Source: Escherichia phage SUT_E520. Taken from it: a stretch of 64,000 nt of DNA. The notes beneath the pieces were generated by a model, which was not told the DNA's origin, searched no databases, and was given only the letters and a program-made list of their open reading frames with translations. Positions 1-64,000 of the stretch are shown here, piece by piece. Where the stretch lies: sequence record OQ990040; one strand, given 5' to 3'. The translations under genes and the position numbers were made by a program. The first letter of the stretch is position 1; the number at the start of each line of letters is the position of its first letter.

Positions 1-53
1 ACATCCATCCCTTCAGGGGACATAAGATCTGGTACTAATACATCATTTGCCAT
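1..53 (-). CDS. hypothetical protein, N-terminal fragment (gene continues leftward out of window)
   Basis: ATG at 53-51 on minus strand with AGGAGG RBS (revcomp of 57-62); frame open to window edge; immediately downstream of the pb5-like gene stop. Confidence 0.3.
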   Translation of the reverse strand, partial: MANDVLVPDLMSPEGMD

Positions 54-63
54 ATTTCCTCCT

Positions 64-2163
64 TTAGGTAAGGCGTTGAATTATAAGTTTAATATTTGGT
101 AAGCATGCTTTCATGCCAATTATATTGCTCATAGAGGATTCTAACCAAATAGAGATATTATTATTTCCATCATTTCTCATATAATATGTTAGAGTATAGT
201 AACCCGTTTGACCTACTGATCCCGGCAACCCAGATACCCAGTACGGAGTTGGAGTATACCCAGCAGCCTGTAATTTACAAGCATTTACTACAGTACCTTT
301 AATAGTAAAAAATGGTACATATTCTCCTGCAGGTAGGGACAATATTTGGTGAAGTTTTTTATCGATAGTATTGCCACCCATTCTGAACCTACTATCTCCA
401 TATTCGGCGCCTTTAGATAGCATTTCCGTAGGATTAAAGCAGCCAATACCTCCTGCAGACAACCATGTGTCATCCAGGAACTCCATAGTACATACAATTG
501 CGCCATTTCTACTACTATTAAGATCTAGTCCCACGGTGCCAACATGCACGGAACCATTACCCTGAAATACTATGTTACCAGATAGTACAGTACTTCCGCT
601 ACCACCTAGAAGTCTTAAAGGTAAAAGATTCTCACTCCAAACATCTCCATAATTGCTGCCTATTTTTGGAGGATTACTAGAAACATACCAAGATGCTGAA
701 GGTAAAAAGTTATAAATACTAACTACATTAGTATTTAAACCACCAACGTTACCACCNNNNNNNNNNNNNNNNNNNNNNNNNNNNNNNNNNNNNNNNNNNN
801 NNNNNNNNNNNNNNNNNNNNNNNNNNNNNNNNNNNNNNNNNNNNNNNNNNNNNNNNGAAACATACCAAGATGCTGAAGGTAAAAAGTTATAAATACTAAC
901 TACATTAGTATTTAAACCACCAACGTTACCACCTTTAATACTTGGTGCGTTATTGCTTTCCGTAGTGGGCAGCCCAAATGTTGCTATGCCAGAAACTCCA
1001 GTAGAGGGGGCACCCATACTCAAGTTACACCCAACATCACGAAAATCAGCTCTGCTACCTACATTAAAGTTTTTCTCAACAAAGTTAATAAACTTCCATG
1101 ACGTATTATTAACATTAACCCCTTTAATAATAAACTCTCTTGGGCTAAGTTTAATATCATTGCCAGTAAATAGCCCACTATCAATACTGTATCCTGAGCC
1201 ATTGTATACTAGATTGGTAACATACCAAGTAATTTTAGATGGATAAATACCGAGGTGCTCACTATATATACCTATAGGCCCATTAGCAGCATCATTCGGA
1301 TCACCCATACTTTCCCAATAAGCATAGTTAGTGGGATCAGCACGTGCGAAACCTACAGAGTACTTAGGAGCCGAGGGATTGCTAGGGTTATCTATAAAGT
1401 TAAGAGCCCCAGAACTAGAAGCACCGTGCACAGCTCCAGCAGTGGTATAGTTAGGCCCTTCCATACCGTAAAGAACTCTATTGCAAGATCTACCACGAAC
1501 ATATATGGCGTTAAATCCAAAGTTTCTAGCTCCGGGATGCCTAACGTAGTCGCTAGGGATAGTTATGGATCCTGAGCTGGGCACAATATATCCTGAACCA
1601 TCCCAGGCAGACTTATAAAGAGCGGCACCACCTAAGTACATTGCACTAGATGCAAATCCTCTACGCCCACTAAAGGCGCCAAACATATGCTGACATCCAG
1701 TACCATCTCTAAGCTTCTGGGGAATAGTTCCACTAGTTCCACTGTTAAAATAACCTACATCAAGGGATAGATCAGCACTAGCTGTTATTTGTGTTTTTAA
1801 GCCACCCTGGGACATGACCTGTGGATTTATAATTCCGTACGCCTTAGCACCTACCCCCATAGACATACCGGATAACATATGTCTAGAGCCATCTGAGAAC
1901 TCAATCTCCGTCAGCACAACTCTATTAGGATCATTATTATGTAACTGGGTAATTCTGCTAGGCATATCAGACCAGTAGTAATCTCCAGCACCTTGATCTA
2001 GCCTTAACCCTGTGGAGTGAGTTTCTGTTATGATAACATGGGGCATATCTGAATGGAATATGGTCTGAGAGTCAGGATTAATATGTTGATTAGTATCTCC
2101 GCCACTACCCCTGCGCAGAGAGAGTATAGATTTATTATTTAGCTTGCCAGCGAAAAAACTCAT
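64..2163 (-). CDS. oad: receptor-binding tail protein, pb5-like (FhuA-binding RBP); frame spans a 100-N scaffold gap with duplicated flanks, true length about 640 aa
   Basis: 699-aa ORF; N-terminus MSFFAGKLNNKSILSLRRGSGG and overall Gly/Ser/Asn-rich composition match my recollection of T5 pb5; divergently adjacent to an Llp-like lipoprotein gene as in T5; 33 X plus a repeated 27-aa stretch are a scaffolding artefact. Confidence 0.55.
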   Translation of the reverse strand: MSFFAGKLNNKSILSLRRGSGGDTNQHINPDSQTIFHSDMPHVIITETHSTGLRLDQGAGDYYWSDMPSRITQLHNNDPNRVVLTEIEFSDGSRHMLSGMSMGVGAKAYGIINPQVMSQGGLKTQITASADLSLDVGYFNSGTSGTIPQKLRDGTGCQHMFGAFSGRRGFASSAMYLGGAALYKSAWDGSGYIVPSSGSITIPSDYVRHPGARNFGFNAIYVRGRSCNRVLYGMEGPNYTTAGAVHGASSSGALNFIDNPSNPSAPKYSVGFARADPTNYAYWESMGDPNDAANGPIGIYSEHLGIYPSKITWYVTNLVYNGSGYSIDSGLFTGNDIKLSPREFIIKGVNVNNTSWKFINFVEKNFNVGSRADFRDVGCNLSMGAPSTGVSGIATFGLPTTESNNAPSIKGGNVGGLNTNVVSIYNFLPSASWYVXXXXXXXXXXXXXXXXXXXXXXXXXXXXXXXXXXGGNVGGLNTNVVSIYNFLPSASWYVSSNPPKIGSNYGDVWSENLLPLRLLGGSGSTVLSGNIVFQGNGSVHVGTVGLDLNSSRNGAIVCTMEFLDDTWLSAGGIGCFNPTEMLSKGAEYGDSRFRMGGNTIDKKLHQILSLPAGEYVPFFTIKGTVVNACKLQAAGYTPTPYWVSGLPGSVGQTGYYTLTYYMRNDGNNNISIWLESSMSNIIGMKACLPNIKLIIQRLT
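757..856. other. scaffold gap (100 N) with about 77-bp duplicated flanks (680-756 equals 857-933)
   Basis: run of n; identical sequence gaaacataccaagatgctgaagg...accaccaacgttaccacc on both sides. Confidence 0.95.
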
Positions 2164-2182
2164 AAGTTCTCCAAAAATTTAA

Positions 2183-2211
2183 TTGCCTATATTGCTATAA
2201 TTCTGTATAAT
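2183..2211 (+). promoter_or_regulatory. sigma70-type promoter upstream of llp (-35 TTGCCT, 17-bp spacer, -10 TATAAT)
   Basis: TTGCCT at 2183-2188, TATAAT at 2206-2211; AGGAGA RBS before ATG at 2243. Confidence 0.45.
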
Positions 2212-2242
2212 AGTATTATAAATTAAACATAGGAGAATGTAA

Positions 2243-2476
2243 ATGAAAAAATTATTTTTAGCTATGGCAGTGGTACTTCTTTCGGCTTGCTCTACTTTTG
2301 GTCCTAAAGATATTAAATGTGAGGCCTACTATGTACAAGATCATGTGAAATATAAGGCTAATGTTTTTGATAGGAAAGGGGATATGTTTTTGGTGTCACC
2401 AATTATGGCCTATGGGTCTTTTTGGGCTCCCGTAAGCTACTTTACTGAGGGGAATACATGTGAGGGAGTTTTCTAA
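2243..2476 (+). CDS. llp: lytic-conversion lipoprotein Llp-like (FhuA-blocking superinfection exclusion)
   Basis: 77 aa; signal peptide MKKLFLAMAVVLLSAC with lipobox LSAC; small Cys-containing mature part; divergent from oad as in T5. Confidence 0.65.
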   Translation: MKKLFLAMAVVLLSACSTFGPKDIKCEAYYVQDHVKYKANVFDRKGDMFLVSPIMAYGSFWAPVSYFTEGNTCEGVF

Positions 2477-2767
2477 GTAAAAACGACCTTAGTAACTATC
2501 ACCACTTAAGATAATCCTAGCGCAGAATTAGTCCAGGATGCCACACAAGACACTAGGGAAGGTATAATAAGAATATTTATACTAATCACTGCAATTGCTA
2601 GGGTATTCCAAATACCATACTCATAGGAGCATGAAAGATATGTCAAATAAAAGAAAGAACAGACGTGGAGAAGTGTACGAAGCGTGGGTTAATATTTACG
2701 GATTTGGTTTTGTATTATTCTTAATCTTCGTAGGTTTTTGGTTAGCAGCTATGGCGGGGTGGCTATA

Positions 2768-2923
2768 ATGGAATGGGTAATTATTGGCATATTCGTCTTA
2801 TTGATACTTCTCTTTGCAGGCTTACGTGTAATAGATACCTCTGTAACCCAAACAGAGATTAAATTAATGCAGTTGAGCAATAGATTATCTAGAATTGAAA
2901 CTTTATTAGAGGAGCGTAAATAA
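2768..2923 (+). CDS. small single-pass membrane protein, tandem paralog 1
   Basis: ATG at 2768; N-terminal TM helix MEWVIIGIFVLLILLFAGL followed by charged coiled-coil tail ending RIETLLEERK. Confidence 0.4.
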   Translation: MEWVIIGIFVLLILLFAGLRVIDTSVTQTEIKLMQLSNRLSRIETLLEERK

Positions 2924-3030
2924 TGGAATGGGTAATTATTGCACTACTGGGGATTGTGATTATTGGGCAATGTATCTTAGATAATCACTTAGCTAGAATC
3001 GAAACCTTACTATCGGAGAAACATAAATGA
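2923..3030 (+). CDS. small single-pass membrane protein, tandem paralog 2 (35 aa)
   Basis: ATG overlaps upstream stop (TAATG); MEWVIIALLGIVIIG...ARIETLLSEKHK shares N- and C-terminal motifs with paralog 1. Confidence 0.35.
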   Translation: MEWVIIALLGIVIIGQCILDNHLARIETLLSEKHK

Positions 3031-3221
3031 TGGAAGTGGCAATTACACTAATGGTAATATTAGTCTGGGTAATCCTCATTGTCTCTCGTATCGTGTATCT
3101 CCGCCTAAAAACTCTAGAAGCCCAGGTAAAACAACAACAAGTTATTCTAGAAAAGCTAGTACTACTGCAACGTTGTGATAGCACCCGTATTCTGCAAATT
3201 GAGAGGGAATTAGATGTTTAG
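3027..3221 (+). CDS. small single-pass membrane protein, tandem paralog 3
   Basis: ATGA start/stop overlap with paralog 2; TM helix then coiled-coil. Confidence 0.4.
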   Translation: MMEVAITLMVILVWVILIVSRIVYLRLKTLEAQVKQQQVILEKLVLLQRCDSTRILQIERELDV

Positions 3222-3459
3222 TATTATAATTGCTTTTATTATCGGGATACTCGCGGGAGTTTTCGGGACGACTGCGGCAATCAATAAGCATCGGGAATAT
3301 ATTGCGGGAGTGACGCGGGAGATTGCGGAAAGGGAGCGGAAGTTTGACGAGAAACGTGCGGAGTTTGAGCGAGAGTGGTCGGATGGATCTCGGGCGTCGC
3401 GGAAGAGATTCCGGGAGTTCAGACCAGAACACAGGTTTGATGACCCTTCTATGCGCTAA
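3214..3459 (+). CDS. small single-pass membrane protein, tandem paralog 4 (Arg/Glu-rich tail)
   Basis: overlaps paralog 3 stop; TM helix MFSIIIAFIIGILAGVFG then highly charged tail. Confidence 0.4.
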   Translation: MFSIIIAFIIGILAGVFGTTAAINKHREYIAGVTREIAERERKFDEKRAEFEREWSDGSRASRKRFREFRPEHRFDDPSMR

Positions 3460-3610
3460 TTCGACTTTTGTCAAATTTCATAAGATTACACATGGAGGTG
3501 TGTCCAGTGGCTCCCCAGATGAGAATGAGTCTCATTACCGCCCGGTACTTAGCAAGCTAATAGTCACGGCATGTTATCATTACACACCGTGACTATTTCA
3601 ACTTTAATTA

Positions 3611-4345
3611 TTACGCAACTTTTAATTTCTCAATATATTGTTGCGGGCTGCAACTATATTCTGCGCGTTCTTCCTCGGTCATACTTTCCCAACATAATTT
3701 CAAACGATCAGCTAGGAACTGATAATCATTATCATCATCGAGAGATTCATCGATAAAGGTTTCACCTATCAATGCAACGCCGATTGATAGAATATCGTTA
3801 ATGGCTTGCGCGTCCAGCGTTTTAAATCCGTATGATGCCGCCGCTGATAGCACGCCTTTATGATCGTCAATCATTGTAAAGTCAGCGTTTGGATATAATT
3901 GTTTAAATAATTCAAAATAATACGATTTATAAATGGCGTCTTTGCTGTGGTATATCTCGCTAACTTTATCAGCTTCAAAATATTTGTGTAGTGTATCGCG
4001 GGAAAATACACGGATATTACTATCACCACGACCGCGCAACCCTTGTTTACGCAAATAATAATAGTCCGACTTGCTCATTAGTCGAGCGGTGCAAATAATG
4101 TTTAAAGTATTTGCATCATTCATACATTGGCGCATATATTCAACCAATGGCAATAAAGTATCTTGCATTATTAAATGATGTTTGCAGGCTTCATTTTTAT
4201 ACTTATTTAAATCTAAATTGCCCTCACTATCAAAGCAAGGCGCTACACGATGGAAAGAATTAATGATAGTGCCGTCTAAATCCCAAATCATGACGCGGGA
4301 AATATGCGGGAAATTACGGGAAATATTCATAATAGCTTTATTCAT
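3611..4345 (-). CDS. dmp: HAD-family 5'-deoxyribonucleotidase, Dmp-like (pre-early)
   Basis: 244 aa; N-terminal HAD motif I IWDLDGTII; size and position match T5 dmp. Confidence 0.55.
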   Translation of the reverse strand: MNKAIMNISRNFPHISRVMIWDLDGTIINSFHRVAPCFDSEGNLDLNKYKNEACKHHLIMQDTLLPLVEYMRQCMNDANTLNIICTARLMSKSDYYYLRKQGLRGRGDSNIRVFSRDTLHKYFEADKVSEIYHSKDAIYKSYYFELFKQLYPNADFTMIDDHKGVLSAAASYGFKTLDAQAINDILSIGVALIGETFIDESLDDDNDYQFLADRLKLCWESMTEEERAEYSCSPQQYIEKLKVA

Positions 4346-4369
4346 TTGTTACGTTCTCCATTAAAGGGA

Positions 4370-4469
4370 NNNNNNNNNNNNNNNNNNNNNNNNNNNNNNN
4401 NNNNNNNNNNNNNNNNNNNNNNNNNNNNNNNNNNNNNNNNNNNNNNNNNNNNNNNNNNNNNNNNNNNNN
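4370..4469. other. scaffold gap (100 N)
   Basis: run of n. Confidence 0.95.
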
Positions 4470-4646
4470 GCGCGCGAATACCACAAAATAAAGCAAATAG
4501 GCAAGTAATTTTTTCATTTATATTTGCTTTGCCCTACTTGACAAAATCTAAAAAGCTCGTGGTAACGATAAACGGCTTATCCCCTTATGATGGGATGGCT
4601 AAAAACTTTATTGCGTTCTGGAGCGTTTTAGGCGCATTCTAGCCTT

Positions 4647-5223
4647 GTTGATAACTTATCCCCAAAAGCAAAAATGAAATTTTCCTAGTTATCCACTTGA
4701 CTTTTATTTTCCAGTGGATAACTACTTATTTTATGAAATAAATTAATTGACTTTTATTTGTTAGTATGCATCGGAAAGATAGCAGACTAATAATTGCTAG
4801 AATGATAATCATGCTGGTGGATTGTAACGACCTGAATTATTAGCAGACTATTAATCACGGAAAAATCTCATTAGCCAACTAACTATTTCATGATATATAA
4901 TATACATATAAATTAATGAGAAATAATAACTATAAGAAATCATCTAGCTAAGTGAGAACCACTATCATTTAAGTTATACACAAAGTTATCCACAGCACTT
5001 TTTGACTTGACACGATAGGCGGCGNNNNNNNNNNNNNNNNNNNNNNNNNNNNNNNNNNNNNNNNNNNNNNNNNNNNNNNNNNNNNNNNNNNNNNNNNNNN
5101 NNNNNNNNNNNNNNNNNNNNNNNNTATACAGTAGGATAAGCTGTTGATAAGTCTGTTGATAACGCCTCAAAATGGCTAGGATTTTGTCAAGTCAAATCGT
5201 GCTGTTGATAAGTCTGTGGATAA
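4647..5223. promoter_or_regulatory. cluster of DnaA-box-like 9-mers (TTATCCACA and one-mismatch variants), both orientations
   Basis: perfect TTATCCACA at 4986-4994 and its reverse complement at 5215-5223; near-consensus boxes at 4647-4664, 4689-4697, 4713-4721, 5142-5150, 5154-5162, 5203-5211. Confidence 0.45.
5025..5124. other. scaffold gap (100 N)
   Basis: run of n. Confidence 0.95.
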
Positions 5224-5224
5224 C
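5139..5224. repeat. two copies of a 25-bp direct repeat gctgttgataagtctgt(t/g)gataac, each carrying two DnaA-box-like motifs
   Basis: copies at 5139-5163 and 5200-5224. Confidence 0.6.
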
Positions 5225-5240
5225 TTAAATAATAGTGTTT

Positions 5241-5404
5241 CTCACTTCCATTCTTAAATACGAATCAGTATCATTCGCATTTCACTATCTAACTAATAAT
5301 CATTCCACTTTTTAAATGAGAATCGTTTCACTTCCTGAATAATTCTCACTTCCATTCTTAAATGCGAATTATTATCATTCACATTCCGCTTTTTAAATGA
5401 GAAT
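5241..5404. repeat. two families of direct repeats in an AT-rich noncoding segment
   Basis: ctcacttccattcttaaat(a/g)cgaat at 5241-5265 and 5345-5369; ctttttaaatgagaat at 5308-5323 and 5389-5404. Confidence 0.5.
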
Positions 5405-5433
5405 GATTCTCATTATCATTCGTATTCAGGCAA

Positions 5434-5451
5434 GCAGGGCAATTGCCCTGC
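5434..5451. repeat. 18-bp perfect palindrome gcagggcaattgccctgc
   Basis: self-complementary sequence directly upstream of the iteron array. Confidence 0.6.
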
Positions 5452-5456
5452 GCTTT

Positions 5457-6056
5457 TGTGCAAATCCGACATTTGCCCCCATGGATTACGCGTGGGCGTG
5501 TATGTGCGAATCCGACAATTTTTGGTAGTGTGCAAATCCGACCCGAAAAATTTTTATAATGTGCGGATCCGACAATGAATTTTCCTAAAAACTCCAGCAA
5601 TCCGATGCTGCGCATCAATCCTGTGGAATTAACTAGAATATGTGCAAATCCGACATGGGTTTATTTGTGCGAATCCGACAAGATTTTTGTGACTTCGATT
5701 GGAGAGTGTGTGATTGTAAGAGTTTGGGGAGAAGTTGAGAGATCGAGAAAAATTTGAGGGAACTGCGAGAGGGGCGCATGTTTGGTGCGTAGCACCTGAT
5801 TTGCGGGGATTTTGGGGAAGAGTTGAGAAGATTTGGGTTAATTTGAGATTAGTGCAGATAAAGTAAAATCTTATTAGCTAAATGGGGCAAAATAGCTTGA
5901 CAAGTGAAAGTTTCTGTGGCTCTAAAAACTCAGGCAATCATGGGCCTTCGGCCCGAAATAATGCTGCCATTTTCAAGAGATTATATGTTCCTAAAAACTT
6001 AGGCAATTGTGCAAATCCGACCATAAATTTCTAGAAACACAATGTGCAAATCCGAC
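5457..6056. repeat. iteron array: 8 copies of 14-bp TGTGC(A/G)(A/G)ATCCGAC
   Basis: copies at 5457, 5502, 5529, 5559, 5641, 5666, 6008 and 6043, irregular spacing, same orientation. Confidence 0.7.
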
Positions 6057-6100
6057 AGTAATTTCTGGAAATGTGTTTTCAAAAAATGTCTCCTAGAAAT

Positions 6101-6173
6101 AACCGCCCTCCCCATAACCGCCCTGTATTAAACCGCCTAGTATATGTTCCTAGAAACTTAGGAGAACCGCCCT
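6101..6173. repeat. four copies of AACCGCC(C)T
   Basis: copies at 6101, 6116, 6131 and 6165. Confidence 0.5.
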
Positions 6174-6593
6174 AGAAAGAGTGAGTATTTCGTGAGAACT
6201 CTGGAGTTTCTAGGAAAGTGTTGTGCCATCCTAGCAGATGAGCGGCAACAGGTGTATCATCTTGAATGTAAATTATGTGGTCAAAAGTTTTACTTTTATT
6301 TTAAATATAAGATCCCCCAGGGTTCTCATATAGAGCTTTGCCCCCGCCAGAAGGTCTCGTGATGTTTCTAGCAATTTATATTAAATTACTTATTAACTTG
6401 TCCTGTCGCTCCGTATCCTCCGCTACAAGTTAGTAATTTTAAATTACTGAACCACCACACCTTCTGTGTGGCAACTCTAAATGGTTAATTCTATTAACTC
6501 ATAGAGTTATGATAACATACATTTAGCTATCTGTCAACGAGAGTTTGTATTTGAGTCTCGGTACAGGTATTGTGCACCGAGACATGCAGGATC

Positions 6594-7478
6594 TTACAGT
6601 AACTCTTGGTATGCTTTTTGGTACGCCTCAGTGTCAGTAGGTGTATCTTTTGCTAGTGCAATTAGTTCATCTGTTATCTGAATGTTCGTATTATAACGTG
6701 TGTGGAACTCGTTAGGAATTTCTAGGTATCTATTGATGAATGCTGCAGCAAGCGGTGTGACTAAACCAATCTCTAGAGATAGCTTAACTTGTTTTTCGTA
6801 GATTAAATATTGAGAATCAGATGGGGTTGGTGGGGTTACATCAATTTTCTCGGGTTCTTTTTCTGGAAGCAATGGATTATTATATAATGCTTCATCTGGA
6901 AGCACAGATTTACGCTCTTTAAATATATAAGTTTCTAGATCCGATGCTTTAGATCCTGAGTATACCGCAAAGATGCTAGCTTTACCCTGTGATGCCCTAA
7001 CTGGTAAATAACTAGTAGGATAGCTTCTTAATGCATCATGGAATGGACTTCCTGAGTACTTGTATGTATCTCCATAGAGATCATCAATATTCATTCGTTC
7101 ATCTTCAAAGATGTGAAATGACTTAAATGGTGGAATGGTGAAGTATTCCATCTGTAACCCATAAACTAAGAAACGATGTGCATATGCACTGATTTTTAAG
7201 ACTGTGAATGCTTTTTCACCTTCTTTATGGGCGTTGCCTTTTGAAGTAACTTGGTAACGTTTACAAAACATCTCTACTAGACGTTTCTCATTAATACTAA
7301 GGGTGGAGTACAGTCGTCCACTTAATCCTATAAGTGCATCGAACATAAATGCTAGTTTATCTTTTTCTTCCTGGGTTAGTTCAGGAAATGGAAGTACTTT
7401 AGCATCAGGAACACTATTATTTTTCTTAGGTTTTGTTTTACCAGCGTTTTGTCTTAGTTTATCTTTAAAGTTATACAT
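6594..7478 (-). CDS. hypothetical protein (294 aa), first gene of the minus-strand early string
   Basis: long ORF, co-directional with neighbours. Confidence 0.5.
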   Translation of the reverse strand: MYNFKDKLRQNAGKTKPKKNNSVPDAKVLPFPELTQEEKDKLAFMFDALIGLSGRLYSTLSINEKRLVEMFCKRYQVTSKGNAHKEGEKAFTVLKISAYAHRFLVYGLQMEYFTIPPFKSFHIFEDERMNIDDLYGDTYKYSGSPFHDALRSYPTSYLPVRASQGKASIFAVYSGSKASDLETYIFKERKSVLPDEALYNNPLLPEKEPEKIDVTPPTPSDSQYLIYEKQVKLSLEIGLVTPLAAAFINRYLEIPNEFHTRYNTNIQITDELIALAKDTPTDTEAYQKAYQELL

Positions 7479-7555
7479 TATTATCTCCCATTTTTAAGGT
7501 CTGGATGACCTTCTTTTTATTTTAGAGCCTCCGTAGAGGCTCATGTATTAGAGGA

Positions 7556-8170
7556 TTAGCTACCTCTCTTATCTTCATTAATAGCAGCTCCCAACGCCTC
7601 CATAATAGCATCCTCTAAACTTCCATGTTTACCAGGATTATTAAAATGAATAGTACAAACAGAACTCCTAGAAACTCCAGCATCCGCAGGTGCTACGCTT
7701 CGCATATCAGATTCAAAAGCTTCTTGAGTATGTTTTAGCTGTACAGATGGGCCGTAATCTTCCACAAACTTATATGACTGCGTACTACTTACCACACCCC
7801 CACAAGGAATATTGTGCATATCCGACATTAATCTTTTATCGGAGTTATTCAGCATTGCGATTGGTCCGGACGGCCATGAATCTCGAATAGTTACTGGAGC
7901 ACTAGGACGGTTCACCTCAGTCTTCACGAGTTTATAACCAGCGTCTATTAGTGCATTAATCAGGTTATCAGCCGGGATGCGAGCCGTGCCAAAAATCTTA
8001 CGAGCATCTTCGAGCTTACTCTCAAGATCTTTACAGGCTTTAAGGTCGGTGTGTGCAAATGTTAGCTTCATAGATTTGAATTGTACAGTAGCAGTTAAAT
8101 CTTTAAAGCTGTAATCCCATGTGTTCAGTTCATGGTCTGGTACTACTTGAATAGGCTGTTGTGTAAACAT
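7556..8170 (-). CDS. hypothetical protein (204 aa)
   Basis: ORF in minus-strand gene string. Confidence 0.5.
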   Translation of the reverse strand: MFTQQPIQVVPDHELNTWDYSFKDLTATVQFKSMKLTFAHTDLKACKDLESKLEDARKIFGTARIPADNLINALIDAGYKLVKTEVNRPSAPVTIRDSWPSGPIAMLNNSDKRLMSDMHNIPCGGVVSSTQSYKFVEDYGPSVQLKHTQEAFESDMRSVAPADAGVSRSSVCTIHFNNPGKHGSLEDAIMEALGAAINEDKRGS

Positions 8171-8355
8171 TATTTATTCTCCAGTTTGTCTAACAGTTTA
8201 TGGGCTGCTAGATTATATTGTTTAAGTTCACGGTTAAGGATTTGGTTCTCACACTTTAACTCTAGATTCTTGTTGTTAAGAATGTTGCAGATTAGTAGAA
8301 GTGCTAGTATTAGTAACAGAGAACCTACGAGCATTAAAAGAAAAAGAGTTTCCAT
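8170..8355 (-). CDS. small membrane protein (61 aa)
   Basis: hydrophobic N-terminus then coiled-coil; abuts neighbours. Confidence 0.35.
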   Translation of the reverse strand: METLFLLMLVGSLLLILALLLICNILNNKNLELKCENQILNRELKQYNLAAHKLLDKLENK

Positions 8356-8588
8356 TATTTGATTCCCATGTAACGTTTAAGATATACGATGAAGTCTTCT
8401 GCTGTATGCTCTACACTACCTTGAGCTACGAATAGCTTGAGAGCTTCACGTTGTAGTTTGAGCCCCGCTACCTCACCACGTAATTTTACTACATCTTCTG
8501 CTAATTCTCTGGCTCTACGCATAATAGCAAAAGATACAAGTACTACGATGAATAACATAACTACTAAAATAATTGCTATGATTTCCAT
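8355..8588 (-). CDS. small membrane protein (77 aa)
   Basis: N-terminal TM helix IIAIILVVMLFIVVLVSFAI. Confidence 0.35.
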   Translation of the reverse strand: MEIIAIILVVMLFIVVLVSFAIMRRARELAEDVVKLRGEVAGLKLQREALKLFVAQGSVEHTAEDFIVYLKRYMGIK

Positions 8589-8866
8589 ACTAACATCCAG
8601 CTTTTATCACACATTTGGGCATGATCTATCAATTCATTCATTGATGTATTGTTATCATAAATGCACTCTAGTATATACCTTCTGTCAAATTCGTCAACCA
8701 AATATTCTACGTTATTTATTACTACTTTATACAGATCTGGGACTAGAGAGCATGTATTTGGTATGGGGCGGCTGCTTAATTCTATTTCATTATAGCCCCA
8801 TGTTGTTTTAAATAGTTTGTTACTAAGTGCTGCTAATGGATTTGACCATATAATATAGCTACTCAC
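8576..8866 (-). CDS. hypothetical protein (96 aa)
   Basis: ORF in gene string. Confidence 0.4.
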   Translation of the reverse strand: MSSYIIWSNPLAALSNKLFKTTWGYNEIELSSRPIPNTCSLVPDLYKVVINNVEYLVDEFDRRYILECIYDNNTSMNELIDHAQMCDKSWMLVWKS

Positions 8867-9305
8867 TATTTATCTCCATTCTTAACTTTGAAAACTTATT
8901 ATACCAAACTATATGATTATCGTCAATTACAAATTTATGATAACATGCTGGTACGGTATAAGTTCCATAATCCGTGACACGCTGCACAACCTTGTGTGCG
9001 CACAGTCGACAACCATGCCCTTCTAAATGAGATCTAGCAGTTTGCCAGTAATAACCATCATGATCTGGACAATAGATCTCGACTTGCTGTTGCATTGTTT
9101 TATAATTTACATGCTCATATCCAAAGAAAGCTCCATGAACTGCAACAGCTTTCTTGATAAATATAATATTTAGTGCTTCTTGTTGAAAGTCGGGATGTAG
9201 CTGCTTAATCTTGGTTCTATTAATAGACCCATCCGATTTGATAAACCTATTTATTGGGAAGTTGTTAGCTTCCTCGATTAATAATTCATTTATTTTATCA
9301 CGCAT
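8859..9305 (-). CDS. hypothetical Cys/His-rich protein (148 aa), possible Zn-binding or HNH-like
   Basis: motifs CPDHDG, GHGCRLCAHK. Confidence 0.4.
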   Translation of the reverse strand: MRDKINELLIEEANNFPINRFIKSDGSINRTKIKQLHPDFQQEALNIIFIKKAVAVHGAFFGYEHVNYKTMQQQVEIYCPDHDGYYWQTARSHLEGHGCRLCAHKVVQRVTDYGTYTVPACYHKFVIDDNHIVWYNKFSKLRMEINSE

Positions 9306-9306
9306 G

Positions 9307-9525
9307 TTACTTATTAAATAACTTATTTAGTTTGCAGTATAAGTCTTTTGCTTGTTCTTCGGATAGCCAAATAATATTGGGGGATGTTCCTCCACCTTTT
9401 TGAGCTAATCGTACTGTTTTATTTTTGCTTATTTCACAGGTTACAGCAGATTGATCTTCCGTAGGGCTATATCTAGCCTTTAGGTAGTTATCTAATGTTT
9501 TCATACTAAGTTCCTTGAAACACAA
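9307..9525 (-). CDS. hypothetical protein (72 aa)
   Basis: ORF in gene string. Confidence 0.35.
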   Translation of the reverse strand: MCFKELSMKTLDNYLKARYSPTEDQSAVTCEISKNKTVRLAQKGGGTSPNIIWLSEEQAKDLYCKLNKLFNK

Positions 9526-9558
9526 AAGGTCAGAACAATTAAGTCCTGGCCTCTAGAA

Positions 9559-9930
9559 TTAGTGGAGTTGTTTACCACTTCTTAAAATAGTGGCCGTTTC
9601 CATAAGATTTAACGTTATATCACGCTTTTTGATTTGTTTGTCCAGTTCATCGGTACGTTTGCCAATGTAAGCGTTAATAGCCATATTCATAGCTGAGGCG
9701 AGATCTTCTTTGGTTATCTCTTCATTATCTAAAGCTAATTTAGCTAAAGAATCGAAAGTACTAGAAAGTCCTATAAGATCTGAGGTTTCACTGGCCAAAA
9801 TAGGGTTAATATTATCTATTGTTACTTCCAACATAGAGTTAACAATATCTTCTCCGTCTACTAGACCAGATTCAATATTACTCTCCCATTCCTTCATCTG
9901 CTCCAGCAATGGATTTTTCTTTTCTGTCAT
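9559..9930 (-). CDS. hypothetical acidic protein (start uncertain; internal Met chosen to limit overlap)
   Basis: ORF 9559-9996 overlaps upstream gene by 119 nt; internal Met at 9930 is more plausible. Confidence 0.35.
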   Translation of the reverse strand: MTEKKNPLLEQMKEWESNIESGLVDGEDIVNSMLEVTIDNINPILASETSDLIGLSSTFDSLAKLALDNEEITKEDLASAMNMAINAYIGKRTDELDKQIKKRDITLNLMETATILRSGKQLH

Positions 9931-10339
9931 GGTAGAGGTTTCCTGTGTCAGTTGGTAAGAAAGCCGATTGAGCTTTAGGTGGATGTTGTTTAGCAATCCA
10001 GTTAAGAATCAGTACACGACTAGGAACAATATCGGTATTATACCAGAAATCATGAACCCATTGACGAGCATCCTCAAACTTACCAAATTTATACGCTTTC
10101 TTGAACAATTCAAACCCAAAACAATCTGGTGTAAAATCTACTTCACGATATTGAATTACTTTAGAACCAGTTAAATCTTGGATAGCTGCATTAATTTCTG
10201 TATGGGAGAATTTTGTTTCGTGAAACTTATTAAAGAATCGGTAGTTGAAACGTCCGTTCGTTTCGACAAATAACTGGATAAAGAGATCGTTAAATTGGTT
10301 ATCAAACCAGTAATTCTGTAGTTGTTGTAGTGCTGTCAT
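9878..10339 (-). CDS. hypothetical protein (153 aa)
   Basis: ORF in gene string. Confidence 0.45.
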   Translation of the reverse strand: MTALQQLQNYWFDNQFNDLFIQLFVETNGRFNYRFFNKFHETKFSHTEINAAIQDLTGSKVIQYREVDFTPDCFGFELFKKAYKFGKFEDARQWVHDFWYNTDIVPSRVLILNWIAKQHPPKAQSAFLPTDTGNLYHDRKEKSIAGADEGMGE

Positions 10340-10536
10340 TTACGAACTCCGTTAATTGCCACGATGATGCCTTCGTACATAAAAGGAAGTAGTTTAGAAG
10401 TGTAGAAGATATTTTCCGTTATTCCTAGATGTCGAAAAAGTATATTAAATAATGCTGTTAGAAATACAATCTGAGGCAGTAATACAAAATACTCAGTTAC
10501 AATCTTTGGTGCCTGATAAACAAGACGTTTTATCAT
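10336..10536 (-). CDS. small membrane protein (66 aa)
   Basis: hydrophobic segment LLPQIVFLTALFNILF. Confidence 0.3.
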   Translation of the reverse strand: MIKRLVYQAPKIVTEYFVLLPQIVFLTALFNILFRHLGITENIFYTSKLLPFMYEGIIVAINGVRK

Positions 10537-10635
10537 TGTTTTTAAGTCTCCTTATTACTTTGGCCTGCTCCACAATAATAAAAACTGCGAGCACTAATAG
10601 TGCTAGTAGCCCCGCAGTAATTGGTACTAAATCAA

Positions 10636-10962
10636 TCATGGGAGACGCCATACGTAATTAGCTGTCTGTAGGATCTTAGGTGTGTCATCATGATACATTA
10701 CTACAGACTTTGGTGAATAACTATCAGCTAGTTCTTTACGAATCATTTCACACTCTTCACCAGTATCAATATTTTTAACTATCACTTTCATATTAAGTGG
10801 TGTTAATACAGAAAGTGGTTTCCAAGAGTCCTCAATCTCAATTCCTACCTTTTTCTCAATTATCATGAGAACTTCCAATGTATCATCTGGAATACTAATA
10901 TTATTATTCACAAACTGTAATATCTCATGTAAGGTATTTAATTCATTAAAATTAAGCTTCAT
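10636..10962 (-). CDS. hypothetical protein (108 aa)
   Basis: ORF in gene string. Confidence 0.4.
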   Translation of the reverse strand: MKLNFNELNTLHEILQFVNNNISIPDDTLEVLMIIEKKVGIEIEDSWKPLSVLTPLNMKVIVKNIDTGEECEMIRKELADSYSPKSVVMYHDDTPKILQTANYVWRLP

Positions 10963-11197
10963 CTTTAATAATATCCTCTACCATATCACAAGACTGTTGC
11001 AATTCATCAGCAATACGTTTAACATCGGTTTTTGTTACTTTACCGATTAGCATTACCAGTAACATAGAAAAGATAATAAAAGGTACTGGAATAACAAATA
11101 ATGCTACCTTAGCTACATTCTTTGGTGTCCATGTATGGTACTTAGTAACTAGTACACCAACCACAACTAAATAAAATGCGAGAATAAACATCATCAT
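10952..11197 (-). CDS. membrane protein (81 aa, two TM segments)
   Basis: MMMFILAFYLVVVGVLV and VIPVPFIIFSMLLVMLIG. Confidence 0.4.
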   Translation of the reverse strand: MMMFILAFYLVVVGVLVTKYHTWTPKNVAKVALFVIPVPFIIFSMLLVMLIGKVTKTDVKRIADELQQSCDMVEDIIKDEA

Positions 11198-11475
11198 TTT
11201 TTAATCTCCGTAATTATCTGTGCACGCATTACTTTATTAGGTAGTTTTGTATTCCCAGCTATTGCTTCAATATTGTTTAGTTTTTCTTTTAGAATATCTG
11301 AGCGTCTTTGCGTTAGCTCAATATCTTGTTCTTGTTCTATTAAGCGACAGTGGAGTCCACTATTAGTAATACGCATACTCTCCATATTTTTTCGTATGCT
11401 TACAATACCAATAACCCCACCAATCGCTGCTAGTGTCATAAGCACTAGCAGTCCAATAAGAATTTCTATAATCAT
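11194..11475 (-). CDS. membrane-anchored coiled-coil protein (93 aa)
   Basis: N-terminal TM MIIEILIGLLVLMTLAAIGGVIGIV. Confidence 0.4.
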   Translation of the reverse strand: MIIEILIGLLVLMTLAAIGGVIGIVSIRKNMESMRITNSGLHCRLIEQEQDIELTQRRSDILKEKLNNIEAIAGNTKLPNKVMRAQIITEIKK

Positions 11476-11897
11476 TTGTCCGTTACTCCATTACTACATT
11501 TAATGTAGGGGCTTACAGTTTCGTAGAATTTAATCTTGACTAAAGATCCGTTAACTGCTCTACAAAATCTCTTACCCTCTTCAATTTGAAGTTTGGCCTC
11601 AATTGAATCTTCCATTTTGTAGGCATCTACTACTTCAACCCCAGAATCTTTAGATAAGGCTTCATCTAGTTTTATTTGCCTGAGCACAAGGTCTACTTCT
11701 GCAAGCATTATTTTATGTTTTGATAGTAACTTATTGCTTTCTGCCCTAGCTTTAATTTCTGGACTGATATGTTCCTCTATTACAACTTCCTTCACTTCGT
11801 CACGTTGATTAAGTATATAGTCGGTAACACCAATCGATATTGCTAAAGAAAGCAGCGAGTTAACTGCTATAGTATAGAAAAATTGGCCATTAGTCAT
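11472..11897 (-). CDS. membrane-anchored protein (141 aa)
   Basis: N-terminal TM then soluble domain. Confidence 0.4.
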   Translation of the reverse strand: MTNGQFFYTIAVNSLLSLAISIGVTDYILNQRDEVKEVVIEEHISPEIKARAESNKLLSKHKIMLAEVDLVLRQIKLDEALSKDSGVEVVDAYKMEDSIEAKLQIEEGKRFCRAVNGSLVKIKFYETVSPYIKCSNGVTDK

Positions 11898-12166
11898 TAT
11901 TTCTTACCTTTCAGTTGCTTAACTTCACGCTCAAAAGATGCTGCACGACGTTCGGCAGTTGCCTGATGCTCTTTCGCAAAACGTGCTTCCTGTTTTGCGA
12001 GGTTGAACGCCATAGCATTCTTATTCAGAGAATCATACATCTTTTTCATTGCCGGAATAGACATCTTCATGAGCTGACCCTCAAAACCCTGCATGTCGAG
12101 GAGAATTGCCAGAACGTTAGCCATTTCATTTTTAGTCATGTTTTCCATTAGAATTTCCTCTCTCAT
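11897..12166 (-). CDS. hypothetical protein (89 aa)
   Basis: ORF directly downstream of a T5-type promoter at 12181-12209. Confidence 0.45.
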   Translation of the reverse strand: MREEILMENMTKNEMANVLAILLDMQGFEGQLMKMSIPAMKKMYDSLNKNAMAFNLAKQEARFAKEHQATAERRAASFEREVKQLKGKK

Positions 12167-12180
12167 TAATTTATGAACTT

Positions 12181-12209
12181 ATTATACAGAATTTTAAGGC
12201 TTAAAGCAA
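12181..12209 (-). promoter_or_regulatory. T5-type early sigma70 promoter (-35 TTGCTT, 17 bp, -10 TATAAT on minus strand)
   Basis: revcomp of 12204-12209 is TTGCTT; revcomp of 12181-12186 is TATAAT. Confidence 0.6.
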
Positions 12210-12226
12210 CTGAATTTTTTAATTAC

Positions 12227-12658
12227 TTACCAATCGTTAACAACGCCGGAGAACTCAGAAGCAAAAACCTTTTCAAATTTCTCTGCAATTTCAGGATGAT
12301 CTTTGCAGATCAGCTCAATACATGCTTCTGGAGTCATTCCTTCATCTTCAGGATCACCGTAGTATTTGTCCCAAAGATCATCAGGGATGATATGCTCCGC
12401 CAAATCTTGGAAAGAGATTAACTGATAACGTTCTGCTTCCTCAGCGATAAGAATTTCGCACAGATCTTTATCTATATCGCTACGATAATCCGCAATTAAT
12501 AGGGCATTGCAAGCATGGCATTCCCAGACCATCAAACGTTCAGAGATAGGATTAGACTTATCTTGAACGTAAGACTGGAACAAGGTTCGGAAAGTTGCCT
12601 TAACTTGTTCAAACTTATCTGCTGCTGCGAAAACTAGAGCTTTATCAACTTTGTTCAT
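12227..12658 (-). CDS. hypothetical acidic protein (143 aa)
   Basis: ORF downstream of promoter 12689-12717. Confidence 0.5.
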   Translation of the reverse strand: MNKVDKALVFAAADKFEQVKATFRTLFQSYVQDKSNPISERLMVWECHACNALLIADYRSDIDKDLCEILIAEEAERYQLISFQDLAEHIIPDDLWDKYYGDPEDEGMTPEACIELICKDHPEIAEKFEKVFASEFSGVVNDW

Positions 12659-12688
12659 TTTGATTCCTTCTCATCAATTTATAAAGTA

Positions 12689-12717
12689 ATTATACAGAAA
12701 CTTAGGCATTTTAGCAA
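12689..12717 (-). promoter_or_regulatory. T5-type early sigma70 promoter (-35 TTGCTA, 17 bp, -10 TATAAT on minus strand)
   Basis: revcomp of 12712-12717 is TTGCTA; revcomp of 12689-12694 is TATAAT. Confidence 0.6.
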
Positions 12718-12825
12718 ATAAAACTTTTAATTAAAATGCCTAATCCTGTACCAATAGCAATACAAATGATTATAAGTATTGCTATCGCTTGTATAATTCG
12801 TTTAATAATAGCCTCAGCTATATAC

Positions 12826-13416
12826 TCAGACATTTATATCACCACGCAATACAGCAGCTACGTCTTCCCCTATTTGTAATACCTCGCCGGTAGTACAATT
12901 AACTACTCTATCGTAACTAGTAAACTTACCAGACACAATATCTTCTAGTGGAATTGGAGTTTTACTCATTTCAAATGAGACATTGATATAACGTGGATCA
13001 CGTAGAGAAGTAGTATGTACGTGTCCGTGAATATTTAGTTTGCCACGAAGTTCATTAGGGTGCAAAGGGCAGTGAGATAGCCAAAACTTTTTGCCACCTC
13101 CAGTCTGTTTACCTAGAGCCTGAATATCGTCATAAACTTCCGCCAAGTCCCTAATGCTCAGTCCCTGACGTTCTGCATCATGATTACCCATAATCAGTTG
13201 ATTAGGAACATTGTGGATAACCGACTTTAATTTAGCTAGACCTTCACGACCTACTGCAATATCTCCTAGCAAAATAAGTTTTGTTCGTTTACCAATATGC
13301 TTGGACAAAGTATCTAGAATATACTCATCGTGCTCTTTCATGTTCTTAAACCACGGACGGAAACGTAACGCTCCAGGGTGGTCTAGGTGCAAGTCTGACC
13401 AGAATTTAACTTTCAT
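12826..13416 (-). CDS. calcineurin-like metallophosphoesterase
   Basis: motifs DLHLDH, GDIAVG, GNHD, GHVH. Confidence 0.6.
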   Translation of the reverse strand: MKVKFWSDLHLDHPGALRFRPWFKNMKEHDEYILDTLSKHIGKRTKLILLGDIAVGREGLAKLKSVIHNVPNQLIMGNHDAERQGLSIRDLAEVYDDIQALGKQTGGGKKFWLSHCPLHPNELRGKLNIHGHVHTTSLRDPRYINVSFEMSKTPIPLEDIVSGKFTSYDRVVNCTTGEVLQIGEDVAAVLRGDINV

Positions 13417-13705
13417 TACTCTTTTCCTTATTCTGTATTAAACTATCAACCCAAGAGGTTAACACTTTGGTTTTAAACTCCTCGGAAGTCTCTCCTTCCT
13501 TAAGGTCTACCTCATTAAGATAGGTAGTAAGCCTTGTTTCTACCTCTATTTCAGTAGGAGAATTAAAACAAAAATTGACTGCTATCCCAGAATATATTAC
13601 CCCCGTATCTCCTTTGACGAAAGTATTAACTAATGCCCTCCAACGAAGGGCATCAATACGCATTGCTCGTAATTCTTCTCGTACTTCTTTCATTCTATCA
13701 TTCAT
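13406..13705 (-). CDS. hypothetical protein (99 aa)
   Basis: ORF in gene string. Confidence 0.4.
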   Translation of the reverse strand: MNDRMKEVREELRAMRIDALRWRALVNTFVKGDTGVIYSGIAVNFCFNSPTEIEVETRLTTYLNEVDLKEGETSEEFKTKVLTSWVDSLIQNKEKSNES

Positions 13706-14580
13706 TAAAGAATCCTCTGTACACCACAGCTATCTTCCCGGAGTGTAGTAAATGTGGTGATTTTGCCCGTTTCATCATTAACTTGCGCAACCGTCAACTG
13801 CCCGTTGAAAACACCGCCAGTATCAAGGTAAACACGGTTTTTATAAAGAAGTGGGTAAGGTACTCCAGTATGCCCATGAAACACGAAATCTACCCCTTTA
13901 ACTTCTGGCACTTCTACCATATATTTTTCTTTAAATCCTGAATAACGCTGGAAATACGGGTGTTCCTCACCATTTTTGGACAAGTAGAAGCCTATTTCTT
14001 GGATTACATCTCGATCCCATAAATATGGTTCAATATGGTATCCAGGATGGTCATGTGGGTCTTCCTTAGCTGCTTCTACTTGTGCAATAAGATTATCCCA
14101 TACTGGGGTTTCTACTTCATTACCACATTCTTTGTACGTAAAAGGTACACCACCATGAACAACACCATACTTCTTACCACGATGCCTAACAGTTAGGAAT
14201 ACTGGCATTTTTTCAGCCATATCTTCGGCGATATTTTTAATGGTGTCTGCATCCAGCTCTTCCATAGCCCATATACCACCGTTATACATCCAATTAGCCC
14301 AATCTCCTGCAATCATAAATTGGTCGTGATTACCACGGACACTGATAAAATGTGGATTATACAGGAATTTGGCTAAAACTTGTAGGTTTTGTGTGCCTCG
14401 GTCAATTAAGTCACCAACACATACTAAGCAATCTTTCTTGCTATTATACCCAGCTAATTTCAACGCATCTTCCAGCAAATCATTGCATCCATGAATATCA
14501 CCAACGAAAAACAAGTTGGCATCATCTGGCACTACTAGAGTTTTATGTACATTAAATTCTTTTTTCATAATTATTCCCAA
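13705..14580 (-). CDS. Ser/Thr protein phosphatase (PPP family)
   Basis: motifs GDIHG, GDLIDRG, GNHD. Confidence 0.65.
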   Translation of the reverse strand: MGIIMKKEFNVHKTLVVPDDANLFFVGDIHGCNDLLEDALKLAGYNSKKDCLVCVGDLIDRGTQNLQVLAKFLYNPHFISVRGNHDQFMIAGDWANWMYNGGIWAMEELDADTIKNIAEDMAEKMPVFLTVRHRGKKYGVVHGGVPFTYKECGNEVETPVWDNLIAQVEAAKEDPHDHPGYHIEPYLWDRDVIQEIGFYLSKNGEEHPYFQRYSGFKEKYMVEVPEVKGVDFVFHGHTGVPYPLLYKNRVYLDTGGVFNGQLTVAQVNDETGKITTFTTLREDSCGVQRIL

Positions 14581-14816
14581 ATAACAGTTAAAATAGTTGT
14601 GCCATACTCATTAGATAGTTGGAGAGTATAACCCTCTTTATAGAGGGCTTTTATAGCTTCATAACTAATTTCATCACGATTAAACTGTACAAAAGAACCT
14701 CCAATCTCCACAGAAGAAACTATTCTCTTTTTAACATACTTATATGGTTTCTTTCTGCTCTTAAGAATTGCAGCTCTATTTATCCTAGCTAAACGTTTTG
14801 CTTGTTCCGCTAACAT
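14571..14816 (-). CDS. hypothetical protein (81 aa)
   Basis: ORF in gene string. Confidence 0.35.
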   Translation of the reverse strand: MLAEQAKRLARINRAAILKSRKKPYKYVKKRIVSSVEIGGSFVQFNRDEISYEAIKALYKEGYTLQLSNEYGTTILTVIWE

Positions 14817-14949
14817 TTAATTATCTCCAGTGGTTAGTATGCTTCTCAGCTTCCTCATCGTTAGGCTCAAAGACAACATGGCAGTCAACTGCTTCCCAAA
14901 AAGCCTCACGGATTAAAGAGTTTTTAGCTGAAATGTCTAATTCTCCCCA

Positions 14950-15198
14950 CTATTCTAAAGTCTCTAGGTCTGTATCAACTTCGGTATCACAGCCAACCAG
15001 CCCCAAAGAGACAACAATAGTAACGCGATCTTCACGCTGTTCGGGATAAACATCAGCATATTCCCAAGCAGCTTCTTCAACATAATATTGTTGTTCCTTT
15101 TCTGGAAGTGACTTATACTTTTCTTCTGTAATACCCATCTCAACGGCGCGAGTACCACAAACTACATTGTTATTAATAATTAGATATGCATAGTTCAT
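14950..15198 (-). CDS. hypothetical acidic protein (82 aa)
   Basis: ORF in gene string. Confidence 0.35.
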   Translation of the reverse strand: MNYAYLIINNNVVCGTRAVEMGITEEKYKSLPEKEQQYYVEEAAWEYADVYPEQREDRVTIVVSLGLVGCDTEVDTDLETLE

Positions 15199-15379
15199 CG
15201 TAATACTCCTATTTCTTGAGTGGCAAAGATGTCCATTAATATGGCTAAAATCCCTGCAAAGATAGGTGGCGTAAGCATATTAATGGCTCTCTTATCAATT
15301 TATATAAGTATTATACCAAAATTTTTAGCAAAAAGCAAGTAAAATAAAAGCCTGATCTGCTAAGATCAGGCTTTGTTTA

Positions 15380-15670
15380 TTAGTCCTCTGGATTATCATC
15401 CAGGAAATTTTTAATAGCTTCGTGCATAGTTTCTTTACGAAGCTGACGTCCAATCAAAATATGGTTAGCTTCTACTCGACCATTAGGTAAGCGATCTGCC
15501 AGAACTACTACAGGAACTTGGCGCACACCAAATTTCTGCATTAATTCTGTATTATCAGTCTCTTTATGGATTTCCAAATTATAGTCATTGACTACTTTAT
15601 CAAATACTGGCTCAAACATTTTGCAAGGATTGCAAGTGGAACCTTTTAATAGGTATACTAATTTACTCAT
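15380..15670 (-). CDS. thioredoxin/glutaredoxin-like protein
   Basis: 96 aa with CNPC active-site-like motif. Confidence 0.5.
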   Translation of the reverse strand: MSKLVYLLKGSTCNPCKMFEPVFDKVVNDYNLEIHKETDNTELMQKFGVRQVPVVVLADRLPNGRVEANHILIGRQLRKETMHEAIKNFLDDNPED

Positions 15671-16094
15671 AGTTATTAATGGCCTCTAAGAAGTTTTTCA
15701 TAGTTTTTACGGTTGCGGTGCTCAGATCAAGATTTACACCCAAACACTCGGTTAATGCTTCCTGATAAGGAGCTTTTAATCTGCCTTCCGGGACTTCTAC
15801 CTTCTTATATTCTTTATTTTTGACCTTTTTAATCATAGTCTCTAGTACAAGAAGCGGTAATTTAGCACCTTCAATATCAGTACCCAAAAGTTCAGTTAAA
15901 ATTTTATTAAGATCAAGACGAGTTAACTTTTTGCCCTTAGACATAGATGCACCTACCTTTGTATCAATAGATTTTTCCGCTTTCTTTTCGAGCTTTTTGT
16001 ACTCAGGAGAGTCATGATCACGGAGTGCAATGTTTAGCTCGTAATGTGGTATACGAAAATGTTCCGCCATTTGAGTATAGAAACGATCAGACAT
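15663..16094 (-). CDS. hypothetical protein (143 aa)
   Basis: ORF in gene string. Confidence 0.45.
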   Translation of the reverse strand: MSDRFYTQMAEHFRIPHYELNIALRDHDSPEYKKLEKKAEKSIDTKVGASMSKGKKLTRLDLNKILTELLGTDIEGAKLPLLVLETMIKKVKNKEYKKVEVPEGRLKAPYQEALTECLGVNLDLSTATVKTMKNFLEAINNYE

Positions 16095-16169
16095 AATATA
16101 TACCTCTCTTAACTAATTTATGTATATATTATATAATAACTAGGGCTAAAAGTCAACTACTTTTTTATC

Positions 16170-16586
16170 TTAATCTACTGCATGTATAAATTTTTTCCTA
16201 ACTAGATACATAGTTATTGGGTAAATTGAGTACATAAGTATCGGGGAGAAAAGGGTGAAATACGCTGTAACTCCCCCAGCTAACATCAAAGGTATTAATG
16301 CTAGAGTAAGGGCCATAAGAATCATACCGAATGAAACAGCCAAAGCTATGGATATAGGATTCTCTAGTTCCATCCATAACCAACAATATTTCGTATCTCT
16401 ATGGCAATTGCATTTACAAACGCCGAATGAACCCATAATTATATACTCTAGTCCGTGAATAACCTTTATTAATAAGCTATTTCGGGTAGTTAATGCAATG
16501 ATAGTAAAGACTATCATTAAAACGAATACTACTAGACTTATTTTCCAGATACCTAGCAGCATCATAGTGAATAGTTCTGCAAACAT
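16170..16586 (-). CDS. integral membrane protein (138 aa)
   Basis: several hydrophobic helices. Confidence 0.45.
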   Translation of the reverse strand: MFAELFTMMLLGIWKISLVVFVLMIVFTIIALTTRNSLLIKVIHGLEYIIMGSFGVCKCNCHRDTKYCWLWMELENPISIALAVSFGMILMALTLALIPLMLAGGVTAYFTLFSPILMYSIYPITMYLVRKKFIHAVD

Positions 16587-16627
16587 GGCTTTCTCCTATC
16601 TTCAAAAATTATTAAAGCCCCCTTTGC

Positions 16628-16652
16628 CTAAAAAGGCGGGAATATTCCCGCC
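16628..16652 (-). terminator. rho-independent terminator candidate after endolysin gene
   Basis: hairpin ggcggga-atat-tcccgcc followed by T5 on minus strand. Confidence 0.45.
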
Positions 16653-16663
16653 TCAGTTATTAA

Positions 16664-17077
16664 TTAAACTAGTTCGACATGACCGCCATCATAGGTACCA
16701 CGTTTTATTTCGTCGTGATAATCTCCCGAAGCATTCCAATCAGCACCAAAACGAAGTTTAATGCCTAGTTCTTTACCCGCTTGTTCAAAAGCCTTTTTAA
16801 CTGCCCAAAATGCTTCTAAATCATTCCAATCAATTTTGCCATTAATGTATGGAGCAAAATCAAGGGCATCCCCAGTAATATGCTTGCTTTTACTAGGATC
16901 TTTTAAAAATGAAGTACCATTAGCAATATTCTGGGCACTTTGTGCTACTGTACGAATACCCTGTACGATCGTGAAATCATATGGAGATAATTCTAAAGCT
17001 CTACGAGCTACTTTTTGTAGCTCTGGCTTAACGGTAGCTAATTGTTTTTCGCTATTTTTACCAAATTTAAAACTCAT
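16664..17077 (-). CDS. lys: endolysin, L-alanyl-D-glutamate peptidase (T5 Lys-like)
   Basis: 137 aa; sequence MSFKFGKNSEKQLATVKPELQKVARRALELSPYDFTIVQGIRT matches my recollection of T5 endolysin. Confidence 0.7.
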   Translation of the reverse strand: MSFKFGKNSEKQLATVKPELQKVARRALELSPYDFTIVQGIRTVAQSAQNIANGTSFLKDPSKSKHITGDALDFAPYINGKIDWNDLEAFWAVKKAFEQAGKELGIKLRFGADWNASGDYHDEIKRGTYDGGHVELV

Positions 17078-17730
17078 ATTGATCTACCTAAAGATCTCTG
17101 TTGTGGGGAACAGAGCTTTGTTAAATATTCCTTAAATTTCTCAGAATCGGCTGCATCTACAGGATTATCTTTCCAAGCAATACCAATATATCCAGCATAG
17201 ATATTGTTTAGATTGAAATATGGACAAGTGTATATGTAATTAAAAGTAACGTTCTTAAACGCAGGTATATTTAACCCCGTATATTTATTTACTCTTACAC
17301 TTAAATCCGATGCGTAGTTAAAGCCCTCTAAGTGACGTCTGTATAGCTCAGACGTTTTATTTACTGCTTTATCGGCCAAGTCAGCCCTATCTAATTGCGC
17401 ATTGCTTTCCCATGCAATAATGTTAGAATAATCATTAATGGCATCGGGTTTATACTTGACTACAAAAACAGCATCCGCACCCGTTTGAGAAAAGAGTACC
17501 ATGCTCTTTTCTCTAGCTACATTAGGAAAGTTATCTATCCTTTGAGTTTGAACATCCTGTAGAACCGCAGACGTGGAGAAAGTCTTTAAGAATGACATCA
17601 CCTCGCTAGTATTACTAACAAATAAGAAAATAATGATAGCAACTAAGATAGTTAGCAGACGTTTAAGAAGTGATGCTGGATCTTTCGCTTCTTGGAGCAG
17701 TACCGTTAATAATTGTAAGAACTTTTCCAA
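17074..17730 (-). CDS. holin-like membrane protein (T5 holin-like), overlaps endolysin start
   Basis: 218 aa; N-terminal TM LTILVAIIIFLFV; gene order holin then endolysin with 4-nt overlap. Confidence 0.5.
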   Translation of the reverse strand: MEKFLQLLTVLLQEAKDPASLLKRLLTILVAIIIFLFVSNTSEVMSFLKTFSTSAVLQDVQTQRIDNFPNVAREKSMVLFSQTGADAVFVVKYKPDAINDYSNIIAWESNAQLDRADLADKAVNKTSELYRRHLEGFNYASDLSVRVNKYTGLNIPAFKNVTFNYIYTCPYFNLNNIYAGYIGIAWKDNPVDAADSEKFKEYLTKLCSPQQRSLGRSI

Positions 17731-17840
17731 TTGTAACCTCCTCTAACCAGTACCATTATACTAATTTTGGAGGAAAATTACAATGTGTTTTTAAAGATTT
17801 TCTTTGGAGCACAAAATTTTGTCGTTGTCAAGAAGAATTT

Positions 17841-17877
17841 TAGATAAAAGAAAAGCCAGGGTTGTTAAACCCTGGCT
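17841..17877 (-). terminator. rho-independent terminator candidate
   Basis: hairpin agccagggtt-gtta-aaccctggct followed by T-rich tract on minus strand. Confidence 0.5.
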
Positions 17878-17886
17878 TAAAACTAC

Positions 17887-18486
17887 TTACTCTTCTTTAT
17901 GCTCCTCTGATTGAGGTAACTGGGCTTTATTATACTGCTCAGATCGATATTTTGCCAAGATTTCAATACGCTTATGGATTTCTTTGCTATCTAGATAGAT
18001 ATTTTTGTTGTCTTTTACCATCTCATCGATTTCGTCTATTGAGAAAAACGGATAGTAGACATCTAGCATCATATCTTCTACGAACTTGTTGTAAGATTCA
18101 TAGGCTTTCTTGATTTCTTGACCCTTCTCACAGAATCCTCCAGAGAACGTGTGTCCCATTAGCGTAGCATGTGGATGTACTACCCACCCATGACAGGATA
18201 GGAAAATTGTGCAGTAAGCAGAAGCACTAGGACCAACCAGATGTCCTATAACTGTTCCACGGCAATTAGCAATTAAGTTAGATAACTGTGCAGCAGTATC
18301 AACATAACCACCAGGGCCATTAATCATCAGATTAATTTCGTCGTCCTCATTTGCTTGCATAAGTACCATTGATAAATCACGGTATTCATCCGGCGGGCCT
18401 AATTCTTCATCAAAGAAAAAGGTATACTCATTAGATTGGCGAATGGAGTGAAACAGGTTAGTCTTTTCTTCTTTTTTATTAGTCAT
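17887..18486 (-). CDS. ClpP-like serine peptidase (divergent)
   Basis: 199 aa; GPSASAY and HPHATLMGH...GG segments resemble ClpP Ser and His regions. Confidence 0.45.
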   Translation of the reverse strand: MTNKKEEKTNLFHSIRQSNEYTFFFDEELGPPDEYRDLSMVLMQANEDDEINLMINGPGGYVDTAAQLSNLIANCRGTVIGHLVGPSASAYCTIFLSCHGWVVHPHATLMGHTFSGGFCEKGQEIKKAYESYNKFVEDMMLDVYYPFFSIDEIDEMVKDNKNIYLDSKEIHKRIEILAKYRSEQYNKAQLPQSEEHKEE

Positions 18487-18498
18487 AGTGATCCTTGA

Positions 18499-19251
18499 TT
18501 ATCCAACTAGTGGTTCTAGCTCTAAGTCACAGAAGTTATAAACTTCTAGTTTAAGGTTATTGATACCATCGAATTTATTAACTAATTCGTGAGTAATATA
18601 TTTTGCAGGAATACCACTTTCAGATGGATGATCTGATTTAATAGTGAACTTCTGCTCAGCGGGTACTACATTTACTATCAAAGAATCCATATCTAAATGG
18701 TTTGTTTCTCTGAGTAACTCTCCTTCATTGGGGAATCTAACATCTGTTATTACGGCGACATCTGGGTCGTCTTTAGCGATGGATTGCTCCAGAATTATGA
18801 GCCAAATGCGTTCATGCACCAGCTGCCTTCCTAGCTCTGTCCCTACGAGCTGTAACATTTTTCTCGGAGAAATAAATAAGCTATAAAGACCGTCTTCTTT
18901 ATTCTCTGATATAAGTTGTTGAGGATTAAGATATTTTTCCTCAAAAATAGGCCAAACGTACGAGAAGTCTTCAAACTTATCGATACCGTACTTAAACCAC
19001 ACATCCCTGGCTCGTTCCAACTGAGATTGTGTGACCGTAAACCATTGGTCAATCTCTTTTCCCCTGCGCTCTCCTAGAAACTCTGGAGTTACACCGAGGA
19101 TTACGGATGCAAGTTCATAAACGGGCTTAGCAAAACTATAACGACGAGATAAACACGTTGGATACGTGTCATTACACCAATCGATAATTAATTTTGCAAC
19201 GGTATCTTTTCCCGAACCAGCTTCACCATGTAAACCGACTAATACTGACAT
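18499..19251 (-). CDS. dnk: deoxynucleoside monophosphate kinase
   Basis: P-loop GLHGEAGSGKDT; size 250 aa. Confidence 0.6.
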   Translation of the reverse strand: MSVLVGLHGEAGSGKDTVAKLIIDWCNDTYPTCLSRRYSFAKPVYELASVILGVTPEFLGERRGKEIDQWFTVTQSQLERARDVWFKYGIDKFEDFSYVWPIFEEKYLNPQQLISENKEDGLYSLFISPRKMLQLVGTELGRQLVHERIWLIILEQSIAKDDPDVAVITDVRFPNEGELLRETNHLDMDSLIVNVVPAEQKFTIKSDHPSESGIPAKYITHELVNKFDGINNLKLEVYNFCDLELEPLVG

Positions 19252-19604
19252 TAATCTTTCCTATTGTTAATTGGTGGATAGTAAACTAAGCAACGTTTTT
19301 CTTGTAAATCTTGACGATAGAAGCAGACCATACCAGTCAGTCGTGAAATGTAAGAGTAAACTGCTTCCTCACATTTTGCTTTTGCATTCCAATCTTTGTA
19401 TGGTATAACAACTACTACGCCATCTTCTCCATTTGTAGCTAATTTCTTTTCAAACTTAAAGTCAAAGCTACAAGGTTGAAGTCCTTTAGGCCAGTCTACA
19501 TGAGCTTGCTTTAACTCATGAGATGGCTCTGGTTTTATTTCTTCTGCACAGCCTGTGATTGTGATTGTGGCTGCGAGCAGTACTCCAAGTTTCCAGTTAA
19601 ACAC
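19251..19604 (-). CDS. outer-membrane lipoprotein, o-spanin candidate
   Basis: signal peptide with lipobox ITGC; overlaps 3' end of upstream i-spanin-like gene by 70 nt. Confidence 0.45.
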   Translation of the reverse strand: MFNWKLGVLLAATITITGCAEEIKPEPSHELKQAHVDWPKGLQPCSFDFKFEKKLATNGEDGVVVVIPYKDWNAKAKCEEAVYSYISRLTGMVCFYRQDLQEKRCLVYYPPINNRKD

Positions 19605-19984
19605 GCTAATCTTTCCTCGAACTCTTTATTCTGCTTTTTAGCAATCAATGTTACCAATCCAGGTTTTGCAGCGATAACATCTTGACGACTAAGAGCTTTA
19701 TCTAGCTGCTTAATCTTTTTGTCTAGATCTGCTTGAGAAATATTATTCATCGTGAAATACTGATTCATTCTAGTCTCACGAAGTTCACTTTCAGCTTTCA
19801 CCTTATTAAGGGAAGTCTCTAGAGAAGAGATCTTTTTAGTAGCTACTGCAAGATCTCCCGCTAAAGTCTCCACTTTATCTACTAAGTGATAAGCACCGAA
19901 TCCGATGCCTATCGCTAGACCTGCTCCCAGGATATACCACTTACCGTGCCATATTCCTGAAAGAAGTTTTTGTATCAAATCCAT
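19535..19984 (-). CDS. inner-membrane coiled-coil protein, i-spanin candidate
   Basis: N-terminal TM WYILGAGLAIGIGFGAYHLV then coiled-coil. Confidence 0.45.
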   Translation of the reverse strand: MDLIQKLLSGIWHGKWYILGAGLAIGIGFGAYHLVDKVETLAGDLAVATKKISSLETSLNKVKAESELRETRMNQYFTMNNISQADLDKKIKQLDKALSRQDVIAAKPGLVTLIAKKQNKEFEERLACLTGNLEYCSQPQSQSQAVQKK

Positions 19985-20639
19985 GCGCTGCTAACCTGTC
20001 TTTATCTGATACTTTAATCATATCAGGCTCACCAGTTCCTAGTACTCCAAAGATATACTGTTCGAGAACTTGGTGTAAACGGTATAAGTTACTTTCAATT
20101 TCCTGCCACGGAATACCTGATTGATGGAAACGAATGTTAGTCTGAATCACGAAGTTACGAACATCATCGTTATCGTTCTTTTTAATACCTTTCACATATG
20201 CAATCGGTACACGCAGTTCGGATAAGATACGTTCTGCTTTAGGTTTTGCTTCCGCGAGCAAATCACGCATTGTTTCACGAACATCTCCGCGACTCTTATC
20301 CATTAAATAAGAGCGAGCATGCAATCCCATCTCTTCCATTTTATCGAACATAGTGTCGAGGTTGAACGTTTTGAAGCTAAATGCTGGATGCCAGCAGTAC
20401 AGCTCGTGTAACCAGTAAACTTCACCTGCAACAAATAGTGGGTTTACAAAATATTCGAAATCACCACGGAAAGATAGCGAACCATCACGAAATACCTGGC
20501 GAGTATGCACAATGTTCTTTTCTGCATCATCGGTTACTTTGACCAGCAACTCTTCAGTTTTACGTTCCCAAACACGATCTGGGTCGAACAAACTGTTCTG
20601 CAAGTCATACACATCGGCGAACTTAGAAATAATCCTCAT
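19941..20639 (-). CDS. hypothetical protein (232 aa)
   Basis: ORF in gene string. Confidence 0.45.
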   Translation of the reverse strand: MRIISKFADVYDLQNSLFDPDRVWERKTEELLVKVTDDAEKNIVHTRQVFRDGSLSFRGDFEYFVNPLFVAGEVYWLHELYCWHPAFSFKTFNLDTMFDKMEEMGLHARSYLMDKSRGDVRETMRDLLAEAKPKAERILSELRVPIAYVKGIKKNDNDDVRNFVIQTNIRFHQSGIPWQEIESNLYRLHQVLEQYIFGVLGTGEPDMIKVSDKDRLAAHGFDTKTSFRNMAR

Positions 20640-20793
20640 ATTTAATCCTCTTGCCTCAATCTATAAACATATTATACAAAAGTTTGGGCATCTAAGTAAC
20701 TAAAATTTTATTATAAAAATAGCCCAGTCGCAAAAGTGCAGGCTGGGCTTTGTCATTATTTGCTTTTGCTAGTAAGTTGATTTAGTATCAATC

Positions 20794-21174
20794 TTATGTA
20801 ATATTAGTTTCTCTAGCTTTGCGTAGTACCCCTGCGTTTCTCCACAATTTGATGTCGGCAACTGTTTCTTTATATGGAGCAATGGTAGAACCAATTGGGC
20901 CAGCAACTAATAGTCCAAAGAACCCTACAATACGCATGTAGAACAAGCATTCTTTGGCTGTCATATTATTTACTGCTTTTTTCTGCTTTTCATCTTTAAA
21001 CTTCTGTTCTTGATCATCAATACGTAGATACTTAACAAACCATTCAGCAGAATGTTCATCCAAATGTCTAATAATAGCTATCGCATATCCAGCACCGATT
21101 AAAAACCAAGTTGTAACAAGAATTAGTAATATAGTCATATTATCTCCAGTTATGGCTAGCAGCCACCTCACCAC
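20794..21174 (-). CDS. membrane protein (126 aa)
   Basis: hydrophobic helices. Confidence 0.4.
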   Translation of the reverse strand: MVRWLLAITGDNMTILLILVTTWFLIGAGYAIAIIRHLDEHSAEWFVKYLRIDDQEQKFKDEKQKKAVNNMTAKECLFYMRIVGFFGLLVAGPIGSTIAPYKETVADIKLWRNAGVLRKARETNIT

Positions 21175-21248
21175 TTACCGCACTAAGGGGCACGACTCCC
21201 TTATCCGTAACAGTTGCAGGTGACGCAACTCGGTCCTACGCGAGTTCT

Positions 21249-21533
21249 TTAGGTATTCTGCATTTCAGCTTTAAATTTTTTCATATTACGAGTCTTTCTA
21301 TAAAAGAAAAACACAGATGTTGGGCCTAGAAGAATATCCACAATAAATATCATAGATCTAGCACATCTGAGTAATGTTTTATCATCAAGAGGAGGCAGAT
21401 CTAACGGTCGAGTTTTATGTATAACGTATAATATTACATCTTTATTCTTAGAAATATACAGATCATCAACCAAGCTGTAAATAGCTACTATAGATCCAAT
21501 GACGAACCAAAGGGCAAATGGAGAGATAATCAT
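21249..21533 (-). CDS. membrane protein (94 aa)
   Basis: hydrophobic helices. Confidence 0.35.
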   Translation of the reverse strand: MIISPFALWFVIGSIVAIYSLVDDLYISKNKDVILYVIHKTRPLDLPPLDDKTLLRCARSMIFIVDILLGPTSVFFFYRKTRNMKKFKAEMQNT

Positions 21534-21826
21534 TTCAGATCCTTTTCATTAATTAGAATATTAGTAAACAGTGGAGTAACTCCTAGACTCATAGTAGGTC
21601 CAAACGTATTCATGGCTACCCACAATTGCATAGTAATCATCCCATCTTTAATCTCTGGATCTTTATATTCTTCGATACGTTTTTTAGCAAAGGCAACTAC
21701 ATCTGGAGTACTACCGTTCTTTACAACATGATCATGCCAAAACTGAGCGTTTTCACTCCGTAGGAATGTTAAAACATCCTTAGTTGCTGGAATCTGCACT
21801 ATGCTATTGATGTTTAGTCTTTTCAC
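21530..21826 (-). CDS. hypothetical protein (98 aa)
   Basis: ORF in gene string. Confidence 0.4.
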   Translation of the reverse strand: MKRLNINSIVQIPATKDVLTFLRSENAQFWHDHVVKNGSTPDVVAFAKKRIEEYKDPEIKDGMITMQLWVAMNTFGPTMSLGVTPLFTNILINEKDLK

Positions 21827-22223
21827 GTTCTTCTCTCCGACGTTTAGATTCTTTCATCATATGAGCTGCTACAACTTCGTGGTAGTAGTCATTAATGTTA
21901 TCTTCTGGCAAGAAATGCTTAATAGTCTCTAGCTGACAAATAACTCGATGAAGATGGTTATTTGGTAGACACAATTTTATGCCTGCAACAAATCCAGAGA
22001 AGCCTGGAACACTGAACATGGGTTGGGCTTCTACTCTACCTTCAGGGTTGATATTAAGCTCAATTGAGATACCCATTTTCATACTATAAAGCTGGCAATA
22101 TTCTCCATTACCAGACCTTGACCAAACAGTGAAATCCTCATCAATTTGATCTTGGATTTCTGTAATTGCAAATTTAATTCTAGGGTCTAAATTATTCATC
22201 TTCACCTTCAAAGTCGCAATCAT
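21804..22223 (-). CDS. hypothetical protein (139 aa)
   Basis: ORF in gene string. Confidence 0.4.
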   Translation of the reverse strand: MIATLKVKMNNLDPRIKFAITEIQDQIDEDFTVWSRSGNGEYCQLYSMKMGISIELNINPEGRVEAQPMFSVPGFSGFVAGIKLCLPNNHLHRVICQLETIKHFLPEDNINDYYHEVVAAHMMKESKRRREEREKTKHQ

Positions 22224-22557
22224 AACGACAAGTAAAAGAACTGGAGCTATTAGTACGTTGGGTGGTTATTTCACCGCGTTTGCTAATAGTAATGGCTGGA
22301 GTAGAGAAGTTTTTATTAGTATAGATTTCTACTTTACCATTACGTTCCTTAACATCACGAACTTTACCATACTCGGTAATAATGCCGTTCTGTTGGACTT
22401 TAACATTACCATTTTTCATAGAAACTTTGGTAGACGCCAGAGAACCGAAACTAACTGCGGAGATCATCAGTGCAATAATAAACTTATTCATCTTCATCCT
22501 CCCCACTACAATCACGACATACATCATAATCATTGAAAGAACGTTCGTGAGCTTCAC
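22192..22557 (-). CDS. secreted small protein (signal peptide; true start probably internal Met)
   Basis: MKMNKFIIALMISAVSFGSLAS signal-like segment. Confidence 0.35.
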   Translation of the reverse strand: MKLTNVLSMIMMYVVIVVGRMKMNKFIIALMISAVSFGSLASTKVSMKNGNVKVQQNGIITEYGKVRDVKERNGKVEIYTNKNFSTPAITISKRGEITTQRTNSSSSFTCRYDCDFEGEDE

Positions 22558-22765
22558 ACCACCAAGAACAAGAATCGCAGAGGAACATTTCGGTTTTCTC
22601 CAGTGCTTGACCTAAAAGATCATCAGCTTCCTCAGCAGTAATCTTCAATCCGCACACATCTGCCACACGTTCTTTAATTAAACGACCTGCTTCGTGGTAA
22701 GACATACAGGTTCCAGCAACATCATGCTCAAGAACATGAACAGCACAGTCTAGACGAGTTTTCAT
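22484..22765 (-). CDS. Cys-rich acidic protein (93 aa), possible Zn-binding
   Basis: CDSCSWWC, CRDC motifs. Confidence 0.4.
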   Translation of the reverse strand: MKTRLDCAVHVLEHDVAGTCMSYHEAGRLIKERVADVCGLKITAEEADDLLGQALEKTEMFLCDSCSWWCEAHERSFNDYDVCRDCSGEDEDE

Positions 22766-22795
22766 TTCAAACCTCTCTCATCAATTTATAAACAT

Positions 22796-22824
22796 ATTAT
22801 AGCAAGAAAAGAGAGGTTTAGCAA
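22796..22824 (-). promoter_or_regulatory. T5-type early sigma70 promoter (minus strand)
   Basis: revcomp of 22819-22824 is TTGCTA; revcomp of 22796-22801 is TATAAT; 17-bp spacer. Confidence 0.55.
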
Positions 22825-22841
22825 ATGAATTATTTCAGAAT

Positions 22842-23189
22842 TTAGTCATAGCACCACCATAACCCACGCTTACGCATGTCATGATCGCGATTATAGTCGT
22901 AATTTTCTGGATCTTTCATCACGCGGTGAAGTTCTTGACGATTCCCTTGACGAACCATTTTATTAGAGTGCCACTTAACATTCTTACTAATGGAATTCCA
23001 GTTATAACCATCCTTTTTCTCATTACGAATGGTTGCTTCCTTCATTTCTTTTTTGATGTCGTCCCAGGATTTGGCATAAATAACACGAATCCAGTAGCCA
23101 TTTTCTTTGAAGAAAGAATATTCTTGAGAGAAGTGTTCTTTAGACTTCCACCACTGATCACCAGATTGTTTACGATAAGTACGGCTCAT
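22842..23189 (-). CDS. hypothetical basic protein (115 aa)
   Basis: ORF in gene string. Confidence 0.4.
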   Translation of the reverse strand: MSRTYRKQSGDQWWKSKEHFSQEYSFFKENGYWIRVIYAKSWDDIKKEMKEATIRNEKKDGYNWNSISKNVKWHSNKMVRQGNRQELHRVMKDPENYDYNRDHDMRKRGLWWCYD

Positions 23190-23310
23190 ATTACCTCCAT
23201 TAAGTCTTTTAAATTAACCTAATGTGGATGAATTTTATTATACATATATTATGTACCTTTATACAGAAAAACCCCAGACTACTTATTCAATAGCTGGGGT
23301 TTGTTATTAA

Positions 23311-23625
23311 TTACAGATCGGGGCGTTCATCTTCGGAATAGCCTGAGCTGATTCCTTCTCCGAATCCTACAAAGCCATCAAATTCATCATTTGAGATGCC
23401 CATAATCATTGCTTCCATTTTCCTAATCTCCGAAATTTTCATGCCTGCTTTACTATTCTTATAATATTTGCGAGGGTTCCCGCACATCCAACAAGAACAG
23501 ATGCAAGGAGTAGTAGTGATAATACCTAACCGCTTAGGGCTTTCTTCATGTGGAAAGACTGTCCAATACTTCTTGCGGTTGTTCTTCACACGTTGCCGGT
23601 GATGGCGTCTTAATGCTCGATCCAC
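23311..23625 (-). CDS. Cys-rich protein (104 aa)
   Basis: TPCICSCWMCGNPRKYY motif. Confidence 0.4.
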   Translation of the reverse strand: MDRALRRHHRQRVKNNRKKYWTVFPHEESPKRLGIITTTPCICSCWMCGNPRKYYKNSKAGMKISEIRKMEAMIMGISNDEFDGFVGFGEGISSGYSEDERPDL

Positions 23626-23706
23626 ACATTTCTCCTAAAACTTGGGAGATAAACGGAGTTTGCTCGACTACCTCACGTAGTTCGGAGAAATCGTACCCAA
23701 ACCCCA

Positions 23707-24075
23707 TTACATCGCCTGAGTAAATGTACGACTAATAACGTCGTTCTGTTGTTCACGAGTCAGTGCGTTAAATCGAACAGCGTAGCCAGAGACACGGATG
23801 GTCAACTGAGGATATTTTTCAGGATGTTTCTGCGCATCCAAAAGCTGATCACAGCTTAACACATTGACATTTAGGTGCTGACCACCTTCGATTTGAGGGG
23901 CGACTTCCACTTTGACTTCACGGAAGGCTTCGGGATCGAATTGTGGTGTGATACCTTCTAGATCTTCAACTAGAACTTTCTGTTTAAGTTCACCGTTGTC
24001 GGAGTATAGCTGAATAATCTGATTTTCATGAACAAGGTTAATTACGCCAGATTTAAGATTTTGATATGCTTTCAT
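23707..24075 (-). CDS. grcA: autonomous glycyl radical cofactor GrcA/YfiD-like
   Basis: C-terminal [35 protein letters not shown] closely matches the E. coli GrcA glycyl-radical region (RVSGYAV). Confidence 0.7.
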
Positions 24076-24117
24076 TAGATCTCCCCGATGTTAGAATTTG
24101 GCTCAGCTATTTATTCT

Positions 24118-24312
24118 TTATACTTTTCCATAGTATACGGAAACTGTCTTACCAGTTTGGTTCATGACATATGCTACTTCATCTTCTTTTAAAAAGATGG
24201 CTTGGTCTACTCCAACTATAGCCAATCTTTTATTTCTAGGATTAAAGCTTACACTTTTGCCTGTATGAATCTGTTCCCCATTCTTGGCTGACATTATTTT
24301 AATTGTTAACAT
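24118..24312 (-). CDS. hypothetical protein (64 aa)
   Basis: ORF in gene string. Confidence 0.3.
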   Translation of the reverse strand: MLTIKIMSAKNGEQIHTGKSVSFNPRNKRLAIVGVDQAIFLKEDEVAYVMNQTGKTVSVYYGKV

Positions 24313-24349
24313 AGCTGCTCCTAAAGTTAGCTATCTCTAGCTCTTTTAA

Positions 24350-24425
24350 TGGTAGTTAGTAGTGGATTTGAACCACTGTAGTCGCTCCGTATGAAGGAGG
24401 TGCATAACCACTCTGCCAACTAACT
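24350..24425 (-). tRNA. tRNA with CAU anticodon (Met, fMet or Ile2)
   Basis: 7-bp acceptor AGTTAGT/ACTAACT, T-arm AGTGG-TTCAAAT-CCACT, anticodon loop TTCATAC, encoded CCA. Confidence 0.65.
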
Positions 24426-24592
24426 AGTTAATTCTTTATAGGTTAGATCTAGAAGATCTTTCTTACTGATAAGTCCTTCTCTATATTGGTCAATAAACAT
24501 ATCTATTCTAGAGTTCTCTGAGACTTCTATATCAGAAAGTTCAGCAAATATTTTTGCAAGTTTATCAATATCTTCCATACATAACCTTAATT

Positions 24593-24669
24593 TGGTACTC
24601 CGGGAGGGATTTAAACCCCCGATCTCTCGGTTATCAGCCGAGTGCTTTAGATCGCTAAGCTACCGAAGC
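24593..24669 (-). tRNA. tRNA-Ile (anticodon GAU)
   Basis: acceptor GCTTCGG/CCGGAGT with G-U pairs, anticodon arm CTCGG-CTGATAA-CCGAG, T-loop TTTAAAT, CCA. Confidence 0.7.
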
Positions 24670-24670
24670 A

Positions 24671-24898
24671 TTAACATTTTGCAGCAGAACGTTTGCCATT
24701 TCTAGGTGCACCTGGAAGTCGTGCACGTTCTGCCATTCTTCGCTTAATCTTTGAGATATTTTCTAGTGTTTGTTCTTCAGGCTTAATACCTGAAACACTA
24801 CACCACTGATTACCATCCCATGCGGTAATGATCATAACACCATTACTCATGATCTTTTCTGTAAAAGTAATCCTCATTATAGCAACTCGTCTAAGCAA
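24671..24898 (-). CDS. hypothetical protein (75 aa)
   Basis: ORF between tRNA genes. Confidence 0.3.
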   Translation of the reverse strand: MLRRVAIMRITFTEKIMSNGVMIITAWDGNQWCSVSGIKPEEQTLENISKIKRRMAERARLPGAPRNGKRSAAKC

Positions 24899-25170
24899 GA
24901 GGTATATTTAAGTTTACCATCTTTATCTACTTTGATTTCGACTTCCGCTCGTGGTACTTGACGAACTACACCATGAATCATCTTATAGCGAATGCCTTTA
25001 GCTGGTTCATGCTCTTTTGGAAATACTTGCTTAACCGTTACTACCTTAAAACCCTCACGCGGTGTTAACACTACTACTTGATCACCTTCTTTGATCTTCC
25101 AAGAGCCAGGAAATTCATAGGTATAGCGTTGACCACCAGTTTGGAACACAACAGAAAGATAACGTTTCAT
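24877..25170 (-). CDS. hypothetical protein (97 aa)
   Basis: ORF; T5-type promoter motif immediately upstream at about 25180-25215. Confidence 0.4.
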   Translation of the reverse strand: MKRYLSVVFQTGGQRYTYEFPGSWKIKEGDQVVVLTPREGFKVVTVKQVFPKEHEPAKGIRYKMIHGVVRQVPRAEVEIKVDKDGKLKYTSCLDELL

Positions 25171-25237
25171 TTGGCTTCCCTCTCATTAATTTATATAAAT
25201 ATTATAACAATAAATAAGAGAGAAAGCAAATGAATTT

Positions 25238-25405
25238 TTAATAAAGTTTAGTCACTTCATAAACTATACTACGAGATTCTTTATTACGTTCTATTAAATT
25301 AGAATATGCTTTTTCAGCTTCATTTTTAGTATTAAAGTCTATAACGTGGGAGGTATTCGCTCTATTTGATTGACTATACCAGATAACTACTAATAATTTA
25401 AACAT
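25238..25405 (-). CDS. hypothetical small protein (start trimmed to avoid tRNA overlap)
   Basis: ORF 25238-25432 overlaps the tRNA at 25420; internal Met used. Confidence 0.25.
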   Translation of the reverse strand: MFKLLVVIWYSQSNRANTSHVIDFNTKNEAEKAYSNLIERNKESRSIVYEVTKLY

Positions 25406-25419
25406 AATAGTCCTTAAGT

Positions 25420-25506
25420 TGGTGCTGGGCACAGGATTCGAACCTGTAACGGGATTACTCCTCCTGATTACAAATCAGGTGCATTCAACCATTCTGCCAA
25501 CCCAGC
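25420..25506 (-). tRNA. tRNA, anticodon UGU (Thr-type) with long variable arm, 87 nt; isotype uncertain
   Basis: acceptor GCTGGGT/GCCCAGC, anticodon arm CCTGA-TTTGTAA-TCAGG, T-arm ACAGG-TTCGAAT-CCTGT, CCA. Confidence 0.5.
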
Positions 25507-25671
25507 AGAACCCGTTATTTCAACGGGATTTCTTTTTCAATAACAGGAGACTTATCAGTCATAACCGCCATTGCCATTTGTTGTAGAAATTCAAAGGTGA
25601 AGGCTACACGTTCTTCACCAATCTCTACTTCTACACGTTTCTTTTGTTTATCGATCTTGACTTTTAGGTTA

Positions 25672-25923
25672 TCAGCCATTAGAGAGTACAGTACTGGTAG
25701 TTGGCAATACTACAGATGAAGCAACAGTGTTTAAATGCTTTCTCCAGTCTAGGTTAAATTGTTTTCGAAACTCTTCATAAGGTTCTTCTGGATAAAAGCT
25801 AAAACCTCCTTTCTCATCATTCAGGATAACAGAGCCGTCAGTTTGTTCGTATGCTCGGTATGTTTCTCCAATAACAATAACTCGTTTTTCGGTACTTTTA
25901 TTACGAAACTCAAAAACGTGCAT
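25672..25923 (-). CDS. hypothetical protein (83 aa)
   Basis: ORF between tRNA genes. Confidence 0.35.
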   Translation of the reverse strand: MHVFEFRNKSTEKRVIVIGETYRAYEQTDGSVILNDEKGGFSFYPEEPYEEFRKQFNLDWRKHLNTVASSVVLPTTSTVLSNG

Positions 25924-25939
25924 AATGTTTCCTTAAAGT

Positions 25940-26015
25940 TGGAGCGGCTAGAGGGAATCGAACCCTACTCAGCGAGGCTTGGAAGGCCTGCGGCACAACC
26001 CGTGTGCTTAACCGC
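25940..26015 (-). tRNA. tRNA-Gly (anticodon UCC)
   Basis: anticodon loop CTTCCAA; 3' end TAGCCGC-T-CCA resembles E. coli tRNA-Gly(UCC). Confidence 0.65.
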
Positions 26016-26023
26016 TTATTGTT

Positions 26024-26099
26024 TGGCTGGAGAAGGAGGAATCGAACCTACCATTAACGGAGTCAAAGGCCGTTGTGCTAACCGTTACACTACTCTCCA
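26024..26099 (-). tRNA. tRNA-Gln (anticodon UUG)
   Basis: U1-A72, G73, 3' end CCAGCCA as in E. coli tRNA-Gln; anticodon loop CTTTGAC. Confidence 0.7.
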
Positions 26100-26105
26100 A
26101 TTATT

Positions 26106-26181
26106 TGGCTGGGATGCCACGGATCGAACGTGGAACCTTCGGAGTCAGAGGCCGACGATCTGCCAATTGATCTACATCCCA
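26106..26181 (-). tRNA. tRNA-Gln (anticodon CUG)
   Basis: acceptor TGGGATG/CATCCCA, G73, T-arm CCACG-TTCGATC-CGTGG, anticodon loop CTCTGAC. Confidence 0.7.
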
Positions 26182-26193
26182 ATAATTTTTATT

Positions 26194-26388
26194 CTACGGA
26201 AAAATTGTTGTTGGCTCAGATTCTTCCAAACGTTTGCCTTCATGATCAACACGAATAACGCCGCATCCTTCGCAAATCACAACTGCACCATAACCTTCTT
26301 TGACCTCAGCTTCTGTAATCAAACCAGAAAGATCACCAGTATCTTTACCCCACATATCAATGGAGCATTGTTTGCAGAAATCAGCCAT
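26194..26388 (-). CDS. small Zn-ribbon protein (64 aa)
   Basis: CKQC ... CEGC motif pairs. Confidence 0.35.
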   Translation of the reverse strand: MADFCKQCSIDMWGKDTGDLSGLITEAEVKEGYGAVVICEGCGVIRVDHEGKRLEESEPTTIFP

Positions 26389-26413
26389 ATTTTATTTCCT
26401 ATTTAAGTTAATT

Positions 26414-26490
26414 TGGGGTGGCTAGTGGAATTCGAATCCACATAGGCCTGATTCACAATCAGGATCATTAACCAATTATGATATAGCCAC
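26414..26490 (-). tRNA. tRNA-His (anticodon GUG)
   Basis: perfect acceptor GTGGCTA/TAGCCAC, D-arm TCAT/ATGA, anticodon arm CCTGA-TTGTGAA-TCAGG, CCA. Confidence 0.8.
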
Positions 26491-26856
26491 AATTGAAAAC
26501 TCGCAGGGTTAGCGAAACCTTCCTCAATTAGCATGTTCTAGAATACTAATCAAGTTATCTCCTATTGCACGCAGCTCAAGACGAGTACGAATTTTCAATT
26601 GTGGCGGCTCTCAGAAACTCTTCTACTCTAGTCTTAGCAGCTTACTCCCGAACGCATGTCGGGGAAGTCTTACTAAGCGCATCAAATAGCACCGTTACAC
26701 TTTGAGCCATTGGTGTATCAAGAAGCAGAAGGACTTGAACCTTCACGAGATAGACCATTTATCTCAGCCGCTTTATGAGGTATGTTGCAGGGAGTGGATG
26801 TTCCCTATAAACCTTTTAGGCAGCCCCGTCTACCGATTCCGGCATACTTCAGGATT

Positions 26857-26951
26857 TGGAGGTAGGTAAGGGGATCGAACCCTTACACCGTATCACTACG
26901 ATCAACCGATTTCAAGTCGGAGTCCAGCGCCAGCCATTGGATTGACCTACC
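26857..26951 (-). tRNA. tRNA-Ser (anticodon UGA), type II, 95 nt
   Basis: acceptor GGTAGGT/ACCTACC, T-arm AAGGG-TTCGATC-CCCTT, anticodon loop CTTGAAA, long variable arm. Confidence 0.65.
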
Positions 26952-26963
26952 ATATAAATTGTT

Positions 26964-27054
26964 TGGCGGAAGAGGAGAGATTTGAACTCTCAAGCCGTTT
27001 TACCAGTCAGCCACTTTCCAAGCGGTTTTCGTCGCCAATTCGATTTGCTCTTCC
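26964..27054 (-). tRNA. tRNA-Ser (anticodon GGA), type II, 91 nt; D-region atypical
   Basis: perfect acceptor GGAAGAG/CTCTTCC, G73, T-arm GAGAG-TTCAAAT-CTCTC, anticodon loop TTGGAAA. Confidence 0.55.
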
Positions 27055-27166
27055 AATAATAAGATGATGCCTCTATCACACCAGGCAGTTACGCCTCGCT
27101 GGGATTCGAACCCATTAAAACAGCTCAACCGAGATAGTAGGTTTAATTTACTCTGACCATCAAATT

Positions 27167-27243
27167 TGGTGCGTGACAAGGGATTCGAACCCTCAAAACC
27201 CGACTTCTAAGGACGGTATGTATGCCAATTCCATCAATCACGC
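27167..27243 (-). tRNA. tRNA with UAG anticodon (Leu-type) but short variable arm; A73
   Basis: acceptor GCGTGAT/GTCACGC, T-arm GAGGG-TTCGAAT-CCCTT, anticodon loop CTTAGAA with one stem mismatch. Confidence 0.5.
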
Positions 27244-27248
27244 ATGTT

Positions 27249-34643: not shown

Positions 34644-35591
34644 TTACTTGTTACGCATATCCATGATCATTTGACCATCGTAGCCAGTACCTACCACAGT
34701 CTGAGGTACACCACCTTGATACTTCTGAGCACGGATCATTTCAACTTCCAGTTGTTTCCAACGAATCATTTCAGGAGTAATGGTACGTTGCAATGCGGCG
34801 TTAGCTTCAGCTTCTTTCTTAGCTGCGTACAGTTTAGCATCTGCGTCACGTTCATTAGCAATAGCTTGGTTGTTACGAGCTTCACGATCTGCTTCTGCTT
34901 GTTTAACTTTTTGCTGTGCTTCCTGTTCAACGCGAGCAAGTTCAGCTTTCGCAGCATTAACTTGCTCTTCACGAACTTTGGTATTCTGTACCTGTTCCAT
35001 GATTACTGGCGGCAAGGTAATATCCTGAAGGAATACCTGCTTAACTGTGTAACCATATGGGCGCGCATACTCTTCAACTTCCTGTTGAATTGCAGTTTGC
35101 AATTGAGCCTGAATTTTAGCATCAAATAAATCTTGTGCTTTAGGTACAGACTTACCAAACTCACGAATAGTAGACAGTAATTTTTCAGTTACATACTTGT
35201 CTAGTGCCTGATCCTGAGTACCTGCGTTAATACGGTTAATCGGTGCTTTAGAACCATCAAACTGCAACATAACAGTCAGGTCAACAGTGGATTTAAACTT
35301 ATCCTGGCTAGGAACCTGAAGTTTATCTAATTTTACAGCAATATCTTTTGTACTAAAAGTATCGAAAGATGCAAACGGGTTTACAAGATGGAAGCCCGGC
35401 AATACTGGATTAGGGTCTACTTTACCCAGGAATGTTTGGGTTTTAACCGTACCATCAGAAACAATAGTATATGAATTAAAAGCTAGGATTAAACCTGCTA
35501 AACCAACTACAGCACCAATACCCCAACGTTTAATAGTACGAATTACTTTCTGCTCAGAAGTCAGTTCTTTCATATTTTTAGTAGCAAACAT
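34644..35591 (-). CDS. SPFH/band-7 (HflK/C, stomatin, prohibitin-like) membrane protein
   Basis: N-terminal TM WGIGAVVGLAGLILAF, SPFH-like core, long Ala/Glu/Gln-rich coiled-coil. Confidence 0.55.
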   Translation of the reverse strand: MFATKNMKELTSEQKVIRTIKRWGIGAVVGLAGLILAFNSYTIVSDGTVKTQTFLGKVDPNPVLPGFHLVNPFASFDTFSTKDIAVKLDKLQVPSQDKFKSTVDLTVMLQFDGSKAPINRINAGTQDQALDKYVTEKLLSTIREFGKSVPKAQDLFDAKIQAQLQTAIQQEVEEYARPYGYTVKQVFLQDITLPPVIMEQVQNTKVREEQVNAAKAELARVEQEAQQKVKQAEADREARNNQAIANERDADAKLYAAKKEAEANAALQRTITPEMIRWKQLEVEMIRAQKYQGGVPQTVVGTGYDGQMIMDMRNK

Positions 35592-35625
35592 ATATTTCCT
35601 TTGTTTTAGTTACAGTTAATAAAAT

Positions 35626-35700
35626 TGGCCGAGGTGACAGGATTCGAACCTGCATAAAGGAATTTAGAAGACTCCTGCCTCTCCCTTAGACTACACCCCG
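35626..35700 (-). tRNA. tRNA-Arg (anticodon UCU)
   Basis: acceptor CGGGGTG/CACCTCG, anticodon arm GGAGT-CTTCTAA-ATTCC, T-arm GCAGG-TTCGAAT-CCTGT, CCA. Confidence 0.7.
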
Positions 35701-36497
35701 TTTAAGTATTTTTAAGAACTCTCGTAAAAACTCTTAAAAATACAGACGATACCGGGAGAGTCATAAGTCTCACTCATTAAGTATTTCAAGACAAAATACA
35801 GTAACGTCTATTATTTTCCAGTTTAAGTCAGGGTGACTTAGTGGTTATGTCCTGCGGTATATTGAGGACTCGGTTAGGCTTGGGGTCATGACTTCCCACC
35901 TTTTGCTGCTACTCAACAGGAGTTATCGCGAATTACCTGTGCTATTGTGCACCATTAGTGACATCTCTCATGTCAGCATTTCCCACTTTGTGGATAGCTT
36001 GAAAAACTACTCCGATATGGAGAAAGAACTTCACTATCCTAGAATACCTTCTAAAGTTCTTCTTTAGCCTGGACATAGTTAAATCGTAATAAAACTATTC
36101 AGCAGACTGGTTGGTTAGTCTGGAACCAACTACCGCGTGGTTTAGGCAGTGCGCAACTAACCTCGGAAGCTTTTATGTTAAAAGCATCAGTTATCCAGTT
36201 CTTACCGACCGTAGGATTCGAACCTACATCTTCCACCAGTTACGGCTTGATAATACCAATTATACTAGGACGGCAGTGTTACTACATAAGTGATTTCCAC
36301 ACCCCACTATTTATAAATCAGAGAAGAGTTTAGGGGAGAGGTTTCAGACGCCTCATTTTACACGTTCTAGCCACTAACCGGGATTGCCGCCCCCTGTGTA
36401 CTAGTTTTACAACTAACCCACCGACTCTATTCAATGCGCTCCGGTTGGGATTCTGCACTCAGCGTAATCGGCTCGCTGTTCCCTAATTTATGAATAT

Positions 36498-36526
36498 ATT
36501 ATACAGAATTTATAAGCATTTAGCAA
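36498..36526 (-). promoter_or_regulatory. T5-type early sigma70 promoter reading into the noncoding leader and tRNA-Arg
   Basis: revcomp of 36521-36526 is TTGCTA; revcomp of 36498-36503 is TATAAT; 17-bp spacer. Confidence 0.6.
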
Positions 36527-36534
36527 ATGAATTT

Positions 36535-36969
36535 TTAGAAAAATTCACTAGCAATCAAAGCAGTTGTTTTACCGTCATAACGTCCGGGAAATTCTGCCTT
36601 AATAGTTTTCATTAATAGAGCTTTGGTAATACCTGGGTTTAATTTAACCAGTTCTGCAAAATACTCACGAATCTGAACCTCAGTCAGTTGACTTGGCTGA
36701 TACTCTTGCAGCATGGAATAAAGCAGTTGCTCATAGTCTACATCAGTAGGAACTTCCATACCAACTTTAATAGCGCGTTGTTTTGCATTTTCTAGAGCCT
36801 TAATCTGAGCTTTCAGATAGGCTACGAACTCGGTTCGAGTAACAATGTCTTTATCAATACGTTGCAGATCACCAATCATGGTCTGAAGATTAAGTGCCCG
36901 TTCCTTATCACCGTGAGTACGTGCTAGACTAAGTAGTCCACGAAGGGTCATTAGAATATTTTCACCCAT
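36535..36969 (-). CDS. hypothetical protein (144 aa)
   Basis: ORF in gene string. Confidence 0.45.
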   Translation of the reverse strand: MGENILMTLRGLLSLARTHGDKERALNLQTMIGDLQRIDKDIVTRTEFVAYLKAQIKALENAKQRAIKVGMEVPTDVDYEQLLYSMLQEYQPSQLTEVQIREYFAELVKLNPGITKALLMKTIKAEFPGRYDGKTTALIASEFF

Positions 36970-37170
36970 TATTTCATCCCCAATGCTTGGTTAAAAGATT
37001 GTTCTGTCATAACTGCTGAGACTTTGGCGAAATCAAACTTTTTAGGGTTCGTAGTTATTTCAGCAACGTTAGAAGTTTTAACAGTTTTCGTAGTACGAAT
37101 ACCGCGAGTGTTAACACCAATAATTACAACTGATTTCATATTTCGCTTCCTCTCATTAATTTATGAAAGT

Positions 37171-37199
37171 ATTATACAGAAATTTAAGTAGCTAAGCAA
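37171..37199 (-). promoter_or_regulatory. T5-type early sigma70 promoter (minus strand)
   Basis: revcomp of 37194-37199 is TTGCTT; revcomp of 37171-37176 is TATAAT. Confidence 0.55.
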
Positions 37200-37207
37200 G
37201 TAAATTT

Positions 37208-37675
37208 TTAAGTTTTAGTGACAACAGGTTTATAGAATGTATGTCCCTTAATCTTAGTTGTTTTCTTAAACTTCTTTGTCCAGTAAGGTTTATCTTTACC
37301 ACTATGGAAGTATAGTGCTCCATATGTAGGATCTTGTGGTAAATCAACGTAGTATATCACTCTAGCTAAATTCTTAGCGGTTTGCCAAGCCTCATCAGTT
37401 TTATCAACTTTTGGTCTCTTAGATACCCAAGAGAACTGGTTAGACTGATATACTACTTTACAGTAGGAATCTGGGAATTTACCGGAGTTTACACGGTTTT
37501 TAGTAACATGTGCAATCGCCGTCATTCCCTTTATGCCCTCACCACGACTTTCGAAATAGATATTTTTAGCAATGCAATCTATTTCTTTTGCATCGTGCGA
37601 TGCCTGACTACTAAAGCTGAAGGTAAGGGCAGCTACTAAAAGCAAAGCTGCCTTCATTCTTTTTACTCCTGCCAA
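37208..37675 (-). CDS. secreted SleB/CwlJ-like cell-wall hydrolase
   Basis: signal peptide MKAALLLVAALTFSFSSQA; YFESRGEGIKGMTAIAHVTKNRV...FP...QSNQFSW matches the Hydrolase_2 (SleB) pattern. Confidence 0.55.
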   Translation of the reverse strand: MAGVKRMKAALLLVAALTFSFSSQASHDAKEIDCIAKNIYFESRGEGIKGMTAIAHVTKNRVNSGKFPDSYCKVVYQSNQFSWVSKRPKVDKTDEAWQTAKNLARVIYYVDLPQDPTYGALYFHSGKDKPYWTKKFKKTTKIKGHTFYKPVVTKT

Positions 37676-37980
37676 TCATATTCAACACGATTGGGATTTT
37701 CTTTATACCCTAAGTCAAGCAAATCATTACGCATATTTTGCTTAGCTACTGGGTTCGAGGTTACTAGTACCACTTTCTTTGGTCTCTGCCCAAATTCTAA
37801 GAGTAAACGAAGAATTTGATAACCTTCCATACCATCTACAGCCAAGTCATTATCCATATAAACGAAATGGCCGGTGGTATCAGTTTTATTCAGAAACTCT
37901 ACAGCGGCTTCTGGGGTTCGAATGATAATGTCCATTCCGTGAAGATTACGCACATCATCAATCAAAATATGAAAAGTCAT
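37663..37980 (-). CDS. stand-alone receiver (REC, CheY-like) domain protein candidate
   Basis: ILIDDV, VYMDNDLAVDGMEGYQILRLL and KKVVLVTSN align with REC acidic pocket, phospho-Asp and Thr/Lys regions; overlaps downstream hydrolase gene by 13 nt. Confidence 0.4.
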   Translation of the reverse strand: MTFHILIDDVRNLHGMDIIIRTPEAAVEFLNKTDTTGHFVYMDNDLAVDGMEGYQILRLLLEFGQRPKKVVLVTSNPVAKQNMRNDLLDLGYKENPNRVEYDWQE

Positions 37981-38430
37981 AATAGCCTCGTTTCATCAAT
38001 TTAAAAATATATTATACAGATAACTTAGTAACTTAGTAAATTAGCAAATACATTTTTAAATTGTGAAACTAGTAAACCGATAAACAGCCTAGAGGCGCCA
38101 CAGGCCATATCTTATGAGCCATGTACCTTTGATCTAGGGTTTGAATCATCAACGAATACTTTGCATCTTTTAGCTTTAGAAGTTTAGAAGTTTGAGTTCT
38201 TTAAACTTTTCAGCTTTCATACTTAAATGTTGATCTTTGAAGTTGTGTCGGTAATATCAACGACGCTTTGTTCTTACGTGTCAGCTTAAAAGGCTGGTGT
38301 AATAAACATAATCTCCAATAGATTATACTTTATAGTATGGTCAGCGGTCTTATTTAACCCCGTATTTCAACCGCTGCTGCGAGGTAAGATGCTTGGGCTT
38401 TCGTCTACCGATTTACTAGCTTTTAAATTA

Positions 38431-39069
38431 TTACTCTACTTCAATGAAGGTAGAGGCGTTAGACTCGGACAGAACAAAGTCAACATTTGTTGCAAAGTCC
38501 TGGTATTCCTCGTCATGCTGCTTAATCAACTTCTCCAGTTCCAGCGGATCAATCAAGAATGGAGTATTCTTGAGTTCCAGCAGGTTGAGTTGCATTTTAA
38601 CTTCATCTTCGGAAGTTTTCTTATCACGGGTAGCCATGCTATCCTGCAAACGCTCATATTTAGCATCAAACTGTGCTTTCTGCGTATTAAACTTAACCGT
38701 AGCGGCATGGAACTGCTTACGCATGTTAGCCAGCAGTTGAGCTTTAAGCTCCATAGAACGCTTAGCTTCAATTGCTTCCGCAACAGTCATTTTACGAGAA
38801 CCGATCTCAACGATTGTTTCTGCATTGCTCTTAATCAGAGCAGATTTAATACGATCACGCTGAGACATCATATCCAGCAGAGACTGGAAATCAGTCTTAA
38901 TACGAGTAGACAGATCAGCTACTTCGATTGCAGCGCCAACTACAACCTGGTTTTTATCCTTACCTTCACCAACAGCGATCAGAAGCTGCTGTTCAGTAGC
39001 TTTACGGATTTTAGCTTCCAGAGATTTGATAGTTGCTAGAGCGCGAGTTTTAGAAATACGAGTAGTCAT
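38431..39069 (-). CDS. hypothetical coiled-coil protein (212 aa)
   Basis: AGGAAA RBS before ATG at 39069. Confidence 0.45.
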   Translation of the reverse strand: MTTRISKTRALATIKSLEAKIRKATEQQLLIAVGEGKDKNQVVVGAAIEVADLSTRIKTDFQSLLDMMSQRDRIKSALIKSNAETIVEIGSRKMTVAEAIEAKRSMELKAQLLANMRKQFHAATVKFNTQKAQFDAKYERLQDSMATRDKKTSEDEVKMQLNLLELKNTPFLIDPLELEKLIKQHDEEYQDFATNVDFVLSESNASTFIEVE

Positions 39070-39122
39070 TATTTGTTTCCTTATATGAGGTTTGAGATTT
39101 GAATTTGTTTAAAGTTGGTCTA

Positions 39123-39305
39123 TTACAGACCAATTGCCAGCAGAGTGCGCAGAACAGTATCGTTACTGTTATCAATTTTAGGATTAGCACGATTTAGCAG
39201 ATCAAAGATTTTCTGGACACCTGATTGACGTTCAGCCATACGACGGATACCCAGATTACGAGTAGCTTTCTTACCATTTTTACGAACATTTTTAGATACT
39301 GGCAT
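39123..39305 (-). CDS. small basic protein (60 aa)
   Basis: ORF directly downstream of promoter 39346-39374. Confidence 0.4.
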   Translation of the reverse strand: MPVSKNVRKNGKKATRNLGIRRMAERQSGVQKIFDLLNRANPKIDNSNDTVLRTLLAIGL

Positions 39306-39345
39306 ATTTGTTTTCCTTTTATTGTTTTCTCAAATTTATGAATAT

Positions 39346-39374
39346 ATTATACAGAATTTTGGAGCCGGAAGCAA
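39346..39374 (-). promoter_or_regulatory. T5-type early sigma70 promoter (minus strand)
   Basis: revcomp of 39369-39374 is TTGCTT; revcomp of 39346-39351 is TATAAT. Confidence 0.55.
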
Positions 39375-39375
39375 A

Positions 39376-40077
39376 TCAAATTTTCATTTTTTCGATCATA
39401 GCTGCAACACAATAGCTTTCAACTAAGGCATCAAATGCAGGATCATGCTTAACCGGATAGATCCCATAACGAATGGTGTCCATCTTCTCCATTTTAGCTT
39501 TTGCCCAGCTAATACCTTCAGCCTCTAGATCTTTGTAACTATAATCAGCTTGCATCCAGAGATTACGAAGAGATCGAACATTGCCCAAATTCCAGAATTT
39601 CCACGGAACTACCTCTTCATTGGTTCCAGCATGGAATGTGTTTGCAGAGTAGATAGTCATATCAAACTCTGGGCCATTACCATAATACAAAGCATTTTCG
39701 CCTAGAGCCAACTCCATAATATTTTGAGCCATAGAGAAGGCAGCATAGTTTGAGCCAAATTTATTAGTGCAATGATGTTTACCATTTTGGAAGGCAATCA
39801 GTTTTGGATTACGTTCCTTCATAGCTTCCATAATGTGAATAGCAGACGGGCTATTTTTAGCTTGATCCATCCAGAATGCTAGAGTAGATGCTGTAACTTT
39901 AGCACCAGAATTAAGCTGATCTTGTACATCCAAAGTAACAAATACTAGATCAGGGTCTTTATCAATTCCATGCATAGCCACAAAAGCGAAAGAAGGCATT
40001 GCGATATGAGTAGTACCACAATCTCCTGGAGTTCCCAGAGATTCAATATCTAGCATACCAAATGGTTTTACTTTCAT
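39376..40077 (-). CDS. DEDDh 3'-5' exonuclease (DnaQ/RNase T-like)
   Basis: Exo I motif MLDIESLG and Exo III motif HDPAFDALVES. Confidence 0.55.
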   Translation of the reverse strand: MKVKPFGMLDIESLGTPGDCGTTHIAMPSFAFVAMHGIDKDPDLVFVTLDVQDQLNSGAKVTASTLAFWMDQAKNSPSAIHIMEAMKERNPKLIAFQNGKHHCTNKFGSNYAAFSMAQNIMELALGENALYYGNGPEFDMTIYSANTFHAGTNEEVVPWKFWNLGNVRSLRNLWMQADYSYKDLEAEGISWAKAKMEKMDTIRYGIYPVKHDPAFDALVESYCVAAMIEKMKI

Positions 40078-40105
40078 AAGTTATCCTTTATTGTGTAGAA
40101 AACTA

Positions 40106-40342
40106 TTAAAGAGCTGTCTCTTTAATAGACTCCCACTTCTTGGGGTCTTTAAAACCAGGGAGCATATCCTCACTGACATCCCAGTTCTCTTCCATAGAGA
40201 AGTCGGGCCATTCATCCCAACTACCTTCCAACTCTTCATAACAGGTATCCATTACCTCATGACTAGAAAGTCGTGTATAATCCCTAGCTGACTTATGGGT
40301 GGTAGCACGGTTAAAATCATTCTTTGCCACAAAATTACGCAT
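40106..40342 (-). CDS. hypothetical acidic protein (78 aa)
   Basis: ORF in gene string. Confidence 0.35.
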   Translation of the reverse strand: MRNFVAKNDFNRATTHKSARDYTRLSSHEVMDTCYEELEGSWDEWPDFSMEENWDVSEDMLPGFKDPKKWESIKETAL

Positions 40343-40383
40343 AGTTTCTCCAAATAAGAGGGGCTTTCGCCCCCTGATTTAAA

Positions 40384-40599
40384 TCACTTGCCCAGCAGTT
40401 TAAGGATATTTTCCATAATAGTTTGGGCAGATTTTTCACTCTTGTTGGTTTCAGCCAACTTTAAAGCGAGTTCTTCCTGCTGTTTCTGAATATCAGCTGC
40501 GATTTTTTGATCAGCCTCAATACGAGCTTGAAGCTCATCAGTGATAGTGGTAAAGGAAGCAACGATTTCAGTAACAGAACGTGGTTTCTTAGAGAACAT
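40384..40599 (-). CDS. hypothetical coiled-coil protein (71 aa)
   Basis: ORF in gene string. Confidence 0.35.
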   Translation of the reverse strand: MFSKKPRSVTEIVASFTTITDELQARIEADQKIAADIQKQQEELALKLAETNKSEKSAQTIMENILKLLGK

Positions 40600-40663
40600 A
40601 AAAAATATCCTTGATTAGTTAGAGAATTAGTGGATTGTAGGGGCTTCTGCCCCTATTTATCTA

Positions 40664-41179
40664 TTACTTCGCTTTACGCTTGCGAGCTGGTTTAGCAGAT
40701 TTACGAGCAGAATCACCAGTGAACTTAATGCCTACACCGTAACACAGAGCGCGAACATTATCTTTACTATACTCTACGCCAAAGATATTTGGCTTAACAG
40801 AACCAAACTGTCCACGAGTATCGCGCAATACATCTGCTGTTGGTTTACGCTTCTGGTTAACTGCCTTCTCGTAGTCTTTCATAGACATACCATTACGAGA
40901 GAACAATTCAGCCCCAGCGTTGAAACTCAAAGATACTGGGACAGATTTGTGGCCGTAATTTTCTACATACATAACCATTTTGTAGGATTTACGGGTGGCA
41001 TTTTTAGCTTTAGGCTTCTTACGAATCGGAGCCGGATTATTCAATGCTTGCGCAGCCTGAGCATCGGTAGGATGCTTACGCAGGTGACGTTCCAGACGAG
41101 CTTTGCGATTAGCCTCGGTCTGCGGGAAAGTTTTAACTGCCGGGGCTGCTTGAGTTTTTGCGTTTTTCTGCTTAGCCAT
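40664..41179 (-). CDS. basic Lys/Ala-rich protein, probable nucleic-acid binding
   Basis: 171 aa rich in K, R, A; ORF downstream of promoter 41218-41246. Confidence 0.45.
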   Translation of the reverse strand: MAKQKNAKTQAAPAVKTFPQTEANRKARLERHLRKHPTDAQAAQALNNPAPIRKKPKAKNATRKSYKMVMYVENYGHKSVPVSLSFNAGAELFSRNGMSMKDYEKAVNQKRKPTADVLRDTRGQFGSVKPNIFGVEYSKDNVRALCYGVGIKFTGDSARKSAKPARKRKAK

Positions 41180-41217
41180 TATTTGTTTTCCTTTTTGTTT
41201 ATCAATTTATGAAGTAT

Positions 41218-41246
41218 ATTATACGAGAATTTGAAGCGTTTAGCAA
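41218..41246 (-). promoter_or_regulatory. T5-type early sigma70 promoter (minus strand)
   Basis: revcomp of 41241-41246 is TTGCTA; revcomp of 41218-41223 is TATAAT. Confidence 0.55.
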
Positions 41247-41254
41247 ATGAATTT

Positions 41255-41704
41255 TTAATTTATTAACTGTAAGCTTCTTTTAATTTCAGACCTTACTTGC
41301 ATCAAAAGGACTCCTAAAGTATTATCCCCGATGCCTCGGCAAACACCCCAATATGTATCTCCCCAGGTATTTCCTTCGATCAAAGTTGCATTTTCTGTTG
41401 CTAACAGTTTATCTCTTAAATCAGGAATTGCAAACTTTAATCGTAAAAGCTCTAGCATTACATCATCTTTTACTTTATCCCAGTCAGAGCGTAGGGTTAA
41501 TTTACGTCCTCTACGTTTAGCAACTCCTGCATTTAGGGAGCGGAGTACATGAGCTACATCATCTTTTTGGTCGGATTTCATAGCCTGAAAAGCATGTTCT
41601 ACAGTATCAGCATGCCATATCTCATTTAGATATTCGAAAGTAATTGGTGATAAATAAAAGTTAGATAAGAAACTATAAGTACCTTTAAATTCAGTAATCT
41701 TCAT
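41255..41704 (-). CDS. NADAR/YbiA-like protein (DUF1768)
   Basis: FLSNFY, VEHAFQAMK and WGDTYWG...GDNTLGVLLMQVR match E. coli YbiA motifs FSNFA, SEHYFQAQK, WGDG...GKNRLGYLLMELR. Confidence 0.6.
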   Translation of the reverse strand: MKITEFKGTYSFLSNFYLSPITFEYLNEIWHADTVEHAFQAMKSDQKDDVAHVLRSLNAGVAKRRGRKLTLRSDWDKVKDDVMLELLRLKFAIPDLRDKLLATENATLIEGNTWGDTYWGVCRGIGDNTLGVLLMQVRSEIKRSLQLIN

Positions 41705-41985
41705 TTTTTACGCCCCGCATCTTTAGCCTCCTCGGCTGTATAGATATACTGATAAGCCCCTTTGGAGTAGGCTGGAGCAGTACACATTTTCTTACGCTCA
41801 ATCTCTTCTTGAGCTTTTCTTTCGCGTTCCGCTAATTCTTCGTCCAAATAAACTAAACGTTGTTCTGGAGGAGGTGGAAGACGTGTTTCTGGCTCGCCAA
41901 TATTAGCCTTTCTTATTTGACGAGGTGATTGTGCACGTTTTCTCAATGGTTTAAATCCTAATGAATTTGAGTTATAGATCCGCAT
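41701..41985 (-). CDS. hypothetical protein (94 aa)
   Basis: ORF in gene string. Confidence 0.4.
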   Translation of the reverse strand: MRIYNSNSLGFKPLRKRAQSPRQIRKANIGEPETRLPPPPEQRLVYLDEELAERERKAQEEIERKKMCTAPAYSKGAYQYIYTAEEAKDAGRKK

Positions 41986-42062
41986 AAAGCCCTCCTCACT
42001 TTCAATACGAATATTATACTAAATTATAGGGCTTTAAGCAAGAGAATTTTTTAATTTATTTA

Positions 42063-42551
42063 TCACATCTCAGCCATTTCAGCTTCAGTAATAACTGTAT
42101 TACATAAGGCGTCTACAGCCTCATTACCACTAATACCAGAATGTCCTTTAACCTTAATAAAGGTAGGGTTAGTATTATGAAAGTTGATATACTGCTGTGT
42201 TAATTTAAATGCTTCCTGCCAAAGTTCTAGATTAAGAGGAACTTCACCATCTGCTTTCTTCCAGCCTTTCCTTTGCCAAGAAAACATCCAACTTTCCATG
42301 CCATTTTTGCAATAAGCAGAGTCAGTATAGATAGCAATTGGTCTATTATCTTTTTTAACAGACCAACGTAGGGCTTCTACGATAGCTGTGAGTTCCATCT
42401 CATTATTTGTAGTTTTAGGATTATAACCAGATTTAGAACCTAAACGATCGTCGTTATCATCATAGACAATAAAACCCCAAGCACCTGGACCTGGATTAGA
42501 CTTACAAGCACCATCTGTGTAAATGTGGAAAACCGACATTATACCTCCCAA
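42063..42551 (-). CDS. rnh: ribonuclease H (RNase HI-like)
   Basis: IYTDGAC, YTDSAY and HSGISGNEAVDAL motifs. Confidence 0.65.
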   Translation of the reverse strand: MGGIMSVFHIYTDGACKSNPGPGAWGFIVYDDNDDRLGSKSGYNPKTTNNEMELTAIVEALRWSVKKDNRPIAIYTDSAYCKNGMESWMFSWQRKGWKKADGEVPLNLELWQEAFKLTQQYINFHNTNPTFIKVKGHSGISGNEAVDALCNTVITEAEMAEM

Positions 42552-42820
42552 CTAATTTTAAGACCCATGTCTACAAAGGCGGCTTCTCGGTAGTATTGAG
42601 AGAGATGATACCCCTTATCCGATAAGGTTTTTAGTACCGATTTAGCGGCTCCTGGCATTTCTCTAGGATTATATAGCCACCTAGCGTAAGGATTATCTCG
42701 AATAATTACTTCTGTATTTCCAGACTTAGCAGCTTCTACAATCTTTTCTTCTATAAACTTTAGAAAAGCGGGTACTTCTGTTAATCCTGCAAGTTCTTGG
42801 GCTTCTTTGGCTGAAATCAT
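42539..42820 (-). CDS. hypothetical protein (93 aa)
   Basis: ORF in gene string. Confidence 0.4.
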   Translation of the reverse strand: MISAKEAQELAGLTEVPAFLKFIEEKIVEAAKSGNTEVIIRDNPYARWLYNPREMPGAAKSVLKTLSDKGYHLSQYYREAAFVDMGLKISWEV

Positions 42821-43020
42821 GGCTTTTCACCTTCTGCTACACTTCTGGTTTTTGGTGGGATGGGAGGGTTAGGTTTTATAGCCGCTAATTCCCTATCTAA
42901 GAATTCCTCTATTGCTCTATCTACAAAGTAGTCATAGGGTAAATGATAATGTTCTGATAGAGTAAGAAGTTTGTGCTCTTGGCTTTCTGTTAAATAAACT
43001 TTCTTTCTAAAGAGTCCCAT
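42817..43020 (-). CDS. hypothetical protein (67 aa)
   Basis: ORF in gene string. Confidence 0.35.
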   Translation of the reverse strand: MGLFRKKVYLTESQEHKLLTLSEHYHLPYDYFVDRAIEEFLDRELAAIKPNPPIPPKTRSVAEGEKP

Positions 43021-43114
43021 ATGTGTATCTCCAATCTATAAAATATATTATATTTAAATTTCACTAAATAAGCAAATGAAATTTAAATATAATAGCCCCG
43101 AAGGGCTATTTAAA

Positions 43115-43969
43115 TTACACAGTGAATGGATATGCAATAGCAGGATGGTGTTCGTAACCACGAACAGTAAAATCATCCTTATTTACCCAGGTCAATACAT
43201 CCTCCAGAGTTCGGATATTTGGATTGATTTCTAGAGTAGGAGGTGCAAAGGGTTCACGATCAAATTGCTTATGCTCCATCAAAACATTATACTGATCCTC
43301 ATAGATATGAAGATTGATAATCTTCTGGCGTGCAATCCCTGGTTTAAGGCCTGTAATCTGTGCCATTAATGCTAGAAGCGTATAGCACTGAACCATGTTA
43401 AATACTTGGCCTAACAGGAAGTCATTAGATCTCTGGAAAGAGTTCAGATATAATGTATCTCCCAAAATAGAGAACTGATGAGTATGCATACATGGACGTA
43501 AGCAACCCTTTGAGAACTCCCCCGGATTCCAGAAGGTTAGAATTTCCCCACGATCATCAATGCCCTTTTTCAGATTATGATAAATCTTGGCTAGTTGGTC
43601 AAACATAAGACCATCGGAATTAGTCCACTGACGTCCTTGAACACCATAGACTCGTCCCATATCATCCTCACCTTTACGGTATGGATTGTCTAGCCAAGCT
43701 AAGTTTTCATTTGCATTAGCATTCCATGTGTTAACACCAATAGCGCGGAATTGTGCTGCTGAATCATACCCACGTAGATACCCAATCATTTCCATTATTG
43801 CTTGTTTTGCAAACGCCTTACGAGTAGTAATAAGTGGGAATTCACCTGCACCTACGTTAAAAGTAAAATCTGCATCAATAATGGTGAGGCAACGAACCCC
43901 TGTTCTGGGATTCGTTACCCACTGACCTTCTGATAGAATACGTTTTCCAACTTCTATATACTGATCCAT
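43115..43969 (-). CDS. thyA: thymidylate synthase
   Basis: 284 aa; ThyA-like including active-site region [10 protein letters not shown]. Confidence 0.7.
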
Positions 43970-44502
43970 TAATAAGTAACCAATTCCTGTACAAATCGCA
44001 GGCTGTTATCACTGTTTGCGCCAGTTGCGTAAACTAAACGAGTAGATTCATAGTTGTAATCTAGAATCGTATTATCCAGATATACATCTGCCTCTAGTTT
44101 TTGATTACTAAAGATTGTGGATACAAAAGCACTTTCAATATGACCATATTGATACATTTCTAGAAGAAGGTTAGCACCACCTAGAACTACTGTCTGCTGA
44201 TCTTTCAGAAATGTAGGTAAAGCATCCCCAATCTTAGAAATTGGGGTGTAAATATCATGTGTAATATCATCTGGCAGTGGACGATCAGCACGAATAAATA
44301 GGTCAGAAGCTCCAATCATACGTTCTCTAACGGCGTATGGAAGAGCTAAATAAGTACCCGCACCAATGATGATGTTATCTGGATTCAACACGTCCAGTTG
44401 AGAATAGAAAGCATCTAGTTCTTCTTTGAAGGAACCCCATGGAAGTTTACCGCGGAGGCCGAACTCCCCATTCGGCCCAACTGCATACATTGCTGTAATC
44501 AT
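43969..44502 (-). CDS. frd: dihydrofolate reductase
   Basis: N-terminal [15 protein letters not shown]...LPW; contiguous with thyA and nrd genes. Confidence 0.6.
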
Positions 44503-45644
44503 AAGAAATCTCCAAATTCATTACCCAGATCTTTCAGAGTATCAGTAGAGGTCTCAGTTACCTGACCTACACGGTAGGCTGCACCAATCTGGATTTCTTG
44601 TGGAGCAGGCTGTAGAGAAGTAGTATCCAACCAGTTCATAATCCACGGAATAGGGTTTTTGGTGATTACTGGTAAATGACTAGGCCATTCTACACCGATG
44701 TGCATAAATGCATTACGTCCCACAAAATACAGATATTCTTCTAGAAGTTCTGCATTCAAGCCAATCAGACTACGACCTTTGAAAATGAAATGACCCCATT
44801 CAATTTCAGTTTTCAGAGTTTTCAGGAGCTGTGCTGGTGCTTTAGCCACTGCTTCATCTACCAGATCTTTGTCAAATTGCTGAAACATAATCTGGATGAT
44901 TGCTTTGGACATCTGAGTGTGCAGAGCTTCATCTTTAGCGATTAATTGCAGATTTTTAGCAATACCTTGCAGAATATCGTTCTCTGCTAATGCAAAGGTA
45001 CATGCAAAGGATGCGTAAAACTGCATTGCTTCCAGACCATAGATCGCAAAGTAAGCGTCTAATAGTTTAGCCTGAGTTTCACGTTTAACTTCAGGGAACT
45101 CAGTTTCTGGATATGTATTGTCGCCACGATGATCGCGTACTGCGATGAAATACTGACCTAACTGGTACAGTTCATCGAATAGTTCAACAGAATCAGCGAT
45201 GCGCGCGAATGCTTCTTGGTTTTTGGTTACAGAATCAATAAATTCTGCTGGATCAGTCAGCACATTACGAATAATATTGCTATAAGCACGACTATGCAGG
45301 TCTTCAAAATAGCTCCACTGTTTGAGCATACCTTCCAATTCTGGACGACTTACAAGCGGCATAATAGCTGCTTCAGGGGCACGACTAATAAAGGAATCAG
45401 TTTGAGTTTGCCATGCTAAGTTCAGGAGTGTAATTTCCTGAATTTCTCGTGGGAGATTAGGCCATTGTTTCTTATCTGCTTCCAGACTGATTTCAGTTTC
45501 AGTCCAAAATTGAGAGCGCTGCAGAAGTGCCAGACGTTCTAGTTCTGGATGTGCTACACGTACATAATCTGCGATACCGAGAGAATCTCCCAGGAAAAGG
45601 TCGGCGTTAGTATGATCCCAATTCAGGTTTAGTAAAGTAGTCAT
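44499..45644 (-). CDS. nrdB: ribonucleotide reductase class Ia beta subunit
   Basis: 381 aa; ferritin-like di-iron fold; adjacent to nrdA. Confidence 0.7.
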   Translation of the reverse strand: MTTLLNLNWDHTNADLFLGDSLGIADYVRVAHPELERLALLQRSQFWTETEISLEADKKQWPNLPREIQEITLLNLAWQTQTDSFISRAPEAAIMPLVSRPELEGMLKQWSYFEDLHSRAYSNIIRNVLTDPAEFIDSVTKNQEAFARIADSVELFDELYQLGQYFIAVRDHRGDNTYPETEFPEVKRETQAKLLDAYFAIYGLEAMQFYASFACTFALAENDILQGIAKNLQLIAKDEALHTQMSKAIIQIMFQQFDKDLVDEAVAKAPAQLLKTLKTEIEWGHFIFKGRSLIGLNAELLEEYLYFVGRNAFMHIGVEWPSHLPVITKNPIPWIMNWLDTTSLQPAPQEIQIGAAYRVGQVTETSTDTLKDLGNEFGDFL

Positions 45645-45710
45645 TGATTTTCCTCTTTCTCACTATTTCAGGAATATTATAGCAAATCTGGTAGCGATTA
45701 GCAAGTAAAA

Positions 45711-46193
45711 TTATAAACTATCAAGCTCCAATAGTTTAGCATCGCGCCATTCTATAGCATCCTCTAATTCTTTGAATGTTTTAGTATGTTTTACACCTTT
45801 TCTAGCAATCTGGACTTGGTAAGATCCGCTTGCTTTTTGGTGTATATTCTTAATACCTAACTTATTGTCTTTGTGCGCTCCGACATTCTTTCCATTGTTA
45901 AATCTATCAGATGCTAATAAATTAATTGCTCTATTATCATGACGTATTCTGTTGTCATGGTCTACTTCTTTTGGAATGTATCCATGAGTGATATAGAATG
46001 CTAGGATATGTGCATAGTATTTTTTACCCCTTACTTGCATTACTATATACCCTGAGCATTTTTCTAGAGAACCTGCTTCTTTGCCAGCAAACTTAGTATT
46101 AAAGGATTTATCTTCTCTAGGTTTGTGGGTAAAGATTCCAGTTTCTGGATTATAGTCAAATAACCCAGCTATTTCTTTATATTTTTCTTCCAT
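45711..46193 (-). mobile_element. HNH homing endonuclease gene between nrdB and nrdA
   Basis: HNH motif VDHDNRIRHDNRAINL; AP2-like C-terminal segment; intergenic position between two core genes. Confidence 0.55.
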
Positions 46194-46248
46194 AATCTAA
46201 AATTACAGCTATGATAGGCCTAATAAAGGGGCTTTCGCCCCTTATTTA

Positions 46249-48582
46249 TTATAATTGACAACCACCGGATGCACATCCAGCAGCAGCTTCTTCACCTGCA
46301 CCTCCACCATTTGCAGTATTGAAGTTTGCATAGTAGAAAGTTTTCCACCCATACTTAACAGCAGTCATGAAATCACGAACTACTACTGGGCCAGGAATGA
46401 TTTCATTCTCAAACTTGGTGTAGTCATAGTACATATTCGTACTGATAGACTGACTGAAGAATTTCTGCATAGTTGCTACCCACTTGATCCACTCGATACG
46501 ATCTACATCATAAGCCAGTTTATAGCTCATTAACGTTTCCCAATCGGTTGCACCTGGAGCAATTGCAATTACTTTATTTACTGCACTACCCTTGATAGAT
46601 ACAATCTTACGAGGTGGTTCGATAGAGTTAGTAACACCTAACAGAACAGAAGAACTTTCTCCCGGCATCTGAGCAGTCAGAACAGAGTTACGCATACCAT
46701 ATTTCAGAATATCTGCACGCAGAGACTCCCAATCCATTTCTAGACCTACGGATACCAGTTCATCAACAGTTTTCTTGTACGTGTCGATTACCAGAATTCC
46801 TTTAGATGGTTTAGTACGATCAAACCACTCACATGCACCCTGTTCTTTAGCTAGGCGTACAGAGGCTTTATGCAGGAAGTAAGACAGTTTTTCAGCCTCA
46901 CGGTGAATCCAGTTACGAGCTTCAATACCTTCATAAGCCAGACCTTCTGCTGCCATTGCACCTGCTGCGTTCATCAGGCCAATACCAACATTACGACGTT
47001 TCTTAGCCGTATATTCCATAGTTGGGAACGGATAATCCTGAATTTCAATAATTGTATCAACGAATTTCAGAAGGATGTAGCAAGTTTTTTCCCACTCAGC
47101 CAGAGATTCCATGCGTCCAAGTACAACACCGCCTAAGTTACACAGAGATACTTCACCAATATCCTCCGGCTTCATTTGATCAAGTTGTTCTTTTGTTTTA
47201 TACAGTTCCGTGATATGATGGAACGGGCGTGTAGGCTGAGTAATTTCAACACAAAGGTTTGTCATACGGATCGGATCAAGGAAGTTACCGTGACGATTAG
47301 ATTCCCCGATGTGATGAGCATACATACGTCCTGTTTCCATTCGGATACGTAGCCAAGTATCTAGGATTTCTTTTGCAGAGACTTTAGGAGCTGCTGGAAC
47401 TGTTTTTCCTTCGTGGTCGATCTTTGTAAGAGATGCCACACGTTTCTCCGCTGCCACGTAGATTTCTTCAAATTTAGCCTCGTCATCACTATAAAACGCT
47501 TCATGAACTTCTGGAGCATAGAAGTATGACATTAGCGTAATATCTTCGTTTTTAAGATAACGTTTTAACAAAAGATTGTTAAAGCTCAGAGAATAGTCCA
47601 TCTTATCGATTTTATTCTCATCTGTAGCACGTTGTTGCTTAACCTGCATCAATTGAATGATTTCAGGGTCGAAGTACGTATAAGACACTGTGGCAGAACC
47701 ACCACGAGTTTGCTGAGTATTGGCCTTTACTGAGCGGTCAATGTGTCGATAATATGGCAGTTTTCCGGAATGCGGGAATGCCCCATTTCGCACCGGATCA
47801 GCAATTGATCGGCTTTCAAGATGATACCCGATTCCCGCTCTGGCTGCGACCATTTTGAAGACGATGTGCTCGGCGGTGTCGATTGAATCCAACGTGTCAG
47901 TGGAATCCACGAGGCAGCAACTAGCAAATCCACGGTCACTAGAGCGCAGACCAACCAGTGGCGGCGTAGGAATGTTGATTTTGTGGAGTGACATTGCGTT
48001 GTAGAGGTCGATTGCATCTAGAATTGTCCAGTTAGGTTGAGATAACATCGCCATTGCCATACCCATGTAGGCAAACTGCGGAGTTTCATAGATTTCACCA
48101 GTGGCTATGTTACGACGGGAATACTTATCAAAGAACTGTTTCAGCCCACCACTAGTAAAAAGACGGTCACGATCATGGTCGATAACCTGATTCAGAGCTT
48201 CAAATTGCTCATCGGTAATCCATGCACTCATGTCTTCCCATGCACCTACGCTAACCATATGGTCATGGAAGAAGCGCAGAGAAGGTGGTTCGAAGGAATC
48301 ATAGAGGCGTTTACGCATTTGCGCAAGACGTAATTCCTTTGCTGGCACATCATATGCTGGATTATCTTTGATAAGACTTTCAGCAGCTTTAATTAATGCA
48401 TCCATCAGAGTGTCGGAATCTACAACCCCTTTAGGCAGAGTTTTTTGAGCAGCCATAGTAATGGCTGACCAACTTACATCAACTGTTTTGCAACCATACT
48501 CCGCCCAACCATTGAGTTTTTCAGGAGCAAAGTCTTCTACAGTACCGTCACGTTTAATTACTTTTTCAATGCGATGGCTCAT
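46249..48582 (-). CDS. nrdA: ribonucleotide reductase class Ia alpha subunit (start at internal ATG 48582)
   Basis: ATP-cone-like N-terminus MSHRIEKVIKRDGTVEDF after AAGGAAAG RBS; typical NrdA length and C-terminal Cys-containing tail. Confidence 0.75.
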   Translation of the reverse strand: MSHRIEKVIKRDGTVEDFAPEKLNGWAEYGCKTVDVSWSAITMAAQKTLPKGVVDSDTLMDALIKAAESLIKDNPAYDVPAKELRLAQMRKRLYDSFEPPSLRFFHDHMVSVGAWEDMSAWITDEQFEALNQVIDHDRDRLFTSGGLKQFFDKYSRRNIATGEIYETPQFAYMGMAMAMLSQPNWTILDAIDLYNAMSLHKINIPTPPLVGLRSSDRGFASCCLVDSTDTLDSIDTAEHIVFKMVAARAGIGYHLESRSIADPVRNGAFPHSGKLPYYRHIDRSVKANTQQTRGGSATVSYTYFDPEIIQLMQVKQQRATDENKIDKMDYSLSFNNLLLKRYLKNEDITLMSYFYAPEVHEAFYSDDEAKFEEIYVAAEKRVASLTKIDHEGKTVPAAPKVSAKEILDTWLRIRMETGRMYAHHIGESNRHGNFLDPIRMTNLCVEITQPTRPFHHITELYKTKEQLDQMKPEDIGEVSLCNLGGVVLGRMESLAEWEKTCYILLKFVDTIIEIQDYPFPTMEYTAKKRRNVGIGLMNAAGAMAAEGLAYEGIEARNWIHREAEKLSYFLHKASVRLAKEQGACEWFDRTKPSKGILVIDTYKKTVDELVSVGLEMDWESLRADILKYGMRNSVLTAQMPGESSSVLLGVTNSIEPPRKIVSIKGSAVNKVIAIAPGATDWETLMSYKLAYDVDRIEWIKWVATMQKFFSQSISTNMYYDYTKFENEIIPGPVVVRDFMTAVKYGWKTFYYANFNTANGGGAGEEAAAGCASGGCQL

Positions 48583-48724
48583 TTGGCTTTCCTTTTTATA
48601 GTTATCAGGATTTAAGGAATATTCTACTTTATTATCGGTCATTAGGCAAATAAAATTTTCTGATAGAAAAGGCCCGAGTATTTTCATACCCAGGCCCTGT
48701 ATATTACCAGTCTAGCTTTTTAGC

Positions 48725-48946
48725 TTATTCAATTACTTTAGCTCTAGCTACTTCTTTTAATAGAATATCTATGGAGGTGCTCAGCTCGTTATAATTGAAT
48801 GGTTTATTTGGATTTGAGGTTACAATTTTCCACGCTAGGGTTGTCTTAGGACTTTCTTCCCCTTCCTTACGTGTAATCATATTAGCAGCACTCAGTGAAG
48901 TACGATGTATTTTAGTTTTACGGCTCAGATGAACGACGTTTCCCAT
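48725..48946 (-). CDS. hypothetical small protein (internal start chosen)
   Basis: ORF downstream of phoH; longer ORF would overlap phoH. Confidence 0.3.
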   Translation of the reverse strand: MGNVVHLSRKTKIHRTSLSAANMITRKEGEESPKTTLAWKIVTSNPNKPFNYNELSTSIDILLKEVARAKVIE

Positions 48947-48947
48947 A

Positions 48948-49709
48948 TTACACCTTCCCCATGTCTTTAAAAATATCATAGAATGCTTTAGACTCAACAG
49001 AACGAACGTTATCAATCAATTCGATCATTGAGAATGGGGCATTTTCGTATTTTTCATAGACTTCCATAAGGAGTGCTAGACCTGAGTCACCTTTAATGTC
49101 TTTCTGAGCTATATCTCCGCAGATAATTAAACGGCAGTCTTGTCCTACACGAGTTAGGAGACAAATCATTGCCTCAACGGAAATATTCTGAGCTTCATCG
49201 ACAATTACATAGGAGTTGTTGAAAGTTCTGCCACGAGCATGTTCGACAGCCAAAAATTTAATTTTCTGACGTTCGACATATCCTTTATACGCATGATCGC
49301 CGATGGCCCATTTCATACCATCAGCTATTGGCTCCAACCAAGGCTCTAGCTTTTCCGCTAGATCACCAGGAAGCATACCAAGAGACTTACCTAGAGGTTC
49401 ATTAGGACGTACGAGAATCACTTGCTCAATATCTGAGTGAATGTCTGCGAGTTCCTGAGCTGCAAGAACGGACGGAATAAAGGTTTTACCAGTACCTGGC
49501 TCACCGATACCCACAGTCACTGTGTTGTTCTTGATCATATTGATATATGATTTTTGCTCGCGGTTTTTACCTACTAGGGATTTAGCAACTGGGTTAGCGT
49601 AATCATTAGAAAAATCAGCCTGAATTACGTTATTCTCATATTTGTTGCCACGCTTTCTTGAACCATTACGGTTCTCTCTTTTTTGACGTGCTTTTCCCAT
49701 AAATAACAC
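48948..49709 (-). CDS. phoH: PhoH-like ATPase
   Basis: Walker A GEPGTGKTF, Walker B VIVDEAQN. Confidence 0.7.
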   Translation of the reverse strand: MLFMGKARQKRENRNGSRKRGNKYENNVIQADFSNDYANPVAKSLVGKNREQKSYINMIKNNTVTVGIGEPGTGKTFIPSVLAAQELADIHSDIEQVILVRPNEPLGKSLGMLPGDLAEKLEPWLEPIADGMKWAIGDHAYKGYVERQKIKFLAVEHARGRTFNNSYVIVDEAQNISVEAMICLLTRVGQDCRLIICGDIAQKDIKGDSGLALLMEVYEKYENAPFSMIELIDNVRSVESKAFYDIFKDMGKV

Positions 49710-49994
49710 TCCTATAGTGTACTTCGCTAACAGAGGATCAACAAAAAGATCTTGTTTATCAACTTACAAATATATTATACCAATATATACAGTAAAAAGC
49801 AACTACAATTTTAAATAAGCCTATGATATTGCATTTAAATAAAAAATTTGCTTGCTTTTAACGTGAGATGTGTGATACTAGATAATCATTTTATATCGCG
49901 TGCACGAGTGTGTGATTATACAATTTTTAATAGAGATTGGCAAATAAAATTTTTTGACTCAGATCATGTTACAGAACTTTATAGTAAAATATTG

Positions 49995-50023
49995 TTGACA
50001 TCCGCCCTCGAATGAGTTATAAT
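49995..50023 (+). promoter_or_regulatory. strong sigma70 promoter upstream of nrdD (-35 TTGACA, 17 bp, -10 TATAAT)
   Basis: TTGACA at 49995-50000; TATAAT at 50018-50023; GAGAAGGAGAG RBS before ATG 50053. Confidence 0.65.
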
Positions 50024-50052
50024 AGTAGTCTTAGTTAGAGAAGGAGAGTATA

Positions 50053-51927
50053 ATGAATCGCAATGAAGAACTAAAGTATAAAGAAATGCAGGCGTTAATT
50101 AGAAACTGCAAAGAGATTATCGAAGGGTCAGCAGATGAAGAGCTGCTGTTTAATAATGCTAATAAACCCTCAGAACGTTTCCCTACACAAAGGGATATGC
50201 TTGCAGGTGAATTGAGTAAGTATCTGATTCTAGAAGAAATGCCAATTCAGATTCGAAATGCTCATATGATTGGGGATATTCATTTCCATGATGCTGATTA
50301 TGCTGCATTAGGCATGACTAACTGTTGTCTGGTAGCTTTGGAAGATATGTTGAAGAATGGTATGAAGGTTGGTAATGCTGAAATTAGCACTCCAAACTCT
50401 ATCACTACTGCGGCGGCTATTACTGCTCAGATTATCACTCAGGTTAGCTCCCATCAGTATGGTGGTACTTCTGTAGACCGCCTTGATGAAGTATTAGCCC
50501 CTTATGTTCGTAAATCATATGACAAAAATCATGCGTTTGCAAAACGTTGGACTAAGGATGAAGCCAAAGCATCCGTAATGGCTACGGAGATGACTGAAAA
50601 GGAAGTCTATGACGCTTGTCAGGGTTTAGAATATGAAATCAATACCATGTTCAACTCTAACGGTCAGAGTCCATTTATTACCTTTGGTTTTGGTCTAGGA
50701 ACTTCTTGGGAAGCACGTCTAGTACAGAAAGCAATACTGAAAGTACGCATGGATGGTTTAGGTATCAATAAACGTACAGCTATCTTCCCGAAACTGGTAT
50801 TTGTACTTCGTGATGGTGTTAACATGAAACCAGGAGATGTTAATTATGACATCAAGAAGTTAGCTATGAAATGTACTGCTGAACGTATGTATCCAGATTA
50901 TATCAGCTATGACAAAGTTGTAGAAGTTACTGGAGACTATAAAGTTTCTATGGGCTGTCGTTCATTCCTAGCTGCTACAGAAGATGGTGAAACTGCCGGT
51001 CGTAATAACTTAGGTGTTGTTTCTGTAAACTTGCCTAGAATTGCTATCGAAGCTGAAGGAAATATTGACCTATTTTTTGATTTGCTTGAACTGCGTGTGG
51101 ATACAGCGTTAAAAGCATTGGAGTGGAGAGTTGATCGCTTAAAATACATCCAAGCTAAAGCTGCACCCATCCTCTATATGTCAGGAGCCTTTGGGTTACG
51201 CTTGGAGCCTGATGAATATGTATTCGATCATTTCTATAATCGTGCTTCTGTATCTCTAGGGTATATTGGCTGCCATGAAATGCTACAGTTCATGTTTGGC
51301 AAAGATATAGACACAATGTCCGAGACCTGCATCAAGTTTGTTCAGCGTGTATTGCAGTACATGCGGGATAGAGTCGATCAGAAGAAGGAAGAAACTAAGT
51401 TAGGTTATAGCCTGTATGCTACACCATCAGAATCCCTATGTGATCGCTTTTGTCGTCTAGACCGTGAATATTTCCCGGAACATGAAGATATTCTGTCCAA
51501 AGGATACTACACTAACTCTCACCACCTTGATGTGGAACGTAAAGTTGCTCCTAACGTGAAATTTGATTATGAATCTAACTTTACTCCGATTGCTTCTGGT
51601 GGGTGTATTTCCTACGTAGAATTACCGGATATGAAACGATTCCCAGATGCACTGGAATGGGTTATTAATTATGCTGCTAGTAAGGTTCATTACTTCGGTA
51701 TTAATACTCCAGTGGATTCTTGCGGTAAATGTGGATTCTTAGGTGAAACAATAGCATCCGAAGATGGATTTAAGTGCCCTATCTGTGGTAATCATGACCC
51801 CGAAACTCTTGAAGTAACTCGTCGAGTTTGTGGGTATCTTGGAAATCCGGGTGCTCGTCCATTTAACCCCGGCAAACAGCACGAGGTGATGGGCAGAGTG
51901 AAACATCAGGATATTCGAGCTAAATAA
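50053..51927 (+). CDS. nrdD: anaerobic ribonucleoside-triphosphate reductase (class III)
   Basis: 624 aa; C-terminal Cys cluster CGKCGF...CPICG and glycyl-radical motif RVCGYLG. Confidence 0.75.
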   Translation: MNRNEELKYKEMQALIRNCKEIIEGSADEELLFNNANKPSERFPTQRDMLAGELSKYLILEEMPIQIRNAHMIGDIHFHDADYAALGMTNCCLVALEDMLKNGMKVGNAEISTPNSITTAAAITAQIITQVSSHQYGGTSVDRLDEVLAPYVRKSYDKNHAFAKRWTKDEAKASVMATEMTEKEVYDACQGLEYEINTMFNSNGQSPFITFGFGLGTSWEARLVQKAILKVRMDGLGINKRTAIFPKLVFVLRDGVNMKPGDVNYDIKKLAMKCTAERMYPDYISYDKVVEVTGDYKVSMGCRSFLAATEDGETAGRNNLGVVSVNLPRIAIEAEGNIDLFFDLLELRVDTALKALEWRVDRLKYIQAKAAPILYMSGAFGLRLEPDEYVFDHFYNRASVSLGYIGCHEMLQFMFGKDIDTMSETCIKFVQRVLQYMRDRVDQKKEETKLGYSLYATPSESLCDRFCRLDREYFPEHEDILSKGYYTNSHHLDVERKVAPNVKFDYESNFTPIASGGCISYVELPDMKRFPDALEWVINYAASKVHYFGINTPVDSCGKCGFLGETIASEDGFKCPICGNHDPETLEVTRRVCGYLGNPGARPFNPGKQHEVMGRVKHQDIRAK

Positions 51928-51934
51928 GCTAATC

Positions 51935-51970
51935 AGCCGGGTTGCTAGTCGACCTGGCTTTTATTTTATT
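51935..51970 (+). terminator. rho-independent terminator candidate after nrdD
   Basis: hairpin agccgggt...acctggct followed by TTTTATTTTATTT. Confidence 0.45.
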
Positions 51971-51998
51971 TGCTTTCAGCCAAAAATTTATATATAAT
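51970..51998 (+). promoter_or_regulatory. T5 PN25-like early promoter (-35 TTGCTT, 17 bp, -10 TATAAT)
   Basis: TTTATTTGCTTTCAG and TATAATAGATTTATAAATTTGAGAGGAG closely resemble the classical T5 PN25 promoter/RBS. Confidence 0.65.
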
Positions 51999-52026
51999 AG
52001 ATTTATAAATTTGAGAGGAGAAAGGT

Positions 52027-52407
52027 ATGGAATTAAAGCCCTATATAGTTGAGTCTACATGTGGTGGTTTCCATCTTGGCGTAGACGATCTTAGAGAAGC
52101 TATTTTTGCATCTACTGGAGATTATTCCCATCTAGAGGGTATTGGATATTCATCAATTATTGGTGATTGGGTAGAAACAAATCTAGATGTATCACCATAT
52201 AACTCAGATTGCTTGTTTGACGAGGATGAGGATGAAATAAAGTATGATATTGAATTTGTTTATAATAGAGTATTAAAAGTATACCAACGTAATCCCGAGG
52301 GATACGAAGATATTACTAAAGGTATTAAACAGTATCTTAAAGATGTATACTATAATTTTTCTGATGAAGACCTAGAAACAGTTGCAGTGGAGTTTAATAA
52401 TGGCTAA
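52027..52407 (+). CDS. hypothetical acidic protein (126 aa)
   Basis: first ORF after PN25-like promoter. Confidence 0.5.
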   Translation: MELKPYIVESTCGGFHLGVDDLREAIFASTGDYSHLEGIGYSSIIGDWVETNLDVSPYNSDCLFDEDEDEIKYDIEFVYNRVLKVYQRNPEGYEDITKGIKQYLKDVYYNFSDEDLETVAVEFNNG

Positions 52408-52606
52408 GAATGTAAAACATCTTAAATATCGCTTAATTTACAATGGACGTATGGAAACAGAAGACCTGGCCCAATTAGCTATTAATTCTAACGAGGTTAC
52501 AGTGCGTGCGCTGGCAATTGAAAAGTTGCGTGCCTCTTATGAAAATCGTGTTATGGAACTAGAGGAGAAACTTTATGGCATTCTCGAAGCCGATGCTACC
52601 AGATAA
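52400..52606 (+). CDS. hypothetical protein (68 aa)
   Basis: ATG overlapping upstream stop. Confidence 0.4.
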   Translation: MAKNVKHLKYRLIYNGRMETEDLAQLAINSNEVTVRALAIEKLRASYENRVMELEEKLYGILEADATR

Positions 52607-52796
52607 GGGTTTAAACGCCGCTTTGGAAAACGCATTAATGCAGCACTGGGAAACTGGCTATAAGGATGGTGTTGAATCCTGCGCTACTATGCTAGAAGTT
52701 ATTGCTAATACCTTAATGGAGAAAGGCAATAAAGAATTAGCTGAGCTATTAGACAGTATTGGGCAAAACTTCAGAGAACAGGTGAAAAATGCGTAG
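52575..52796 (+). CDS. hypothetical protein (73 aa)
   Basis: ORF in operon. Confidence 0.4.
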   Translation: MAFSKPMLPDKGLNAALENALMQHWETGYKDGVESCATMLEVIANTLMEKGNKELAELLDSIGQNFREQVKNA

Positions 52797-53604
52797 ATTA
52801 ATTGTTATTAGCGGTGCAGGTTTGAGTGTTGAAAGTGGTGTACGAGCTTTTCGTACTGATACTGCTAGTGGTAAAGCATTGTGGGATGATTATGATCTAG
52901 AAGAAGTATGTAATATTCATGCCTTTCGTGGTAATTTTTATCATAAAACCCATATGTTTTACAACAAGCGTCGTGAAGAGCTAAAAACTGTTGAACCCAA
53001 TCTTGCGCATTTGCGTATCGGTGAATGGTATAAACAATATCCAGGTCAAGTAGTAAACTTGACTACCAACGTTGATGACCTTATTGAGCGTTCTGGCGTT
53101 CCACATAATGACATTCTACACATTCATGGATATTTAAAAGAGGTTGTTGTAGCTGATAGCTACAATAGTAGCAATAAACGGATTATTGATGTAGGATACA
53201 ATTCTATTGATCCAGATGATTATAAATGGGTTAAACCTAATGTAATCTTCTTTGGAGAGCATGCTCCAGCATATGCGGAGATGTACAATGTTTTTGATGG
53301 TATTACCAGTCAAGATATGATCATTGTGGTTGGTTGCTCTAACCAAGTAATTAACTTCTACTGGGAATTATTTCCTGTTCTTAATTTGACTGCTGCCAAG
53401 CTAATGGTTGTTAACTACTATGATAGTGCCCTAGCGGCGGAACCGAGCTATCAAGGTATGACTCGTAGTGAGATGTACCAGCTGGAAGAACGCGGTATCC
53501 CTTACTGGGGTAAAGGTGCGGTAGATGCTTTCAGTGATCCTGATTTTATTGCTCGTGTAGAAGCTCATTTAGGGGGTAGACCTTATGTGTCAGGAAATAA
53601 GTAA
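52789..53604 (+). CDS. Sir2-family (sirtuin-like) NAD-dependent protein
   Basis: ISGAGLSVESGVRAFR, TTNVDDL, HIHG, KPNVIFFGE and IVVGCS match sirtuin NAD-binding and catalytic motifs; no Zn-Cys4 module seen. Confidence 0.6.
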   Translation: MRRLIVISGAGLSVESGVRAFRTDTASGKALWDDYDLEEVCNIHAFRGNFYHKTHMFYNKRREELKTVEPNLAHLRIGEWYKQYPGQVVNLTTNVDDLIERSGVPHNDILHIHGYLKEVVVADSYNSSNKRIIDVGYNSIDPDDYKWVKPNVIFFGEHAPAYAEMYNVFDGITSQDMIIVVGCSNQVINFYWELFPVLNLTAAKLMVVNYYDSALAAEPSYQGMTRSEMYQLEERGIPYWGKGAVDAFSDPDFIARVEAHLGGRPYVSGNK

Positions 53605-54097
53605 TACTCCAATTATTTTTCTAGACATTGATGGGGTGCTCAATTCGAGCATCTCCCACTATCATGCACCTGATGATGAAAAGATTTTCTTTGGAAGTGA
53701 TTGGGTTTTCAAACCGCTTCTCAAGGCTTTTCAGGACTTTATTCGTCCTTCTCCAATAATGATTGTTGGAGTATCATCTTGGTTCTCTGTCAGAAATGAG
53801 ATGGAGAACGTTCAGATTATGACCGGATTAGGCCTTATCGATCGTTTTCTTGGTACAACGGATTTTACTGGTGGTGGATTATCTAGGGGTAATTCTGTTC
53901 TTCGCTTCGTTGAAAAGCATAAGCTCAAACATTGGTGTGTGCTTGATGATGCGGGTGCTATGATGTATCAGTATCCAACGGTTATAGTCAACGGTAGGAC
54001 TGGTATAAATCTTCAAGATTTAAAAGCTGTTAGCTATATGCTAGAATTTAGCCCAGATCTTGAAATGTGTAAATCCTTACAACAATTTAAGGTGTAA
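53585..54097 (+). CDS. HAD-like hydrolase/phosphatase
   Basis: motif I IIFLDIDGVLNS; later VLDDAG-like motif; overlaps Sir2 stop. Confidence 0.5.
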   Translation: MCQEISNTPIIFLDIDGVLNSSISHYHAPDDEKIFFGSDWVFKPLLKAFQDFIRPSPIMIVGVSSWFSVRNEMENVQIMTGLGLIDRFLGTTDFTGGGLSRGNSVLRFVEKHKLKHWCVLDDAGAMMYQYPTVIVNGRTGINLQDLKAVSYMLEFSPDLEMCKSLQQFKV

Positions 54098-54099
54098 AT

Positions 54100-54528
54100 A
54101 TGTTCAATAATGTATTCTCTAAAGAAGCTAACCCAATTTTGGTTAACTTTTGGCGTACTCTTCCAGCTAGCCTGTATAATGAGGCTATTAACTCTTTGAA
54201 AATATGGTGTGAGAATAACGAAATCTACTTTGCTTTTAAAGATGATATTGATGAAGCCCCCTGTATTGGTTTAATTGTTCAGGTAGAGGAGGGTCTTGAA
54301 GAGATTGTCGGCTGGAAAGAGTTAGATGAAATGGGCTTAGTTTTTGCGTTAAACTATAAGCTGTTTATGCCTGCTAAGCATCGCCTCGTTGTTAACTATA
54401 AAACTAGTGAATCTCCTGGTTTTCAAGTTAATGAACGTTACGGTTGGTCTTACTCACCAGAAGAAGTGAATGATGGTATCCAAAAACTTCGCCGTTTCGG
54501 GTATATGATCCCAGGTTTAACTGCTTAA
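54100..54528 (+). CDS. hypothetical protein, tandem paralog A (142 aa)
   Basis: shares D(E/D)xPCIG, W.EL..MGL..ALN..LF.P and IPGL/VPGL with paralog B. Confidence 0.5.
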   Translation: MFNNVFSKEANPILVNFWRTLPASLYNEAINSLKIWCENNEIYFAFKDDIDEAPCIGLIVQVEEGLEEIVGWKELDEMGLVFALNYKLFMPAKHRLVVNYKTSESPGFQVNERYGWSYSPEEVNDGIQKLRRFGYMIPGLTA

Positions 54529-54537
54529 GGAGGCAGA

Positions 54538-54927
54538 ATGGAACAAGTATATTGGCGTCAGATTGACCCTAGTTTGGTGAAACGTGCGGAGAAGCTGCTA
54601 CAACGTTGGTTGGGGGTAAGACAAGCCTCCTTCACTTTTCCTGAGCAGCAAATAGATGATCCATGCATTGGCGTTTTCCTGTCTGGATACGCCAGGGAAT
54701 GGGAACTGGATTGGAATGAGTTGTCTGCTATGGGTTTAATTGTTGCCCTAAATTTCTCTTTGTTCCATCCACGTGGTTTTGCCATATGTCGTGTGCCGGA
54801 TGATGGTTGTTCGCCCCATCTTTTACAGGTGGAAAATGATATTTGGGAGTACACTCCAGATATTCTCAAAGAAGCTAAAGAACAATTAAACCGTGTTGGG
54901 ATATATGTTCCGGGATTAAATGACTAA
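54538..54927 (+). CDS. hypothetical protein, tandem paralog B (129 aa)
   Basis: AAGGAGG RBS; paralogous to 54100-54528. Confidence 0.5.
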   Translation: MEQVYWRQIDPSLVKRAEKLLQRWLGVRQASFTFPEQQIDDPCIGVFLSGYAREWELDWNELSAMGLIVALNFSLFHPRGFAICRVPDDGCSPHLLQVENDIWEYTPDILKEAKEQLNRVGIYVPGLND

Positions 54928-55549
54928 TGATTTTTATTAGCTGAACTCTGATTACCGAGTCATTTTGGCTCGGTTTTATCCGTACTCAAGACCAATGATA
55001 GCACCATCCGGAAAATTTTACTTGCAGGATGCTCAAAATCTTGATATAATATTTATATTGAATTGAGAGATATTAGTAAAAATTGATTTTGCTAATTTTT
55101 CTTGTTTACAATCCGCGATACGGAACAGTTAGGCTGCCCAATTAAGGGTTGTTTTAACTGTTACGTGTTAGTTTTTAAACAAATAGTTAATAGAATACTT
55201 AGCGATCTGCGTCCCGTAGGAACCCTGGTAAGGCCTCGAAGCAACCTAGATAGAGGTGGTTGTGAAGTGAGACGGGAGGAGTGAAAAACTCCGAGACGTG
55301 ATTCTGTAAGTTATATTGCATCTAGTATGAGCTAGTACATGAAGCATTAGGTGAGCAAATCTGGCTTAGCGGCCATCCTCAAGGATTTGTGCGGTATAGC
55401 AAAGCAGCAGCGCAGCGTGAAAGTGGAAGTTGCCACCCCACTTCAGTATTTGCGATTAATTTGTTGAGAAATTGACAGTAACAGTTGTTCTATTCTTTCT
55501 GAATAGTCCTAAAGAAAACTTATTTCATTTCCAACACAGGAGTATTGTT

Positions 55550-58339
55550 GTGTTCTCAATCCTACAAGGTCATGCAGGATTTCATCGCGATTTAGCCACA
55601 GGCAATTGGCGAGAAGTTAAAGCAGAAGACTATCTTTTTGCTAAAAGATTTTCCTCAAAGCATCCTGAAGGTAAACCAGCTTCAATGCCCTTCAAGTTTG
55701 ATGTAATTGATGAAGTTGATCCTCAAACCCTAGTAGAAATGCTTCCTCTTATGAGACGTTTAACGTCTGACCCTCATATCGTTGCGGTACGAGGTCGATG
55801 TCTTACACCTAAAAATAATGTGCGACGTAAGAAGGGCAACTTTAATGTATCTAACCCAAGTCATATAATTGCAATGGACGTGGATGGTATTGTAGATACA
55901 GGTGGTTGCAACAAGTTTGATCTTGTTGGCATGGCTCGACATATTATTAGAATGTTAAATAGTATTAGTGAGGATATGTTTCCTCTTGATGCAGGGTTTA
56001 TCGCTCATGCATCGTCTTCGGCTGGGCTAAAACCAGGTATCCGAATGCACTTAATACTAGAATCTAATGTTAAAGTAACTCAGGGTCAAATCAAATTCTT
56101 ATTTACATCTATCAACGAAAGTAGTAGACAAAAGTATGGCTTTGATATTGCCGACTTAGCTTATTACTCTTCCGTACAGCTCCACTATTTTGCAGATCCG
56201 TTATTTACCGATGGTATAGTAGATCCGTTTAAAGCGGAGGGTGCTTCACGTCTGGTATTTGTTAAGGGTTCTAAAGTAAATTTACCCAATAATCTGGTTG
56301 ACTATGAAACAACTAGAGGTGAGTTTAAGGAGGAGTTTTACTCTTTACTCGATCAAATTAAAGGTAAAAAAGCTGCCTCTGATAAAGTAGAGGAAACTAT
56401 CAGCGAACTAGAAGAAGCTGAGGATGGAGTGTATCTACGTATCATACCTAAACTCTATCACAGAGCCTTAGAGGATGGTGTTGATTTTGCATGGCTAGAA
56501 AAAGAAATCCGTCCAGCCTTATCAGAATATATTGCAACTAAAGATAACAGTCGCAATATTCAAGATTACTTTAATAACGGTCGTAAACAGGCTCTGAAAG
56601 CATTTGTTAATAATTCTAAACGTGATATACCTGATGTTTTAAAGGGTATTCCACTTAAAAAGCTAGAAACTAATTCTCTAGAAACTGATAACTTCTTGAA
56701 ATTAAATACTGTACCACCAGAAGGTTATATGACTTTTGTAAAAGCAAGTCTAGGTACAGGTAAAACTACAGCGGTTGTGCGTTGGTTAGATTCAGGAGTT
56801 ATTAAAGGTAATTTCTTAGCAATTACCAATACTAGAGCACTGGTATCTTCAAATGCCAAGAAATTTAGTGCAGGACAATATGATAAGTCTGTAGATATGC
56901 TTAATTTTAAGCGGGGTGCTATTGACCGTATGTCCACAACTATTCACTCTTTGCATAAATTCAAGAGTTTTATTGGTCAAATTGATGCAATCTTTATCGA
57001 TGAATGTGATGCAGTAATGAATGACCTATTATTCGCCCCGGTTGTTAAACAACGTCGCGAGTGTATTCAGGTTCTTCGGGATATTCTTGCAACTGCAAAA
57101 ATCATTATATTATCTGATGGGGATATTAGTGCAGAAACAATTGAAGCATATGGTTCTTTGATTGAGTTTGATAAACCAGTAGCATTTTATAACCATCACC
57201 GTAAAATGCTATCAAAAGCTCATGCTTATGAGTTCCCGGATGAATCCAGTATTTGGGTTGCACTTCAGACTTCTCTAGAGATGGGTGAGAAATCTATCCT
57301 AGTATCTGACTGTGGGCCGGATGAACTGAATGAGAAGGGTATGGCATTGCGTCGTAATACGGGTGCGTTAGTTAAGGAAATCCACTCAAATTCTACATCC
57401 GATGTAGATATTCGACGTATTCTGGATTACACAACTAATGAGCTAATTGATCAACAAATTGATTGCTTATTATGTAGTCCATCCGTAACAAGTGGTGTTG
57501 ACTTCAACTATTTTGATAACGTATTCGTTATTACTAGAACCAGCAACCAAGCGCCAAACATGCGTTTCCAAGCAATCAGGCGCGACCGTGGCGCTCAGAA
57601 CATTTATTATTTTATTGATAAATCTACGAGTGGATTCTCCGCAGGTTCTGAGCAATATAACATTGACGAAGGTTGGCTGGAGTTAGCACAACAATTATAC
57701 GCACGTCGTAGAGAGCTGGAATCTAGGAATTATACTAGTACTTTACGTTATTACTTGCTTGATCAGGGTGCAACTATTGATATTTTCAGTGAAAGCTGGG
57801 GAACTATCGAAGGTGCTGGGAAGGAATATACGGAAGAGCGAATCAAAGCTATTTTATATTCAACTCCTGATTATTGTGCTCCACGTCATGCTGATGCGTA
57901 TGAAGCTAAACTACTTCTTGTTCGCTACTATCATCTTGAGTCTATTAAAGATGTAACAGTTGAGCATGTTGAACAATATATCAAGGATAAACCTAATGAT
58001 CGAGCGGCATTCTTCCATAAAATGCACGAGATGTTCTGGGAAGATATTAAGAAGTGTTCAAATGTCACTATCAAACCATTCATAGAAGCTCTGAAAGGTA
58101 AGAAGAAAGATTTCTTCCTTAAAACAGGTCAGAGTGCTAACCCAAAATATGCCAGAATGTATCTTGGTATGATGGGTATTGGTAAGGATATGAACACTGA
58201 AAATATTGTAGACTGGTACAGAACCTATTGTAAAATCGAGTGTATGCCAATCCCCTATAAGTTTATGACTGATGAGGAGAAACATATGCATGATGAAGCA
58301 ATGGCAGAGCTAGGTGCTAGAAATGACAGTGAAGAATAA
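55550..58339 (+). CDS. large replication protein: N-terminal primase-polymerase-like region plus P-loop helicase (origin-binding/helicase-like)
   Basis: GTG start at 55550 after AGGAG; HIIAMDVDG acidic motif; Walker A SLGTGKTT; Walker B IFIDECD. Confidence 0.55.
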   Translation: MFSILQGHAGFHRDLATGNWREVKAEDYLFAKRFSSKHPEGKPASMPFKFDVIDEVDPQTLVEMLPLMRRLTSDPHIVAVRGRCLTPKNNVRRKKGNFNVSNPSHIIAMDVDGIVDTGGCNKFDLVGMARHIIRMLNSISEDMFPLDAGFIAHASSSAGLKPGIRMHLILESNVKVTQGQIKFLFTSINESSRQKYGFDIADLAYYSSVQLHYFADPLFTDGIVDPFKAEGASRLVFVKGSKVNLPNNLVDYETTRGEFKEEFYSLLDQIKGKKAASDKVEETISELEEAEDGVYLRIIPKLYHRALEDGVDFAWLEKEIRPALSEYIATKDNSRNIQDYFNNGRKQALKAFVNNSKRDIPDVLKGIPLKKLETNSLETDNFLKLNTVPPEGYMTFVKASLGTGKTTAVVRWLDSGVIKGNFLAITNTRALVSSNAKKFSAGQYDKSVDMLNFKRGAIDRMSTTIHSLHKFKSFIGQIDAIFIDECDAVMNDLLFAPVVKQRRECIQVLRDILATAKIIILSDGDISAETIEAYGSLIEFDKPVAFYNHHRKMLSKAHAYEFPDESSIWVALQTSLEMGEKSILVSDCGPDELNEKGMALRRNTGALVKEIHSNSTSDVDIRRILDYTTNELIDQQIDCLLCSPSVTSGVDFNYFDNVFVITRTSNQAPNMRFQAIRRDRGAQNIYYFIDKSTSGFSAGSEQYNIDEGWLELAQQLYARRRELESRNYTSTLRYYLLDQGATIDIFSESWGTIEGAGKEYTEERIKAILYSTPDYCAPRHADAYEAKLLLVRYYHLESIKDVTVEHVEQYIKDKPNDRAAFFHKMHEMFWEDIKKCSNVTIKPFIEALKGKKKDFFLKTGQSANPKYARMYLGMMGIGKDMNTENIVDWYRTYCKIECMPIPYKFMTDEEKHMHDEAMAELGARNDSEE

Positions 58340-58556
58340 AAAATGGGAAACAAGGAAGTTTCCAGTAAAAGAACGTAAAGTTCCTGTTTACGACACTTCG
58401 GAAAAGCTATGTAGGGTGGTACCGCATAGATTAGCTGGCATCCCTAACATATCCGAGTGGTTACTTAAACAACGGAAAACAAACGTGTCTCTTCGTATCG
58501 GCTTTGAATTAGATAAAGTCTATGCTGAACTTGCTTCTTTACTCAAGGAATCGTAA
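58323..58556 (+). CDS. hypothetical basic protein (77 aa)
   Basis: ORF overlapping 3' end of upstream gene. Confidence 0.35.
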   Translation: MTVKNKKWETRKFPVKERKVPVYDTSEKLCRVVPHRLAGIPNISEWLLKQRKTNVSLRIGFELDKVYAELASLLKES

Positions 58557-58564
58557 AAATTTAT

Positions 58565-58593
58565 TTGCATAGTGCAAAAAATTTCTGTATAAT
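58565..58593 (+). promoter_or_regulatory. T5 PN25-like early promoter (-35 TTGCAT, 17 bp, -10 TATAAT)
   Basis: TTCTGTATAATAGATTCATAAATTTGAGAGAGGAGTTTAAATATG is near-identical to my recollection of the T5 PN25 promoter/RBS region. Confidence 0.7.
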
Positions 58594-58624
58594 AGATTCA
58601 TAAATTTGAGAGAGGAGTTTAAAT

Positions 58625-59329
58625 ATGGCTGGTTCTCGTAGAAAGAAACATATCCATGAAATCCCGGATGAAGTCTTTAAAAAGGTTATAGAGCATCTGG
58701 AGAACGGTGGTACCAAGAAAGCAGCATGTGAAATGCTCGGCGTATCATCCAATCCAACTATGGAAAGGATGATTGAAGAATGGCAAGACCGCCAGATTCA
58801 AGTGGCTGAAATGAAGAAAAAGAAACGTGGCACACTCATTGAAGGCATTGAGTTAGCTAACGTTATTGAACAGTATTTGTCTGGTGATTCTTTTGAAGAA
58901 ATTGCCGATCGTAATTACCGCTCTGTAGCAATGGTTAAATCTGTTCTGGAACGATATGGTGCTCTGCTTCGTTTGAATGATATTGTAGATCCATTGAATC
59001 CTCCAATTATTCCTGATGATGCTGTAGCAGAAGAATTTGCAGTTGGTGAGCTTGTTTGGGTTCCTGGATACCAGTGTATCGGTGAAATCAAAAAAGCAAT
59101 GGATAACCCTGTTGGTTGTTACCGTGTATGGCTTCTATCAGAAGGCAAACAACAGAACGTTCATTATATGAATTACGAGCTGGCTTCTGTTAAACATCTG
59201 GAAAAGTTAGGGGTAGACGTAAAATCTCTAGGATATAAGTGGACTCGTGAAGAAATTATTACGTTGATTAACGAAGCTGTTAAGGCTGCCCTGAAACTTG
59301 ATAAAGAAAAAGGAAAACGCCGTGAGTAA
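58625..59329 (+). CDS. helix-turn-helix DNA-binding protein (234 aa)
   Basis: N-terminal HTH-like GGTKKAACEMLGVS; first gene after PN25-like promoter. Confidence 0.5.
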   Translation: MAGSRRKKHIHEIPDEVFKKVIEHLENGGTKKAACEMLGVSSNPTMERMIEEWQDRQIQVAEMKKKKRGTLIEGIELANVIEQYLSGDSFEEIADRNYRSVAMVKSVLERYGALLRLNDIVDPLNPPIIPDDAVAEEFAVGELVWVPGYQCIGEIKKAMDNPVGCYRVWLLSEGKQQNVHYMNYELASVKHLEKLGVDVKSLGYKWTREEIITLINEAVKAALKLDKEKGKRRE

Positions 59330-59573
59330 GCTAACAGATTTGCTTAAAGATGGGGAAGTAAAAACTCTATATCGTAGAAGCTGGGATAATGACAATAATG
59401 GCTTAGTGTTACTAACTTTAGACGCTGACTCAGATGTAGTTACCCAACATACCTGGGTAGCTGGTAATTATCCCTATAGTGAGGTTGTTACGTTAACAGT
59501 ATGCGAAGCTATTGCTGACGATTGGGAGATTGCCAGCATTGATGATATGCTTGCTGTTGGCCTGGTGGAGTAA
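59322..59573 (+). CDS. hypothetical acidic protein (GTG start)
   Basis: GTG at 59322 with AAAGGAAAA RBS; overlaps upstream stop. Confidence 0.35.
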   Translation: MSKLTDLLKDGEVKTLYRRSWDNDNNGLVLLTLDADSDVVTQHTWVAGNYPYSEVVTLTVCEAIADDWEIASIDDMLAVGLVE

Positions 59574-59676
59574 CTACAGAAAAATTTCAGTTGCTTAATC
59601 CTATAATTCTTGATATAATATTCTCATAGTTTGAAAGAACTATTCTGTTTAATTCTTAATTAAGGAAATATAAAAT

Positions 59677-60087
59677 ATGACTACTCCAACTCAGTGGACT
59701 GATGAACTGTTCGAAAAAATGTCTTCCGAATACGTTGCTCGTATGGAGCAATTCCCAGAGGATGAACGTCCGGGTGTTAGCATGGAAATTGTTAGCGAAA
59801 TTGCTCAGGAAAATGGTGTAACTCCGAACGGTTTTCGTATGAAGTTGACCAAAGCAGGTGTATATATCAAGAAAGCTGCTGGCTCTGCTTCTAAATCTAG
59901 TGCATCTACTGGAGAAAAAGCTTCTGGTGGTTCTCGCACTTCCAAAGCCCAAGCTCATGCCGATCTTCGTTCAGCATTCTCTGATGCTGGCCTAGCACCA
60001 GATTTTCTGGATGATGCAATTATCGACAAACTGACCGGTAAAGCGGCTGCTCATCTGGCAGAAGCAATCCGAGCTATCACTAAGTAA
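59677..60087 (+). CDS. hypothetical protein with host-optimal codon usage (136 aa)
   Basis: AAGGAAA RBS; strong bias to ctg/cgt/ggt/gct codons. Confidence 0.5.
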   Translation: MTTPTQWTDELFEKMSSEYVARMEQFPEDERPGVSMEIVSEIAQENGVTPNGFRMKLTKAGVYIKKAAGSASKSSASTGEKASGGSRTSKAQAHADLRSAFSDAGLAPDFLDDAIIDKLTGKAAAHLAEAIRAITK

Positions 60088-60123
60088 TTTTTAGATAAAT
60101 CCACCAACAAAAGGAACACAGTT

Positions 60124-60420
60124 ATGACCAAAGCTGAAATTATCGCACAATGTGAAAAATTTGGTGAGTTTTATCTTCATTACGAGAAACTTCGTCAGAA
60201 AGGAACCACGTACCTTCAGGGTACGATGGAATTTGATCCAGCCCAAGATAAATATCTGGCTGAGCGTATTAAACGTGAACGTATTCGTAAAGCGAAAGAT
60301 GATGAGATCCTTGTCTTCTCTCGTACTAATGATAGCTTCCGTTTTATTCCTGTCGAGAAAGTCCGTCGTGTGACTAGCCTCCAATCAGAGTTAGATCGTG
60401 CTTCTCCAGTAGGCCGATAA
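60124..60420 (+). CDS. hypothetical basic protein (98 aa)
   Basis: ORF followed by terminator hairpin at 60431-60451. Confidence 0.45.
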   Translation: MTKAEIIAQCEKFGEFYLHYEKLRQKGTTYLQGTMEFDPAQDKYLAERIKRERIRKAKDDEILVFSRTNDSFRFIPVEKVRRVTSLQSELDRASPVGR

Positions 60421-60430
60421 GAAACCAATT

Positions 60431-60451
60431 AGCCCCTATATGGGGCTTTTT
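60431..60451 (+). terminator. rho-independent terminator
   Basis: hairpin agcccc-tatat-ggggct followed by TTTTT. Confidence 0.6.
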
Positions 60452-60470
60452 GTGTATTTGGGATATGTAA

Positions 60471-60779
60471 ATGAGCGAACAGGTAAATCAAAACTATGAA
60501 GGACACGTTGATGACCAGTCCATCATACTTTGGGAGAAGGAGGGGGAACAAGTAAGATTAACAGTATCTGAATTTCGTGGGAATCTATACATGGGTATTC
60601 GTTACTGGCTTCTTGATATTAATGATGAATGGTTTCCAACGAAATCTGGCTTCTCTTTTCCTTACACCCTAGAAACAACATCACAGCTTTTCTATGCGTT
60701 TACACAGATTCTTAGCGAATCTGAGGTTTTACATGAAGTACAGAAACGAGCTGAAGAACTCAAAGCCAAGAATGCCTAG
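60471..60779 (+). CDS. PC4/YdbC-like ssDNA-binding protein candidate
   Basis: LTVSEFRGNLYMGIRYWLLDINDEWFPTKSGFSFP resembles bacterial PC4-like domain pattern. Confidence 0.4.
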   Translation: MSEQVNQNYEGHVDDQSIILWEKEGEQVRLTVSEFRGNLYMGIRYWLLDINDEWFPTKSGFSFPYTLETTSQLFYAFTQILSESEVLHEVQKRAEELKAKNA

Positions 60780-60796
60780 TTCTTGGCTTTTTCTTT
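60765..60796 (+). terminator. rho-independent terminator
   Basis: hairpin gccaagaa-tgcctag-ttcttggc followed by TTTTTCTTT. Confidence 0.6.
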
Positions 60797-60806
60797 ATAA
60801 ATGTAT

Positions 60807-60835
60807 TTGCTTTCAACTCAGTTTTGTTATATAAT
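60807..60835 (+). promoter_or_regulatory. T5-type early promoter (-35 TTGCTT, 17 bp, -10 TATAAT)
   Basis: TTGCTT at 60807-60812; TATAAT at 60830-60835. Confidence 0.6.
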
Positions 60836-60865
60836 ATTTATATAAATTAATGAGAGGGTTGCAAA

Positions 60866-61138
60866 GTGAAAAAGATAAGTATAAGTACACTTAAACCTTT
60901 CCCGTACATCGGACAGCCTCTTATACTTATGTGGGAGGGGAAGATTAATGGAGAAAAGTATACTAAAACTAGAAGTGGGTATAAGCTGATTTCACTTCAT
61001 TACGAAAAAGAAGTATTAGTAGCTGAAATATACTCTCCGTTGTCAGATAGGCTAGTAAAAACTACATATTTGCATCTTTGCAAAAATTATACATGGCACG
61101 GATCCACTAGACAACCCACATACTATGAGGCAGAATAA
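60866..61138 (+). CDS. hypothetical protein (GTG start, 90 aa)
   Basis: GTG with GAGGG RBS. Confidence 0.4.
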   Translation: MKKISISTLKPFPYIGQPLILMWEGKINGEKYTKTRSGYKLISLHYEKEVLVAEIYSPLSDRLVKTTYLHLCKNYTWHGSTRQPTYYEAE

Positions 61139-62110
61139 ATGACCAATGTAAAAGACTTTATTAAACGTTGCCAAGAAGCATATTATCAAGGTATGTCTTT
61201 AATCTCTGATGAAGAGTATGATTGCCTGGTAAAACGCTTTCCGTTAGAAGAAGAGATCGGACCTAAGGGCGATATTCCACATCTGTATCGTATGTATTCT
61301 TTACAGAAAGTTTATTATAATCGTGGAGATAAACCTCCGTTTAACCCGTTAGGTCAAGTAGAAACTGATAAGTTAGATGGTTGTGCAATTTCTCTGTTAT
61401 ATATTAATGGCGAATTTGTTCAAGCACTAACTCGTGGTAATGGTATTCTAGGGAATGATGTCACAAGCAACGTAAGATTGCTGAATATCCCTAAAAAGAT
61501 TTCCCAAAAAGTACCTACTCAAATCACTGGTGAAGTTCTAATTACAAAAGAAGTAGAAAATAAACGTAACTTTGCCTCTGGTGCTATTAACCTCAAAGAT
61601 AGTGATGATTTTGTACAACGTATCGGAGAAGGTGGTTTAATCTTCGTTGCATATGGTATCCAGTGTTCTGCTGAATCTGTAGGTATTACAGAAGCATATT
61701 TAAAAGATATGCTTTGGCTGGAGAATGAGAACTTCTTAACAGTTGTTAATGTGCGTTCCTTCTTTAAATGGATTCCGACGGATGGTAAAGTTGTTCGTAT
61801 TAATGACAACAACAAATTCTTCCGTGAAGGCTGGACTAATAAATTCCCTCGTGGAGCATTCGCTATTAAAGAGGATGAAGAAGGCGAGGTTACAACTCTT
61901 ACTAAAGTTGAATGGCAGGTAGGGGCTTCTGGTAAAGTAACTCCAGTTGGTTATTTCGAACCGGTAATTATTGATGATGCTACAATTGTTAAAGCGACTC
62001 TTAATAACGTTGATTATATTAACTCTCTTGATCTAGAGATCGGTTGCCAGATTCGAGTGATTCGTGCTGGTGGTGTAATCCCGTGCATAGTAGAGCGAGT
62101 ATACGAGTAA
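61139..62110 (+). CDS. NAD-dependent DNA ligase, N-terminal part (adenylation and OB domains)
   Basis: KxDG adenylation motif in ETDKLDGCAISLLY; N-terminal Ia-like region. Confidence 0.65.
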   Translation: MTNVKDFIKRCQEAYYQGMSLISDEEYDCLVKRFPLEEEIGPKGDIPHLYRMYSLQKVYYNRGDKPPFNPLGQVETDKLDGCAISLLYINGEFVQALTRGNGILGNDVTSNVRLLNIPKKISQKVPTQITGEVLITKEVENKRNFASGAINLKDSDDFVQRIGEGGLIFVAYGIQCSAESVGITEAYLKDMLWLENENFLTVVNVRSFFKWIPTDGKVVRINDNNKFFREGWTNKFPRGAFAIKEDEEGEVTTLTKVEWQVGASGKVTPVGYFEPVIIDDATIVKATLNNVDYINSLDLEIGCQIRVIRAGGVIPCIVERVYE

Positions 62111-62253
62111 TACATAACCCTTTGCTACCCATCTACCATATCGGAATTATAAAGTGGTTATTGACATTTTCGCCGCTTAGGTATATACTAGTATCATTCA
62201 GTTGAGGGATAGAAAGTTATGGCGAGGGTAAGCAAAGTTAGTTAAAATTGTAG

Positions 62254-62282
62254 TTGCTAAATGCTTAAATACTTGCTATAAT
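62254..62282 (+). promoter_or_regulatory. T5-type promoter inside the ligase intergenic spacer (-35 TTGCTA, 17 bp, -10 TATAAT)
   Basis: TTGCTA at 62254-62259; TATAAT at 62277-62282. Confidence 0.5.
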
Positions 62283-62309
62283 ATTTATATAAATTGATAA
62301 GGAAGAAAT

Positions 62310-63083
62310 TTGATGAAAATCGAAATTCCAACACAATGTCCCTCTTGTGGTTCTAAGCTAGATCTTGTCAACGGACAATTATTTTGTCGGAATAAGTCCA
62401 ACTGTCCAGCGCAATCAAGTAAGTTAATTGAGAACTTCTGTACAAAAATGAAGTTAAAGGGTTTTGGTCCAAAAACTATTGAGAAGCTGGAGCTGACGAA
62501 GATTTCAGAACTATTTTACCTAACCGAAGAAGATTTGGTTAGAGCCGTGGGTAGCAAGGTTGCCGCTAAGTTAATTAGCGAATTAAATACTAAAGTTCGC
62601 GGAGACATTGACTTTGGTTCAGTTCTCGGTTCTTTAGGAATCCCTCTAATTGGAGAGGTTGCAGCAAAGAAATTATCCCAAAATTGCACTAGCTTCCACG
62701 ATGTGAAGGCTGACGGCAAGGCTGGAGAAAATTATAAAGCCTGGCTAAATTCCCCACAAGGCAAGGATGTTATCGAATTACCGTGGAAATTCTCAACTGG
62801 TGCTAAAGCTAAAACCGTCGTTACTGATGATTTAGTTGCCCAGCCAAATGGAATCGCGGTATGTATTACCGGATCTTTGCAAGACTTTGCAAATCGAACG
62901 GATGCAACAAACTATTTAGAAGGTCTAGGATATACGGTTAAGAAATCTGTTACCAAAGACGTCAAATACCTAATCTGTGAGGATGAATCGAAGCGTTCTT
63001 CCTCATCTTATAAGAAAGCCGAAACGAATGGGATAGAAATCCTGTCGATTAAAGAACTATTGGAGAAAAATAATAATGTCTAA
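62310..63083 (+). CDS. NAD-dependent DNA ligase, C-terminal part (Zn finger, HhH, BRCT)
   Basis: CPSCGSKLDLVNGQLFCRNKSNCPAQ Zn-finger, HhH-like GIPLIGEVAAKKL, BRCT-like IAVCITGSL. Confidence 0.6.
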   Translation: MMKIEIPTQCPSCGSKLDLVNGQLFCRNKSNCPAQSSKLIENFCTKMKLKGFGPKTIEKLELTKISELFYLTEEDLVRAVGSKVAAKLISELNTKVRGDIDFGSVLGSLGIPLIGEVAAKKLSQNCTSFHDVKADGKAGENYKAWLNSPQGKDVIELPWKFSTGAKAKTVVTDDLVAQPNGIAVCITGSLQDFANRTDATNYLEGLGYTVKKSVTKDVKYLICEDESKRSSSSYKKAETNGIEILSIKELLEKNNNV

Positions 63084-63843
63084 ACTGAACTGGAACGTAG
63101 AAGGTGTAACCGAGTCTCTGAAAGCAAAAGCCACTGCTCTGGGTGTTTCTGTAATCTCTCAAGAACAAGTAGCCGCTATCGCCGCTGAACTGGCTGCTGA
63201 AACTGGCAAAGATGTTACCGCTCGCTCTGTTGGCTCTAAACTGCGTAAAGAAGGTTTTGAAGTACAGAAAGCTAACGAAGTACAGAAATCCCCGTGGACT
63301 CCTGAGCAGGAAGCTGAACTGGTTGATTTCCTGAACGCTCATGCTGGTCAGTATACCTATGCTGAAATCGCTGCTGCTGTAGCTGGTGGTCAGTTCGGTG
63401 CTAAGCAGGTACAGGGTAAGATTCTGAGCCTGGAAATGACCGCTTCTGTTAAACCAACTGAAAAAGCTGCTGCTGTTCGTTCCTTTACTCCGGATGAAGA
63501 AACTGATTTTGTTAATCAGGTTGTTGCTGGTGCTACTATTGAAGCTATCGCTGCTCACTTCGGTCGCAATATTAAGCAGATCCGTGGTAAAGCTCTGAGT
63601 CTGCTTCGTGAAGGTCGTATCGCTGCTATGCCGGTACAGGAAACCTCAAGTGCTAAAACTCGTGAAGATCTGTTAGAAGGTCTGGATCTGGTTAACATGA
63701 CTGTTGCTGAGATCGCTGAGAAAACTGGTAAATCTGAGCGCGGTGTTAAATCTATGCTGTCTCGTCGTGGTCTGGTTGCTAAGGACTATGATGGTGCCGC
63801 TAAGCGTGCTAAACTGGATGCAAAAGCTGCGGCTGCTGAATAA
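63076..63843 (+). CDS. protein with four tandem HTH-like repeats, host-optimal codon usage
   Basis: four repeats of an xxEIAxxxGxxxxxVxxKxxxL-type motif; strong ctg/gct/cgt codon bias. Confidence 0.5.
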   Translation: MSKLNWNVEGVTESLKAKATALGVSVISQEQVAAIAAELAAETGKDVTARSVGSKLRKEGFEVQKANEVQKSPWTPEQEAELVDFLNAHAGQYTYAEIAAAVAGGQFGAKQVQGKILSLEMTASVKPTEKAAAVRSFTPDEETDFVNQVVAGATIEAIAAHFGRNIKQIRGKALSLLREGRIAAMPVQETSSAKTREDLLEGLDLVNMTVAEIAEKTGKSERGVKSMLSRRGLVAKDYDGAAKRAKLDAKAAAAE

Positions 63844-63860
63844 TCTGGTAAATTAAACCT

Positions 63861-63892
63861 AAGGGGAGGGGGCTATGCTCCTTCCCCTTTTT
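63861..63892 (+). terminator. rho-independent terminator
   Basis: hairpin aaggggagg...ccttcccctt followed by TTTTT. Confidence 0.55.

Positions 63893-64000: not shown

What the first reader, a model, noticed from the sequence alone, without database searches (positions are those of the whole stretch)
2768..3459. Tandem array of four small TM plus coiled-coil paralogs between llp and dmp
Four consecutive, translationally coupled genes (TAATG and ATGA overlaps) each encode an N-terminal TM helix and a charged helical tail; two share MEWVII and RIETLL motifs. The location next to the lytic-conversion gene llp suggests a diversifying family of membrane-acting factors such as exclusion or takeover peptides.
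Basis: partly seen in the sequence, partly recalled or inferred. Interest (0 to 1): 0.45.

Follow-up and report, generated by a model that had tools for sequence, protein, structure and literature searches.

The report
T5 small membrane-protein operon after llp
This is the already catalogued cluster of tiny one-helix membrane proteins that follows the receptor-blocking gene llp in phage T5 and its relatives; the genes are real, conserved and dispensable in the lab, and their function is still unknown.

Summary
The window is a T5-like coliphage, 100% identical to Escherichia phage SUT_E420/SUT_E1520. The four ORFs exist as described, but the cluster has five genes. An upstream 42-aa gene (A, 2640-2768) is joined to the first reported ORF by the same TAATG overlap.

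The genes match T5 orf1-orf4 (T5.159-T5.162, sequenced in 1994). The window also carries an extra 51-aa gene (B), a paralog of T5.160 (C), bounded by perfect 22-nt direct repeats.

Only B and C are demonstrable paralogs. D and E share the build (N-terminal membrane helix plus helical charged tail) but show no detectable homology to them.

All are under purifying selection (dN/dS 0.12-0.30; other-frame controls 0.35-2.2). "Diversifying" is therefore not supported. What varies is gene content: A and E occur in about 440 phage records, D in 193 and B in 36.

Published RNA-seq on a relative shows transcription after second-step DNA transfer, at levels like the llp analogue, and none when only pre-early genes are expressed. 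A published T5 knock-down screen scored all four T5 genes "Not Fit".

No family, structure or defence library gives a function. My best inference, at low confidence, is an accessory inner-membrane complex co-expressed with Llp, possibly giving receptor-independent exclusion. Novelty is low.

The parts
2183..2211 (+). Sigma-70-type promoter upstream of llp (TTGCCT-17-TATAAT); likely promoter of the whole llp-A-B-C-D-E unit
   Evidence: 10/12 match. It lies 32 nt before the llp ATG, the same distance as the annotated llp promoter in T5 X75922 and NC_005859. No other promoter is annotated in T5 between this one and the right terminal repeat.
2243..2476 (+). llp, the lytic-conversion / receptor-blocking lipoprotein (context gene, not a member of the small-protein set)
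   Evidence: 99% identical to T5 Llp. Matches phrog_1119, Cor superinfection exclusion protein, E 5.5e-19.
2640..2768 (+). Basic N-tail (MSNKRKNRRGE) followed by a C-terminal TM helix carrying a G32xxxA36xxxG40 small-residue motif. Orthologue of T5.159 / orf1.
   Evidence: phrog_8596, E 4e-30. dN/dS 0.12. Found in 441 phage records. TM position and charges.
2768..2923 (+). Gene B, 51 aa: N-terminal TM plus heptad tail. An extra paralog of gene C carrying a 16-aa insertion. Absent from T5 itself.
   Evidence: hhalign B versus C probability 95%. phrog_6369, E 1e-16. Present in only 36 phage records. Annotated as a hypothetical protein in SUT_E420 and Bas31. Transcribed in Bas33 at about 150 TPM.
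2765..2786 (+). First copy of a perfect 22-nt direct repeat (ATAATGGAATGGGTAATTATTG), at the A/B junction
   Evidence: The repeat spacing of 155 nt matches the B cassette, consistent with gain or loss of B by recombination between the repeated gene starts (inference).
2920..2941 (+). Second copy of the 22-nt direct repeat, at the B/C junction
2923..3030 (+). Gene C, 35 aa: N-terminal TM plus a short tail with the invariant motif GQC.LD.HLAR.E. Orthologue of T5.160 / orf2.
   Evidence: phrog_6369, E 2e-25. dN/dS 0.12. Found in 310 records by blastn, including the partly detected Epseptimavirus variant ending RIERKLR.
3027..3221 (+). Gene D, 64 aa (63 aa if started at 3030): N-terminal TM plus a tail of about 6 heptads ending in the invariant IERELDV. 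Orthologue of T5.161 / orf3.
   Evidence: phrog_5851, E 2e-30. AF2 single helix 2-63, pLDDT 94. dN/dS is 0.23 in the tail and 0.56 in the TM. Present in 193 records and absent from most Epseptimavirus-type loci. About 435 TPM in Bas33.
3214..3459 (+). Gene E, 81 aa: N-terminal TM with invariant G11xxxG15xxG18, then an E/R/K-rich amphipathic helix and a variable C-terminal end. Orthologue of T5.162 / orf4.
   Evidence: phrog_6447 'membrane protein', E 2e-47. AF2 helix 2-69. Hydrophobic moment p=0.005. Found in 443 records. The family occurs only in T5-like contigs, even in an exhaustive HMM search of 1.84 billion representatives.
3559..3597 (.). Inverted repeat (19-nt arms) between the convergent gene E and dmp; candidate bidirectional terminator that closes the operon
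   Evidence: It forms the dominant hairpin in RNA folds of both strands (z -2.3 and -3.8). It corresponds to the repeat_region annotated in T5 X75922. By analogy with T5, it lies inside the terminal repeat, which starts 42 nt after the E stop codon.

Best explanation
The region is a conserved accessory operon of T5-like phages (Markadamsvirinae). It encodes five mini-proteins of 35-81 aa. Each is essentially one alpha-helix with a membrane anchor and a soluble helical tail.

Shown or strongly supported:
- The genes are real and under purifying selection.
- They are orthologues of T5 orf1-4 (T5.159-T5.162), plus one extra paralog (B) of T5.160.
- They are tightly translationally coupled.
- They follow the receptor-blocking lipoprotein gene on the same strand, with no terminator-like structure in between.
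- In a relative they are transcribed after second-step DNA transfer, at a level similar to the lipoprotein gene.
- Knock-down in T5 gives no fitness defect.

Inferred:
- B-E insert with the N-terminus out and the tail in the cytoplasm. No K/R precedes the TM and K/R follow it. This is clear for D and E and weak for B and C.
- A is tail-anchored, with its polybasic N-tail in the cytoplasm.
- Overlapping stop/start codons suggest the proteins are made together. Strict conservation of small-xxx-small motifs in the TM helices of A and E suggests they assemble into a homo- or hetero-oligomeric inner-membrane complex. A, C and E would be the core, with D and B as optional subunits.

Most likely role (low confidence, about 0.3 for this step): like Llp, the complex protects the infected cell or the progeny from other phages. 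It would act at the inner membrane in a receptor-independent way, for example by blocking DNA translocation by superinfecting T5-like phages. This would explain why the cluster stays constant while the RBP/lipoprotein module is swapped between receptors.
For: Identity and synteny with T5.
Coding status: dN/dS 0.12-0.30 against 0.35-2.2 in other frames.
Overlapping junctions and Shine-Dalgarno sequences.
Architecture.
Invariant G11/G15/G18 in E. Conserved GFWLAAMAGW in A.
Transcription unit: no stable structure or terminator between llp and A (fold z -0.35), and a strong hairpin after E. Conservation begins only about 45 nt upstream of A, with no consensus promoter.
Bas33 RNA-seq at 20 min: lipoprotein gene about 170 TPM, B about 150, D about 435, and all zero when only pre-early genes are expressed (PMC13250531 Dataset S1).
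Dispensability: T5.159-T5.162 and llp are all 'Not Fit' in CRISPRi-ART (PMC11879866 source data). Natural isolates occur with truncated, frameshifted or internally deleted E and without D or B.
Independence from llp type: the cluster follows llp or non-homologous lipoprotein genes alike.
Positional analogue: Klebsiella Sugarlandvirus P5010 has two genes of the same architecture at the same position, without detectable homology.
Against: No experiment or homology links any of the five proteins to exclusion or to any other function. Pfam, NCBIfam, PADLOC, PHROG annotations and PDB sequence searches are all uninformative.

Topology rests only on the positive-inside rule and is weak for B and C, whose flanks have net charge -1. 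Complex formation is inferred from gene organisation, not shown.

The CRISPRi-ART T5 screen also scored several virion genes 'Not Fit', so its negative result is weak evidence of dispensability.

Bas33 read counts are very uneven across the cluster (A and C about 1 TPM, E about 18 TPM). This may be a counting artefact for short overlapping features, but it could also mean the genes are not expressed stoichiometrically.

Proximity to llp is guilt by association. More distant T5-like phages of Proteus and Vibrio lack such genes at this position.
Confidence: 0.55

Rival explanations
1. The proteins modulate host envelope or physiology rather than excluding phages. They would bind and inhibit or re-tune a host inner-membrane machine through TM-TM contacts, in the manner of bacterial regulatory mini-proteins. 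Candidate targets include FtsH/LapB, the divisome, TonB-ExbBD and transporters. An alternative version is that they block a membrane-acting abortive-infection effector (anti-defence).
For: The TM helices of A and C are as constrained as their tails (dN/dS 0.09-0.13), and small-xxx-small motifs are invariant. This is typical of specific helix-helix binding. The genes are early or middle, non-essential and accessory. E has weak sub-threshold resemblance to LapA_dom (E 5.6e-4, 20.2 bits against a cutoff of 28) and to FtsL (E 0.022). All known receptors of these phages are TonB-dependent transporters (own knowledge; BASEL and BF23 papers).
Against: The Pfam and NCBIfam matches are below threshold and of the TM-plus-charged-helix type that arises by composition. 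An exhaustive profile search found no bridging relatives. There are no PADLOC hits. No toxicity or host phenotype has been reported.
Confidence: 0.2
2. The proteins are membrane tethers for phage DNA or the replication/packaging machinery, analogous to phi29 p16.7 and p1. Cytoplasmic coiled-coil tails and basic segments (the KRKNRR N-tail of A, SRASRKRFR in E) would recruit nucleic acid or phage proteins to the inner membrane.
For: Architecture of an N-terminal TM, a coiled coil and a basic patch. Predicted cytoplasmic orientation. Expression after second-step transfer. T5 first-step DNA and the A1 protein are described as membrane-associated (bioRxiv 866236).
Against: There is no DNA-binding domain; the tails are 17-60 aa single helices. 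The genes are dispensable and D and B are often missing. The position next to the exclusion gene, not in the replication module, argues against it.
Confidence: 0.08
3. The proteins are lysis-related: holin/antiholin-like timers, a spanin-like system working with the lipoprotein Llp, or a single-gene-lysis-type peptide.
For: A small TM protein with a charged C-tail is the classic holin or phiX174 E build. An outer-membrane lipoprotein gene (llp) lies adjacent, as in spanin pairs. There is a weak PHROG holin hit for B (E 0.54).
Against: T5-like phages already have a lysis cassette elsewhere with holin, endolysin and i-/o-spanins (PMC4342426, PMC6256483). In T5, lys is at about 20 kb. Llp has a solved, different function: it blocks FhuA from the periplasm (PMC9586334). 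The tails are predicted cytoplasmic and are too short (17-60 aa) to span the periplasm. The PHROG holin hit is not significant.
Confidence: 0.05
4. The proteins are virion or tail-assembly proteins, as many database records label the D and E homologues ('tail assembly protein', 'tail fiber protein').
For: GenBank and UniRef names on D and E homologues. The genes sit next to the receptor-binding tail protein gene.
Against: PHROG lists D as unknown function. The T5 RefSeq record and the CRISPRi-ART re-annotation say hypothetical or unknown. The genes are on the opposite strand to the late tail genes and in the llp (early) unit. None of the cluster's products is among the 18 proteins detected in the BF23 virion, where the RBP is ORF170 and the D homologue is BF23_00174. 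They are hydrophobic single-TM peptides.
Confidence: 0.02

Closest known systems
Phage T5 orf1-orf4 downstream of llp (X75922, Decker et al. 1994) = T5.159, T5.160, T5.161, T5.162; PHROGs 8596, 6369, 5851, 6447
   Same: Same genes, same order, same overlaps and same flanks (oad-llp upstream, dmp/terminal repeat downstream). Amino-acid identity to T5 is 74% (A), 91% (C), 75% (D) and 86% (E).
   Different: The window has one extra gene (B), a paralog of T5.160 with a 16-aa insertion. About 36 database phages share it, for example Bas31 and Bas33. No function is known for any member.
T4 Imm and Sp (small early membrane proteins giving superinfection immunity); HK97 gp15
   Same: Small, early or middle-expressed, non-essential membrane proteins of a virulent or temperate phage that act at the envelope. 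They are co-located with or complementary to another exclusion function. This is the working analogy for the proposed role (own knowledge).
   Different: No sequence similarity: no PHROG, Pfam or PDB match. The topology and size differ. No exclusion phenotype has been tested for the T5 cluster.
Phi29 p16.7 / p1 (early membrane-anchored coiled-coil proteins organising phage DNA replication)
   Same: An N-terminal TM anchor followed by a cytoplasmic coiled coil; early expression (own knowledge).
   Different: p16.7 has a C-terminal DNA-binding domain that is absent here. The T5 proteins are much shorter and dispensable.
Two-component spanins (Rz/Rz1) and holins
   Same: A TM plus helical or charged segment next to a lipoprotein gene; small size.
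   Different: The predicted orientation is opposite and the tails are too short. The genes lie outside the lysis cassette, which already contains holin, endolysin and spanins. The adjacent lipoprotein Llp is a receptor blocker.
Klebsiella Sugarlandvirus P5010: two genes between the RBP gene and dmp (74 aa MEVVIGALILL..., 153 aa MTIVLIFTTFFF...)
   Same: Same genomic position, same strand logic and same build (N-terminal TM, K/R after it, long helical tail).
   Different: Homology is not detectable: hhalign probability 24% against D and under 1% against E. There are two genes rather than three to five.

Membership tests
T5 orf1-4 / T5.159-T5.162 families (PHROG 8596, 6369, 5851, 6447) | Significant full-length sequence match to the family profiles | tested here: met
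   E-values are 4e-30 (A), 1e-16 (B), 2e-25 (C), 2e-30 (D) and 2e-47 (E), each covering the whole profile. Identity to the T5 proteins is 74-91%.
T5 orf1-4 / T5.159-T5.162 families (PHROG 8596, 6369, 5851, 6447) | Conserved synteny: same strand and order between the receptor-blocking lipoprotein gene and dmp/terminal repeat, with overlapping stop/start codons | tested here: met
   (T5, 26 IMG/VR loci, Bas31).
   hhalign gives B-C 95%, C-D 13% and B-D 7%. The genes fall in four different PHROGs.
Diversifying (positively selected or hypervariable) gene family | dN/dS near or above 1, or hypervariable sequence among relatives | tested here: not met
   dN/dS is 0.12-0.30 for whole genes, with a maximum of 0.56 in the D TM segment. 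B is 91-100% identical in 36 records.
Two-component spanin (i-spanin) | N-in/C-out topology with a periplasmic coiled-coil domain long enough to reach the outer membrane (about 100 aa or more) | tested here: not met
   No K/R precedes the TM and K/R follow it, so the tail is predicted cytoplasmic. The tails are 17-60 aa.
Two-component spanin (i-spanin) | Location in or next to the lysis cassette, with a cognate o-spanin lipoprotein | tested here: not met
   The lysis cassette with spanins is reported elsewhere in T5-like genomes, and T5 lys lies at about 20 kb. The adjacent lipoprotein is Llp, the FhuA blocker (PMC9586334).
Holin | Small TM protein with a charged C-terminus, encoded with the endolysin and expressed late, causing membrane permeabilisation | tested here: inconclusive
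   The build is compatible. However, the genes are not near the endolysin and lie in the llp unit, and the only PHROG holin hit has E 0.54. Permeabilisation is not testable here.
Bacterial/phage lipoprotein (Llp/Cor type) | Signal peptide with a lipobox [LVI][ASTVI][GAS]C | tested here: not met
   None of the A-E sequences contains a lipobox. The only N-terminal-region Cys, in C, sits in the context IGQC, with Q at position -1 (direct reading).
LapA_dom (PF06305) | Score at or above the Pfam gathering threshold | tested here: not met
   E scores 20.2 bits against a cutoff of 28. The exhaustive E-profile search returns only T5-like proteins.
Superinfection-exclusion inner-membrane proteins (T4 Imm-like; defined by function) | Expression alone blocks DNA entry of a superinfecting phage | not testable with these tools
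   This needs plating and DNA-entry assays. There is no sequence relation to Imm, Sp or other annotated exclusion PHROGs.
Virion / tail assembly protein (database label) | Presence in virions, or homology to known tail chaperones | tested here: not met
   Not among the 18 BF23 virion proteins. No family match.

The most novel reading that the evidence does not exclude
The five mini-proteins assemble through their glycine-zipper TM helices and cytoplasmic heptad tails into one hetero-oligomeric inner-membrane complex. That complex would be a new, receptor-independent type of superinfection immunity for T5-like phages. It might jam the inner-membrane step of DNA delivery (the pb2 channel or second-step transfer), or it might disable the TonB-ExbBD energiser shared by all their receptors. 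This would explain why the cluster is invariant while the RBP/lipoprotein modules are exchanged.
Probability: 0.15. Interest if true: 0.6.

Novelty: already known. Interest (0 to 1): 0.27.

Why it matters
T5 is a model phage, and this cluster is present in more than 440 sequenced relatives, many of them phage-therapy or biocontrol candidates. Thirty years after it was first sequenced it is still annotated as unknown.

If the cluster proves to be an inner-membrane immunity or host-modulating complex, it would add a second layer to the well-understood Llp/FhuA exclusion system. It would also provide a compact example of phage mini-proteins acting through transmembrane helix contacts.

As it stands, the finding adds no new kind of element. 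It re-discovers annotated hypothetical genes. The present analysis mainly corrects the gene count, the paralogy claim and the selection regime.

Tried and rejected
- Family and structure libraries. Pfam, NCBIfam and PADLOC scans of all five proteins gave nothing above threshold. A PDB sequence search with the E profile gave only chance coiled-coil or TM hits, the best at E 0.026.
- Remote homology. The exhaustive HMM search with the E profile found 5 clusters, all T5-like. Word-indexed searches with E, the D profile and A found only T5-like contigs.
- RNA elements. An Rfam scan of 2100-3700 gave no match. Folding the llp-A spacer showed no structure beyond shuffles.
- C' origin. I tested whether the Epseptimavirus C variant (C') is a C-D fusion left by deletion of D. 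Codon-level comparison shows it is simply a diverged orthologue.
- B origin. I tested whether B is a chimera of C and D. The B-D profile match is only 7%.
- Distant T5-like phages. Proteus Novosibvirus and Vibrio phages have no comparable genes at this position.
- Literature. Searches for T5.159-T5.162, protein accessions, PHROG ids and T5 membrane/exclusion terms found no functional study.
- Errors. Searches returned input errors and gave no data.
- Not attempted. Multimer structure prediction was not possible with the tools, and fold searches were skipped because single helices give meaningless matches.
Full report
**Identity of the window.** The stretch 2200-3650 is 100% identical to Escherichia phage SUT_E420 and SUT_E1520 (Tequintavirus) and about 87% identical to phage T5. 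In T5 the same place is annotated as follows. The oad gene (pb5) runs leftward. Divergent promoters follow, then llp (T5.158). Next come four small genes, T5.159, T5.160, T5.161 and T5.162, each noted as 'contains single transmembrane domain'. The right terminal repeat starts 42 nt after T5.162, and its first gene is dmp on the other strand. The 1994 entry X75922 (Decker et al.) already lists these as orf1-orf4. SUT_E420 annotates five hypothetical proteins here.

**Check of the observation.** The junctions read from the sequence are TAATG (B/C), ATGA (C/D) and an 8-nt overlap (D/E). A fifth gene, A (2640-2768, 42 aa), was missed. It has an AGGAG Shine-Dalgarno sequence 10 nt upstream and its stop codon overlaps the B start in another TAATG. 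A is the orthologue of T5.159, C of T5.160, D of T5.161 and E of T5.162. B has no counterpart in T5.

**Are these real genes?** I collected 26 related loci from IMG/VR plus T5 and extracted the orthologues. The table gives pooled Nei-Gojobori dN/dS in the annotated frame.

| Gene | dN/dS | Distinct sequences |
|---|---|---|
| A | 0.12 | 22 |
| C | 0.12 | 18 |
| D | 0.30 | 16 |
| E | 0.24 | 25 |
| B | 0.22 | 4 |

The same alignments read in the other two sense frames and in the three antisense frames (antisense for D and E only) give 0.35-2.2. The 110-aa antisense ORF over E is therefore a by-product of E's codon composition.

**Paralogy.**
- Profile-profile comparison shows that B and C are paralogs (probability 95%, E 2e-8). 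B equals C plus a 16-residue insertion in the tail.
- C versus D (13%) and B versus D (7%) are not detectably related.
- A, B/C, D and E fall in four separate PHROG families.
- The B cassette is bounded by a perfect 22-nt direct repeat, ATAATGGAATGGGTAATTATTG, at 2765 and 2920, with spacing of 155 nt. This is the footprint expected if B is gained or lost by recombination between the identical gene starts (inference).

**Distribution and copy number.** Blastn of each gene against 50,697 phage records gave the counts below.

| Gene | Phage records with a match |
|---|---|
| A | 441 |
| E | 443 |
| C | 310 |
| D | 193 |
| B | 36 |

- The C count is an underestimate, because the diverged Epseptimavirus form is only partly detected.
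- Three layouts occur: A-C-D-E (T5 type), A-B-C-D-E (this window, Bas31, Bas33 and others) and A-C'-E (mostly Epseptimavirus).
- One C'-type locus (L027) keeps a D that is only 40% identical, so D is old and has been lost repeatedly.
- E is truncated, frameshifted or internally deleted in a few isolates. Its last about 14 residues come in at least five alternative versions.
- The E family is confined to T5-like contigs, even in an exhaustive HMM search of 1.84 billion representatives, which returned 5 clusters. The listed hits for D (best 120 of 270) and all hits for A point to the same restriction.
- The variation is therefore in gene presence or absence, not in sequence diversification.

**Architecture.**
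- B-E each start with a hydrophobic stretch of about 19 residues. No K/R precedes it and K/R follow it. This is clear for D and E and weak for B and C. By the positive-inside rule this predicts N-out/C-in with cytoplasmic tails.
- A is the reverse: a polybasic N-tail (KRKNRR) and a C-terminal TM, that is, tail-anchored.
- AlphaFold2 models D as one helix (residues 2-63, pLDDT 94) and E as one helix (residues 2-69, pLDDT 74) with a floppy end.
- The tails of B, C and D have L/I/V/M/F at 75-80% of a/d heptad positions, against 29-41% overall.
- The E tail is an E/R/K-rich amphipathic helix (moment p = 0.005), with I30, I37, F44 and F51 spaced seven residues apart.
- The E TM carries invariant G11xxxG15xxG18. 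The A TM carries the conserved GFWLAAMAGW. Both are small-xxx-small motifs typical of helix-helix packing (established knowledge).
- In D and E the tail is more constrained than the TM (dN/dS 0.23 versus 0.56 and 0.18 versus 0.41). In A and C both parts are tightly constrained (0.09-0.16).

**Transcription context.**
- A good sigma-70 promoter lies 32 nt before llp, exactly as annotated in T5.
- The 163-nt llp-A spacer has no terminator-like site and no fold beyond shuffled controls (z -0.35).
- After E there is a strong hairpin (3559-3597, 19-nt arms; z -2.3 and -3.8 on the two strands). It also sits after the convergent dmp and matches the repeat annotated in X75922.
- Among relatives with different upstream genes, sequence conservation starts only about 45 nt before A and contains the ribosome-binding site but no consensus promoter.
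- Published RNA-seq of the relative Bas33, which has the five-gene layout (bas33_0191 to bas33_0187), was taken 20 min after infection. The lipoprotein gene gave 127-219 TPM, B 137-162, D 408-462 and E 13-22.
- A and C gave about 1 TPM. Both are shorter than 130 nt and overlap their neighbours, so this is probably a counting artefact.
- All had 0-1 reads with daunorubicin, a condition in which only pre-early genes are expressed, while dmp stayed high (PMC13250531 Dataset S1).
- The cluster is therefore not pre-early. It is most simply part of the llp transcription unit, which Decker et al. describe as early (title cited).

**Experimental dispensability.** The transcriptome-wide CRISPRi-ART screen of T5 lists T5.159, T5.160, T5.161 and T5.162 as 'Not Fit'. 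Scores are -3.6 to -4.1 and KS p values are 0.24-0.91. The same holds for llp. The paper's re-annotation calls the first three 'unknown function' and T5.162 'membrane protein' (PMC11879866 source data). Several virion genes were also 'Not Fit' in that screen, so the result is only weak evidence. It does agree with the natural loss of D, B and intact E.

**Function.** No library gives a lead.
- Pfam's best match is LapA_dom for E at 20.2 bits, below the cutoff of 28. NCBIfam's best is FtsL at E 0.022. PADLOC gives nothing and the PDB search only chance hits.
- The label 'tail assembly protein', widely attached to D homologues, is unsupported. The BF23 virion proteome of 18 proteins contains the RBP (ORF170) but none of the neighbouring small products.
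- A lysis role is unlikely, because T5-like phages have a separate cassette with holin, endolysin and both spanins. The tails are also short and predicted cytoplasmic.
- What remains is inference from organisation. The genes are tightly coupled and have co-conserved TM motifs. They lie downstream of and are probably co-transcribed with the exclusion gene, are dispensable in monoculture, and stay constant while the RBP/lipoprotein module is exchanged.
- This fits best an accessory inner-membrane complex. My preferred role is receptor-independent protection against superinfection. Host-membrane modulation or anti-defence is the main rival, and a phi29 p16.7-like tether a minor one.
- In Klebsiella Sugarlandvirus P5010 the same position holds two genes with the same build (74 and 153 aa) but no detectable homology. 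This suggests the architecture, rather than the sequence, is what is kept. T5-like phages of Proteus and Vibrio lack such genes there.

**Verdict.** There are five genes, not four, and two paralogs, not four. The element is an already annotated, functionally uncharacterised gene cluster of a model phage. Novelty is low and interest is modest.

Noticed in passing
window 757-856, 4370-4469, 5025-5124: There are three runs of exactly 100 N. The first lies inside the pb5/oad homologue (64-2163, minus strand) and is flanked by an exact 77-nt duplication. As a result the 699-aa ORF equals the 640-aa pb5 plus 34 X plus 25 duplicated residues. This looks like a scaffold-gap artefact of the source assembly. 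That gene is not annotated in SUT_E420.
   Followed up: partly
window 5240-6460: This is a large non-coding region full of repeats. It has at least 9 copies of TGTGC(A/G)AATCCGACA, five copies of a 23-nt unit, a 67-nt duplication, and 17-nt inverted repeats 323 and 603 nt apart. It matches the long untranslated repeat region of the T5 terminal repeat that has been discussed as the injection-stop-signal region (bioRxiv 866236; PMC6256483 mentions a 1,587-bp non-coding region typical of T5-like phages).
   Followed up: partly
window 3415-3459 (C-terminal end of gene E) and relatives L013, L016, L024, L027: After the conserved ...SRKRFR, the last 5-15 residues of E exist in at least five unrelated versions (EFRPEHRFDDPSMR, MSESGDKPVDRRSS, KINGKS, AKVSDEE, ADSVSSPK). 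This variable end lies just before the junction with the terminal repeat or inserted genes. In-frame deletions of 7 and 17 residues occur in the tail.
   Followed up: partly
relatives of window 3027-3459 in GenBank/UniRef: Many records name the D and E homologues 'tail assembly protein' or 'tail fiber protein', and EC100-type records name llp 'lysozyme'. These labels have no support from homology or from the BF23 virion proteome and look like propagated annotation errors.
   Followed up: yes
Bas33 homologues bas33_0187-0191 (PMC13250531 Dataset S1): Read counts differ widely between adjacent, overlapping genes of the cluster: A 2 reads, B 479, C 1, D 1704, E 104 in replicate 1. The very short A and C genes are probably under-counted. 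The 20-fold drop from D to E is unexplained.
   Followed up: no
L031 (Klebsiella phage P5010) 4868-5557, minus strand of the locus: Two genes lie between the RBP gene and dmp. They have the same build (N-terminal TM plus long helical tail) as the T5 cluster but no detectable homology. The 153-aa product ends in a long Ser/Gly-rich, probably disordered tail.
   Followed up: partly
L034 (Klebsiella phage 150049, Epseptimavirus) 2231-2545 and 2964-3179: The gene A orthologue is not annotated in this record. A 104-aa ORF is called across it instead. An extra 71-aa soluble acidic ORF overlaps the end of E by 4 nt, so the operon can be extended downstream in some lineages.
   Followed up: no

What the first reader, a model, noticed from the sequence alone, without database searches (positions are those of the whole stretch)
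4346..6590. Expected pre-early genes (A1/A2-like) not seen; probably lost in scaffold gaps
In T5 the terminal-repeat pre-early region carries dmp, A1 and A2. Here only a Dmp-like gene is present between the late-region end and the early genes, and two 100-N gaps at 4370-4469 and 5025-5124 break the region. The true sequence may be several kb longer, or this phage may have a reduced pre-early module.
Basis: inference. Interest (0 to 1): 0.4.

Follow-up and report, generated by a model that had tools for sequence, protein, structure and literature searches.

The report
Assembly gaps hide T5 A1/A2 genes
The essential T5-type DNA-injection genes A1 and A2 are not missing from this phage: about 8 kb of its terminal repeat dropped out of a draft assembly and was replaced by two 100-N spacers, so this is an assembly artefact and not biology.

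Summary
Runs of exactly 100 N lie at 4370-4469 and 5025-5124. dmp (3611-4345, minus strand) is the only pre-early gene present, and no A1 or A2 is encoded anywhere in the 64 kb.

The cause is the assembly. All 63,700 non-N bases are 100.000% identical, with no mismatch or indel, to the closed genome of Escherichia phage SUT_E1520 (OQ885479.1). In that genome the flanks of gap 2 lie 4,262 bp apart; this stretch holds A1, A2 and six small ORFs. The flanks of gap 3 lie 3,794 bp apart, with ten small ORFs between them. A third N run (757-856) joins two contigs that overlap by 77 nt, so "100 N" is a spacer and not a measured length.

The authors' methods fit this: SPAdes contigs were joined by hand. 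A sister record, SUT_E420, has 21 such spacers and also lacks A1/A2.

The real sequence inside the interval is the known T5 non-coding repeat architecture: Repeat Regions 1+2 and 3, paired DnaA boxes, DRD repeats and the nick motif.

A genuine loss of A1/A2 is very unlikely. [quoted passage not shown]

Interest is low.

The parts
757..856 (.). Gap 1: a 100-N spacer between two contigs that overlap by 77 nt. No sequence is missing, and it lies inside the receptor-binding protein gene.
   Evidence: Window 680-756 is identical to 857-933. The flanks map to L001 1501-2256 and 2180-5692, which overlap. The 699-aa ORF at 64-2163 is therefore artefactual; the true RBP is 640 aa.
3501..5922 (.). Collapsed single copy of the roughly 10.3-kb direct terminal repeat (the pre-early, first-step-transfer region). 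Only 2,222 of about 10,278 bp are present.
   Evidence: The left end was placed by homology of window 3501 (TGTCCAGTGG...) to base 1 of T5 AY587007 and of vB_EcoS_MM-1. The right end was placed by alignment to T5 10139 and MM-1 10407. The physical ends were not determined here.
3611..4345 (-). dmp, the 5'-deoxyribonucleotidase gene. It is the only pre-early protein gene left in the scaffold.
   Evidence: 94% identical to T5 Dmp over 244 aa. phrog_415 at 2.1e-57. 100% identical to WJN63564.1 of SUT_E1520.
4370..4469 (.). Gap 2: a 100-N spacer standing for 4,262 bp. The missing stretch holds homologues of T5 ORF002 and ORF003, A1 (554 aa), two small ORFs, A2 (135 aa), the conserved 9.2-kDa protein (DUF7177) and one further small ORF, all on the minus strand.
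   Evidence: The flanks map to L001 5692 and 9955 in the identical genome SUT_E1520; its annotation is. A1 matches phrog_1745 at 1.5e-243 and is 94% identical to T5 A1. A2 matches phrog_1725 at 4.3e-52 and is 100% identical to T5 A2.
4470..5024 (.). A 555-bp island contig. It is the non-coding T5 Repeat Regions 1+2, fused because this phage has no HNH insert. It includes inverted repeat C (4950-5012) with a DnaA-box pair at 4974-4982 and 4986-4994.
   Evidence: Maps to L001 9955-10509 at 100% and to T5 5137-5418 and 5942-6030. The inverted repeat 4950-5012 / 5185-5247 is 87% complementary. The nomenclature follows Davison, bioRxiv 10.1101/866236.
5025..5124 (.). Gap 3: a 100-N spacer standing for 3,794 bp. 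The missing stretch holds the rest of the IRC-spacer-IRD repeat with its IRD DnaA-box pair, ten small plus-strand pre-early ORFs (homologues of T5 ORF011-017, including a DUF7566 protein) and the first bases of IRD'.
   Evidence: The flanks map to L001 10509 and 14304. Annotation is, Pfam. Both gap edges fall inside the arms of the inverted repeat 10435-10566 / 14295-14426.
5125..6593 (.). Non-coding T5 Repeat Region 3, the injection-stop-signal region. Features: IRD' (cut) 5125-5156; DRB1 5141-5163; DRB2 5202-5224; IRC' 5208-5246; DRC1-4 5252-5421; palindrome J 5434-5451; eight DRD copies (TGTGCRAATCCGACA) starting at 5457, 5503, 5529, 5560, 5641, 5666, 6008 and 6043. The terminal-repeat end equivalent is near 5922.
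   Evidence: 90% identical alignment to T5 9341-10858, with each annotated T5 feature transferred. The repeat families were found independently. DnaA*/DnaA pairs with 3-bp spacing lie at 5142/5154 and 5203/5215. No Rfam match.
5446..5453 (+). Sequence equivalent to the T5 major single-strand nick site 1 (7.9%), CCCTGCGC.
   Evidence: Identical octamer at the aligned position of the T5 feature 9661-9668. Nicking itself was not tested.
6594..7478 (-). The first gene outside the terminal repeat, a homologue of T5 ORF018. It marks the right edge of the finding.
   Evidence: phrog_8583 at 1.5e-155. Aligned to T5 10856-11740.

Best explanation
The window comes from a draft, multi-contig assembly of a T5-like phage (genus Tequintavirus), probably SUT_E520, OQ990040. 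Its SPAdes contigs were ordered and joined end to end with 100-N spacers. Two interior pieces of the collapsed 10.3-kb terminal repeat were never put into the scaffold. One is 4,262 bp and carries A1, A2 and six small ORFs. The other is 3,794 bp and carries ten small ORFs. The phage itself almost certainly has the complete, ordinary T5 pre-early module. The real sequence left inside the interval is dmp's upstream 24 bp and the well-described non-coding repeat regions: Repeat Regions 1+2 and 3, with IRC / IRD'-IRC' inverted repeats, paired DnaA boxes, DRC/DRD direct repeats and the 7.9% nick motif. In T5 these regions hold the pre-early promoters and the injection stop signal. Shown here: the gaps, the identity to a closed genome, what that genome holds at the gap positions, and that N runs are placed between overlapping contigs. 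Inferred: that this phage's own DNA holds the same 8,056 bp.
For: (1) All five non-N blocks of the window (63,700 bases) match SUT_E1520 OQ885479.1 with 0 mismatches and 0 indels. (2) In that closed genome the gap-2 flanks are 4,262 bp apart and the gap-3 flanks 3,794 bp apart, with A1, A2 and 16 other ORFs annotated between them. (3) Gap 1 has identical 77-mers on both sides. So a 100-N run here can stand for -77 bp; it is a spacer between k=77 SPAdes contigs and not a size estimate. (4) The sister record SUT_E420 (labelled 'partial genome') is also 100% identical to SUT_E1520. It has 21 runs of 100 N: 17 sit on 77-nt overlaps and 4 on real dropouts of 5,547, 222, 652 and 475 bp. The largest dropout again removes A1/A2, but with different edges. 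[quoted passage not shown] (6) Independent closed relatives EC148 (98.9%) and MM-1 (95.7%) are collinear across the whole repeat. [quoted passage not shown] In the phage collection, hits by organism name track one another for dmp, A1 and A2: Escherichia 129/127/127, Salmonella 273/275/271, Klebsiella 81/81/81.
Against: No reads from this phage were available, so the content of the gaps is inferred from an identical genome and was not observed. The reason the contigs broke where they did is unresolved. The assignment of the window to SUT_E520 is circumstantial: OQ990040 is absent from the searchable collection. Only 64 kb of the source record is visible, so a misplaced A1/A2 contig elsewhere in the scaffold cannot be excluded directly.
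Confidence: 0.95

Rival explanations
1. The phage really has a reduced pre-early module. It keeps dmp and the repeat regions but has lost A1, A2 and most other first-step-transfer genes through two deletions.
For: Much of the T5 pre-early region is dispensable: 13 of 17 genes can be deleted. Natural T5-like phages vary in this region; DT57C and Gostya9 carry deletions. Neither the window nor the whole SUT_E420 record encodes A1 or A2.
Against: A deletion would assemble as continuous sequence and would not leave contig ends joined by N. Gap 1 shows the N runs are spacers. The genes said to be lost are exactly the two that cannot be lost. The phages grow well, with bursts of 350-441 reported for SUT_E420/E520. 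It would take two separate deletions that leave a 555-bp island, in a genome otherwise identical at every base to one that has the genes. SUT_E420 would need a different deletion with different edges.
Confidence: 0.01
2. The lysate is heterogeneous in the terminal repeat. It might hold a subpopulation with deletions or rearrangements, or a second closely related T5-like phage. Such a mixture would branch the assembly graph there, so the interior contigs were ambiguous and left out. A1/A2 are present in the viable majority genome.
For: Exact 77-nt overlaps at contig ends are the signature of branch points in a k=77 graph and not of zero coverage. SUT_E1520 has no internal exact repeat of 55 nt or more that could cause such branches. 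Both edges of gap 3 fall inside the arms of the 132-bp inverted repeat.
Against: The contig ends do not coincide with segments shared exactly with the lab's other T5-like phage, SUT_E1620. They do not coincide with boundaries of polymorphism against MM-1, EC148 or T5. The left edge of gap 3 does not sit at the end of a matching run of the inverted repeat, as an inversion model would require. Every assembled base is identical among the three SUT records.
Confidence: 0.03
3. The A1/A2 and ORF011-017 contigs exist in the same scaffold but were placed elsewhere, outside the 64-kb window.
For: Only 64 kb of a record of roughly 100 kb is visible. The contigs were ordered by hand.
Against: The authors report A1/A2 annotations only for SUT_E1520 and SUT_E1620. 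In the fully visible sister scaffold SUT_E420 the lost A1/A2 piece is nowhere in the record.
Confidence: 0.01

Closest known systems
Left terminal repeat (first-step-transfer, pre-early region) of bacteriophage T5, AY587007.1 1-10139
   Same: The order is the same: left terminus, dmp, (ORF002, ORF003, A1, two small ORFs, A2, 9.2-kDa protein), Repeat Regions 1/2, (opposite-strand ORF011-017), Repeat Region 3, end of repeat, ORF018. Dmp is 94% identical. A1 is 94% and A2 100% identical in the identical genome SUT_E1520. IRC, IRD', IRC', DRB, DRC, DRD, palindrome J and the nick motif are all found at aligned positions.
   Different: The bracketed blocks are replaced by N in the window. There is no HNH insert between Repeat Regions 1 and 2, so they are fused. 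There are eight DRD copies where T5 has nine. The repeat is about 10,278 bp against 10,139 bp in T5.
Escherichia phage SUT_E1520, OQ885479.1 (closed single contig)
   Same: Identical at all 63,700 determined bases of the window. Same laboratory and same sequencing run type.
   Different: It has no N and carries the 8,056 bp missing from the window, including A1 and A2. The record keeps a 77-nt end overlap and has the terminal repeat collapsed.
Escherichia phage SUT_E420, OQ990039.1 (partial genome)
   Same: It is built the same way, as contigs joined by 100 N. It is identical in sequence, and A1/A2 are also lost in a terminal-repeat gap.
   Different: It has 21 gaps in place of three. The terminal-repeat dropout has other edges (L001 6395-11941, 5,547 bp). 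It therefore keeps the ORF002 homologue and ORF012-017 but lacks the 555-bp island.
Engineered minimal T5 mutant (delta-L delta-R) with four pre-early genes (bioRxiv 10.64898/2026.04.02.716235)
   Different: The viable minimal set keeps A1 and A2 (plus hdi and 009) and loses dmp. The scaffold shows the opposite, dmp kept and A1/A2 gone, which is the combination expected to be non-viable.

Membership tests
Tequintavirus (T5-like) terminal-repeat pre-early module | dmp (5'-deoxyribonucleotidase) next to the left terminus | tested here: met
   Window 3611-4345 (minus strand) is 94% identical to T5 Dmp and matches phrog_415 at 2.1e-57. It lies about 110 bp from the terminus equivalent at 3501.
Tequintavirus (T5-like) terminal-repeat pre-early module | A1 (DNA transfer protein / metallophosphatase), essential for second-step transfer | tested here: inconclusive
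   A1 is not encoded in the 64-kb window, but its expected position is an N run. The 100%-identical closed genome has a 554-aa A1 there (phrog_1745 at 1.5e-243; 94% identical to T5 A1).
Tequintavirus (T5-like) terminal-repeat pre-early module | A2 (DNA-binding protein), essential for second-step transfer | tested here: inconclusive
   A2 is not encoded in the window, and its expected position is the same N run. The identical genome has a 135-aa A2 that is 100% identical to T5 A2.
Tequintavirus (T5-like) terminal-repeat pre-early module | Conserved non-coding repeat regions: IRC-spacer-IRD and IRD'-spacer-IRC' with DnaA/DnaA* boxes in pairs 3 bp apart, plus DRC and DRD direct repeats | tested here: met
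   IRC lies at 4950-5012 and IRC' at 5185-5247, 87% complementary. Three box pairs with 3-bp spacing lie at 4974/4986, 5142/5154 and 5203/5215; the fourth (IRD) pair lies in gap 3 and is visible in L001 10510-10545. Eight DRD and four DRC copies are present.
Tequintavirus (T5-like) terminal-repeat pre-early module | Direct terminal repeat of about 10 kb at both ends of the virion DNA | not testable with these tools
   By homology to the annotated repeats of T5 and MM-1 the repeat spans window 3501-5922, which is 10,278 bp in SUT_E1520. The physical ends and the doubled read depth need reads.
Tequintavirus (T5-like) terminal-repeat pre-early module | Two-step DNA injection | not testable with these tools
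   This has been shown experimentally only for T5 and BF23.
Scaffold spacer of unknown length (100-N convention) | Runs of exactly 100 N | tested here: met
   Three runs, each of 100 N. There are 21 in the sister record.
Scaffold spacer of unknown length (100-N convention) | The N length is unrelated to the true distance between the flanks | tested here: met
   The true distances in the identical closed genome are -77, +4,262 and +3,794 bp. In SUT_E420 the distance is -77 bp at 17 gaps and 222 to 5,547 bp at four.
Scaffold spacer of unknown length (100-N convention) | Documented multi-contig origin | tested here: met
   PMC10668671 methods: SPAdes 3.15.3 contigs joined in SnapGene. That the window is one of these phages is inferred from its 100% identity and from the absence of OQ990040 in the collection.

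The most novel reading that the evidence does not exclude
The lysate truly contains genomes in which the interior of the terminal repeat is deleted or rearranged. One example would be a defective, helper-dependent subpopulation that lacks A1/A2 and rides along with the complete phage. That heterogeneity, and not poor assembly, would then be what broke the graph inside the repeat in two independent preparations.
Probability: 0.03. Interest if true: 0.35.

Novelty: not a real feature. Interest (0 to 1): 0.05.

Why it matters
It matters only as quality control. Taken at face value, the scaffold would suggest a T5-like phage that lacks the two genes needed to finish injecting its own DNA, and that would be remarkable. 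It is instead a draft-assembly artefact. The record underestimates the genome by about 8 kb, and by about 18 kb if the second copy of the terminal repeat is counted. It creates a false 699-aa receptor-binding-protein ORF. It would mislead gene-content comparisons of Demerecviridae, for example counts of how conserved A1/A2 are. The biology actually present in the interval, the T5 injection-stop and repeat region, is already described.

Tried and rejected
(a) A1/A2 elsewhere in the window. tblastn with 18 proteins of the missing blocks found only dmp.

(b) Internal repeats as the cause of the contig breaks. SUT_E1520 has no exact repeat of 55 nt or more apart from its artefactual 77-nt end overlap. 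The only long repeat near the gaps is the 132-bp inverted repeat, at 79% identity with a longest exact run of 15 nt.

(c) Cross-contamination with the laboratory's other T5-like phage, SUT_E1620. Exact shared segments of 60 nt or more do not coincide with any contig end, and the RBP genes are unrelated.

(d) A mixture with a close variant. The nearest differences to MM-1, EC148 or T5 do not line up with the contig ends.

(e) Inversion of the 3.8-kb block between the inverted-repeat arms. The right contig does start where a matching run begins, but the left contig runs 12 nt into the non-matching spacer, so the pattern does not fit.

(f) A structured RNA in the non-coding 2 kb. There is no Rfam match at gathering threshold in 1-9000.

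(g) Enrichment of DnaA boxes. Across the whole window the consensus TTWTNCACA is not enriched (8 found, 7.9 expected). Only the local paired arrangement is meaningful, and that is already known from T5.

(h) Fetching OQ990040 to confirm the source. The record is not in the collection.

Full report
**Observation.**
The window holds three runs of exactly 100 N, at 757-856, 4370-4469 and 5025-5124. The finding named the last two correctly. Between the late-region end and the first early gene, the only recognisable pre-early gene is the 244-aa ORF at 3611-4345 (minus strand).
- The late-region end comprises the receptor-binding protein gene (64-2163, minus strand), llp (2243-2476, plus strand) and five small ORFs.
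- The first early gene is the T5 ORF018 homologue at 6594-7478 (minus strand).
- The 244-aa ORF is 94% identical to T5 Dmp and matches phrog_415.

No A1, A2 or any other gene of the missing blocks is encoded anywhere in the 64 kb.

**What the window is.**
Megablast against the phage collection gave two 100%-identical records from one laboratory: SUT_E1520 (OQ885479.1, complete, 108,306 bp) and SUT_E420 (OQ990039.1, partial genome). I rebuilt the whole SUT_E1520 genome and aligned the window to it. All five non-N blocks, 63,700 bases, match with no mismatch and no indel. The mapping is:
- window 1-756 = L001 1501-2256
- window 857-4369 = L001 2180-5692
- window 4470-5024 = L001 9955-10509
- window 5125-9000 = L001 14304-18179

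Three consequences follow.
- Gap 1 joins two contigs that overlap by 77 nt. Window 680-756 is identical to 857-933, so nothing is missing there and the 699-aa RBP ORF is an artefact.
- Gap 2 stands for 4,262 bp.
- Gap 3 stands for 3,794 bp.

**What lies in the gaps.**
In SUT_E1520 the 4,262 bp carry eight minus-strand ORFs. They include A1 (554 aa; phrog_1745 'DNA transfer protein', 1.5e-243; 94% identical to T5 A1) and A2 (135 aa; phrog_1725; 100% identical to T5 A2). The conserved 9.2-kDa protein (DUF7177) is also there. The 3,794 bp carry ten plus-strand ORFs homologous to T5 ORF011-017, including a DUF7566 protein. Two independently sequenced closed genomes are collinear with SUT_E1520 over the whole region: EC148 from Denmark (98.9% identical, one alignment block) and vB_EcoS_MM-1 from Germany (95.7% identical, terminal repeats annotated).

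**Why the N runs are spacers and not measurements.**
[quoted passage not shown] It reports A1/A2 annotations only for SUT_E1520 and SUT_E1620. A 77-nt overlap is the signature of adjacent SPAdes contigs at k=77. SUT_E1520 itself still carries the same 77 nt at both ends of the record.

I reconstructed the whole sister record SUT_E420.
- It has 21 runs of 100 N.
- Its 22 contigs are all 100% identical to SUT_E1520.
- 17 junctions are 77-nt overlaps.
- Four are true dropouts, of 5,547, 222, 652 and 475 bp.

The 5,547-bp dropout again removes A1 and A2 but has different edges (L001 6395-11941). A1/A2 are nowhere else in that record. The window is most likely the fourth phage of that study, SUT_E520 (OQ990040). 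That record is not in the searchable collection, so this assignment is an inference.

**What the real sequence inside the interval is.**
T5 AY587007.1 carries a detailed feature table. Alignment to it transfers nearly every feature.
- Window 4470-5024 is the non-coding Repeat Regions 1+2. They are fused here because this phage has no HNH insert.
- Within it, inverted repeat C lies at 4950-5012.
- Window 5125-6593 is Repeat Region 3. It holds:
  - IRD' (truncated by the gap), 5125-5156
  - DRB1, 5141-5163
  - DRB2, 5202-5224
  - IRC', 5208-5246
  - DRC1-4, 5252-5421
  - palindrome J, 5434-5451
  - the CCCTGCGC motif of the 7.9% nick, 5446-5453
  - eight DRD copies (TGTGCRAATCCGACA) between 5457 and 6057

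The repeat finder recovered these repeat families independently. Three of the four DnaA/DnaA* box pairs with 3-bp spacing described by Davison (bioRxiv 10.1101/866236) are present, at 4974/4986, 5142/5154 and 5203/5215. The fourth pair lies in gap 3.

By homology to base 1 and to the repeat ends of T5 and MM-1, the collapsed terminal repeat spans window 3501-5922. That is 10,278 bp in SUT_E1520, of which only 2,222 bp (22%) are in the scaffold. There is no Rfam match in 1-9000. All of this is known T5 anatomy. In T5 these regions hold the pre-early promoters and the injection stop signal.

**Could the loss be real?**
It is very unlikely, for five reasons.
- A deletion would have assembled as continuous sequence.
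- Two separate deletions that leave a 555-bp island would be needed, in a genome otherwise identical at every base to one that has the genes.
- SUT_E420 would need a different deletion.
- Reverse genetics in T5 shows that 13 of 17 pre-early genes are dispensable, but A1 and A2 are the only essential ones. A viable minimal mutant keeps A1, A2, hdi and 009 and lacks dmp, which is the reverse of the scaffold. A1 is conserved in all Demerecviridae (bioRxiv 10.64898/2026.04.02.716235).
- In the phage collection, hits for dmp, A1 and A2 track one another by host name: Escherichia 129/127/127, Salmonella 273/275/271, Klebsiella 81/81/81. SUT_E420 accounts for one of the two Escherichia records with dmp but no A1/A2.

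In addition, the phages are reported to grow with bursts of 350-441.

**What remains unexplained.**
I could not determine why the contigs broke where they did.
- SUT_E1520 has no internal exact repeat of 55 nt or more.
- The breakpoints do not coincide with segments shared with SUT_E1620.
- They do not coincide with polymorphism boundaries against three relatives.
- Both edges of gap 3 fall inside the arms of the 132-bp IRC-spacer-IRD / IRD'-spacer-IRC' inverted repeat, and the right contig starts inside palindrome D. An inversion model still fails on the left edge.
- The left edge of gap 2 lies 17 nt before the equivalent of T5 palindrome A.

A minor heterogeneous subpopulation in the lysate therefore cannot be excluded without reads. 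I give it about 3%.

**Verdict.**
The 'absence' of A1/A2 is an assembly artefact. The underlying locus is an ordinary T5 pre-early region and terminal repeat. Novelty: not a real feature. Interest: 0.05.

Noticed in passing
window 64-2163 (gap at 757-856): The receptor-binding protein ORF reads as 699 aa with 34 X and a duplicated 25-aa stretch (GGNVGGLNTNVVSIYNFLPSASWYV). This happens because a 100-N spacer was placed between two contigs that overlap by 77 nt. The true gene is 1,923 nt, or 640 aa.
   Followed up: yes
window 33696-33772; OQ885479.1 1-77 and 108230-108306: The 'complete' SUT_E1520 record has the same 77 nt at both ends, so it is an untrimmed circular SPAdes contig. It holds a single collapsed copy of the terminal repeat. 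The unique length is 108,229 bp, and virion DNA should be about 118.5 kb.
   Followed up: yes
whole window vs OQ885479.1 and OQ990039.1; PMC10668671 Tables 1-2: The three SUT Tequintavirus sequences are identical at every assembled base, including the RBP. Yet the paper describes SUT_E1520 as a myovirus (contractile tail 102 x 24 nm, head 109 x 90 nm) with a different host range from SUT_E420/E520. That points to stock contamination or a sample mix-up at sequencing and not to three distinct phages.
   Followed up: partly
L002/L011/L012 (OQ990039.1, whole record): SUT_E420 has 21 runs of 100 N. Seventeen sit on 77-nt contig overlaps, each duplicating 77 nt and breaking genes such as DNA polymerase, the exonuclease subunits, portal and the origin-binding protein. 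Four sit on real dropouts. The record could be closed almost entirely by merging the overlaps.
   Followed up: yes
window 5125 (L001 14304) and window 4369 (L001 5692): Two of the four edges of the real dropouts lie in or within 17 nt of short perfect palindromes, the equivalents of T5 palindrome D and palindrome A. Both edges of gap 3 lie inside the arms of the 132-bp inverted repeat. This may reflect hairpin-related coverage loss. It was not resolved.
   Followed up: partly
window 4470-5024: The 555-bp island, and in SUT_E1520 the wider stretch L001 9256-10536, is 100% identical to phage vB_EcoS_MM-1, while the flanking pre-early genes are about 95% identical. The non-coding repeat region is thus more conserved than the coding sequence around it, as Davison noted for T5-like phages.
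   Followed up: partly
window 24350-35700: There are 21 tRNA genes, all on the minus strand: 20 in a cluster at 24350-32090 and a tRNA-Arg at 35626-35700. This is the usual T5 tRNA / deletable region and is unrelated to the finding.
   Followed up: no
window 6192-6362 (+): A 56-aa ORF with two CxxC-like motifs lies inside Repeat Region 3, beyond the terminal-repeat end. It is not annotated in T5, SUT_E1520 or EC148 and is probably spurious.
   Followed up: no

What the first reader, a model, noticed from the sequence alone, without database searches (positions are those of the whole stretch)
4647..5224. DnaA-box cluster next to the Dmp-like gene
At least two perfect TTATCCACA boxes and six one-mismatch boxes lie within about 580 bp, including an inverted pair 15 bp apart and two boxes inside each copy of a 25-bp direct repeat. 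That density is typical of an origin or a DnaA titration/regulatory site. In a pre-early terminal-repeat-like region it could recruit or sequester host DnaA, or mark a transfer-pause/replication element.
Basis: partly seen in the sequence, partly recalled or inferred. Interest (0 to 1): 0.55.

Follow-up and report, generated by a model that had tools for sequence, protein, structure and literature searches.

The report
Known T5 injection-stop DnaA-box modules
The DnaA-box cluster is real and far above chance, but it is the already-described pair of conserved repeat modules in the first-entering DNA of T5-like phages, brought artificially close together by gaps in the assembly; a near-perfect LexA box beside each module appears not to have been reported.

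Summary
There are 2 perfect and 8 one-mismatch TTATCCACA boxes in 4646-5223, against about 0.2 expected (P ~7e-15).

The geometry is an artefact. The window is 100% identical to Escherichia phage SUT_E1520, and its 100-N runs are scaffold gaps. Gap 4370-4469 hides 4.26 kb, including A1 and A2. Gap 5025-5124 hides 3.79 kb. So the "580-bp cluster next to dmp" is really two regions 3.8 kb apart and about 5 kb from dmp.

These regions are the published T5 modules IRC-spacer-IRD and IRD'-spacer-IRC'. The second lies in the annotated injection stop signal (iss). Their DnaA boxes were noted in 1987 and compared across 25 phages by Davison (2020).

My comparison of 59 unique modules shows the conservation profile expected of DnaA sites (TTWTNCACA). 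Five distant Demerecviridae (A1 31-66% identical) also carry clusters of such boxes. No origin hallmarks are present.

The function (DnaA tethering or pausing of first-step-transfer DNA) remains an untested hypothesis.

One apparently new point: a near-consensus LexA box sits next to the outermost DnaA box of each module in almost all T5-likes and near DnaA boxes in the distant relatives. Both copies are hidden by the gap in this window.

Verdict: already known, low interest.

The parts
4370..4469 (.). Scaffold gap (100 N). It stands for 4262 bp in the identical phage SUT_E1520: homologues of T5.002 and T5.003, A1, T5.005, A2 and T5.007-009. dmp (3611-4345, minus strand) is therefore not adjacent to the boxes.
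4646..4664 (.). Head-to-head box pair TGTTGATAA-c-TTATCCCCA (boxes 4646-4654 minus, 4656-4664 plus). It is part of an 'extra quartet' that is not among the eight published boxes.
   Evidence: The quartet was detected in 16 of the 41 T5-like loci scanned (several are the two terminal-repeat copies of one phage), and it is absent from T5 itself.
4689..4721 (.). Inverted box pair TTATCCACT / AGTGGATAA with a 15-bp spacer. The left box abuts a TTGACT hexamer. This is the second half of the lineage-specific quartet.
4950..5024 (+). Visible left part of module A (IRC-spacer-IRD of T5 Repeat Region 2). It holds the flank AGTGAGAA..CACTATCATTTAAG, box 1 at 4974-4982 (TTATACACA), box 2 at 4986-4994 (TTATCCACA), and the spacer motif TTGACTTGACA at 5002-5012, whose TTGACA part is near-invariant. 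Boxes 3 and 4 and the LexA-like box are lost in the gap.
5025..5124 (.). Scaffold gap (100 N). It stands for 3794 bp in SUT_E1520: the rest of module A (TTTTACACA, TTATCCACA, TACTGTATATTTATACAGGG), the rightward pre-early operon (T5.011-017 homologues), and the left edge of module B.
5125..5135 (.). Right half (TATACAGTAGG) of the LexA-like palindrome TACTGTATATTTATACAGTA that flanks module B. The left half is in the gap.
5140..5224 (-). Module B (IRD'-spacer-IRC' of T5 Repeat Region 3, inside the annotated iss). It has four same-oriented boxes in two pairs with 3-bp spacers: 5142, 5154, 5203 and 5215 (the last perfect). The pairs start 61 bp apart. The spacer holds TGTCAAGTCAA at 5186-5196. 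Module B is the inverted copy of module A.
5225..5922 (.). Remainder of the iss / Repeat Region 3 up to the inferred right end of the terminal repeat. It contains the ~67-bp DRE repeats (about 5239-5305 and 5343-5409), the palindrome TGAGAATGATTCTCA (5398-5412), a GC hairpin (5434-5451) and GTGCRAATCCGACA (DRD-type) repeats, of which seven copies are readable between about 5459 and 5690.
   Evidence: The terminal-repeat end is placed by homology to the annotated LTR of MM-1.

Best explanation
The cluster is the known pair of ~131-bp inverted modules of T5-like first-step-transfer (FST) DNA. Module A (IRC-spacer-IRD) lies between the divergent pre-early transcription units. Module B (IRD'-spacer-IRC') lies just downstream of the rightward pre-early operon, about 0.7 kb inside the right end of the terminal repeat, within the annotated injection stop signal. 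This lineage also carries an extra quartet of boxes.

Each module has four same-oriented DnaA boxes in two pairs (3-bp spacers, pairs 61 bp apart). In module B the outer boxes are mostly perfect and the inner ones are weaker TTATYAACA variants. A near-consensus LexA box follows the outermost box.

Most likely mechanism (inferred, not shown): as the left end of the genome enters the cell, host DnaA, and probably LexA, load on these modules. They build a nucleoprotein complex on the last conserved element to enter before the pause. That complex takes part in cis in holding or handling the FST DNA during the pause (membrane-proximal tethering, as in Davison's model). It does not act in replication initiation.

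Shown here: identity with the T5 modules, statistical enrichment, and family-wide conservation with a DnaA-type profile. Inferred: actual DnaA or LexA binding. Speculative: that this binding causes the injection stop.
For: Identity: the window is 100% identical to SUT_E1520 and about 88% identical to T5 across the iss. T5 annotates 9140-10149 as 'injection stop signal'. A 132-nt inverted repeat at 79% complementarity, with arms 3728 nt apart, was recovered in SUT_E1520.

Literature: the boxes were noted in 1987 and compared across 25 phages, as eight boxes in pairs spaced by 3 bp.

Enrichment: 10 observed against about 0.2 expected, P = 7e-15.

Conservation: both modules are present, inverted and 1.8-4.1 kb apart in 39 of 40 IMG/VR loci. 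In 59 unique modules, box positions 1, 2, 4, 7, 8 and 9 are nearly invariant. Position 3 varies A/T, position 5 takes any base, and position 6 varies C/A. The 3-bp spacer of pair 1 and the 52-bp spacer vary freely. This matches the DnaA consensus TTWTNCACA; 116 of 234 boxes are perfect and 141 fit the strict consensus.

Distant relatives: the same host motif survives where little else is recognisably conserved. My1, Proteus phage 2, Vibrio D342, Aeromonas AhSzw-1 and Vibrio GRLPWR (A1 31-66% identical) each carry DnaA-type boxes upstream of A2, clustered in all but Proteus phage 2's proximal site. They have 2-6 perfect TTATCCACA per locus, against about 0.14 expected per 18 kb. A phage-encoded binder would be expected to drift with its site, whereas a universal host protein would not.

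Position: module B lies about 0.7-0.9 kb inside the terminal-repeat end in MM-1/T5 and in My1.

Host dependence: in vitro FhuA-triggered ejection does not stop at 8%, so a cell factor is needed. A minor FST band near 5.8 kb coincides with module A. Both points come from the literature quoted.
Against: No binding or genetic test exists. As of 2026 the mechanism is still described as poorly understood.

About 40% of boxes (for example TTATCAACA and TTATTAACA) fall outside the strict consensus, and their affinity for DnaA is unknown.

Physically, a protein bound to DNA that is already inside the cell should not by itself block pressure-driven entry of the rest (my inference). The modules could therefore serve another FST function, while the true stop lies elsewhere in Repeat Region 3 (the DRE or DRD repeats, or the nick).

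The IRC part of module A is truncated or carries small deletions in several T5-like phage types, and one type lacks module A altogether. The extra quartet is absent from T5. So not every box is essential.
Confidence: 0.6

Rival explanations
1. The modules are a transcriptional insulator or operator. Two inverted DnaA/LexA-bound modules bracket the rightward pre-early operon. They act as roadblocks or repressors that confine or time pre-early transcription, for example by stopping read-through toward the DNA still in the tail, rather than controlling DNA transfer.
For: Module A sits between divergent pre-early promoters, and module B sits right after the operon's predicted terminator (T5 features; SUT_E1520 genes). 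A near-invariant TTGACA lies in each spacer, and sigma70-like hexamers overlap the boxes (TTGATA-17-AATAAT at 5205-5233). LexA boxes are classically operators, and DnaA-box complexes are known to block RNA polymerase (established knowledge from my memory of asnC/mioC and dnaA autoregulation; not checked here).
Against: The -10 positions opposite the invariant TTGACA are not conserved. The promoter scan is only 14 hits against 7.8 +/- 2.8 expected, in AT-rich DNA. The experimentally characterised promoter of gene 011 lies about 230 bp away from module A. Repressing genes that must fire immediately on entry seems counter-productive.
Confidence: 0.2
2. The repeats are sites for a phage protein (A2, annotated as a DNA-binding protein, or a virion-borne protein). 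Their resemblance to DnaA and LexA boxes is incidental.
For: A2 is annotated as DNA-binding and is required, together with A1, for second-step transfer. The GAC spacer between boxes 3 and 4 and several flanks (AGTGAGAA, GGTTATCC) are also conserved, so the conserved unit is larger than the 9-mers.
Against: The exact host consensus TTATCCACA and a 15-19/20 match to the LexA consensus persist in phages whose A1 is only 31-41% identical (A2 identity was not measured for these phages). Variation within the boxes falls on the positions DnaA tolerates. Two independent coincidences with abundant host DNA-binding proteins are improbable.
Confidence: 0.1
3. The cluster is a replication origin or a DnaA titration sink.
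For: There are many same-oriented DnaA boxes, with strong outer and weak inner sites in module B, which recalls oriC. An AT-rich stretch (78-80% AT) lies just left of module A.
Against: There is no 13-mer unwinding element, no GATC cluster and no conserved IHF site. Box spacing is 3 bp. According to the literature cited, T5 origins were mapped near the genome centre and replication genes arrive only with the second step. Eleven to twelve boxes per repeat cannot titrate the cellular DnaA pool early in infection, and host DNA is destroyed within minutes anyway.
Confidence: 0.07
4. The cluster is a chance product of AT-rich, repeat-rich DNA.
For: The region is AT-rich (GC 0.25-0.30). Several boxes are copies of one another through direct and inverted repeats, so they are not independent events.
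Against: Local dinucleotide shuffles give a mean of 0.22 and a maximum of 3, against 10 observed. The boxes are conserved across the family while the adjacent spacers vary.
Confidence: 0.01

Closest known systems
T5 injection stop signal region: IRD'-spacer-IRC' (Repeat Region 3) and IRC-spacer-IRD (Repeat Region 2). Sources: Heusterspreute et al. 1987, as cited; the NC_005859 annotation; Davison 2020, bioRxiv 10.1101/866236.
   Same: The sequence is homologous: 88% identical to T5 over 5125-7652, and 100% identical to SUT_E1520. It occupies the same position in the terminal repeat. It has the same four boxes per module in pairs spaced by 3 bp, the same 52-bp spacer and the same inverted arrangement.
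   Different: This lineage has all eight module boxes, whereas T5 has seven. It also has an extra quartet of box-like sites 260-330 bp left of module A that T5 lacks. In the window itself half of module A is missing in a scaffold gap.
E. coli oriC
   Same: Arrays of same-oriented DnaA boxes, with high-affinity sites at the edges and weaker sites inside. The two arrays have opposite orientation.
   Different: The arrays are 2-4 kb apart rather than contiguous. Spacers are 3 bp, which from memory compares with 2 bp in oriC. There are no 13-mer DUE, GATC or IHF/Fis signatures. No replication role is expected.
datA and DARS1/2: chromosomal DnaA-box clusters that modulate DnaA without initiating replication
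   Same: They are non-origin clusters of DnaA boxes that act by binding DnaA.
   Different: From memory, datA and DARS depend on an IHF site and on specific box orientations. No conserved IHF core is present here, and the biological context (entering phage DNA) is unrelated.
LexA operators exploited by mobile elements (SOS boxes of colicin plasmids, CTXphi, GIL01)
   Same: The palindrome beside each module matches the gammaproteobacterial LexA consensus TACTGTATATATATACAGTA at 15-19 of 20 positions, with CTGT-N8-ACAG intact.
   Different: The phage is strictly lytic, and the site lies in non-coding DNA with no clear overlapping promoter. No LexA role has been described for T5 in the library I could search.

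Membership tests
T5-type FST/iss repeat modules (IRC-spacer-IRD and IRD'-spacer-IRC') | Sequence homology to the T5 modules, at the same position in the pre-early terminal repeat. | tested here: met
   blastn gives window 5125-7652 = T5 9420-11992 (88%) and window 4950-5012 = reverse complement of T5 9480-9542. T5 annotates 9140-10149 as iss.
T5-type FST/iss repeat modules (IRC-spacer-IRD and IRD'-spacer-IRC') | Two ~131-bp copies in inverted orientation, separated by the rightward pre-early operon. | tested here: met
   In the identical SUT_E1520 there are 132-nt arms at 6981-7112 and 10841-10972, 79% complementary. The same arrangement is present in 39 of 40 related loci. In the window only 75 bp of module A is visible.
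T5-type FST/iss repeat modules (IRC-spacer-IRD and IRD'-spacer-IRC') | Four DnaA or DnaA-like boxes per module, in pairs separated by 3 bp, with a 52-bp spacer between the arms. | tested here: met
   Box starts are 5142/5154 and 5203/5215 in the window, and 7005/7017 and 7066/7078 in L003.
T5-type FST/iss repeat modules (IRC-spacer-IRD and IRD'-spacer-IRC') | Cis-acting stop of DNA transfer at about 8% of the genome. | not testable with these tools
   This needs infection experiments. It has not been shown for the boxes even in T5.
DnaA-binding site array (functional DnaA boxes) | 9-mers fitting TTWTNCACA, enriched above chance. | tested here: met
   10 observed against 0.18-0.22 expected. Across 59 modules, 141 of 234 homologous boxes fit the strict consensus and 116 are perfect.
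DnaA-binding site array (functional DnaA boxes) | Purifying selection on the positions DnaA reads, with freedom at the positions it tolerates. | tested here: met
   The information profile and position counts show positions 1, 2, 4, 7, 8 and 9 at 93% or more. Position 3 is A/T and position 5 is any base. Position 6 is C or A, a departure from the strict consensus.
DnaA-binding site array (functional DnaA boxes) | Physical binding of DnaA. | not testable with these tools
   No EMSA, footprint or ChIP data were found in the literature searched.
DnaA-dependent replication origin (oriC-like) | AT-rich unwinding element with 13-mer repeats next to the boxes. | tested here: not met
   GATCTNTTNTTTT does not occur at up to 2 mismatches near either module. 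An AT-rich stretch exists left of module A, but it coincides with promoter DNA.
DnaA-dependent replication origin (oriC-like) | GATC clustering and IHF/Fis sites. | tested here: not met
   There is no GATC in L003 6480-7400 and only 3 in 10560-11700. The single IHF core match overlaps a box and is not conserved in other phages.
DnaA-dependent replication origin (oriC-like) | Replication initiates there. | not testable with these tools
   The literature cited places T5 origins near the genome centre.
LexA operator (gammaproteobacterial SOS box) | CTGT-N8-ACAG palindrome with an AT-rich centre, close to TACTGTATATATATACAGTA. | tested here: met
   L003 10839-10858 is TACTGTATATTTATACAGTA (19/20) and L003 7095-7114 is TACTGTATATTTATACAGGG (17/20). 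Across 656 kb of loci (which include duplicate terminal-repeat copies), 69 of 81 CTGT-N8-ACAG hits lie within 15 bp of a DnaA box. In the window itself only the half-site at 5125-5135 is visible, and no complete site exists there.
LexA operator (gammaproteobacterial SOS box) | Overlaps a promoter that it represses, and binds LexA. | not testable with these tools
   No convincing overlapping promoter was found. Binding has not been tested anywhere I could find.

The most novel reading that the evidence does not exclude
Each T5-type module is a composite landing pad for two abundant host DNA-binding proteins: four DnaA boxes and, next to the outermost box, a near-consensus LexA (SOS) box. This DnaA-plus-LexA combination is conserved in Demerecviridae infecting Escherichia, Salmonella, Klebsiella, Pectobacterium, Proteus, Vibrio and Aeromonas. 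The LexA component is not mentioned in the T5 iss literature I could search. If LexA does load there, the two-step DNA transfer, or the fate of FST DNA, of a strictly lytic phage would be coupled to the host's SOS and replication-initiator status. For example, the pause or pre-early programme would differ in SOS-induced cells, where LexA has been cleaved.
Probability: 0.35. Interest if true: 0.55.

Novelty: already known. Interest (0 to 1): 0.2.

Why it matters
How T5 stops DNA transfer at 8% and then restarts it has been open since the 1960s. The DnaA boxes are the only concrete host-factor hypothesis for the stop, and that hypothesis is untested. This finding does not add to it: the boxes were described in 1987 and 2020.

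What this re-analysis adds is modest but usable:
- The boxes evolve like real DnaA sites, and clusters of such boxes recur across the five distant members of the family examined. This strengthens the case for doing the binding experiment.
- A consensus LexA box travels with them, giving a second, easily testable host factor (lexA(Def) and lexA(Ind-) hosts are available).
- The 100-N runs in this window are scaffold gaps that hide about 4 kb each. Any first-stage reading of distances or gene adjacency across them is unreliable.

Tried and rejected
**Origin hallmarks.** I scanned the intact relative for 13-mer DUE, GATC clustering and the IHF core. None was present or conserved.

**Known RNA families.** Rfam, run at a permissive E-value on 4300-6600, gave only a spurious miRNA hit on the inverted repeat, far below its gathering score.

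**Promoter and terminator scan.** It returned 14 promoter-like sites against 7.8 +/- 2.8 expected in AT-rich DNA. A few overlap boxes, but the -10 elements are not conserved across the alignment. I do not claim promoters.

**Covariation test for LexA.** I used phages of alphaproteobacteria that carry A1 homologues (Rhizobium RHEph08, Rhodobacter RcSimone-Hastad). These are not T5-like: A1 sits among replication genes, there is no iss-like non-coding region, and there are no DnaA or LexA modules of either host type. The test was uninformative.

**Literature on tests of the DnaA model or a LexA link to T5.** I found no experimental test and no mention of LexA ((failed query)). Davison's 2015 review and the 1987 Gene paper are not in the searchable library, so a mention there cannot be excluded.

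**A real deletion.** I considered that the window's phage truly lacks A1/A2 and the right operon, and rejected it. All three N-runs are exactly 100 bases, one has overlapping flanks, and A1/A2 are essential for the phage.

**Fuzzy anchors.** The anchors mis-placed the reference point in many loci. I used only the absolute patterns from that call.

Full report
**1. What is in the sequence**

Allowing one mismatch, TTATCCACA matches 33 times in the 64-kb window. Ten of these fall between 4646 and 5223:
- 4646(-), 4656(+), 4689(+), 4713(-), 4974(+), 4986(+, perfect)
- 5142(-), 5154(-), 5203(-), 5215(-, perfect)

Against the window's own background (0.36 hits per kb) the 485 non-N bases should hold 0.18 hits, giving Poisson P = 7e-15. 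In 2000 local dinucleotide-preserving shuffles the mean was 0.22 and the maximum 3. Outside the cluster the window is at background. The density is therefore real.

**2. The geometry is an assembly artefact**

The window contains three runs of exactly 100 N: 757-856, 4370-4469 and 5025-5124. Escherichia phage SUT_E1520 (OQ885479, locus L003) is 100% identical to every visible stretch from 2132 to 7830.

| N-run | What it stands for in SUT_E1520 |
|---|---|
| 4370-4469 | 4262 bp: homologues of T5.002 and T5.003, A1, T5.005, A2 and T5.007-009 |
| 5025-5124 | 3794 bp: the rest of one repeat module and the rightward pre-early operon |
| 757-856 | Nothing missing; its flanks overlap by 77 bp |

The overlap at 757-856 also explains why the receptor-binding-protein ORF reads 699 aa instead of 640 aa. 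The N-runs are thus scaffold gaps of arbitrary size.

The "580-bp cluster next to dmp" is in reality two regions 3.8 kb apart, the nearer one about 4.4 kb from dmp. In the intact relative, 13.5 kb hold 11 one-mismatch boxes, all in two places: seven in L003 6677-7086 and four in 10867-10948.

**3. Identity**

The window is a Tequintavirus with its terminal repeat collapsed: a pb5-like receptor-binding gene, llp, then dmp. By homology to T5 (NC_005859) and to MM-1:
- Window 4470-5024 is the non-coding region between the divergent pre-early transcription units (T5 Repeat Regions 1 and 2).
- Window 5125 to about 5850 lies within the T5 feature "injection stop signal (iss)" (T5 9140-10149).
- The right end of the terminal repeat falls near window 5922.

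The repeat finder on the intact relative recovers a 132-nt inverted repeat (L003 6981-7112 and 10841-10972, 79% complementary, 3728 nt apart). These are the IRC-spacer-IRD and IRD'-spacer-IRC' elements of the T5 literature.

Each module carries four boxes in one orientation, in two pairs with 3-bp spacers. The pairs start 61 bp apart and are separated by a spacer containing TTGACTTGACA.

**4. This is already described**

Davison's preprint "Phage T5 two-step injection" (bioRxiv 10.1101/866236) makes the following points:
- The DnaA box and three variants in IRD'-spacer-IRC' were reported in 1987.
- Across 25 T5-like phages almost all carry eight boxes, two in each of IRC, IRD, IRD' and IRC', always in pairs 3 bp apart with a 52-bp spacer.
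- He proposes that membrane-bound DnaA binds these boxes and thereby stops first-step transfer, with A1/A2 later releasing the block.
- He argues against a replication role, because T5 origins map near the genome centre and the replication genes are not yet in the cell.

Later papers still call the mechanism poorly understood and merely list DnaA boxes among the iss features (PNAS 2026, PMC13250531; bioRxiv 2026.04.02.716235). I found no experimental test.

**5. What comparison adds**

*Close relatives.* Using A2 as a handle I fetched 40 IMG/VR loci. In 39 of them both modules are present, inverted, and 1.8-4.1 kb apart. I aligned 59 unique modules and looked at information content per column and box position counts:
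- Box positions 1, 2, 4, 7, 8 and 9 are nearly invariant.
- Position 3 toggles A/T, position 5 takes any base, and position 6 is C or A.
- The 3-bp spacer of the first pair and most of the 52-bp spacer vary freely.
- 116 of 234 boxes are perfect and 141 fit the strict consensus.

Apart from position 6, this is the profile of the DnaA consensus TTWTNCACA. In module B the outer boxes are mostly perfect and the inner ones are TTATYAACA, so strong sites flank weak ones.

*Distant relatives.* I examined Demerecviridae whose A1 is only 31-66% identical: Pectobacterium My1, Proteus phage 2, Vibrio D342, Aeromonas AhSzw-1 and Vibrio GRLPWR. The non-coding DNA upstream of A2 and further out again carries DnaA-type boxes, 2-6 of them perfect per locus. 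About 0.14 perfect boxes would be expected per 18 kb, and the two groups are often in opposite orientations. In My1, module B again lies about 0.9 kb inside the annotated repeat end.

Survival of the exact host motif where the phage proteins have diverged this far argues for a universal host protein as the binder. It argues against a co-evolving phage protein. It does not show what the binding is for.

**6. The extra quartet**

The four boxes at 4646-4721 are not among the eight published ones. They form a head-to-head pair (TGTTGATAA-c-TTATCCCCA) and a 13-bp inverted repeat with a 15-bp spacer. They were detected in 16 of the 41 T5-like loci scanned, several of which are the two terminal-repeat copies of one phage. 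T5 has unrelated sequence at the homologous place. They are therefore lineage-specific and presumably dispensable.

**7. Not an origin**

The intact relative has no 13-mer unwinding element near either module and no GATC cluster. Its only IHF core match overlaps a variant box that is not conserved. Rfam finds nothing real. The promoter-like hits that overlap boxes are not backed by conserved -10 elements.

**8. A LexA box beside the DnaA boxes**

Next to the outermost box of each module, with about 8-10 bp between them, lies a palindrome that Davison lists only among the palindromes of the region:
- L003 10839-10858: TACTGTATATTTATACAGTA
- L003 7095-7114: TACTGTATATTTATACAGGG

The E. coli LexA consensus (established knowledge) is TACTGTATATATATACAGTA, with CTGT-N8-ACAG as its core. 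The two sites match it at 19/20 and 17/20.

Across the 656 kb of loci held (which include duplicate terminal-repeat copies), CTGT-N8-ACAG occurs 81 times. Sixty-nine of these lie within 15 bp of a DnaA box, and all but one random-looking hit score 15-19/20 against the consensus. By chance the pattern is expected 0.66 times per 64 kb. In the alignment the palindrome arms are nearly invariant, and only the two central bases flip between AA and TT.

A similar palindrome is found in the distant relatives. It lies within about 10-20 bp of a DnaA box in My1, Proteus phage 2, Vibrio D342 and GRLPWR, and 22 bp and 99 bp from the nearest box in AhSzw-1. A few further copies in these phages lie hundreds of bp from any box.

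Davison's text mentions neither LexA nor SOS. No paper in the library links T5 or T5-like phages to a LexA box.

In the window both copies are hidden by the 5025-5124 gap except for the half-site TATACAGTAGG at 5125-5135. I regard LexA occupancy of such a site on entering DNA as physically likely. Its function is unknown.

**9. Mechanism and confidence**

- Near-certain: these are the T5-family FST/iss modules.
- Likely (about 0.7, inferred from conservation): host DnaA binds them.
- Uncertain (about 0.25-0.3): that this binding is what stops DNA transfer.

On the last point, a protein bound to DNA already inside the cell does not obviously block pressure-driven entry of the rest. Other elements of Repeat Region 3 (the DRE and DRD repeats, and the 7.9% nick annotated at T5 9748/9749) are equally well placed.

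The main rival is a transcriptional insulator or operator role for two host-factor-bound modules that bracket the rightward pre-early operon. A phage-encoded binder, an origin or titration role, and chance are progressively less likely, for the reasons given in the rival list.

**10. Verdict**

Interest is low for the finding as given. The LexA box that travels with the DnaA boxes is the one point that may be new and is cheap to test.

Noticed in passing
window 5125-5135 (visible half-site); complete sites at L003 7095-7114 and L003 10839-10858: A near-consensus LexA (SOS) box (TACTGTATATTTATACAGTA, 19/20 to the E. coli consensus) lies next to the outermost DnaA box of each 131-bp module. Its arms are nearly invariant in 59 unique T5-like modules. 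A similar palindrome occurs in My1, Proteus phage 2, Vibrio D342, AhSzw-1 and GRLPWR, usually within 10-20 bp of a DnaA box. It is not mentioned in the T5 iss literature I could search.
   Followed up: partly
window 757-856, 4370-4469, 5025-5124: All three N-runs are exactly 100 bases and are scaffold gaps of arbitrary size. Compared with the 100%-identical SUT_E1520 they hide 4262 bp (including A1 and A2) and 3794 bp, and one has 77-bp overlapping flanks. Distances and gene adjacency read across them are unreliable.
   Followed up: yes
window 64-2163 (minus strand): The 699-aa ORF is an artefact. It is the 640-aa receptor-binding protein (pb5-like), lengthened by the 100-N run plus a 77-bp duplicated overlap (177 bases = 59 codons).
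   Followed up: yes
window 4646-4721: The extra quartet of DnaA-like boxes (a head-to-head pair and a 13-bp inverted repeat with a 15-bp spacer abutting a TTGACT hexamer) was detected in 16 of the 41 T5-like loci scanned. In T5 itself it is replaced by unrelated sequence. It is not among the eight published boxes.
   Followed up: partly
window 5398-5412; also L003 10625-10646 and 11118-11139: The perfect 7-1-7 palindrome TGAGAATGATTCTCA lies inside the DRE-type repeats of the iss, with degenerate copies nearby. From memory it resembles the Fur-family 7-1-7 box TGATAATnATTATCA, with one change per half-site. That would be curious for a phage whose receptor is the Fur-regulated FhuA. This was not tested and may be coincidence.
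   Followed up: no
window 5002-5012 and 5186-5196: A near-invariant TTGACA (five of its six columns fully invariant; part of TTGACTTGACA in this phage) sits at a fixed position in the otherwise variable 52-bp spacer of both modules in all 59 aligned sequences. It looks like a -35 hexamer, but no conserved -10 follows it.
   Followed up: partly
window about 5459-5690 and 5434-5451: There is a series of GTGCRAATCCGACA repeats (the DRD repeats of the T5 literature; seven copies readable in the window) and a GC-rich hairpin GCAGGGCAATTGCCCTGC followed by GCTTTT. The hairpin lies at about the position homologous to T5's annotated major single-strand interruption (9748/9749).
   Followed up: no
L049 (Rhizobium phage RHEph08) and L050 (Rhodobacter phage RcSimone-Hastad): A1-type 'DNA transfer protein' homologues (about 40% identity) occur in non-T5-like phages, among replication genes and next to a dmp-like phosphatase, with no iss-like non-coding region. 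A1 is therefore not restricted to two-step-injecting phages.
   Followed up: partly
window 13212-13220 (minus strand): This is the only other perfect TTATCCACA in the window. It is isolated and consistent with the chance expectation (0.78 per 64 kb).
   Followed up: no

What the first reader, a model, noticed from the sequence alone, without database searches (positions are those of the whole stretch)
5241..6173. Dense non-coding iteron landscape: 8 copies of TGTGCRRATCCGAC plus palindrome and other repeats
About 900 bp with no convincing ORF contains an 18-bp perfect palindrome, eight same-orientation copies of a 14-bp iteron, two families of 16-25-bp direct repeats and four AACCGCCCT copies. 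This is not a CRISPR array (no uniform repeat-spacer periodicity). It resembles a binding-site array for a phage or host DNA-binding protein; position between pre-early and early regions fits an injection-stop or transfer-control locus.
Basis: partly seen in the sequence, partly recalled or inferred. Interest (0 to 1): 0.55.

Follow-up and report, generated by a model that had tools for sequence, protein, structure and literature searches.

The report
Phage T5 injection-stop repeat region

Summary
Eight exact same-strand copies of TGTGCRRATCCGAC are present (0.01 expected by chance), along with an 18-bp perfect palindrome, a 67-nt direct repeat and clustered AACCGCC(CT) copies.

The window is a Tequintavirus. 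It is 100% identical to phages SUT_E1520 and SUT_E420 and 91.6% identical to T5. In the T5 record the same stretch is annotated "injection stop signal (iss)", inside the left terminal repeat.

Davison (bioRxiv 10.1101/866236) calls it "Repeat Region 3". The iteron is his DRD repeat (nine copies in T5) and the 67-nt repeat is his DRE1/DRE2.

After mapping, the major T5 nick falls at 5453/5454, 3 nt before iteron 1. The terminal repeat ends at 5922/5923, so iterons 1-6 lie inside the repeat and iterons 7-8 outside it.

The new part is modest. The whole layout and the iteron core GTGCRAAWYCGAY persist in Klebsiella phages and in Vibrio phages of another subfamily. Their proteins are only 31-45% identical to T5's. 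The array has decayed in a Proteus phage.

No phage protein I compared tracks the presence of the iteron. The binder and the exact role of the repeats (transfer control, terminal-repeat end processing or packaging, or an origin-like function) remain unproven.

Verdict: already known, moderate-to-low interest.

The parts
5125..5247 (+). IRD'-spacer-IRC' inverted-repeat element. It is cut on its left by the N run. It carries four DnaA-type boxes in two pairs, each pair 3 bp apart: TGTTGATAA at 5142-5150, 5154-5162 and 5203-5211, and TGTGGATAA at 5215-5223. Its partner arm (IRC, with consensus TTATCCACA at 4986-4994) lies at 4950-5012.
   Evidence: families D8, I1, I9. Matches the description in Davison 2020. 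Coordinates transferred through the pairwise alignment with T5.
5239..5409 (+). DRE1 (5239-5305) and DRE2 (5343-5409). This is an AT-rich 67-nt direct repeat (GC 27-30%) containing AATRCGAAT-N7-ATTCRCATT palindromes. The published estimate of the first-step-transfer shear point maps to about 5403.
   Evidence: D4, D3, D6; composition; literature; coordinate transfer.
5434..5451 (.). 18-bp perfect palindrome GCAGGGCAATTGCCCTGC. With the following GCTTTT it scores as terminator-like on the + strand.
5446..5454 (-). Nick motif CCCTGCGC|T. The T5 major single-strand interruption (7.9%) maps between 5453 and 5454 on the minus strand, 3 nt before iteron 1.
   Evidence: T5 annotation plus alignment. 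The same CCCTGCGC|T context occurs at the T5 18.5% and 32.6% nicks.
5457..5470 (+). Iteron 1 (DRD): TGTGCAAATCCGAC
5503..5516 (+). Iteron 2: TGTGCGAATCCGAC
5529..5542 (+). Iteron 3: TGTGCAAATCCGAC
5560..5573 (+). Iteron 4: TGTGCGGATCCGAC
5641..5654 (+). Iteron 5: TGTGCAAATCCGAC
5666..5679 (+). Iteron 6: TGTGCGAATCCGAC. This is the last copy inside the terminal repeat.
5690..5860 (+). G-rich, C-poor purine tract (GC skew +0.47 to +0.64) holding three GAGTTTGGGGAGAAGTTGAGA-type repeats. An equivalent tract is present in the Klebsiella, Proteus and Vibrio relatives.
   Evidence: (D7)
5854..5929 (+). Most conserved block of the region. It contains TTGACA and the right end of the terminal repeat, ...TTTCTGTGGCTC|TAAAAACTCAGG, with the end at 5922/5923. 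It is the only part that BLAST can align with Klebsiella phages.
   Evidence: T5, BF23 and MM-1 annotate the same end.
5942..5954 (.). Hairpin GGGCCTTCGGCCC just outside the terminal repeat. Conservation is 0.99 among close relatives.
6008..6021 (+). Iteron 7: TGTGCAAATCCGAC. It starts at the 86th base beyond the terminal-repeat end.
6043..6056 (+). Iteron 8: TGTGCAAATCCGAC
5982..6003 (+). TATATGTTCCTAAAAACTTAGG repeat, probably the DRA family of the literature (the published name is not matched to a sequence in the text I read). Further copies are at 5576-5597, 5913-5934 (this one spans the terminal-repeat end) and 6141-6162. An inverted copy is at 6201-6217.
   Evidence: D5, I3, I13
6101..6173 (+). 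Cluster of AACCGCCCT copies (6101, 6116, 6165) plus AACCGCCTA at about 6131. ATAACCGCCCT also occurs at the equivalent place in the Klebsiella and Proteus phages.
7813..7826 (+). Outlying iteron copy TGTGCATATCCGAC. It is antisense inside the T5.019-homologue gene. Several relatives have the exact consensus at this position.

Best explanation
The region is the conserved non-coding block at the right end of the terminal repeat of a T5-like phage (Tequintavirus). [quoted passage not shown]

**How the phage uses this part of the genome.** The left end of the genome enters the cell first, and transfer pauses after about 8%. The published shear point maps to about window 5403, just left of the iterons. 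Pre-early proteins A1 and A2 are then made, and transfer resumes.

**Order of the elements.**
1. Paired DnaA boxes.
2. AT-rich palindromic DRE repeats.
3. A palindrome followed by the major nick site.
4. Six same-strand 14-16-bp iterons (the DRD repeats).
5. A G-rich tract.
6. A highly conserved block that ends the terminal repeat at 5922/5923.
7. Two more iterons and further short repeats.

**My inference.** The iterons are binding sites for one sequence-specific factor with a very conserved specificity. They act in cis at the boundary between DNA that is transferred first and DNA that is transferred second.

**Shown.** Identity with the T5 iss region. Selective conservation of the iteron core across genera and subfamilies. 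Its position relative to the nick and the repeat end.

**Inferred.** That a protein binds the iterons, and that binding controls the pause or the resumption.

**Probabilities.** Identity of the locus is about 0.97. For the role of the iterons themselves I give about 0.4 to transfer control, 0.3 to terminal-repeat end processing or packaging, 0.1 to an origin-like role and 0.2 to something else.
For: **Identity of the locus**
- The window is 100% identical to phages SUT_E1520 and SUT_E420 and 91.6% identical to T5 over 96% of the query. Under the T5 match lie the features 'left terminal repeat', 'injection stop signal (iss)' and 'major DNA single-chain interruption'.
- A base-by-base alignment places the nick at 5453/5454 and the terminal-repeat end at 5922/5923.
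- The literature describes IRD'spacerIRC' with DnaA boxes, two 66-bp DRE repeats and nine DRD repeats at this place, with the shear point in DRE2. T5 has nine copies of this iteron in the region.

**Conservation of the iteron**
- Among 28 unique close relatives, iteron columns are more conserved than the other columns (0.91 against 0.84, p = 7e-4).
- Klebsiella phage vB_Kpn9-P3 can be aligned by BLAST over only about 75 bp, yet it has 10 copies of the same iteron in the same layout.
- Vibrio phages GRLPWR and JSF10 keep 9-10 copies of GTGCAAAWYCGAY after the same DnaA boxes and nick motif. Their A1 protein is only 31-34% identical to T5's.
- Flanks of the motif carry almost no information.
- Pairs of iterons occur only on T5-like contigs: 2 small phage-like fragments among 185,579 species' genomes, and 43 stretches in the viral collection, all on contigs of 96-123 kb.
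Against: - No experiment ties the iterons to the pause. In the searchable literature the signal has never been mapped by mutation, and the 2020-2026 papers I read still call the mechanism unknown.
- The pause occurs without new protein synthesis. The iterons lie to the right of the estimated shear point, so at the moment of arrest they may still be outside the cytoplasm.
- The array straddles the terminal-repeat end and also sits near the right genome end. That fits an end-processing or packaging role just as well.
- Proteus phage 2 has A1, A2 and the DnaA-box/DRE-like/nick modules, but only one degenerate iteron.
- A homing-endonuclease insertion of about 0.55 kb inside the array is tolerated in SHSML-45 and NR01.
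Confidence: 0.8

Rival explanations
1. The iterons mark the right boundary of the terminal repeat for the packaging machinery. The left end is injected first, so the right end should be packaged first. Terminase would then start at the cut at 5922/5923. The iterons on both sides of that cut would be recognition sites for the small terminase subunit or an accessory factor, as in P1 pac, SPP1 pac or lambda cosB.
For: - The terminal-repeat end lies between iteron groups in T5, BF23 and MM-1. The nearest copies start 258 (T5, BF23) or 256 (MM-1) bp before the end and at the 86th base beyond it.
- In Vibrio phage GRLPWR the 8010-bp repeat ends immediately before an iteron.
- The block ending at the cut is the best conserved part of the region, and the only part that aligns with Klebsiella phages.
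- The array is unique in the 64-kb window.
- The packaging direction and the pac/cos analogies come from general phage biology and my own knowledge, not from a test here.
Against: - No data on the T5 packaging signal were found in the searchable literature.
- The distances from the cut (about 240-470 bp on the left) are larger than for typical cosB or pac sites.
- The small terminase subunit is only 44% identical between the T5-like and Vibrio phages although the iteron is unchanged. It is 51% identical in the Proteus phage, where the array has decayed.
- chee24 and saus176N annotate the repeat end about 206 bp further left.
Confidence: 0.3
2. The block is an iteron-type replication origin or a terminal-repeat duplication element. 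DnaA boxes, an AT-rich unwinding region and direct iterons would be bound by a phage initiator such as the UL9-like origin-binding helicase D2/T5.108 (window 55472-58339).
For: - The order DnaA boxes, AT-rich DRE (GC 27-30%), direct iterons matches plasmid and lambda-type origins.
- The phage encodes a UL9-like origin-binding helicase with no known target site.
- There is no iteron array next to that gene or anywhere else in the window.
- The reverse complement of the iteron, ATTCGCAC, resembles HSV box 1, GTTCGCAC.
- The minus-strand nick directly left of the array would leave a 3' end that could prime synthesis through the repeat. This is inference only.
Against: - Electron microscopy placed the main T5 origin near the genome centre, as cited by Davison.
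- Iteron spacing is irregular (25-81 bp) rather than about 22 bp.
- The helicase lacks the RVKNL recognition motif, and its homology to UL9 is limited to the helicase core.
- Its N-terminal 400 residues (which contain the helix-turn-helix predicted by Wong et al.) are only 18-44% identical in the Vibrio phage, which keeps the iteron. They are 40-80% identical in the Proteus phage, which lost the array.
Confidence: 0.1
3. The iterons are weak DnaA sites that extend Davison's DnaA model. Host DnaA, partly membrane-bound, would load on the four strong boxes and spread over the same-orientation iterons, tethering the entering DNA.
For: - The first nine bases, TGTGCAAAT, match the reverse-complement DnaA box TGTGNAWAA at 8 of 9 positions.
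- They have the same orientation as the four strong boxes at 5142-5223 (sequence; box definition).
- DnaA specificity is invariant across hosts, which would explain why the motif is identical in Vibrio and enterobacterial phages.
Against: - The most invariant iteron positions, CCGA at 10-13, lie outside a 9-bp DnaA box. The tolerated A/G position corresponds to a conserved T of the box.
- The Vibrio variants begin with GGTGC, which removes another box position.
- The spacing is far larger than in the arrays of weak sites in oriC.
Confidence: 0.1
4. The repeats have no function of their own. They would be duplication debris in a non-coding spacer, conserved only because the phages are closely related.
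For: Within Tequintavirus and Epseptimavirus the whole region is 80-100% identical, so conservation among these phages alone proves little.
Against: - The motif core is kept in phages whose spacers cannot be aligned and whose proteins are 31-45% identical. Orientation and order relative to the nick motif and the repeat end are kept as well.
- Chance expectation for the motif is 0.01 copies per window.
Confidence: 0.02

Closest known systems
Bacteriophage T5 injection stop signal (iss) region, also called Repeat Region 3 of the left terminal repeat (Heusterspreute et al. 1987; GenBank AY543070 annotation; Davison 2020, bioRxiv 10.1101/866236)
   Same: - Same locus, collinear at 91.6% identity.
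- Same named elements: IRD'spacerIRC' with paired DnaA boxes, DRE1/2, the palindrome, DRD iterons, DRA-like repeats, the nick site and the terminal-repeat end.
   Different: - Eight iterons here against nine in T5. The ninth lies in a 45-bp T5 segment that the window lacks.
- Point differences in several copies.
- The left edge is cut by an N run.
Iteron-type replication origins (pSC101, P1, F, RK2, lambda ori)
   Same: DnaA boxes, an AT-rich stretch and direct non-palindromic repeats in one orientation.
   Different: - Irregular spacing of 25-81 bp, plus a 342-bp gap.
- No adjacent initiator gene.
- The array straddles a genome terminus.
- The mapped T5 origin is elsewhere according to the literature.
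Terminase recognition sites with repeated motifs on both sides of the cut (P1 pac hexamers, SPP1 pacL/pacR, lambda cosB R sites); comparison from my own knowledge
   Same: Short oriented repeats lie on both sides of a defined genome end, and the array occurs once per genome.
   Different: - The distances from the cut are larger.
- No binding data exist.
- T5 makes 10-kb terminal repeats, not cohesive ends or headful cuts.
HSV-1 oriS boxes bound by the origin-binding protein UL9 (box 1 GTTCGCAC; PMC12543377)
   Same: The reverse complement of the iteron contains ATTCGCAC or ATTTGCAC. The phage encodes a UL9-like SF2 helicase.
   Different: The DNA-binding domain and the RVKNL motif of UL9 are not detectable in the phage protein. 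The resemblance may be coincidence.

Membership tests
T5 iss region / Repeat Region 3 | Sequence homology and collinearity with T5 AY543070 9140-10149 and beyond | tested here: met
   91.6% identity over 96% of window 5125-6400, with T5's iss, left-terminal-repeat and nick features under the match.
T5 iss region / Repeat Region 3 | Lies at the right end of the left terminal repeat, between the pre-early genes and the first early gene | tested here: met
   The repeat end maps to 5922/5923 and the T5.018 homologue lies at 6594-7478(-). The pre-early side is interrupted by a 100-N run.
T5 iss region / Repeat Region 3 | IRD'spacerIRC' with DnaA-type boxes in pairs 3 bp apart | tested here: met
   Boxes at 5142-5150/5154-5162 and 5203-5211/5215-5223. 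The inverted partner is at 4950-5012.
T5 iss region / Repeat Region 3 | Two ~66-bp DRE repeats and a series of DRD repeats | tested here: met
   67-nt repeat at 5239-5305 and 5343-5409. Eight DRD copies here against nine in T5.
T5 iss region / Repeat Region 3 | Major single-strand interruption at about 7.9% of the genome | tested here: inconclusive
   The motif CCCTGCGC|T is present at the homologous site, 5446-5454. A physical nick cannot be seen in sequence.
T5 iss region / Repeat Region 3 | Acts in cis to pause DNA transfer after about 8% of the genome | not testable with these tools
   Needs infection experiments. According to the papers read, it is not mapped by mutation even in T5.
Iteron-type replication origin | DnaA boxes plus an AT-rich region plus direct iterons | tested here: met
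Iteron-type replication origin | Regular iteron spacing with helical phasing, and an adjacent initiator gene | tested here: not met
   Spacings are 46, 26, 31, 81, 25, 342 and 35 nt. The only origin-binding-protein gene is 50 kb away.
Iteron-type replication origin | Initiator binding and origin firing | not testable with these tools
   Indirect test only. Divergence of the UL9-like helicase does not follow iteron presence.
Terminase recognition site (pac/cos-like) | Next to a defined genome terminus and unique in the genome | tested here: met
   The terminal-repeat end at 5922/5923 is flanked by iterons. There is no other array in the 64 kb.
Terminase recognition site (pac/cos-like) | Bound by the small terminase subunit and required for cutting and packaging | not testable with these tools
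   Only an indirect comparison was possible: small terminase is 44% identical in the Vibrio phage and 51% in the Proteus phage.
CRISPR array | Uniform repeats separated by unique spacers of similar length | tested here: not met
   The repeats are 14-16 bp and the spacing ranges irregularly from 25 to 342 nt. Rfam finds nothing significant.

The most novel reading that the evidence does not exclude
The iteron core GTGCRAAWYCGAY is the same in Escherichia, Salmonella, Klebsiella and Vibrio phages of two subfamilies. Meanwhile the neighbouring DRE repeats, the spacers and every phage protein I compared have diverged. The only other element in the block that behaves this way is the DnaA box, which is read by a host protein.

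The iterons could therefore be read by an invariant factor that has not been identified. That factor could be a conserved gamma-proteobacterial protein, or a translocating machine that reads the motif in one direction. The iterons could then be the real determinant of the 8% pause or restart, or of where the terminal repeat ends.

If the published shear point is accurate, the repeat end lies about 520 bp, roughly 176 nm of B-DNA, beyond it. By my recollection that is close to the length of the T5 tail. Iterons 7-8 and the conserved end block might therefore sit near the head-tail connector during the pause. This geometric point is speculation.
Probability: 0.25. Interest if true: 0.6.

Novelty: already known. 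Interest (0 to 1): 0.3.

Why it matters
Two-step DNA transfer by T5 has been unexplained since 1968, and papers from 2026 still call the mechanism of the pause and restart poorly understood.

The region found here is the accepted candidate for the cis-acting signal, so finding it adds nothing new in itself.

The comparison across subfamilies does sharpen the problem. It gives a short, deeply conserved, oriented motif and a precise map of it relative to the nick and the terminal-repeat end. That makes a concrete bait for pull-downs and a concrete target for deletion experiments. Those experiments could separate the transfer-control, packaging and origin explanations.

Tried and rejected
1. **Structured RNA.** An Rfam scan of 4470-6700 gave only two chance-level hits.
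2. **Hidden small genes.** The four small ORFs tested from the stretch (5379-5618, 5575-5757, 5882-6034, 6192-6362) have no Pfam or PHROG match.
3. **Host chromosomal sites.** A scan for iteron pairs in 185,579 species' genomes found only two short MAG contigs, and both are T5-like fragments.
4. **Neighbouring early genes as binder.** The T5.018 and T5.019 homologues are absent from the Klebsiella, Eos, Proteus and Vibrio loci that I fetched.
5. **A2, small terminase and the UL9-like helicase as binder, tested by co-variation.** None is unusually conserved in the Vibrio phages, which keep the iteron. All are more conserved in the Proteus phage, which lost the array. The helicase has no RVKNL motif.
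6. **Fur boxes in the DRE repeats.** There is a 17/19 match at 5399-5417 against 0.03 expected. It is not conserved outside the Tequintavirus genomes checked (this window, T5, BF23), so I dropped it as a general explanation.
7. **Link to A1 alone.** Shewanella phage 1/4 has an A1 homologue but no iterons. It is not a T5-type phage, so this says little.
8. **tRNA T-arm relic.** The iteron differs by one base from GGTTCRAATCC, but there is no complementary stem. The resemblance only produced one false hit in a real tRNA.
9. **Common motif at both terminal-repeat cut sites.** The left cut (GAAGGTG|TGTCCAC) and the right cut (GTGGCTC|TAAAAAC) share nothing convincing.
10. **Older literature.** The Davison 2015 review and Bourguignon 1976 are not held in the library.
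Full report
**1. The observation**

- The motif TGTGCRRATCCGAC occurs eight times exactly, always on the + strand, starting at 5457, 5503, 5529, 5560, 5641, 5666, 6008 and 6043. Dinucleotide-preserving shuffles of the window give 0.01 matches.
- GCAGGGCAATTGCCCTGC at 5434-5451 is an 18-bp perfect palindrome.
- A 67-nt direct repeat lies at 5239-5305 and 5343-5409 at 82% identity. A TTCCTAAAAACTYAGG-type family has four copies.
- AACCGCCCT is present three times exactly, plus one variant, AACCGCCTA.
- The four small ORFs tested from the stretch match no protein family, and Rfam finds nothing significant.
- A 100-N run at 5025-5124 lies directly to the left. It is one of three such runs in the window, so the left flank is not reliably contiguous.

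**2. What it is**

The window is a Tequintavirus genome.
- Region 5125-6400 is 100% identical to phages SUT_E1520 and SUT_E420, 99.9% identical to T5_ev212 and EC148, and 91.6% identical to T5. In all, 450 phage records match it.
- In the T5 record AY543070 the matching stretch carries three features. These are the left terminal repeat (1-10219), 'injection stop signal (iss)' (9140-10149) and a major single-strand interruption at 9748/9749.
- A pairwise alignment puts the nick between window 5453 and 5454 on the minus strand. That is inside CCCTGCGC|T, right after the palindrome and 3 nt before iteron 1.
- The same alignment puts the terminal-repeat end at 5922/5923, in ...TTTCTGTGGCTC|TAAAAACTCAGG.
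- T5, BF23 (ends called with PhageTerm) and MM-1 annotate the same end. chee24 and saus176N place it about 206 bp further left.
- Iterons 1-6 are therefore inside the repeat, starting 465 to 256 bp before its end. Iterons 7-8 are outside, starting at the 86th and 121st bases beyond it.

**3. What is already published**

Davison (bioRxiv 10.1101/866236) calls this 'Repeat Region 3'.
- He lists the IRD'spacerIRC' inverted repeat with paired DnaA boxes, two 66-bp DRE repeats, several palindromes, nine DRD repeats and DRA copies.
- He places the estimated first-step shear point in DRE2.
- Adding the 80-bp difference in annotated left-terminal-repeat length between the two T5 records to his coordinates puts that point at about window 5403. 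This is indeed inside the second 67-nt repeat.
- T5 has nine copies of this iteron in the region, so the iteron is his DRD.
- He proposes that membrane-bound DnaA holds the DnaA boxes. He states that no role can be assigned to the other repeats.
- Papers from 2023-2026 still describe the signal as a repeat-rich non-coding region with an unknown mechanism.
- The finding is therefore a correct rediscovery of a known element.

**4. Comparative results that go a little further**

- *Close relatives.* Among 28 unique close relatives, iteron columns are more conserved than the other columns (0.91 against 0.84, Mann-Whitney p = 7e-4). The best conserved block is 5880-5955, around the repeat end.
- *Klebsiella phage vB_Kpn9-P3.* BLAST aligns it with the window only over about 75 bp, window 5854-5929. 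It nevertheless has the same order of elements: DnaA-box repeats, 35-bp AT-rich palindromic repeats, CCTGCGC, five iterons, a G-rich tract, the ...CCTGTGGCTCTAAAAAC block, five more iterons and ATAACCGCCCT twice. Bacteriophage Eos is similar. Davison's set already included Klebsiella, Pectobacterium, Providencia and Proteus phages, so this much agrees with his statement.
- *Vibrio phages.* As far as the searchable literature shows, Ermolyevavirinae had not been examined for this.
  - GRLPWR, whose A1 is 31% identical to T5's, has the DnaA boxes, CTCCTGCGCC and nine copies of GTGCAAATYCGAY on one strand. Its 8010-bp repeat ends immediately before one of them.
  - JSF10 has seven copies of GTGCAAAACCGAY and three of GTGCTAATTCGAT in the same layout.
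- *Proteus phage 2.* It keeps the DnaA boxes, its own 57-bp repeats and the nick motif followed by a single degenerate copy, TATGTGCGTAATCGAC. It then has a different tandem array.
- *Motif boundaries.* The flanks of the motif carry almost no information.
- *Distribution.* Pairs of iterons occur only on T5-like contigs.
- *Tolerance to insertion.* An insertion of about 0.55 kb carrying a homing endonuclease gene is tolerated inside the array in SHSML-45 and NR01.

**5. Who reads the iteron**

I could not identify a binder.
- The two neighbouring early genes are not conserved beyond close relatives.
- A2 is 41% identical in the Vibrio phage and 44% in the Proteus phage.
- The small terminase subunit is 44% identical in the Vibrio phage and 51% in the Proteus phage.
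- The phage encodes a UL9-like origin-binding helicase (T5.108, called D2 by Wong et al. 2013, PMC3632103), at window 55472-58339. It matches Pfam Herpes_ori_bp and the herpes origin-binding protein structures only in the helicase core.
- HSV box 1 is GTTCGCAC (PMC12543377) and the reverse complement of the iteron contains ATTCGCAC. However, the phage protein has no RVKNL motif.
- The first 400 residues of that helicase are 18-44% identical in the Vibrio phage and 40-80% identical in the Proteus phage. This is the opposite of what co-variation with the iteron would predict.
- The first nine bases of the iteron are one mismatch from a reverse-complement DnaA box, and they point the same way as the four strong boxes. 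The invariant CCGA lies outside such a box.
- A Fur-box-like sequence (17/19) at 5399-5417 is unlikely by chance. It is not conserved outside the Tequintavirus genomes checked (this window, T5, BF23).

**6. How it most likely works**

- *Shown.* The locus is the T5 iss region. The iteron core is under selection across subfamilies. The array lies between the nick or shear point and the terminal-repeat end, and continues beyond that end.
- *Inferred.* The iterons bind one factor with a very stable specificity and act in cis at this boundary.
- *Rough probabilities for the role of the iterons.* I give 0.4 to control of the pause or restart of DNA transfer, which is the literature's assumption for the region as a whole. 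I give 0.3 to marking the right end of the repeat for terminase, 0.1 to an origin-like or repeat-duplication role and 0.2 to something else.
- *Basis of the terminase reading.* The right end should be packaged first, since the left end is injected first. This rests on general phage biology, not on a test here.
- *Two facts that argue against a simple 'roadblock inside the cell' role.*
  - The iterons lie to the right of the estimated shear point.
  - The pause does not need new protein synthesis.

**7. Verdict**

The conservation in Vibrio phages, the exact map relative to the nick and the repeat end, and the negative co-variation tests are small additions. They make the open question easier to test but do not answer it.

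Noticed in passing
window 757-856, 4370-4469, 5025-5124: There are three runs of exactly 100 N. The pieces between them are not collinear with any single close relative. In particular, dmp (3611-4345) is followed by the Repeat Region 2 fragment 4470-5024 and then directly by the iss region, so the A1, A2 and T5.011-017 equivalents are missing. This looks like a scaffold with gaps or a masked sequence.
   Followed up: partly
window 6200-6510, minus strand: This non-coding block is 99-100% identical to T5 while its flanks are about 90% identical. A strong promoter-like site (TTGACA, 17 nt, TATCAT with an upstream TG) at 6537->6509 points into it. The minus-strand RNA folds with z = -4.9. A long hairpin shows three double-sided compensatory changes among 10 unique relatives. 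It could be a small RNA or a conserved hairpin or terminator, and T5 has no annotation for it.
   Followed up: partly
window 7813-7826 (+): An extra iteron copy, TGTGCATATCCGAC, lies antisense inside the T5.019-homologue gene (7556-8170, minus strand). Several relatives, including T5, carry the exact consensus at the same position.
   Followed up: partly
window 5446-5495; T5 loci L025 about 1337 and L026 about 1747: The three T5 major nick sites that I compared share more than the published Pu|GCGC consensus. All have CCCTGCGC|T, followed about 30 nt downstream by GATTACG or ATATTAC. The same pairing is seen in the Klebsiella, Proteus and Vibrio phages.
   Followed up: partly
window 5399-5417 and 3721-3739: Two sequences match the 19-bp Fur-box consensus at 17 of 19 positions (0.03 expected in the window). 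The first lies at the end of DRE2 and the second inside dmp. T5 and BF23 have 16/19 at the first site. Klebsiella, Eos and Vibrio relatives have none.
   Followed up: partly
window 55472-58339 (+): This gene encodes a UL9-like origin-binding SF2 helicase (T5.108, the 'D2' of Wong et al. 2013). Its DNA target is unknown. It is found in 909 phage records, nearly all from hosts of known Demerecviridae. No repeat array lies next to it.
   Followed up: partly
L009 (Shigella phage SHSML-45) and L011 (Salmonella phage NR01), between iterons 3 and 5: An insertion of about 0.55 kb carrying a homing endonuclease gene sits inside the iteron array. The exact spacing of the array is therefore not essential.
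   Followed up: no
L020 (Proteus phage 2), reverse strand about 5130-4960: About twelve tandem copies of AATAGAATGGYGRG lie on the early-gene side of the region, in a phage that has lost the T5-type iteron array.
   Followed up: no
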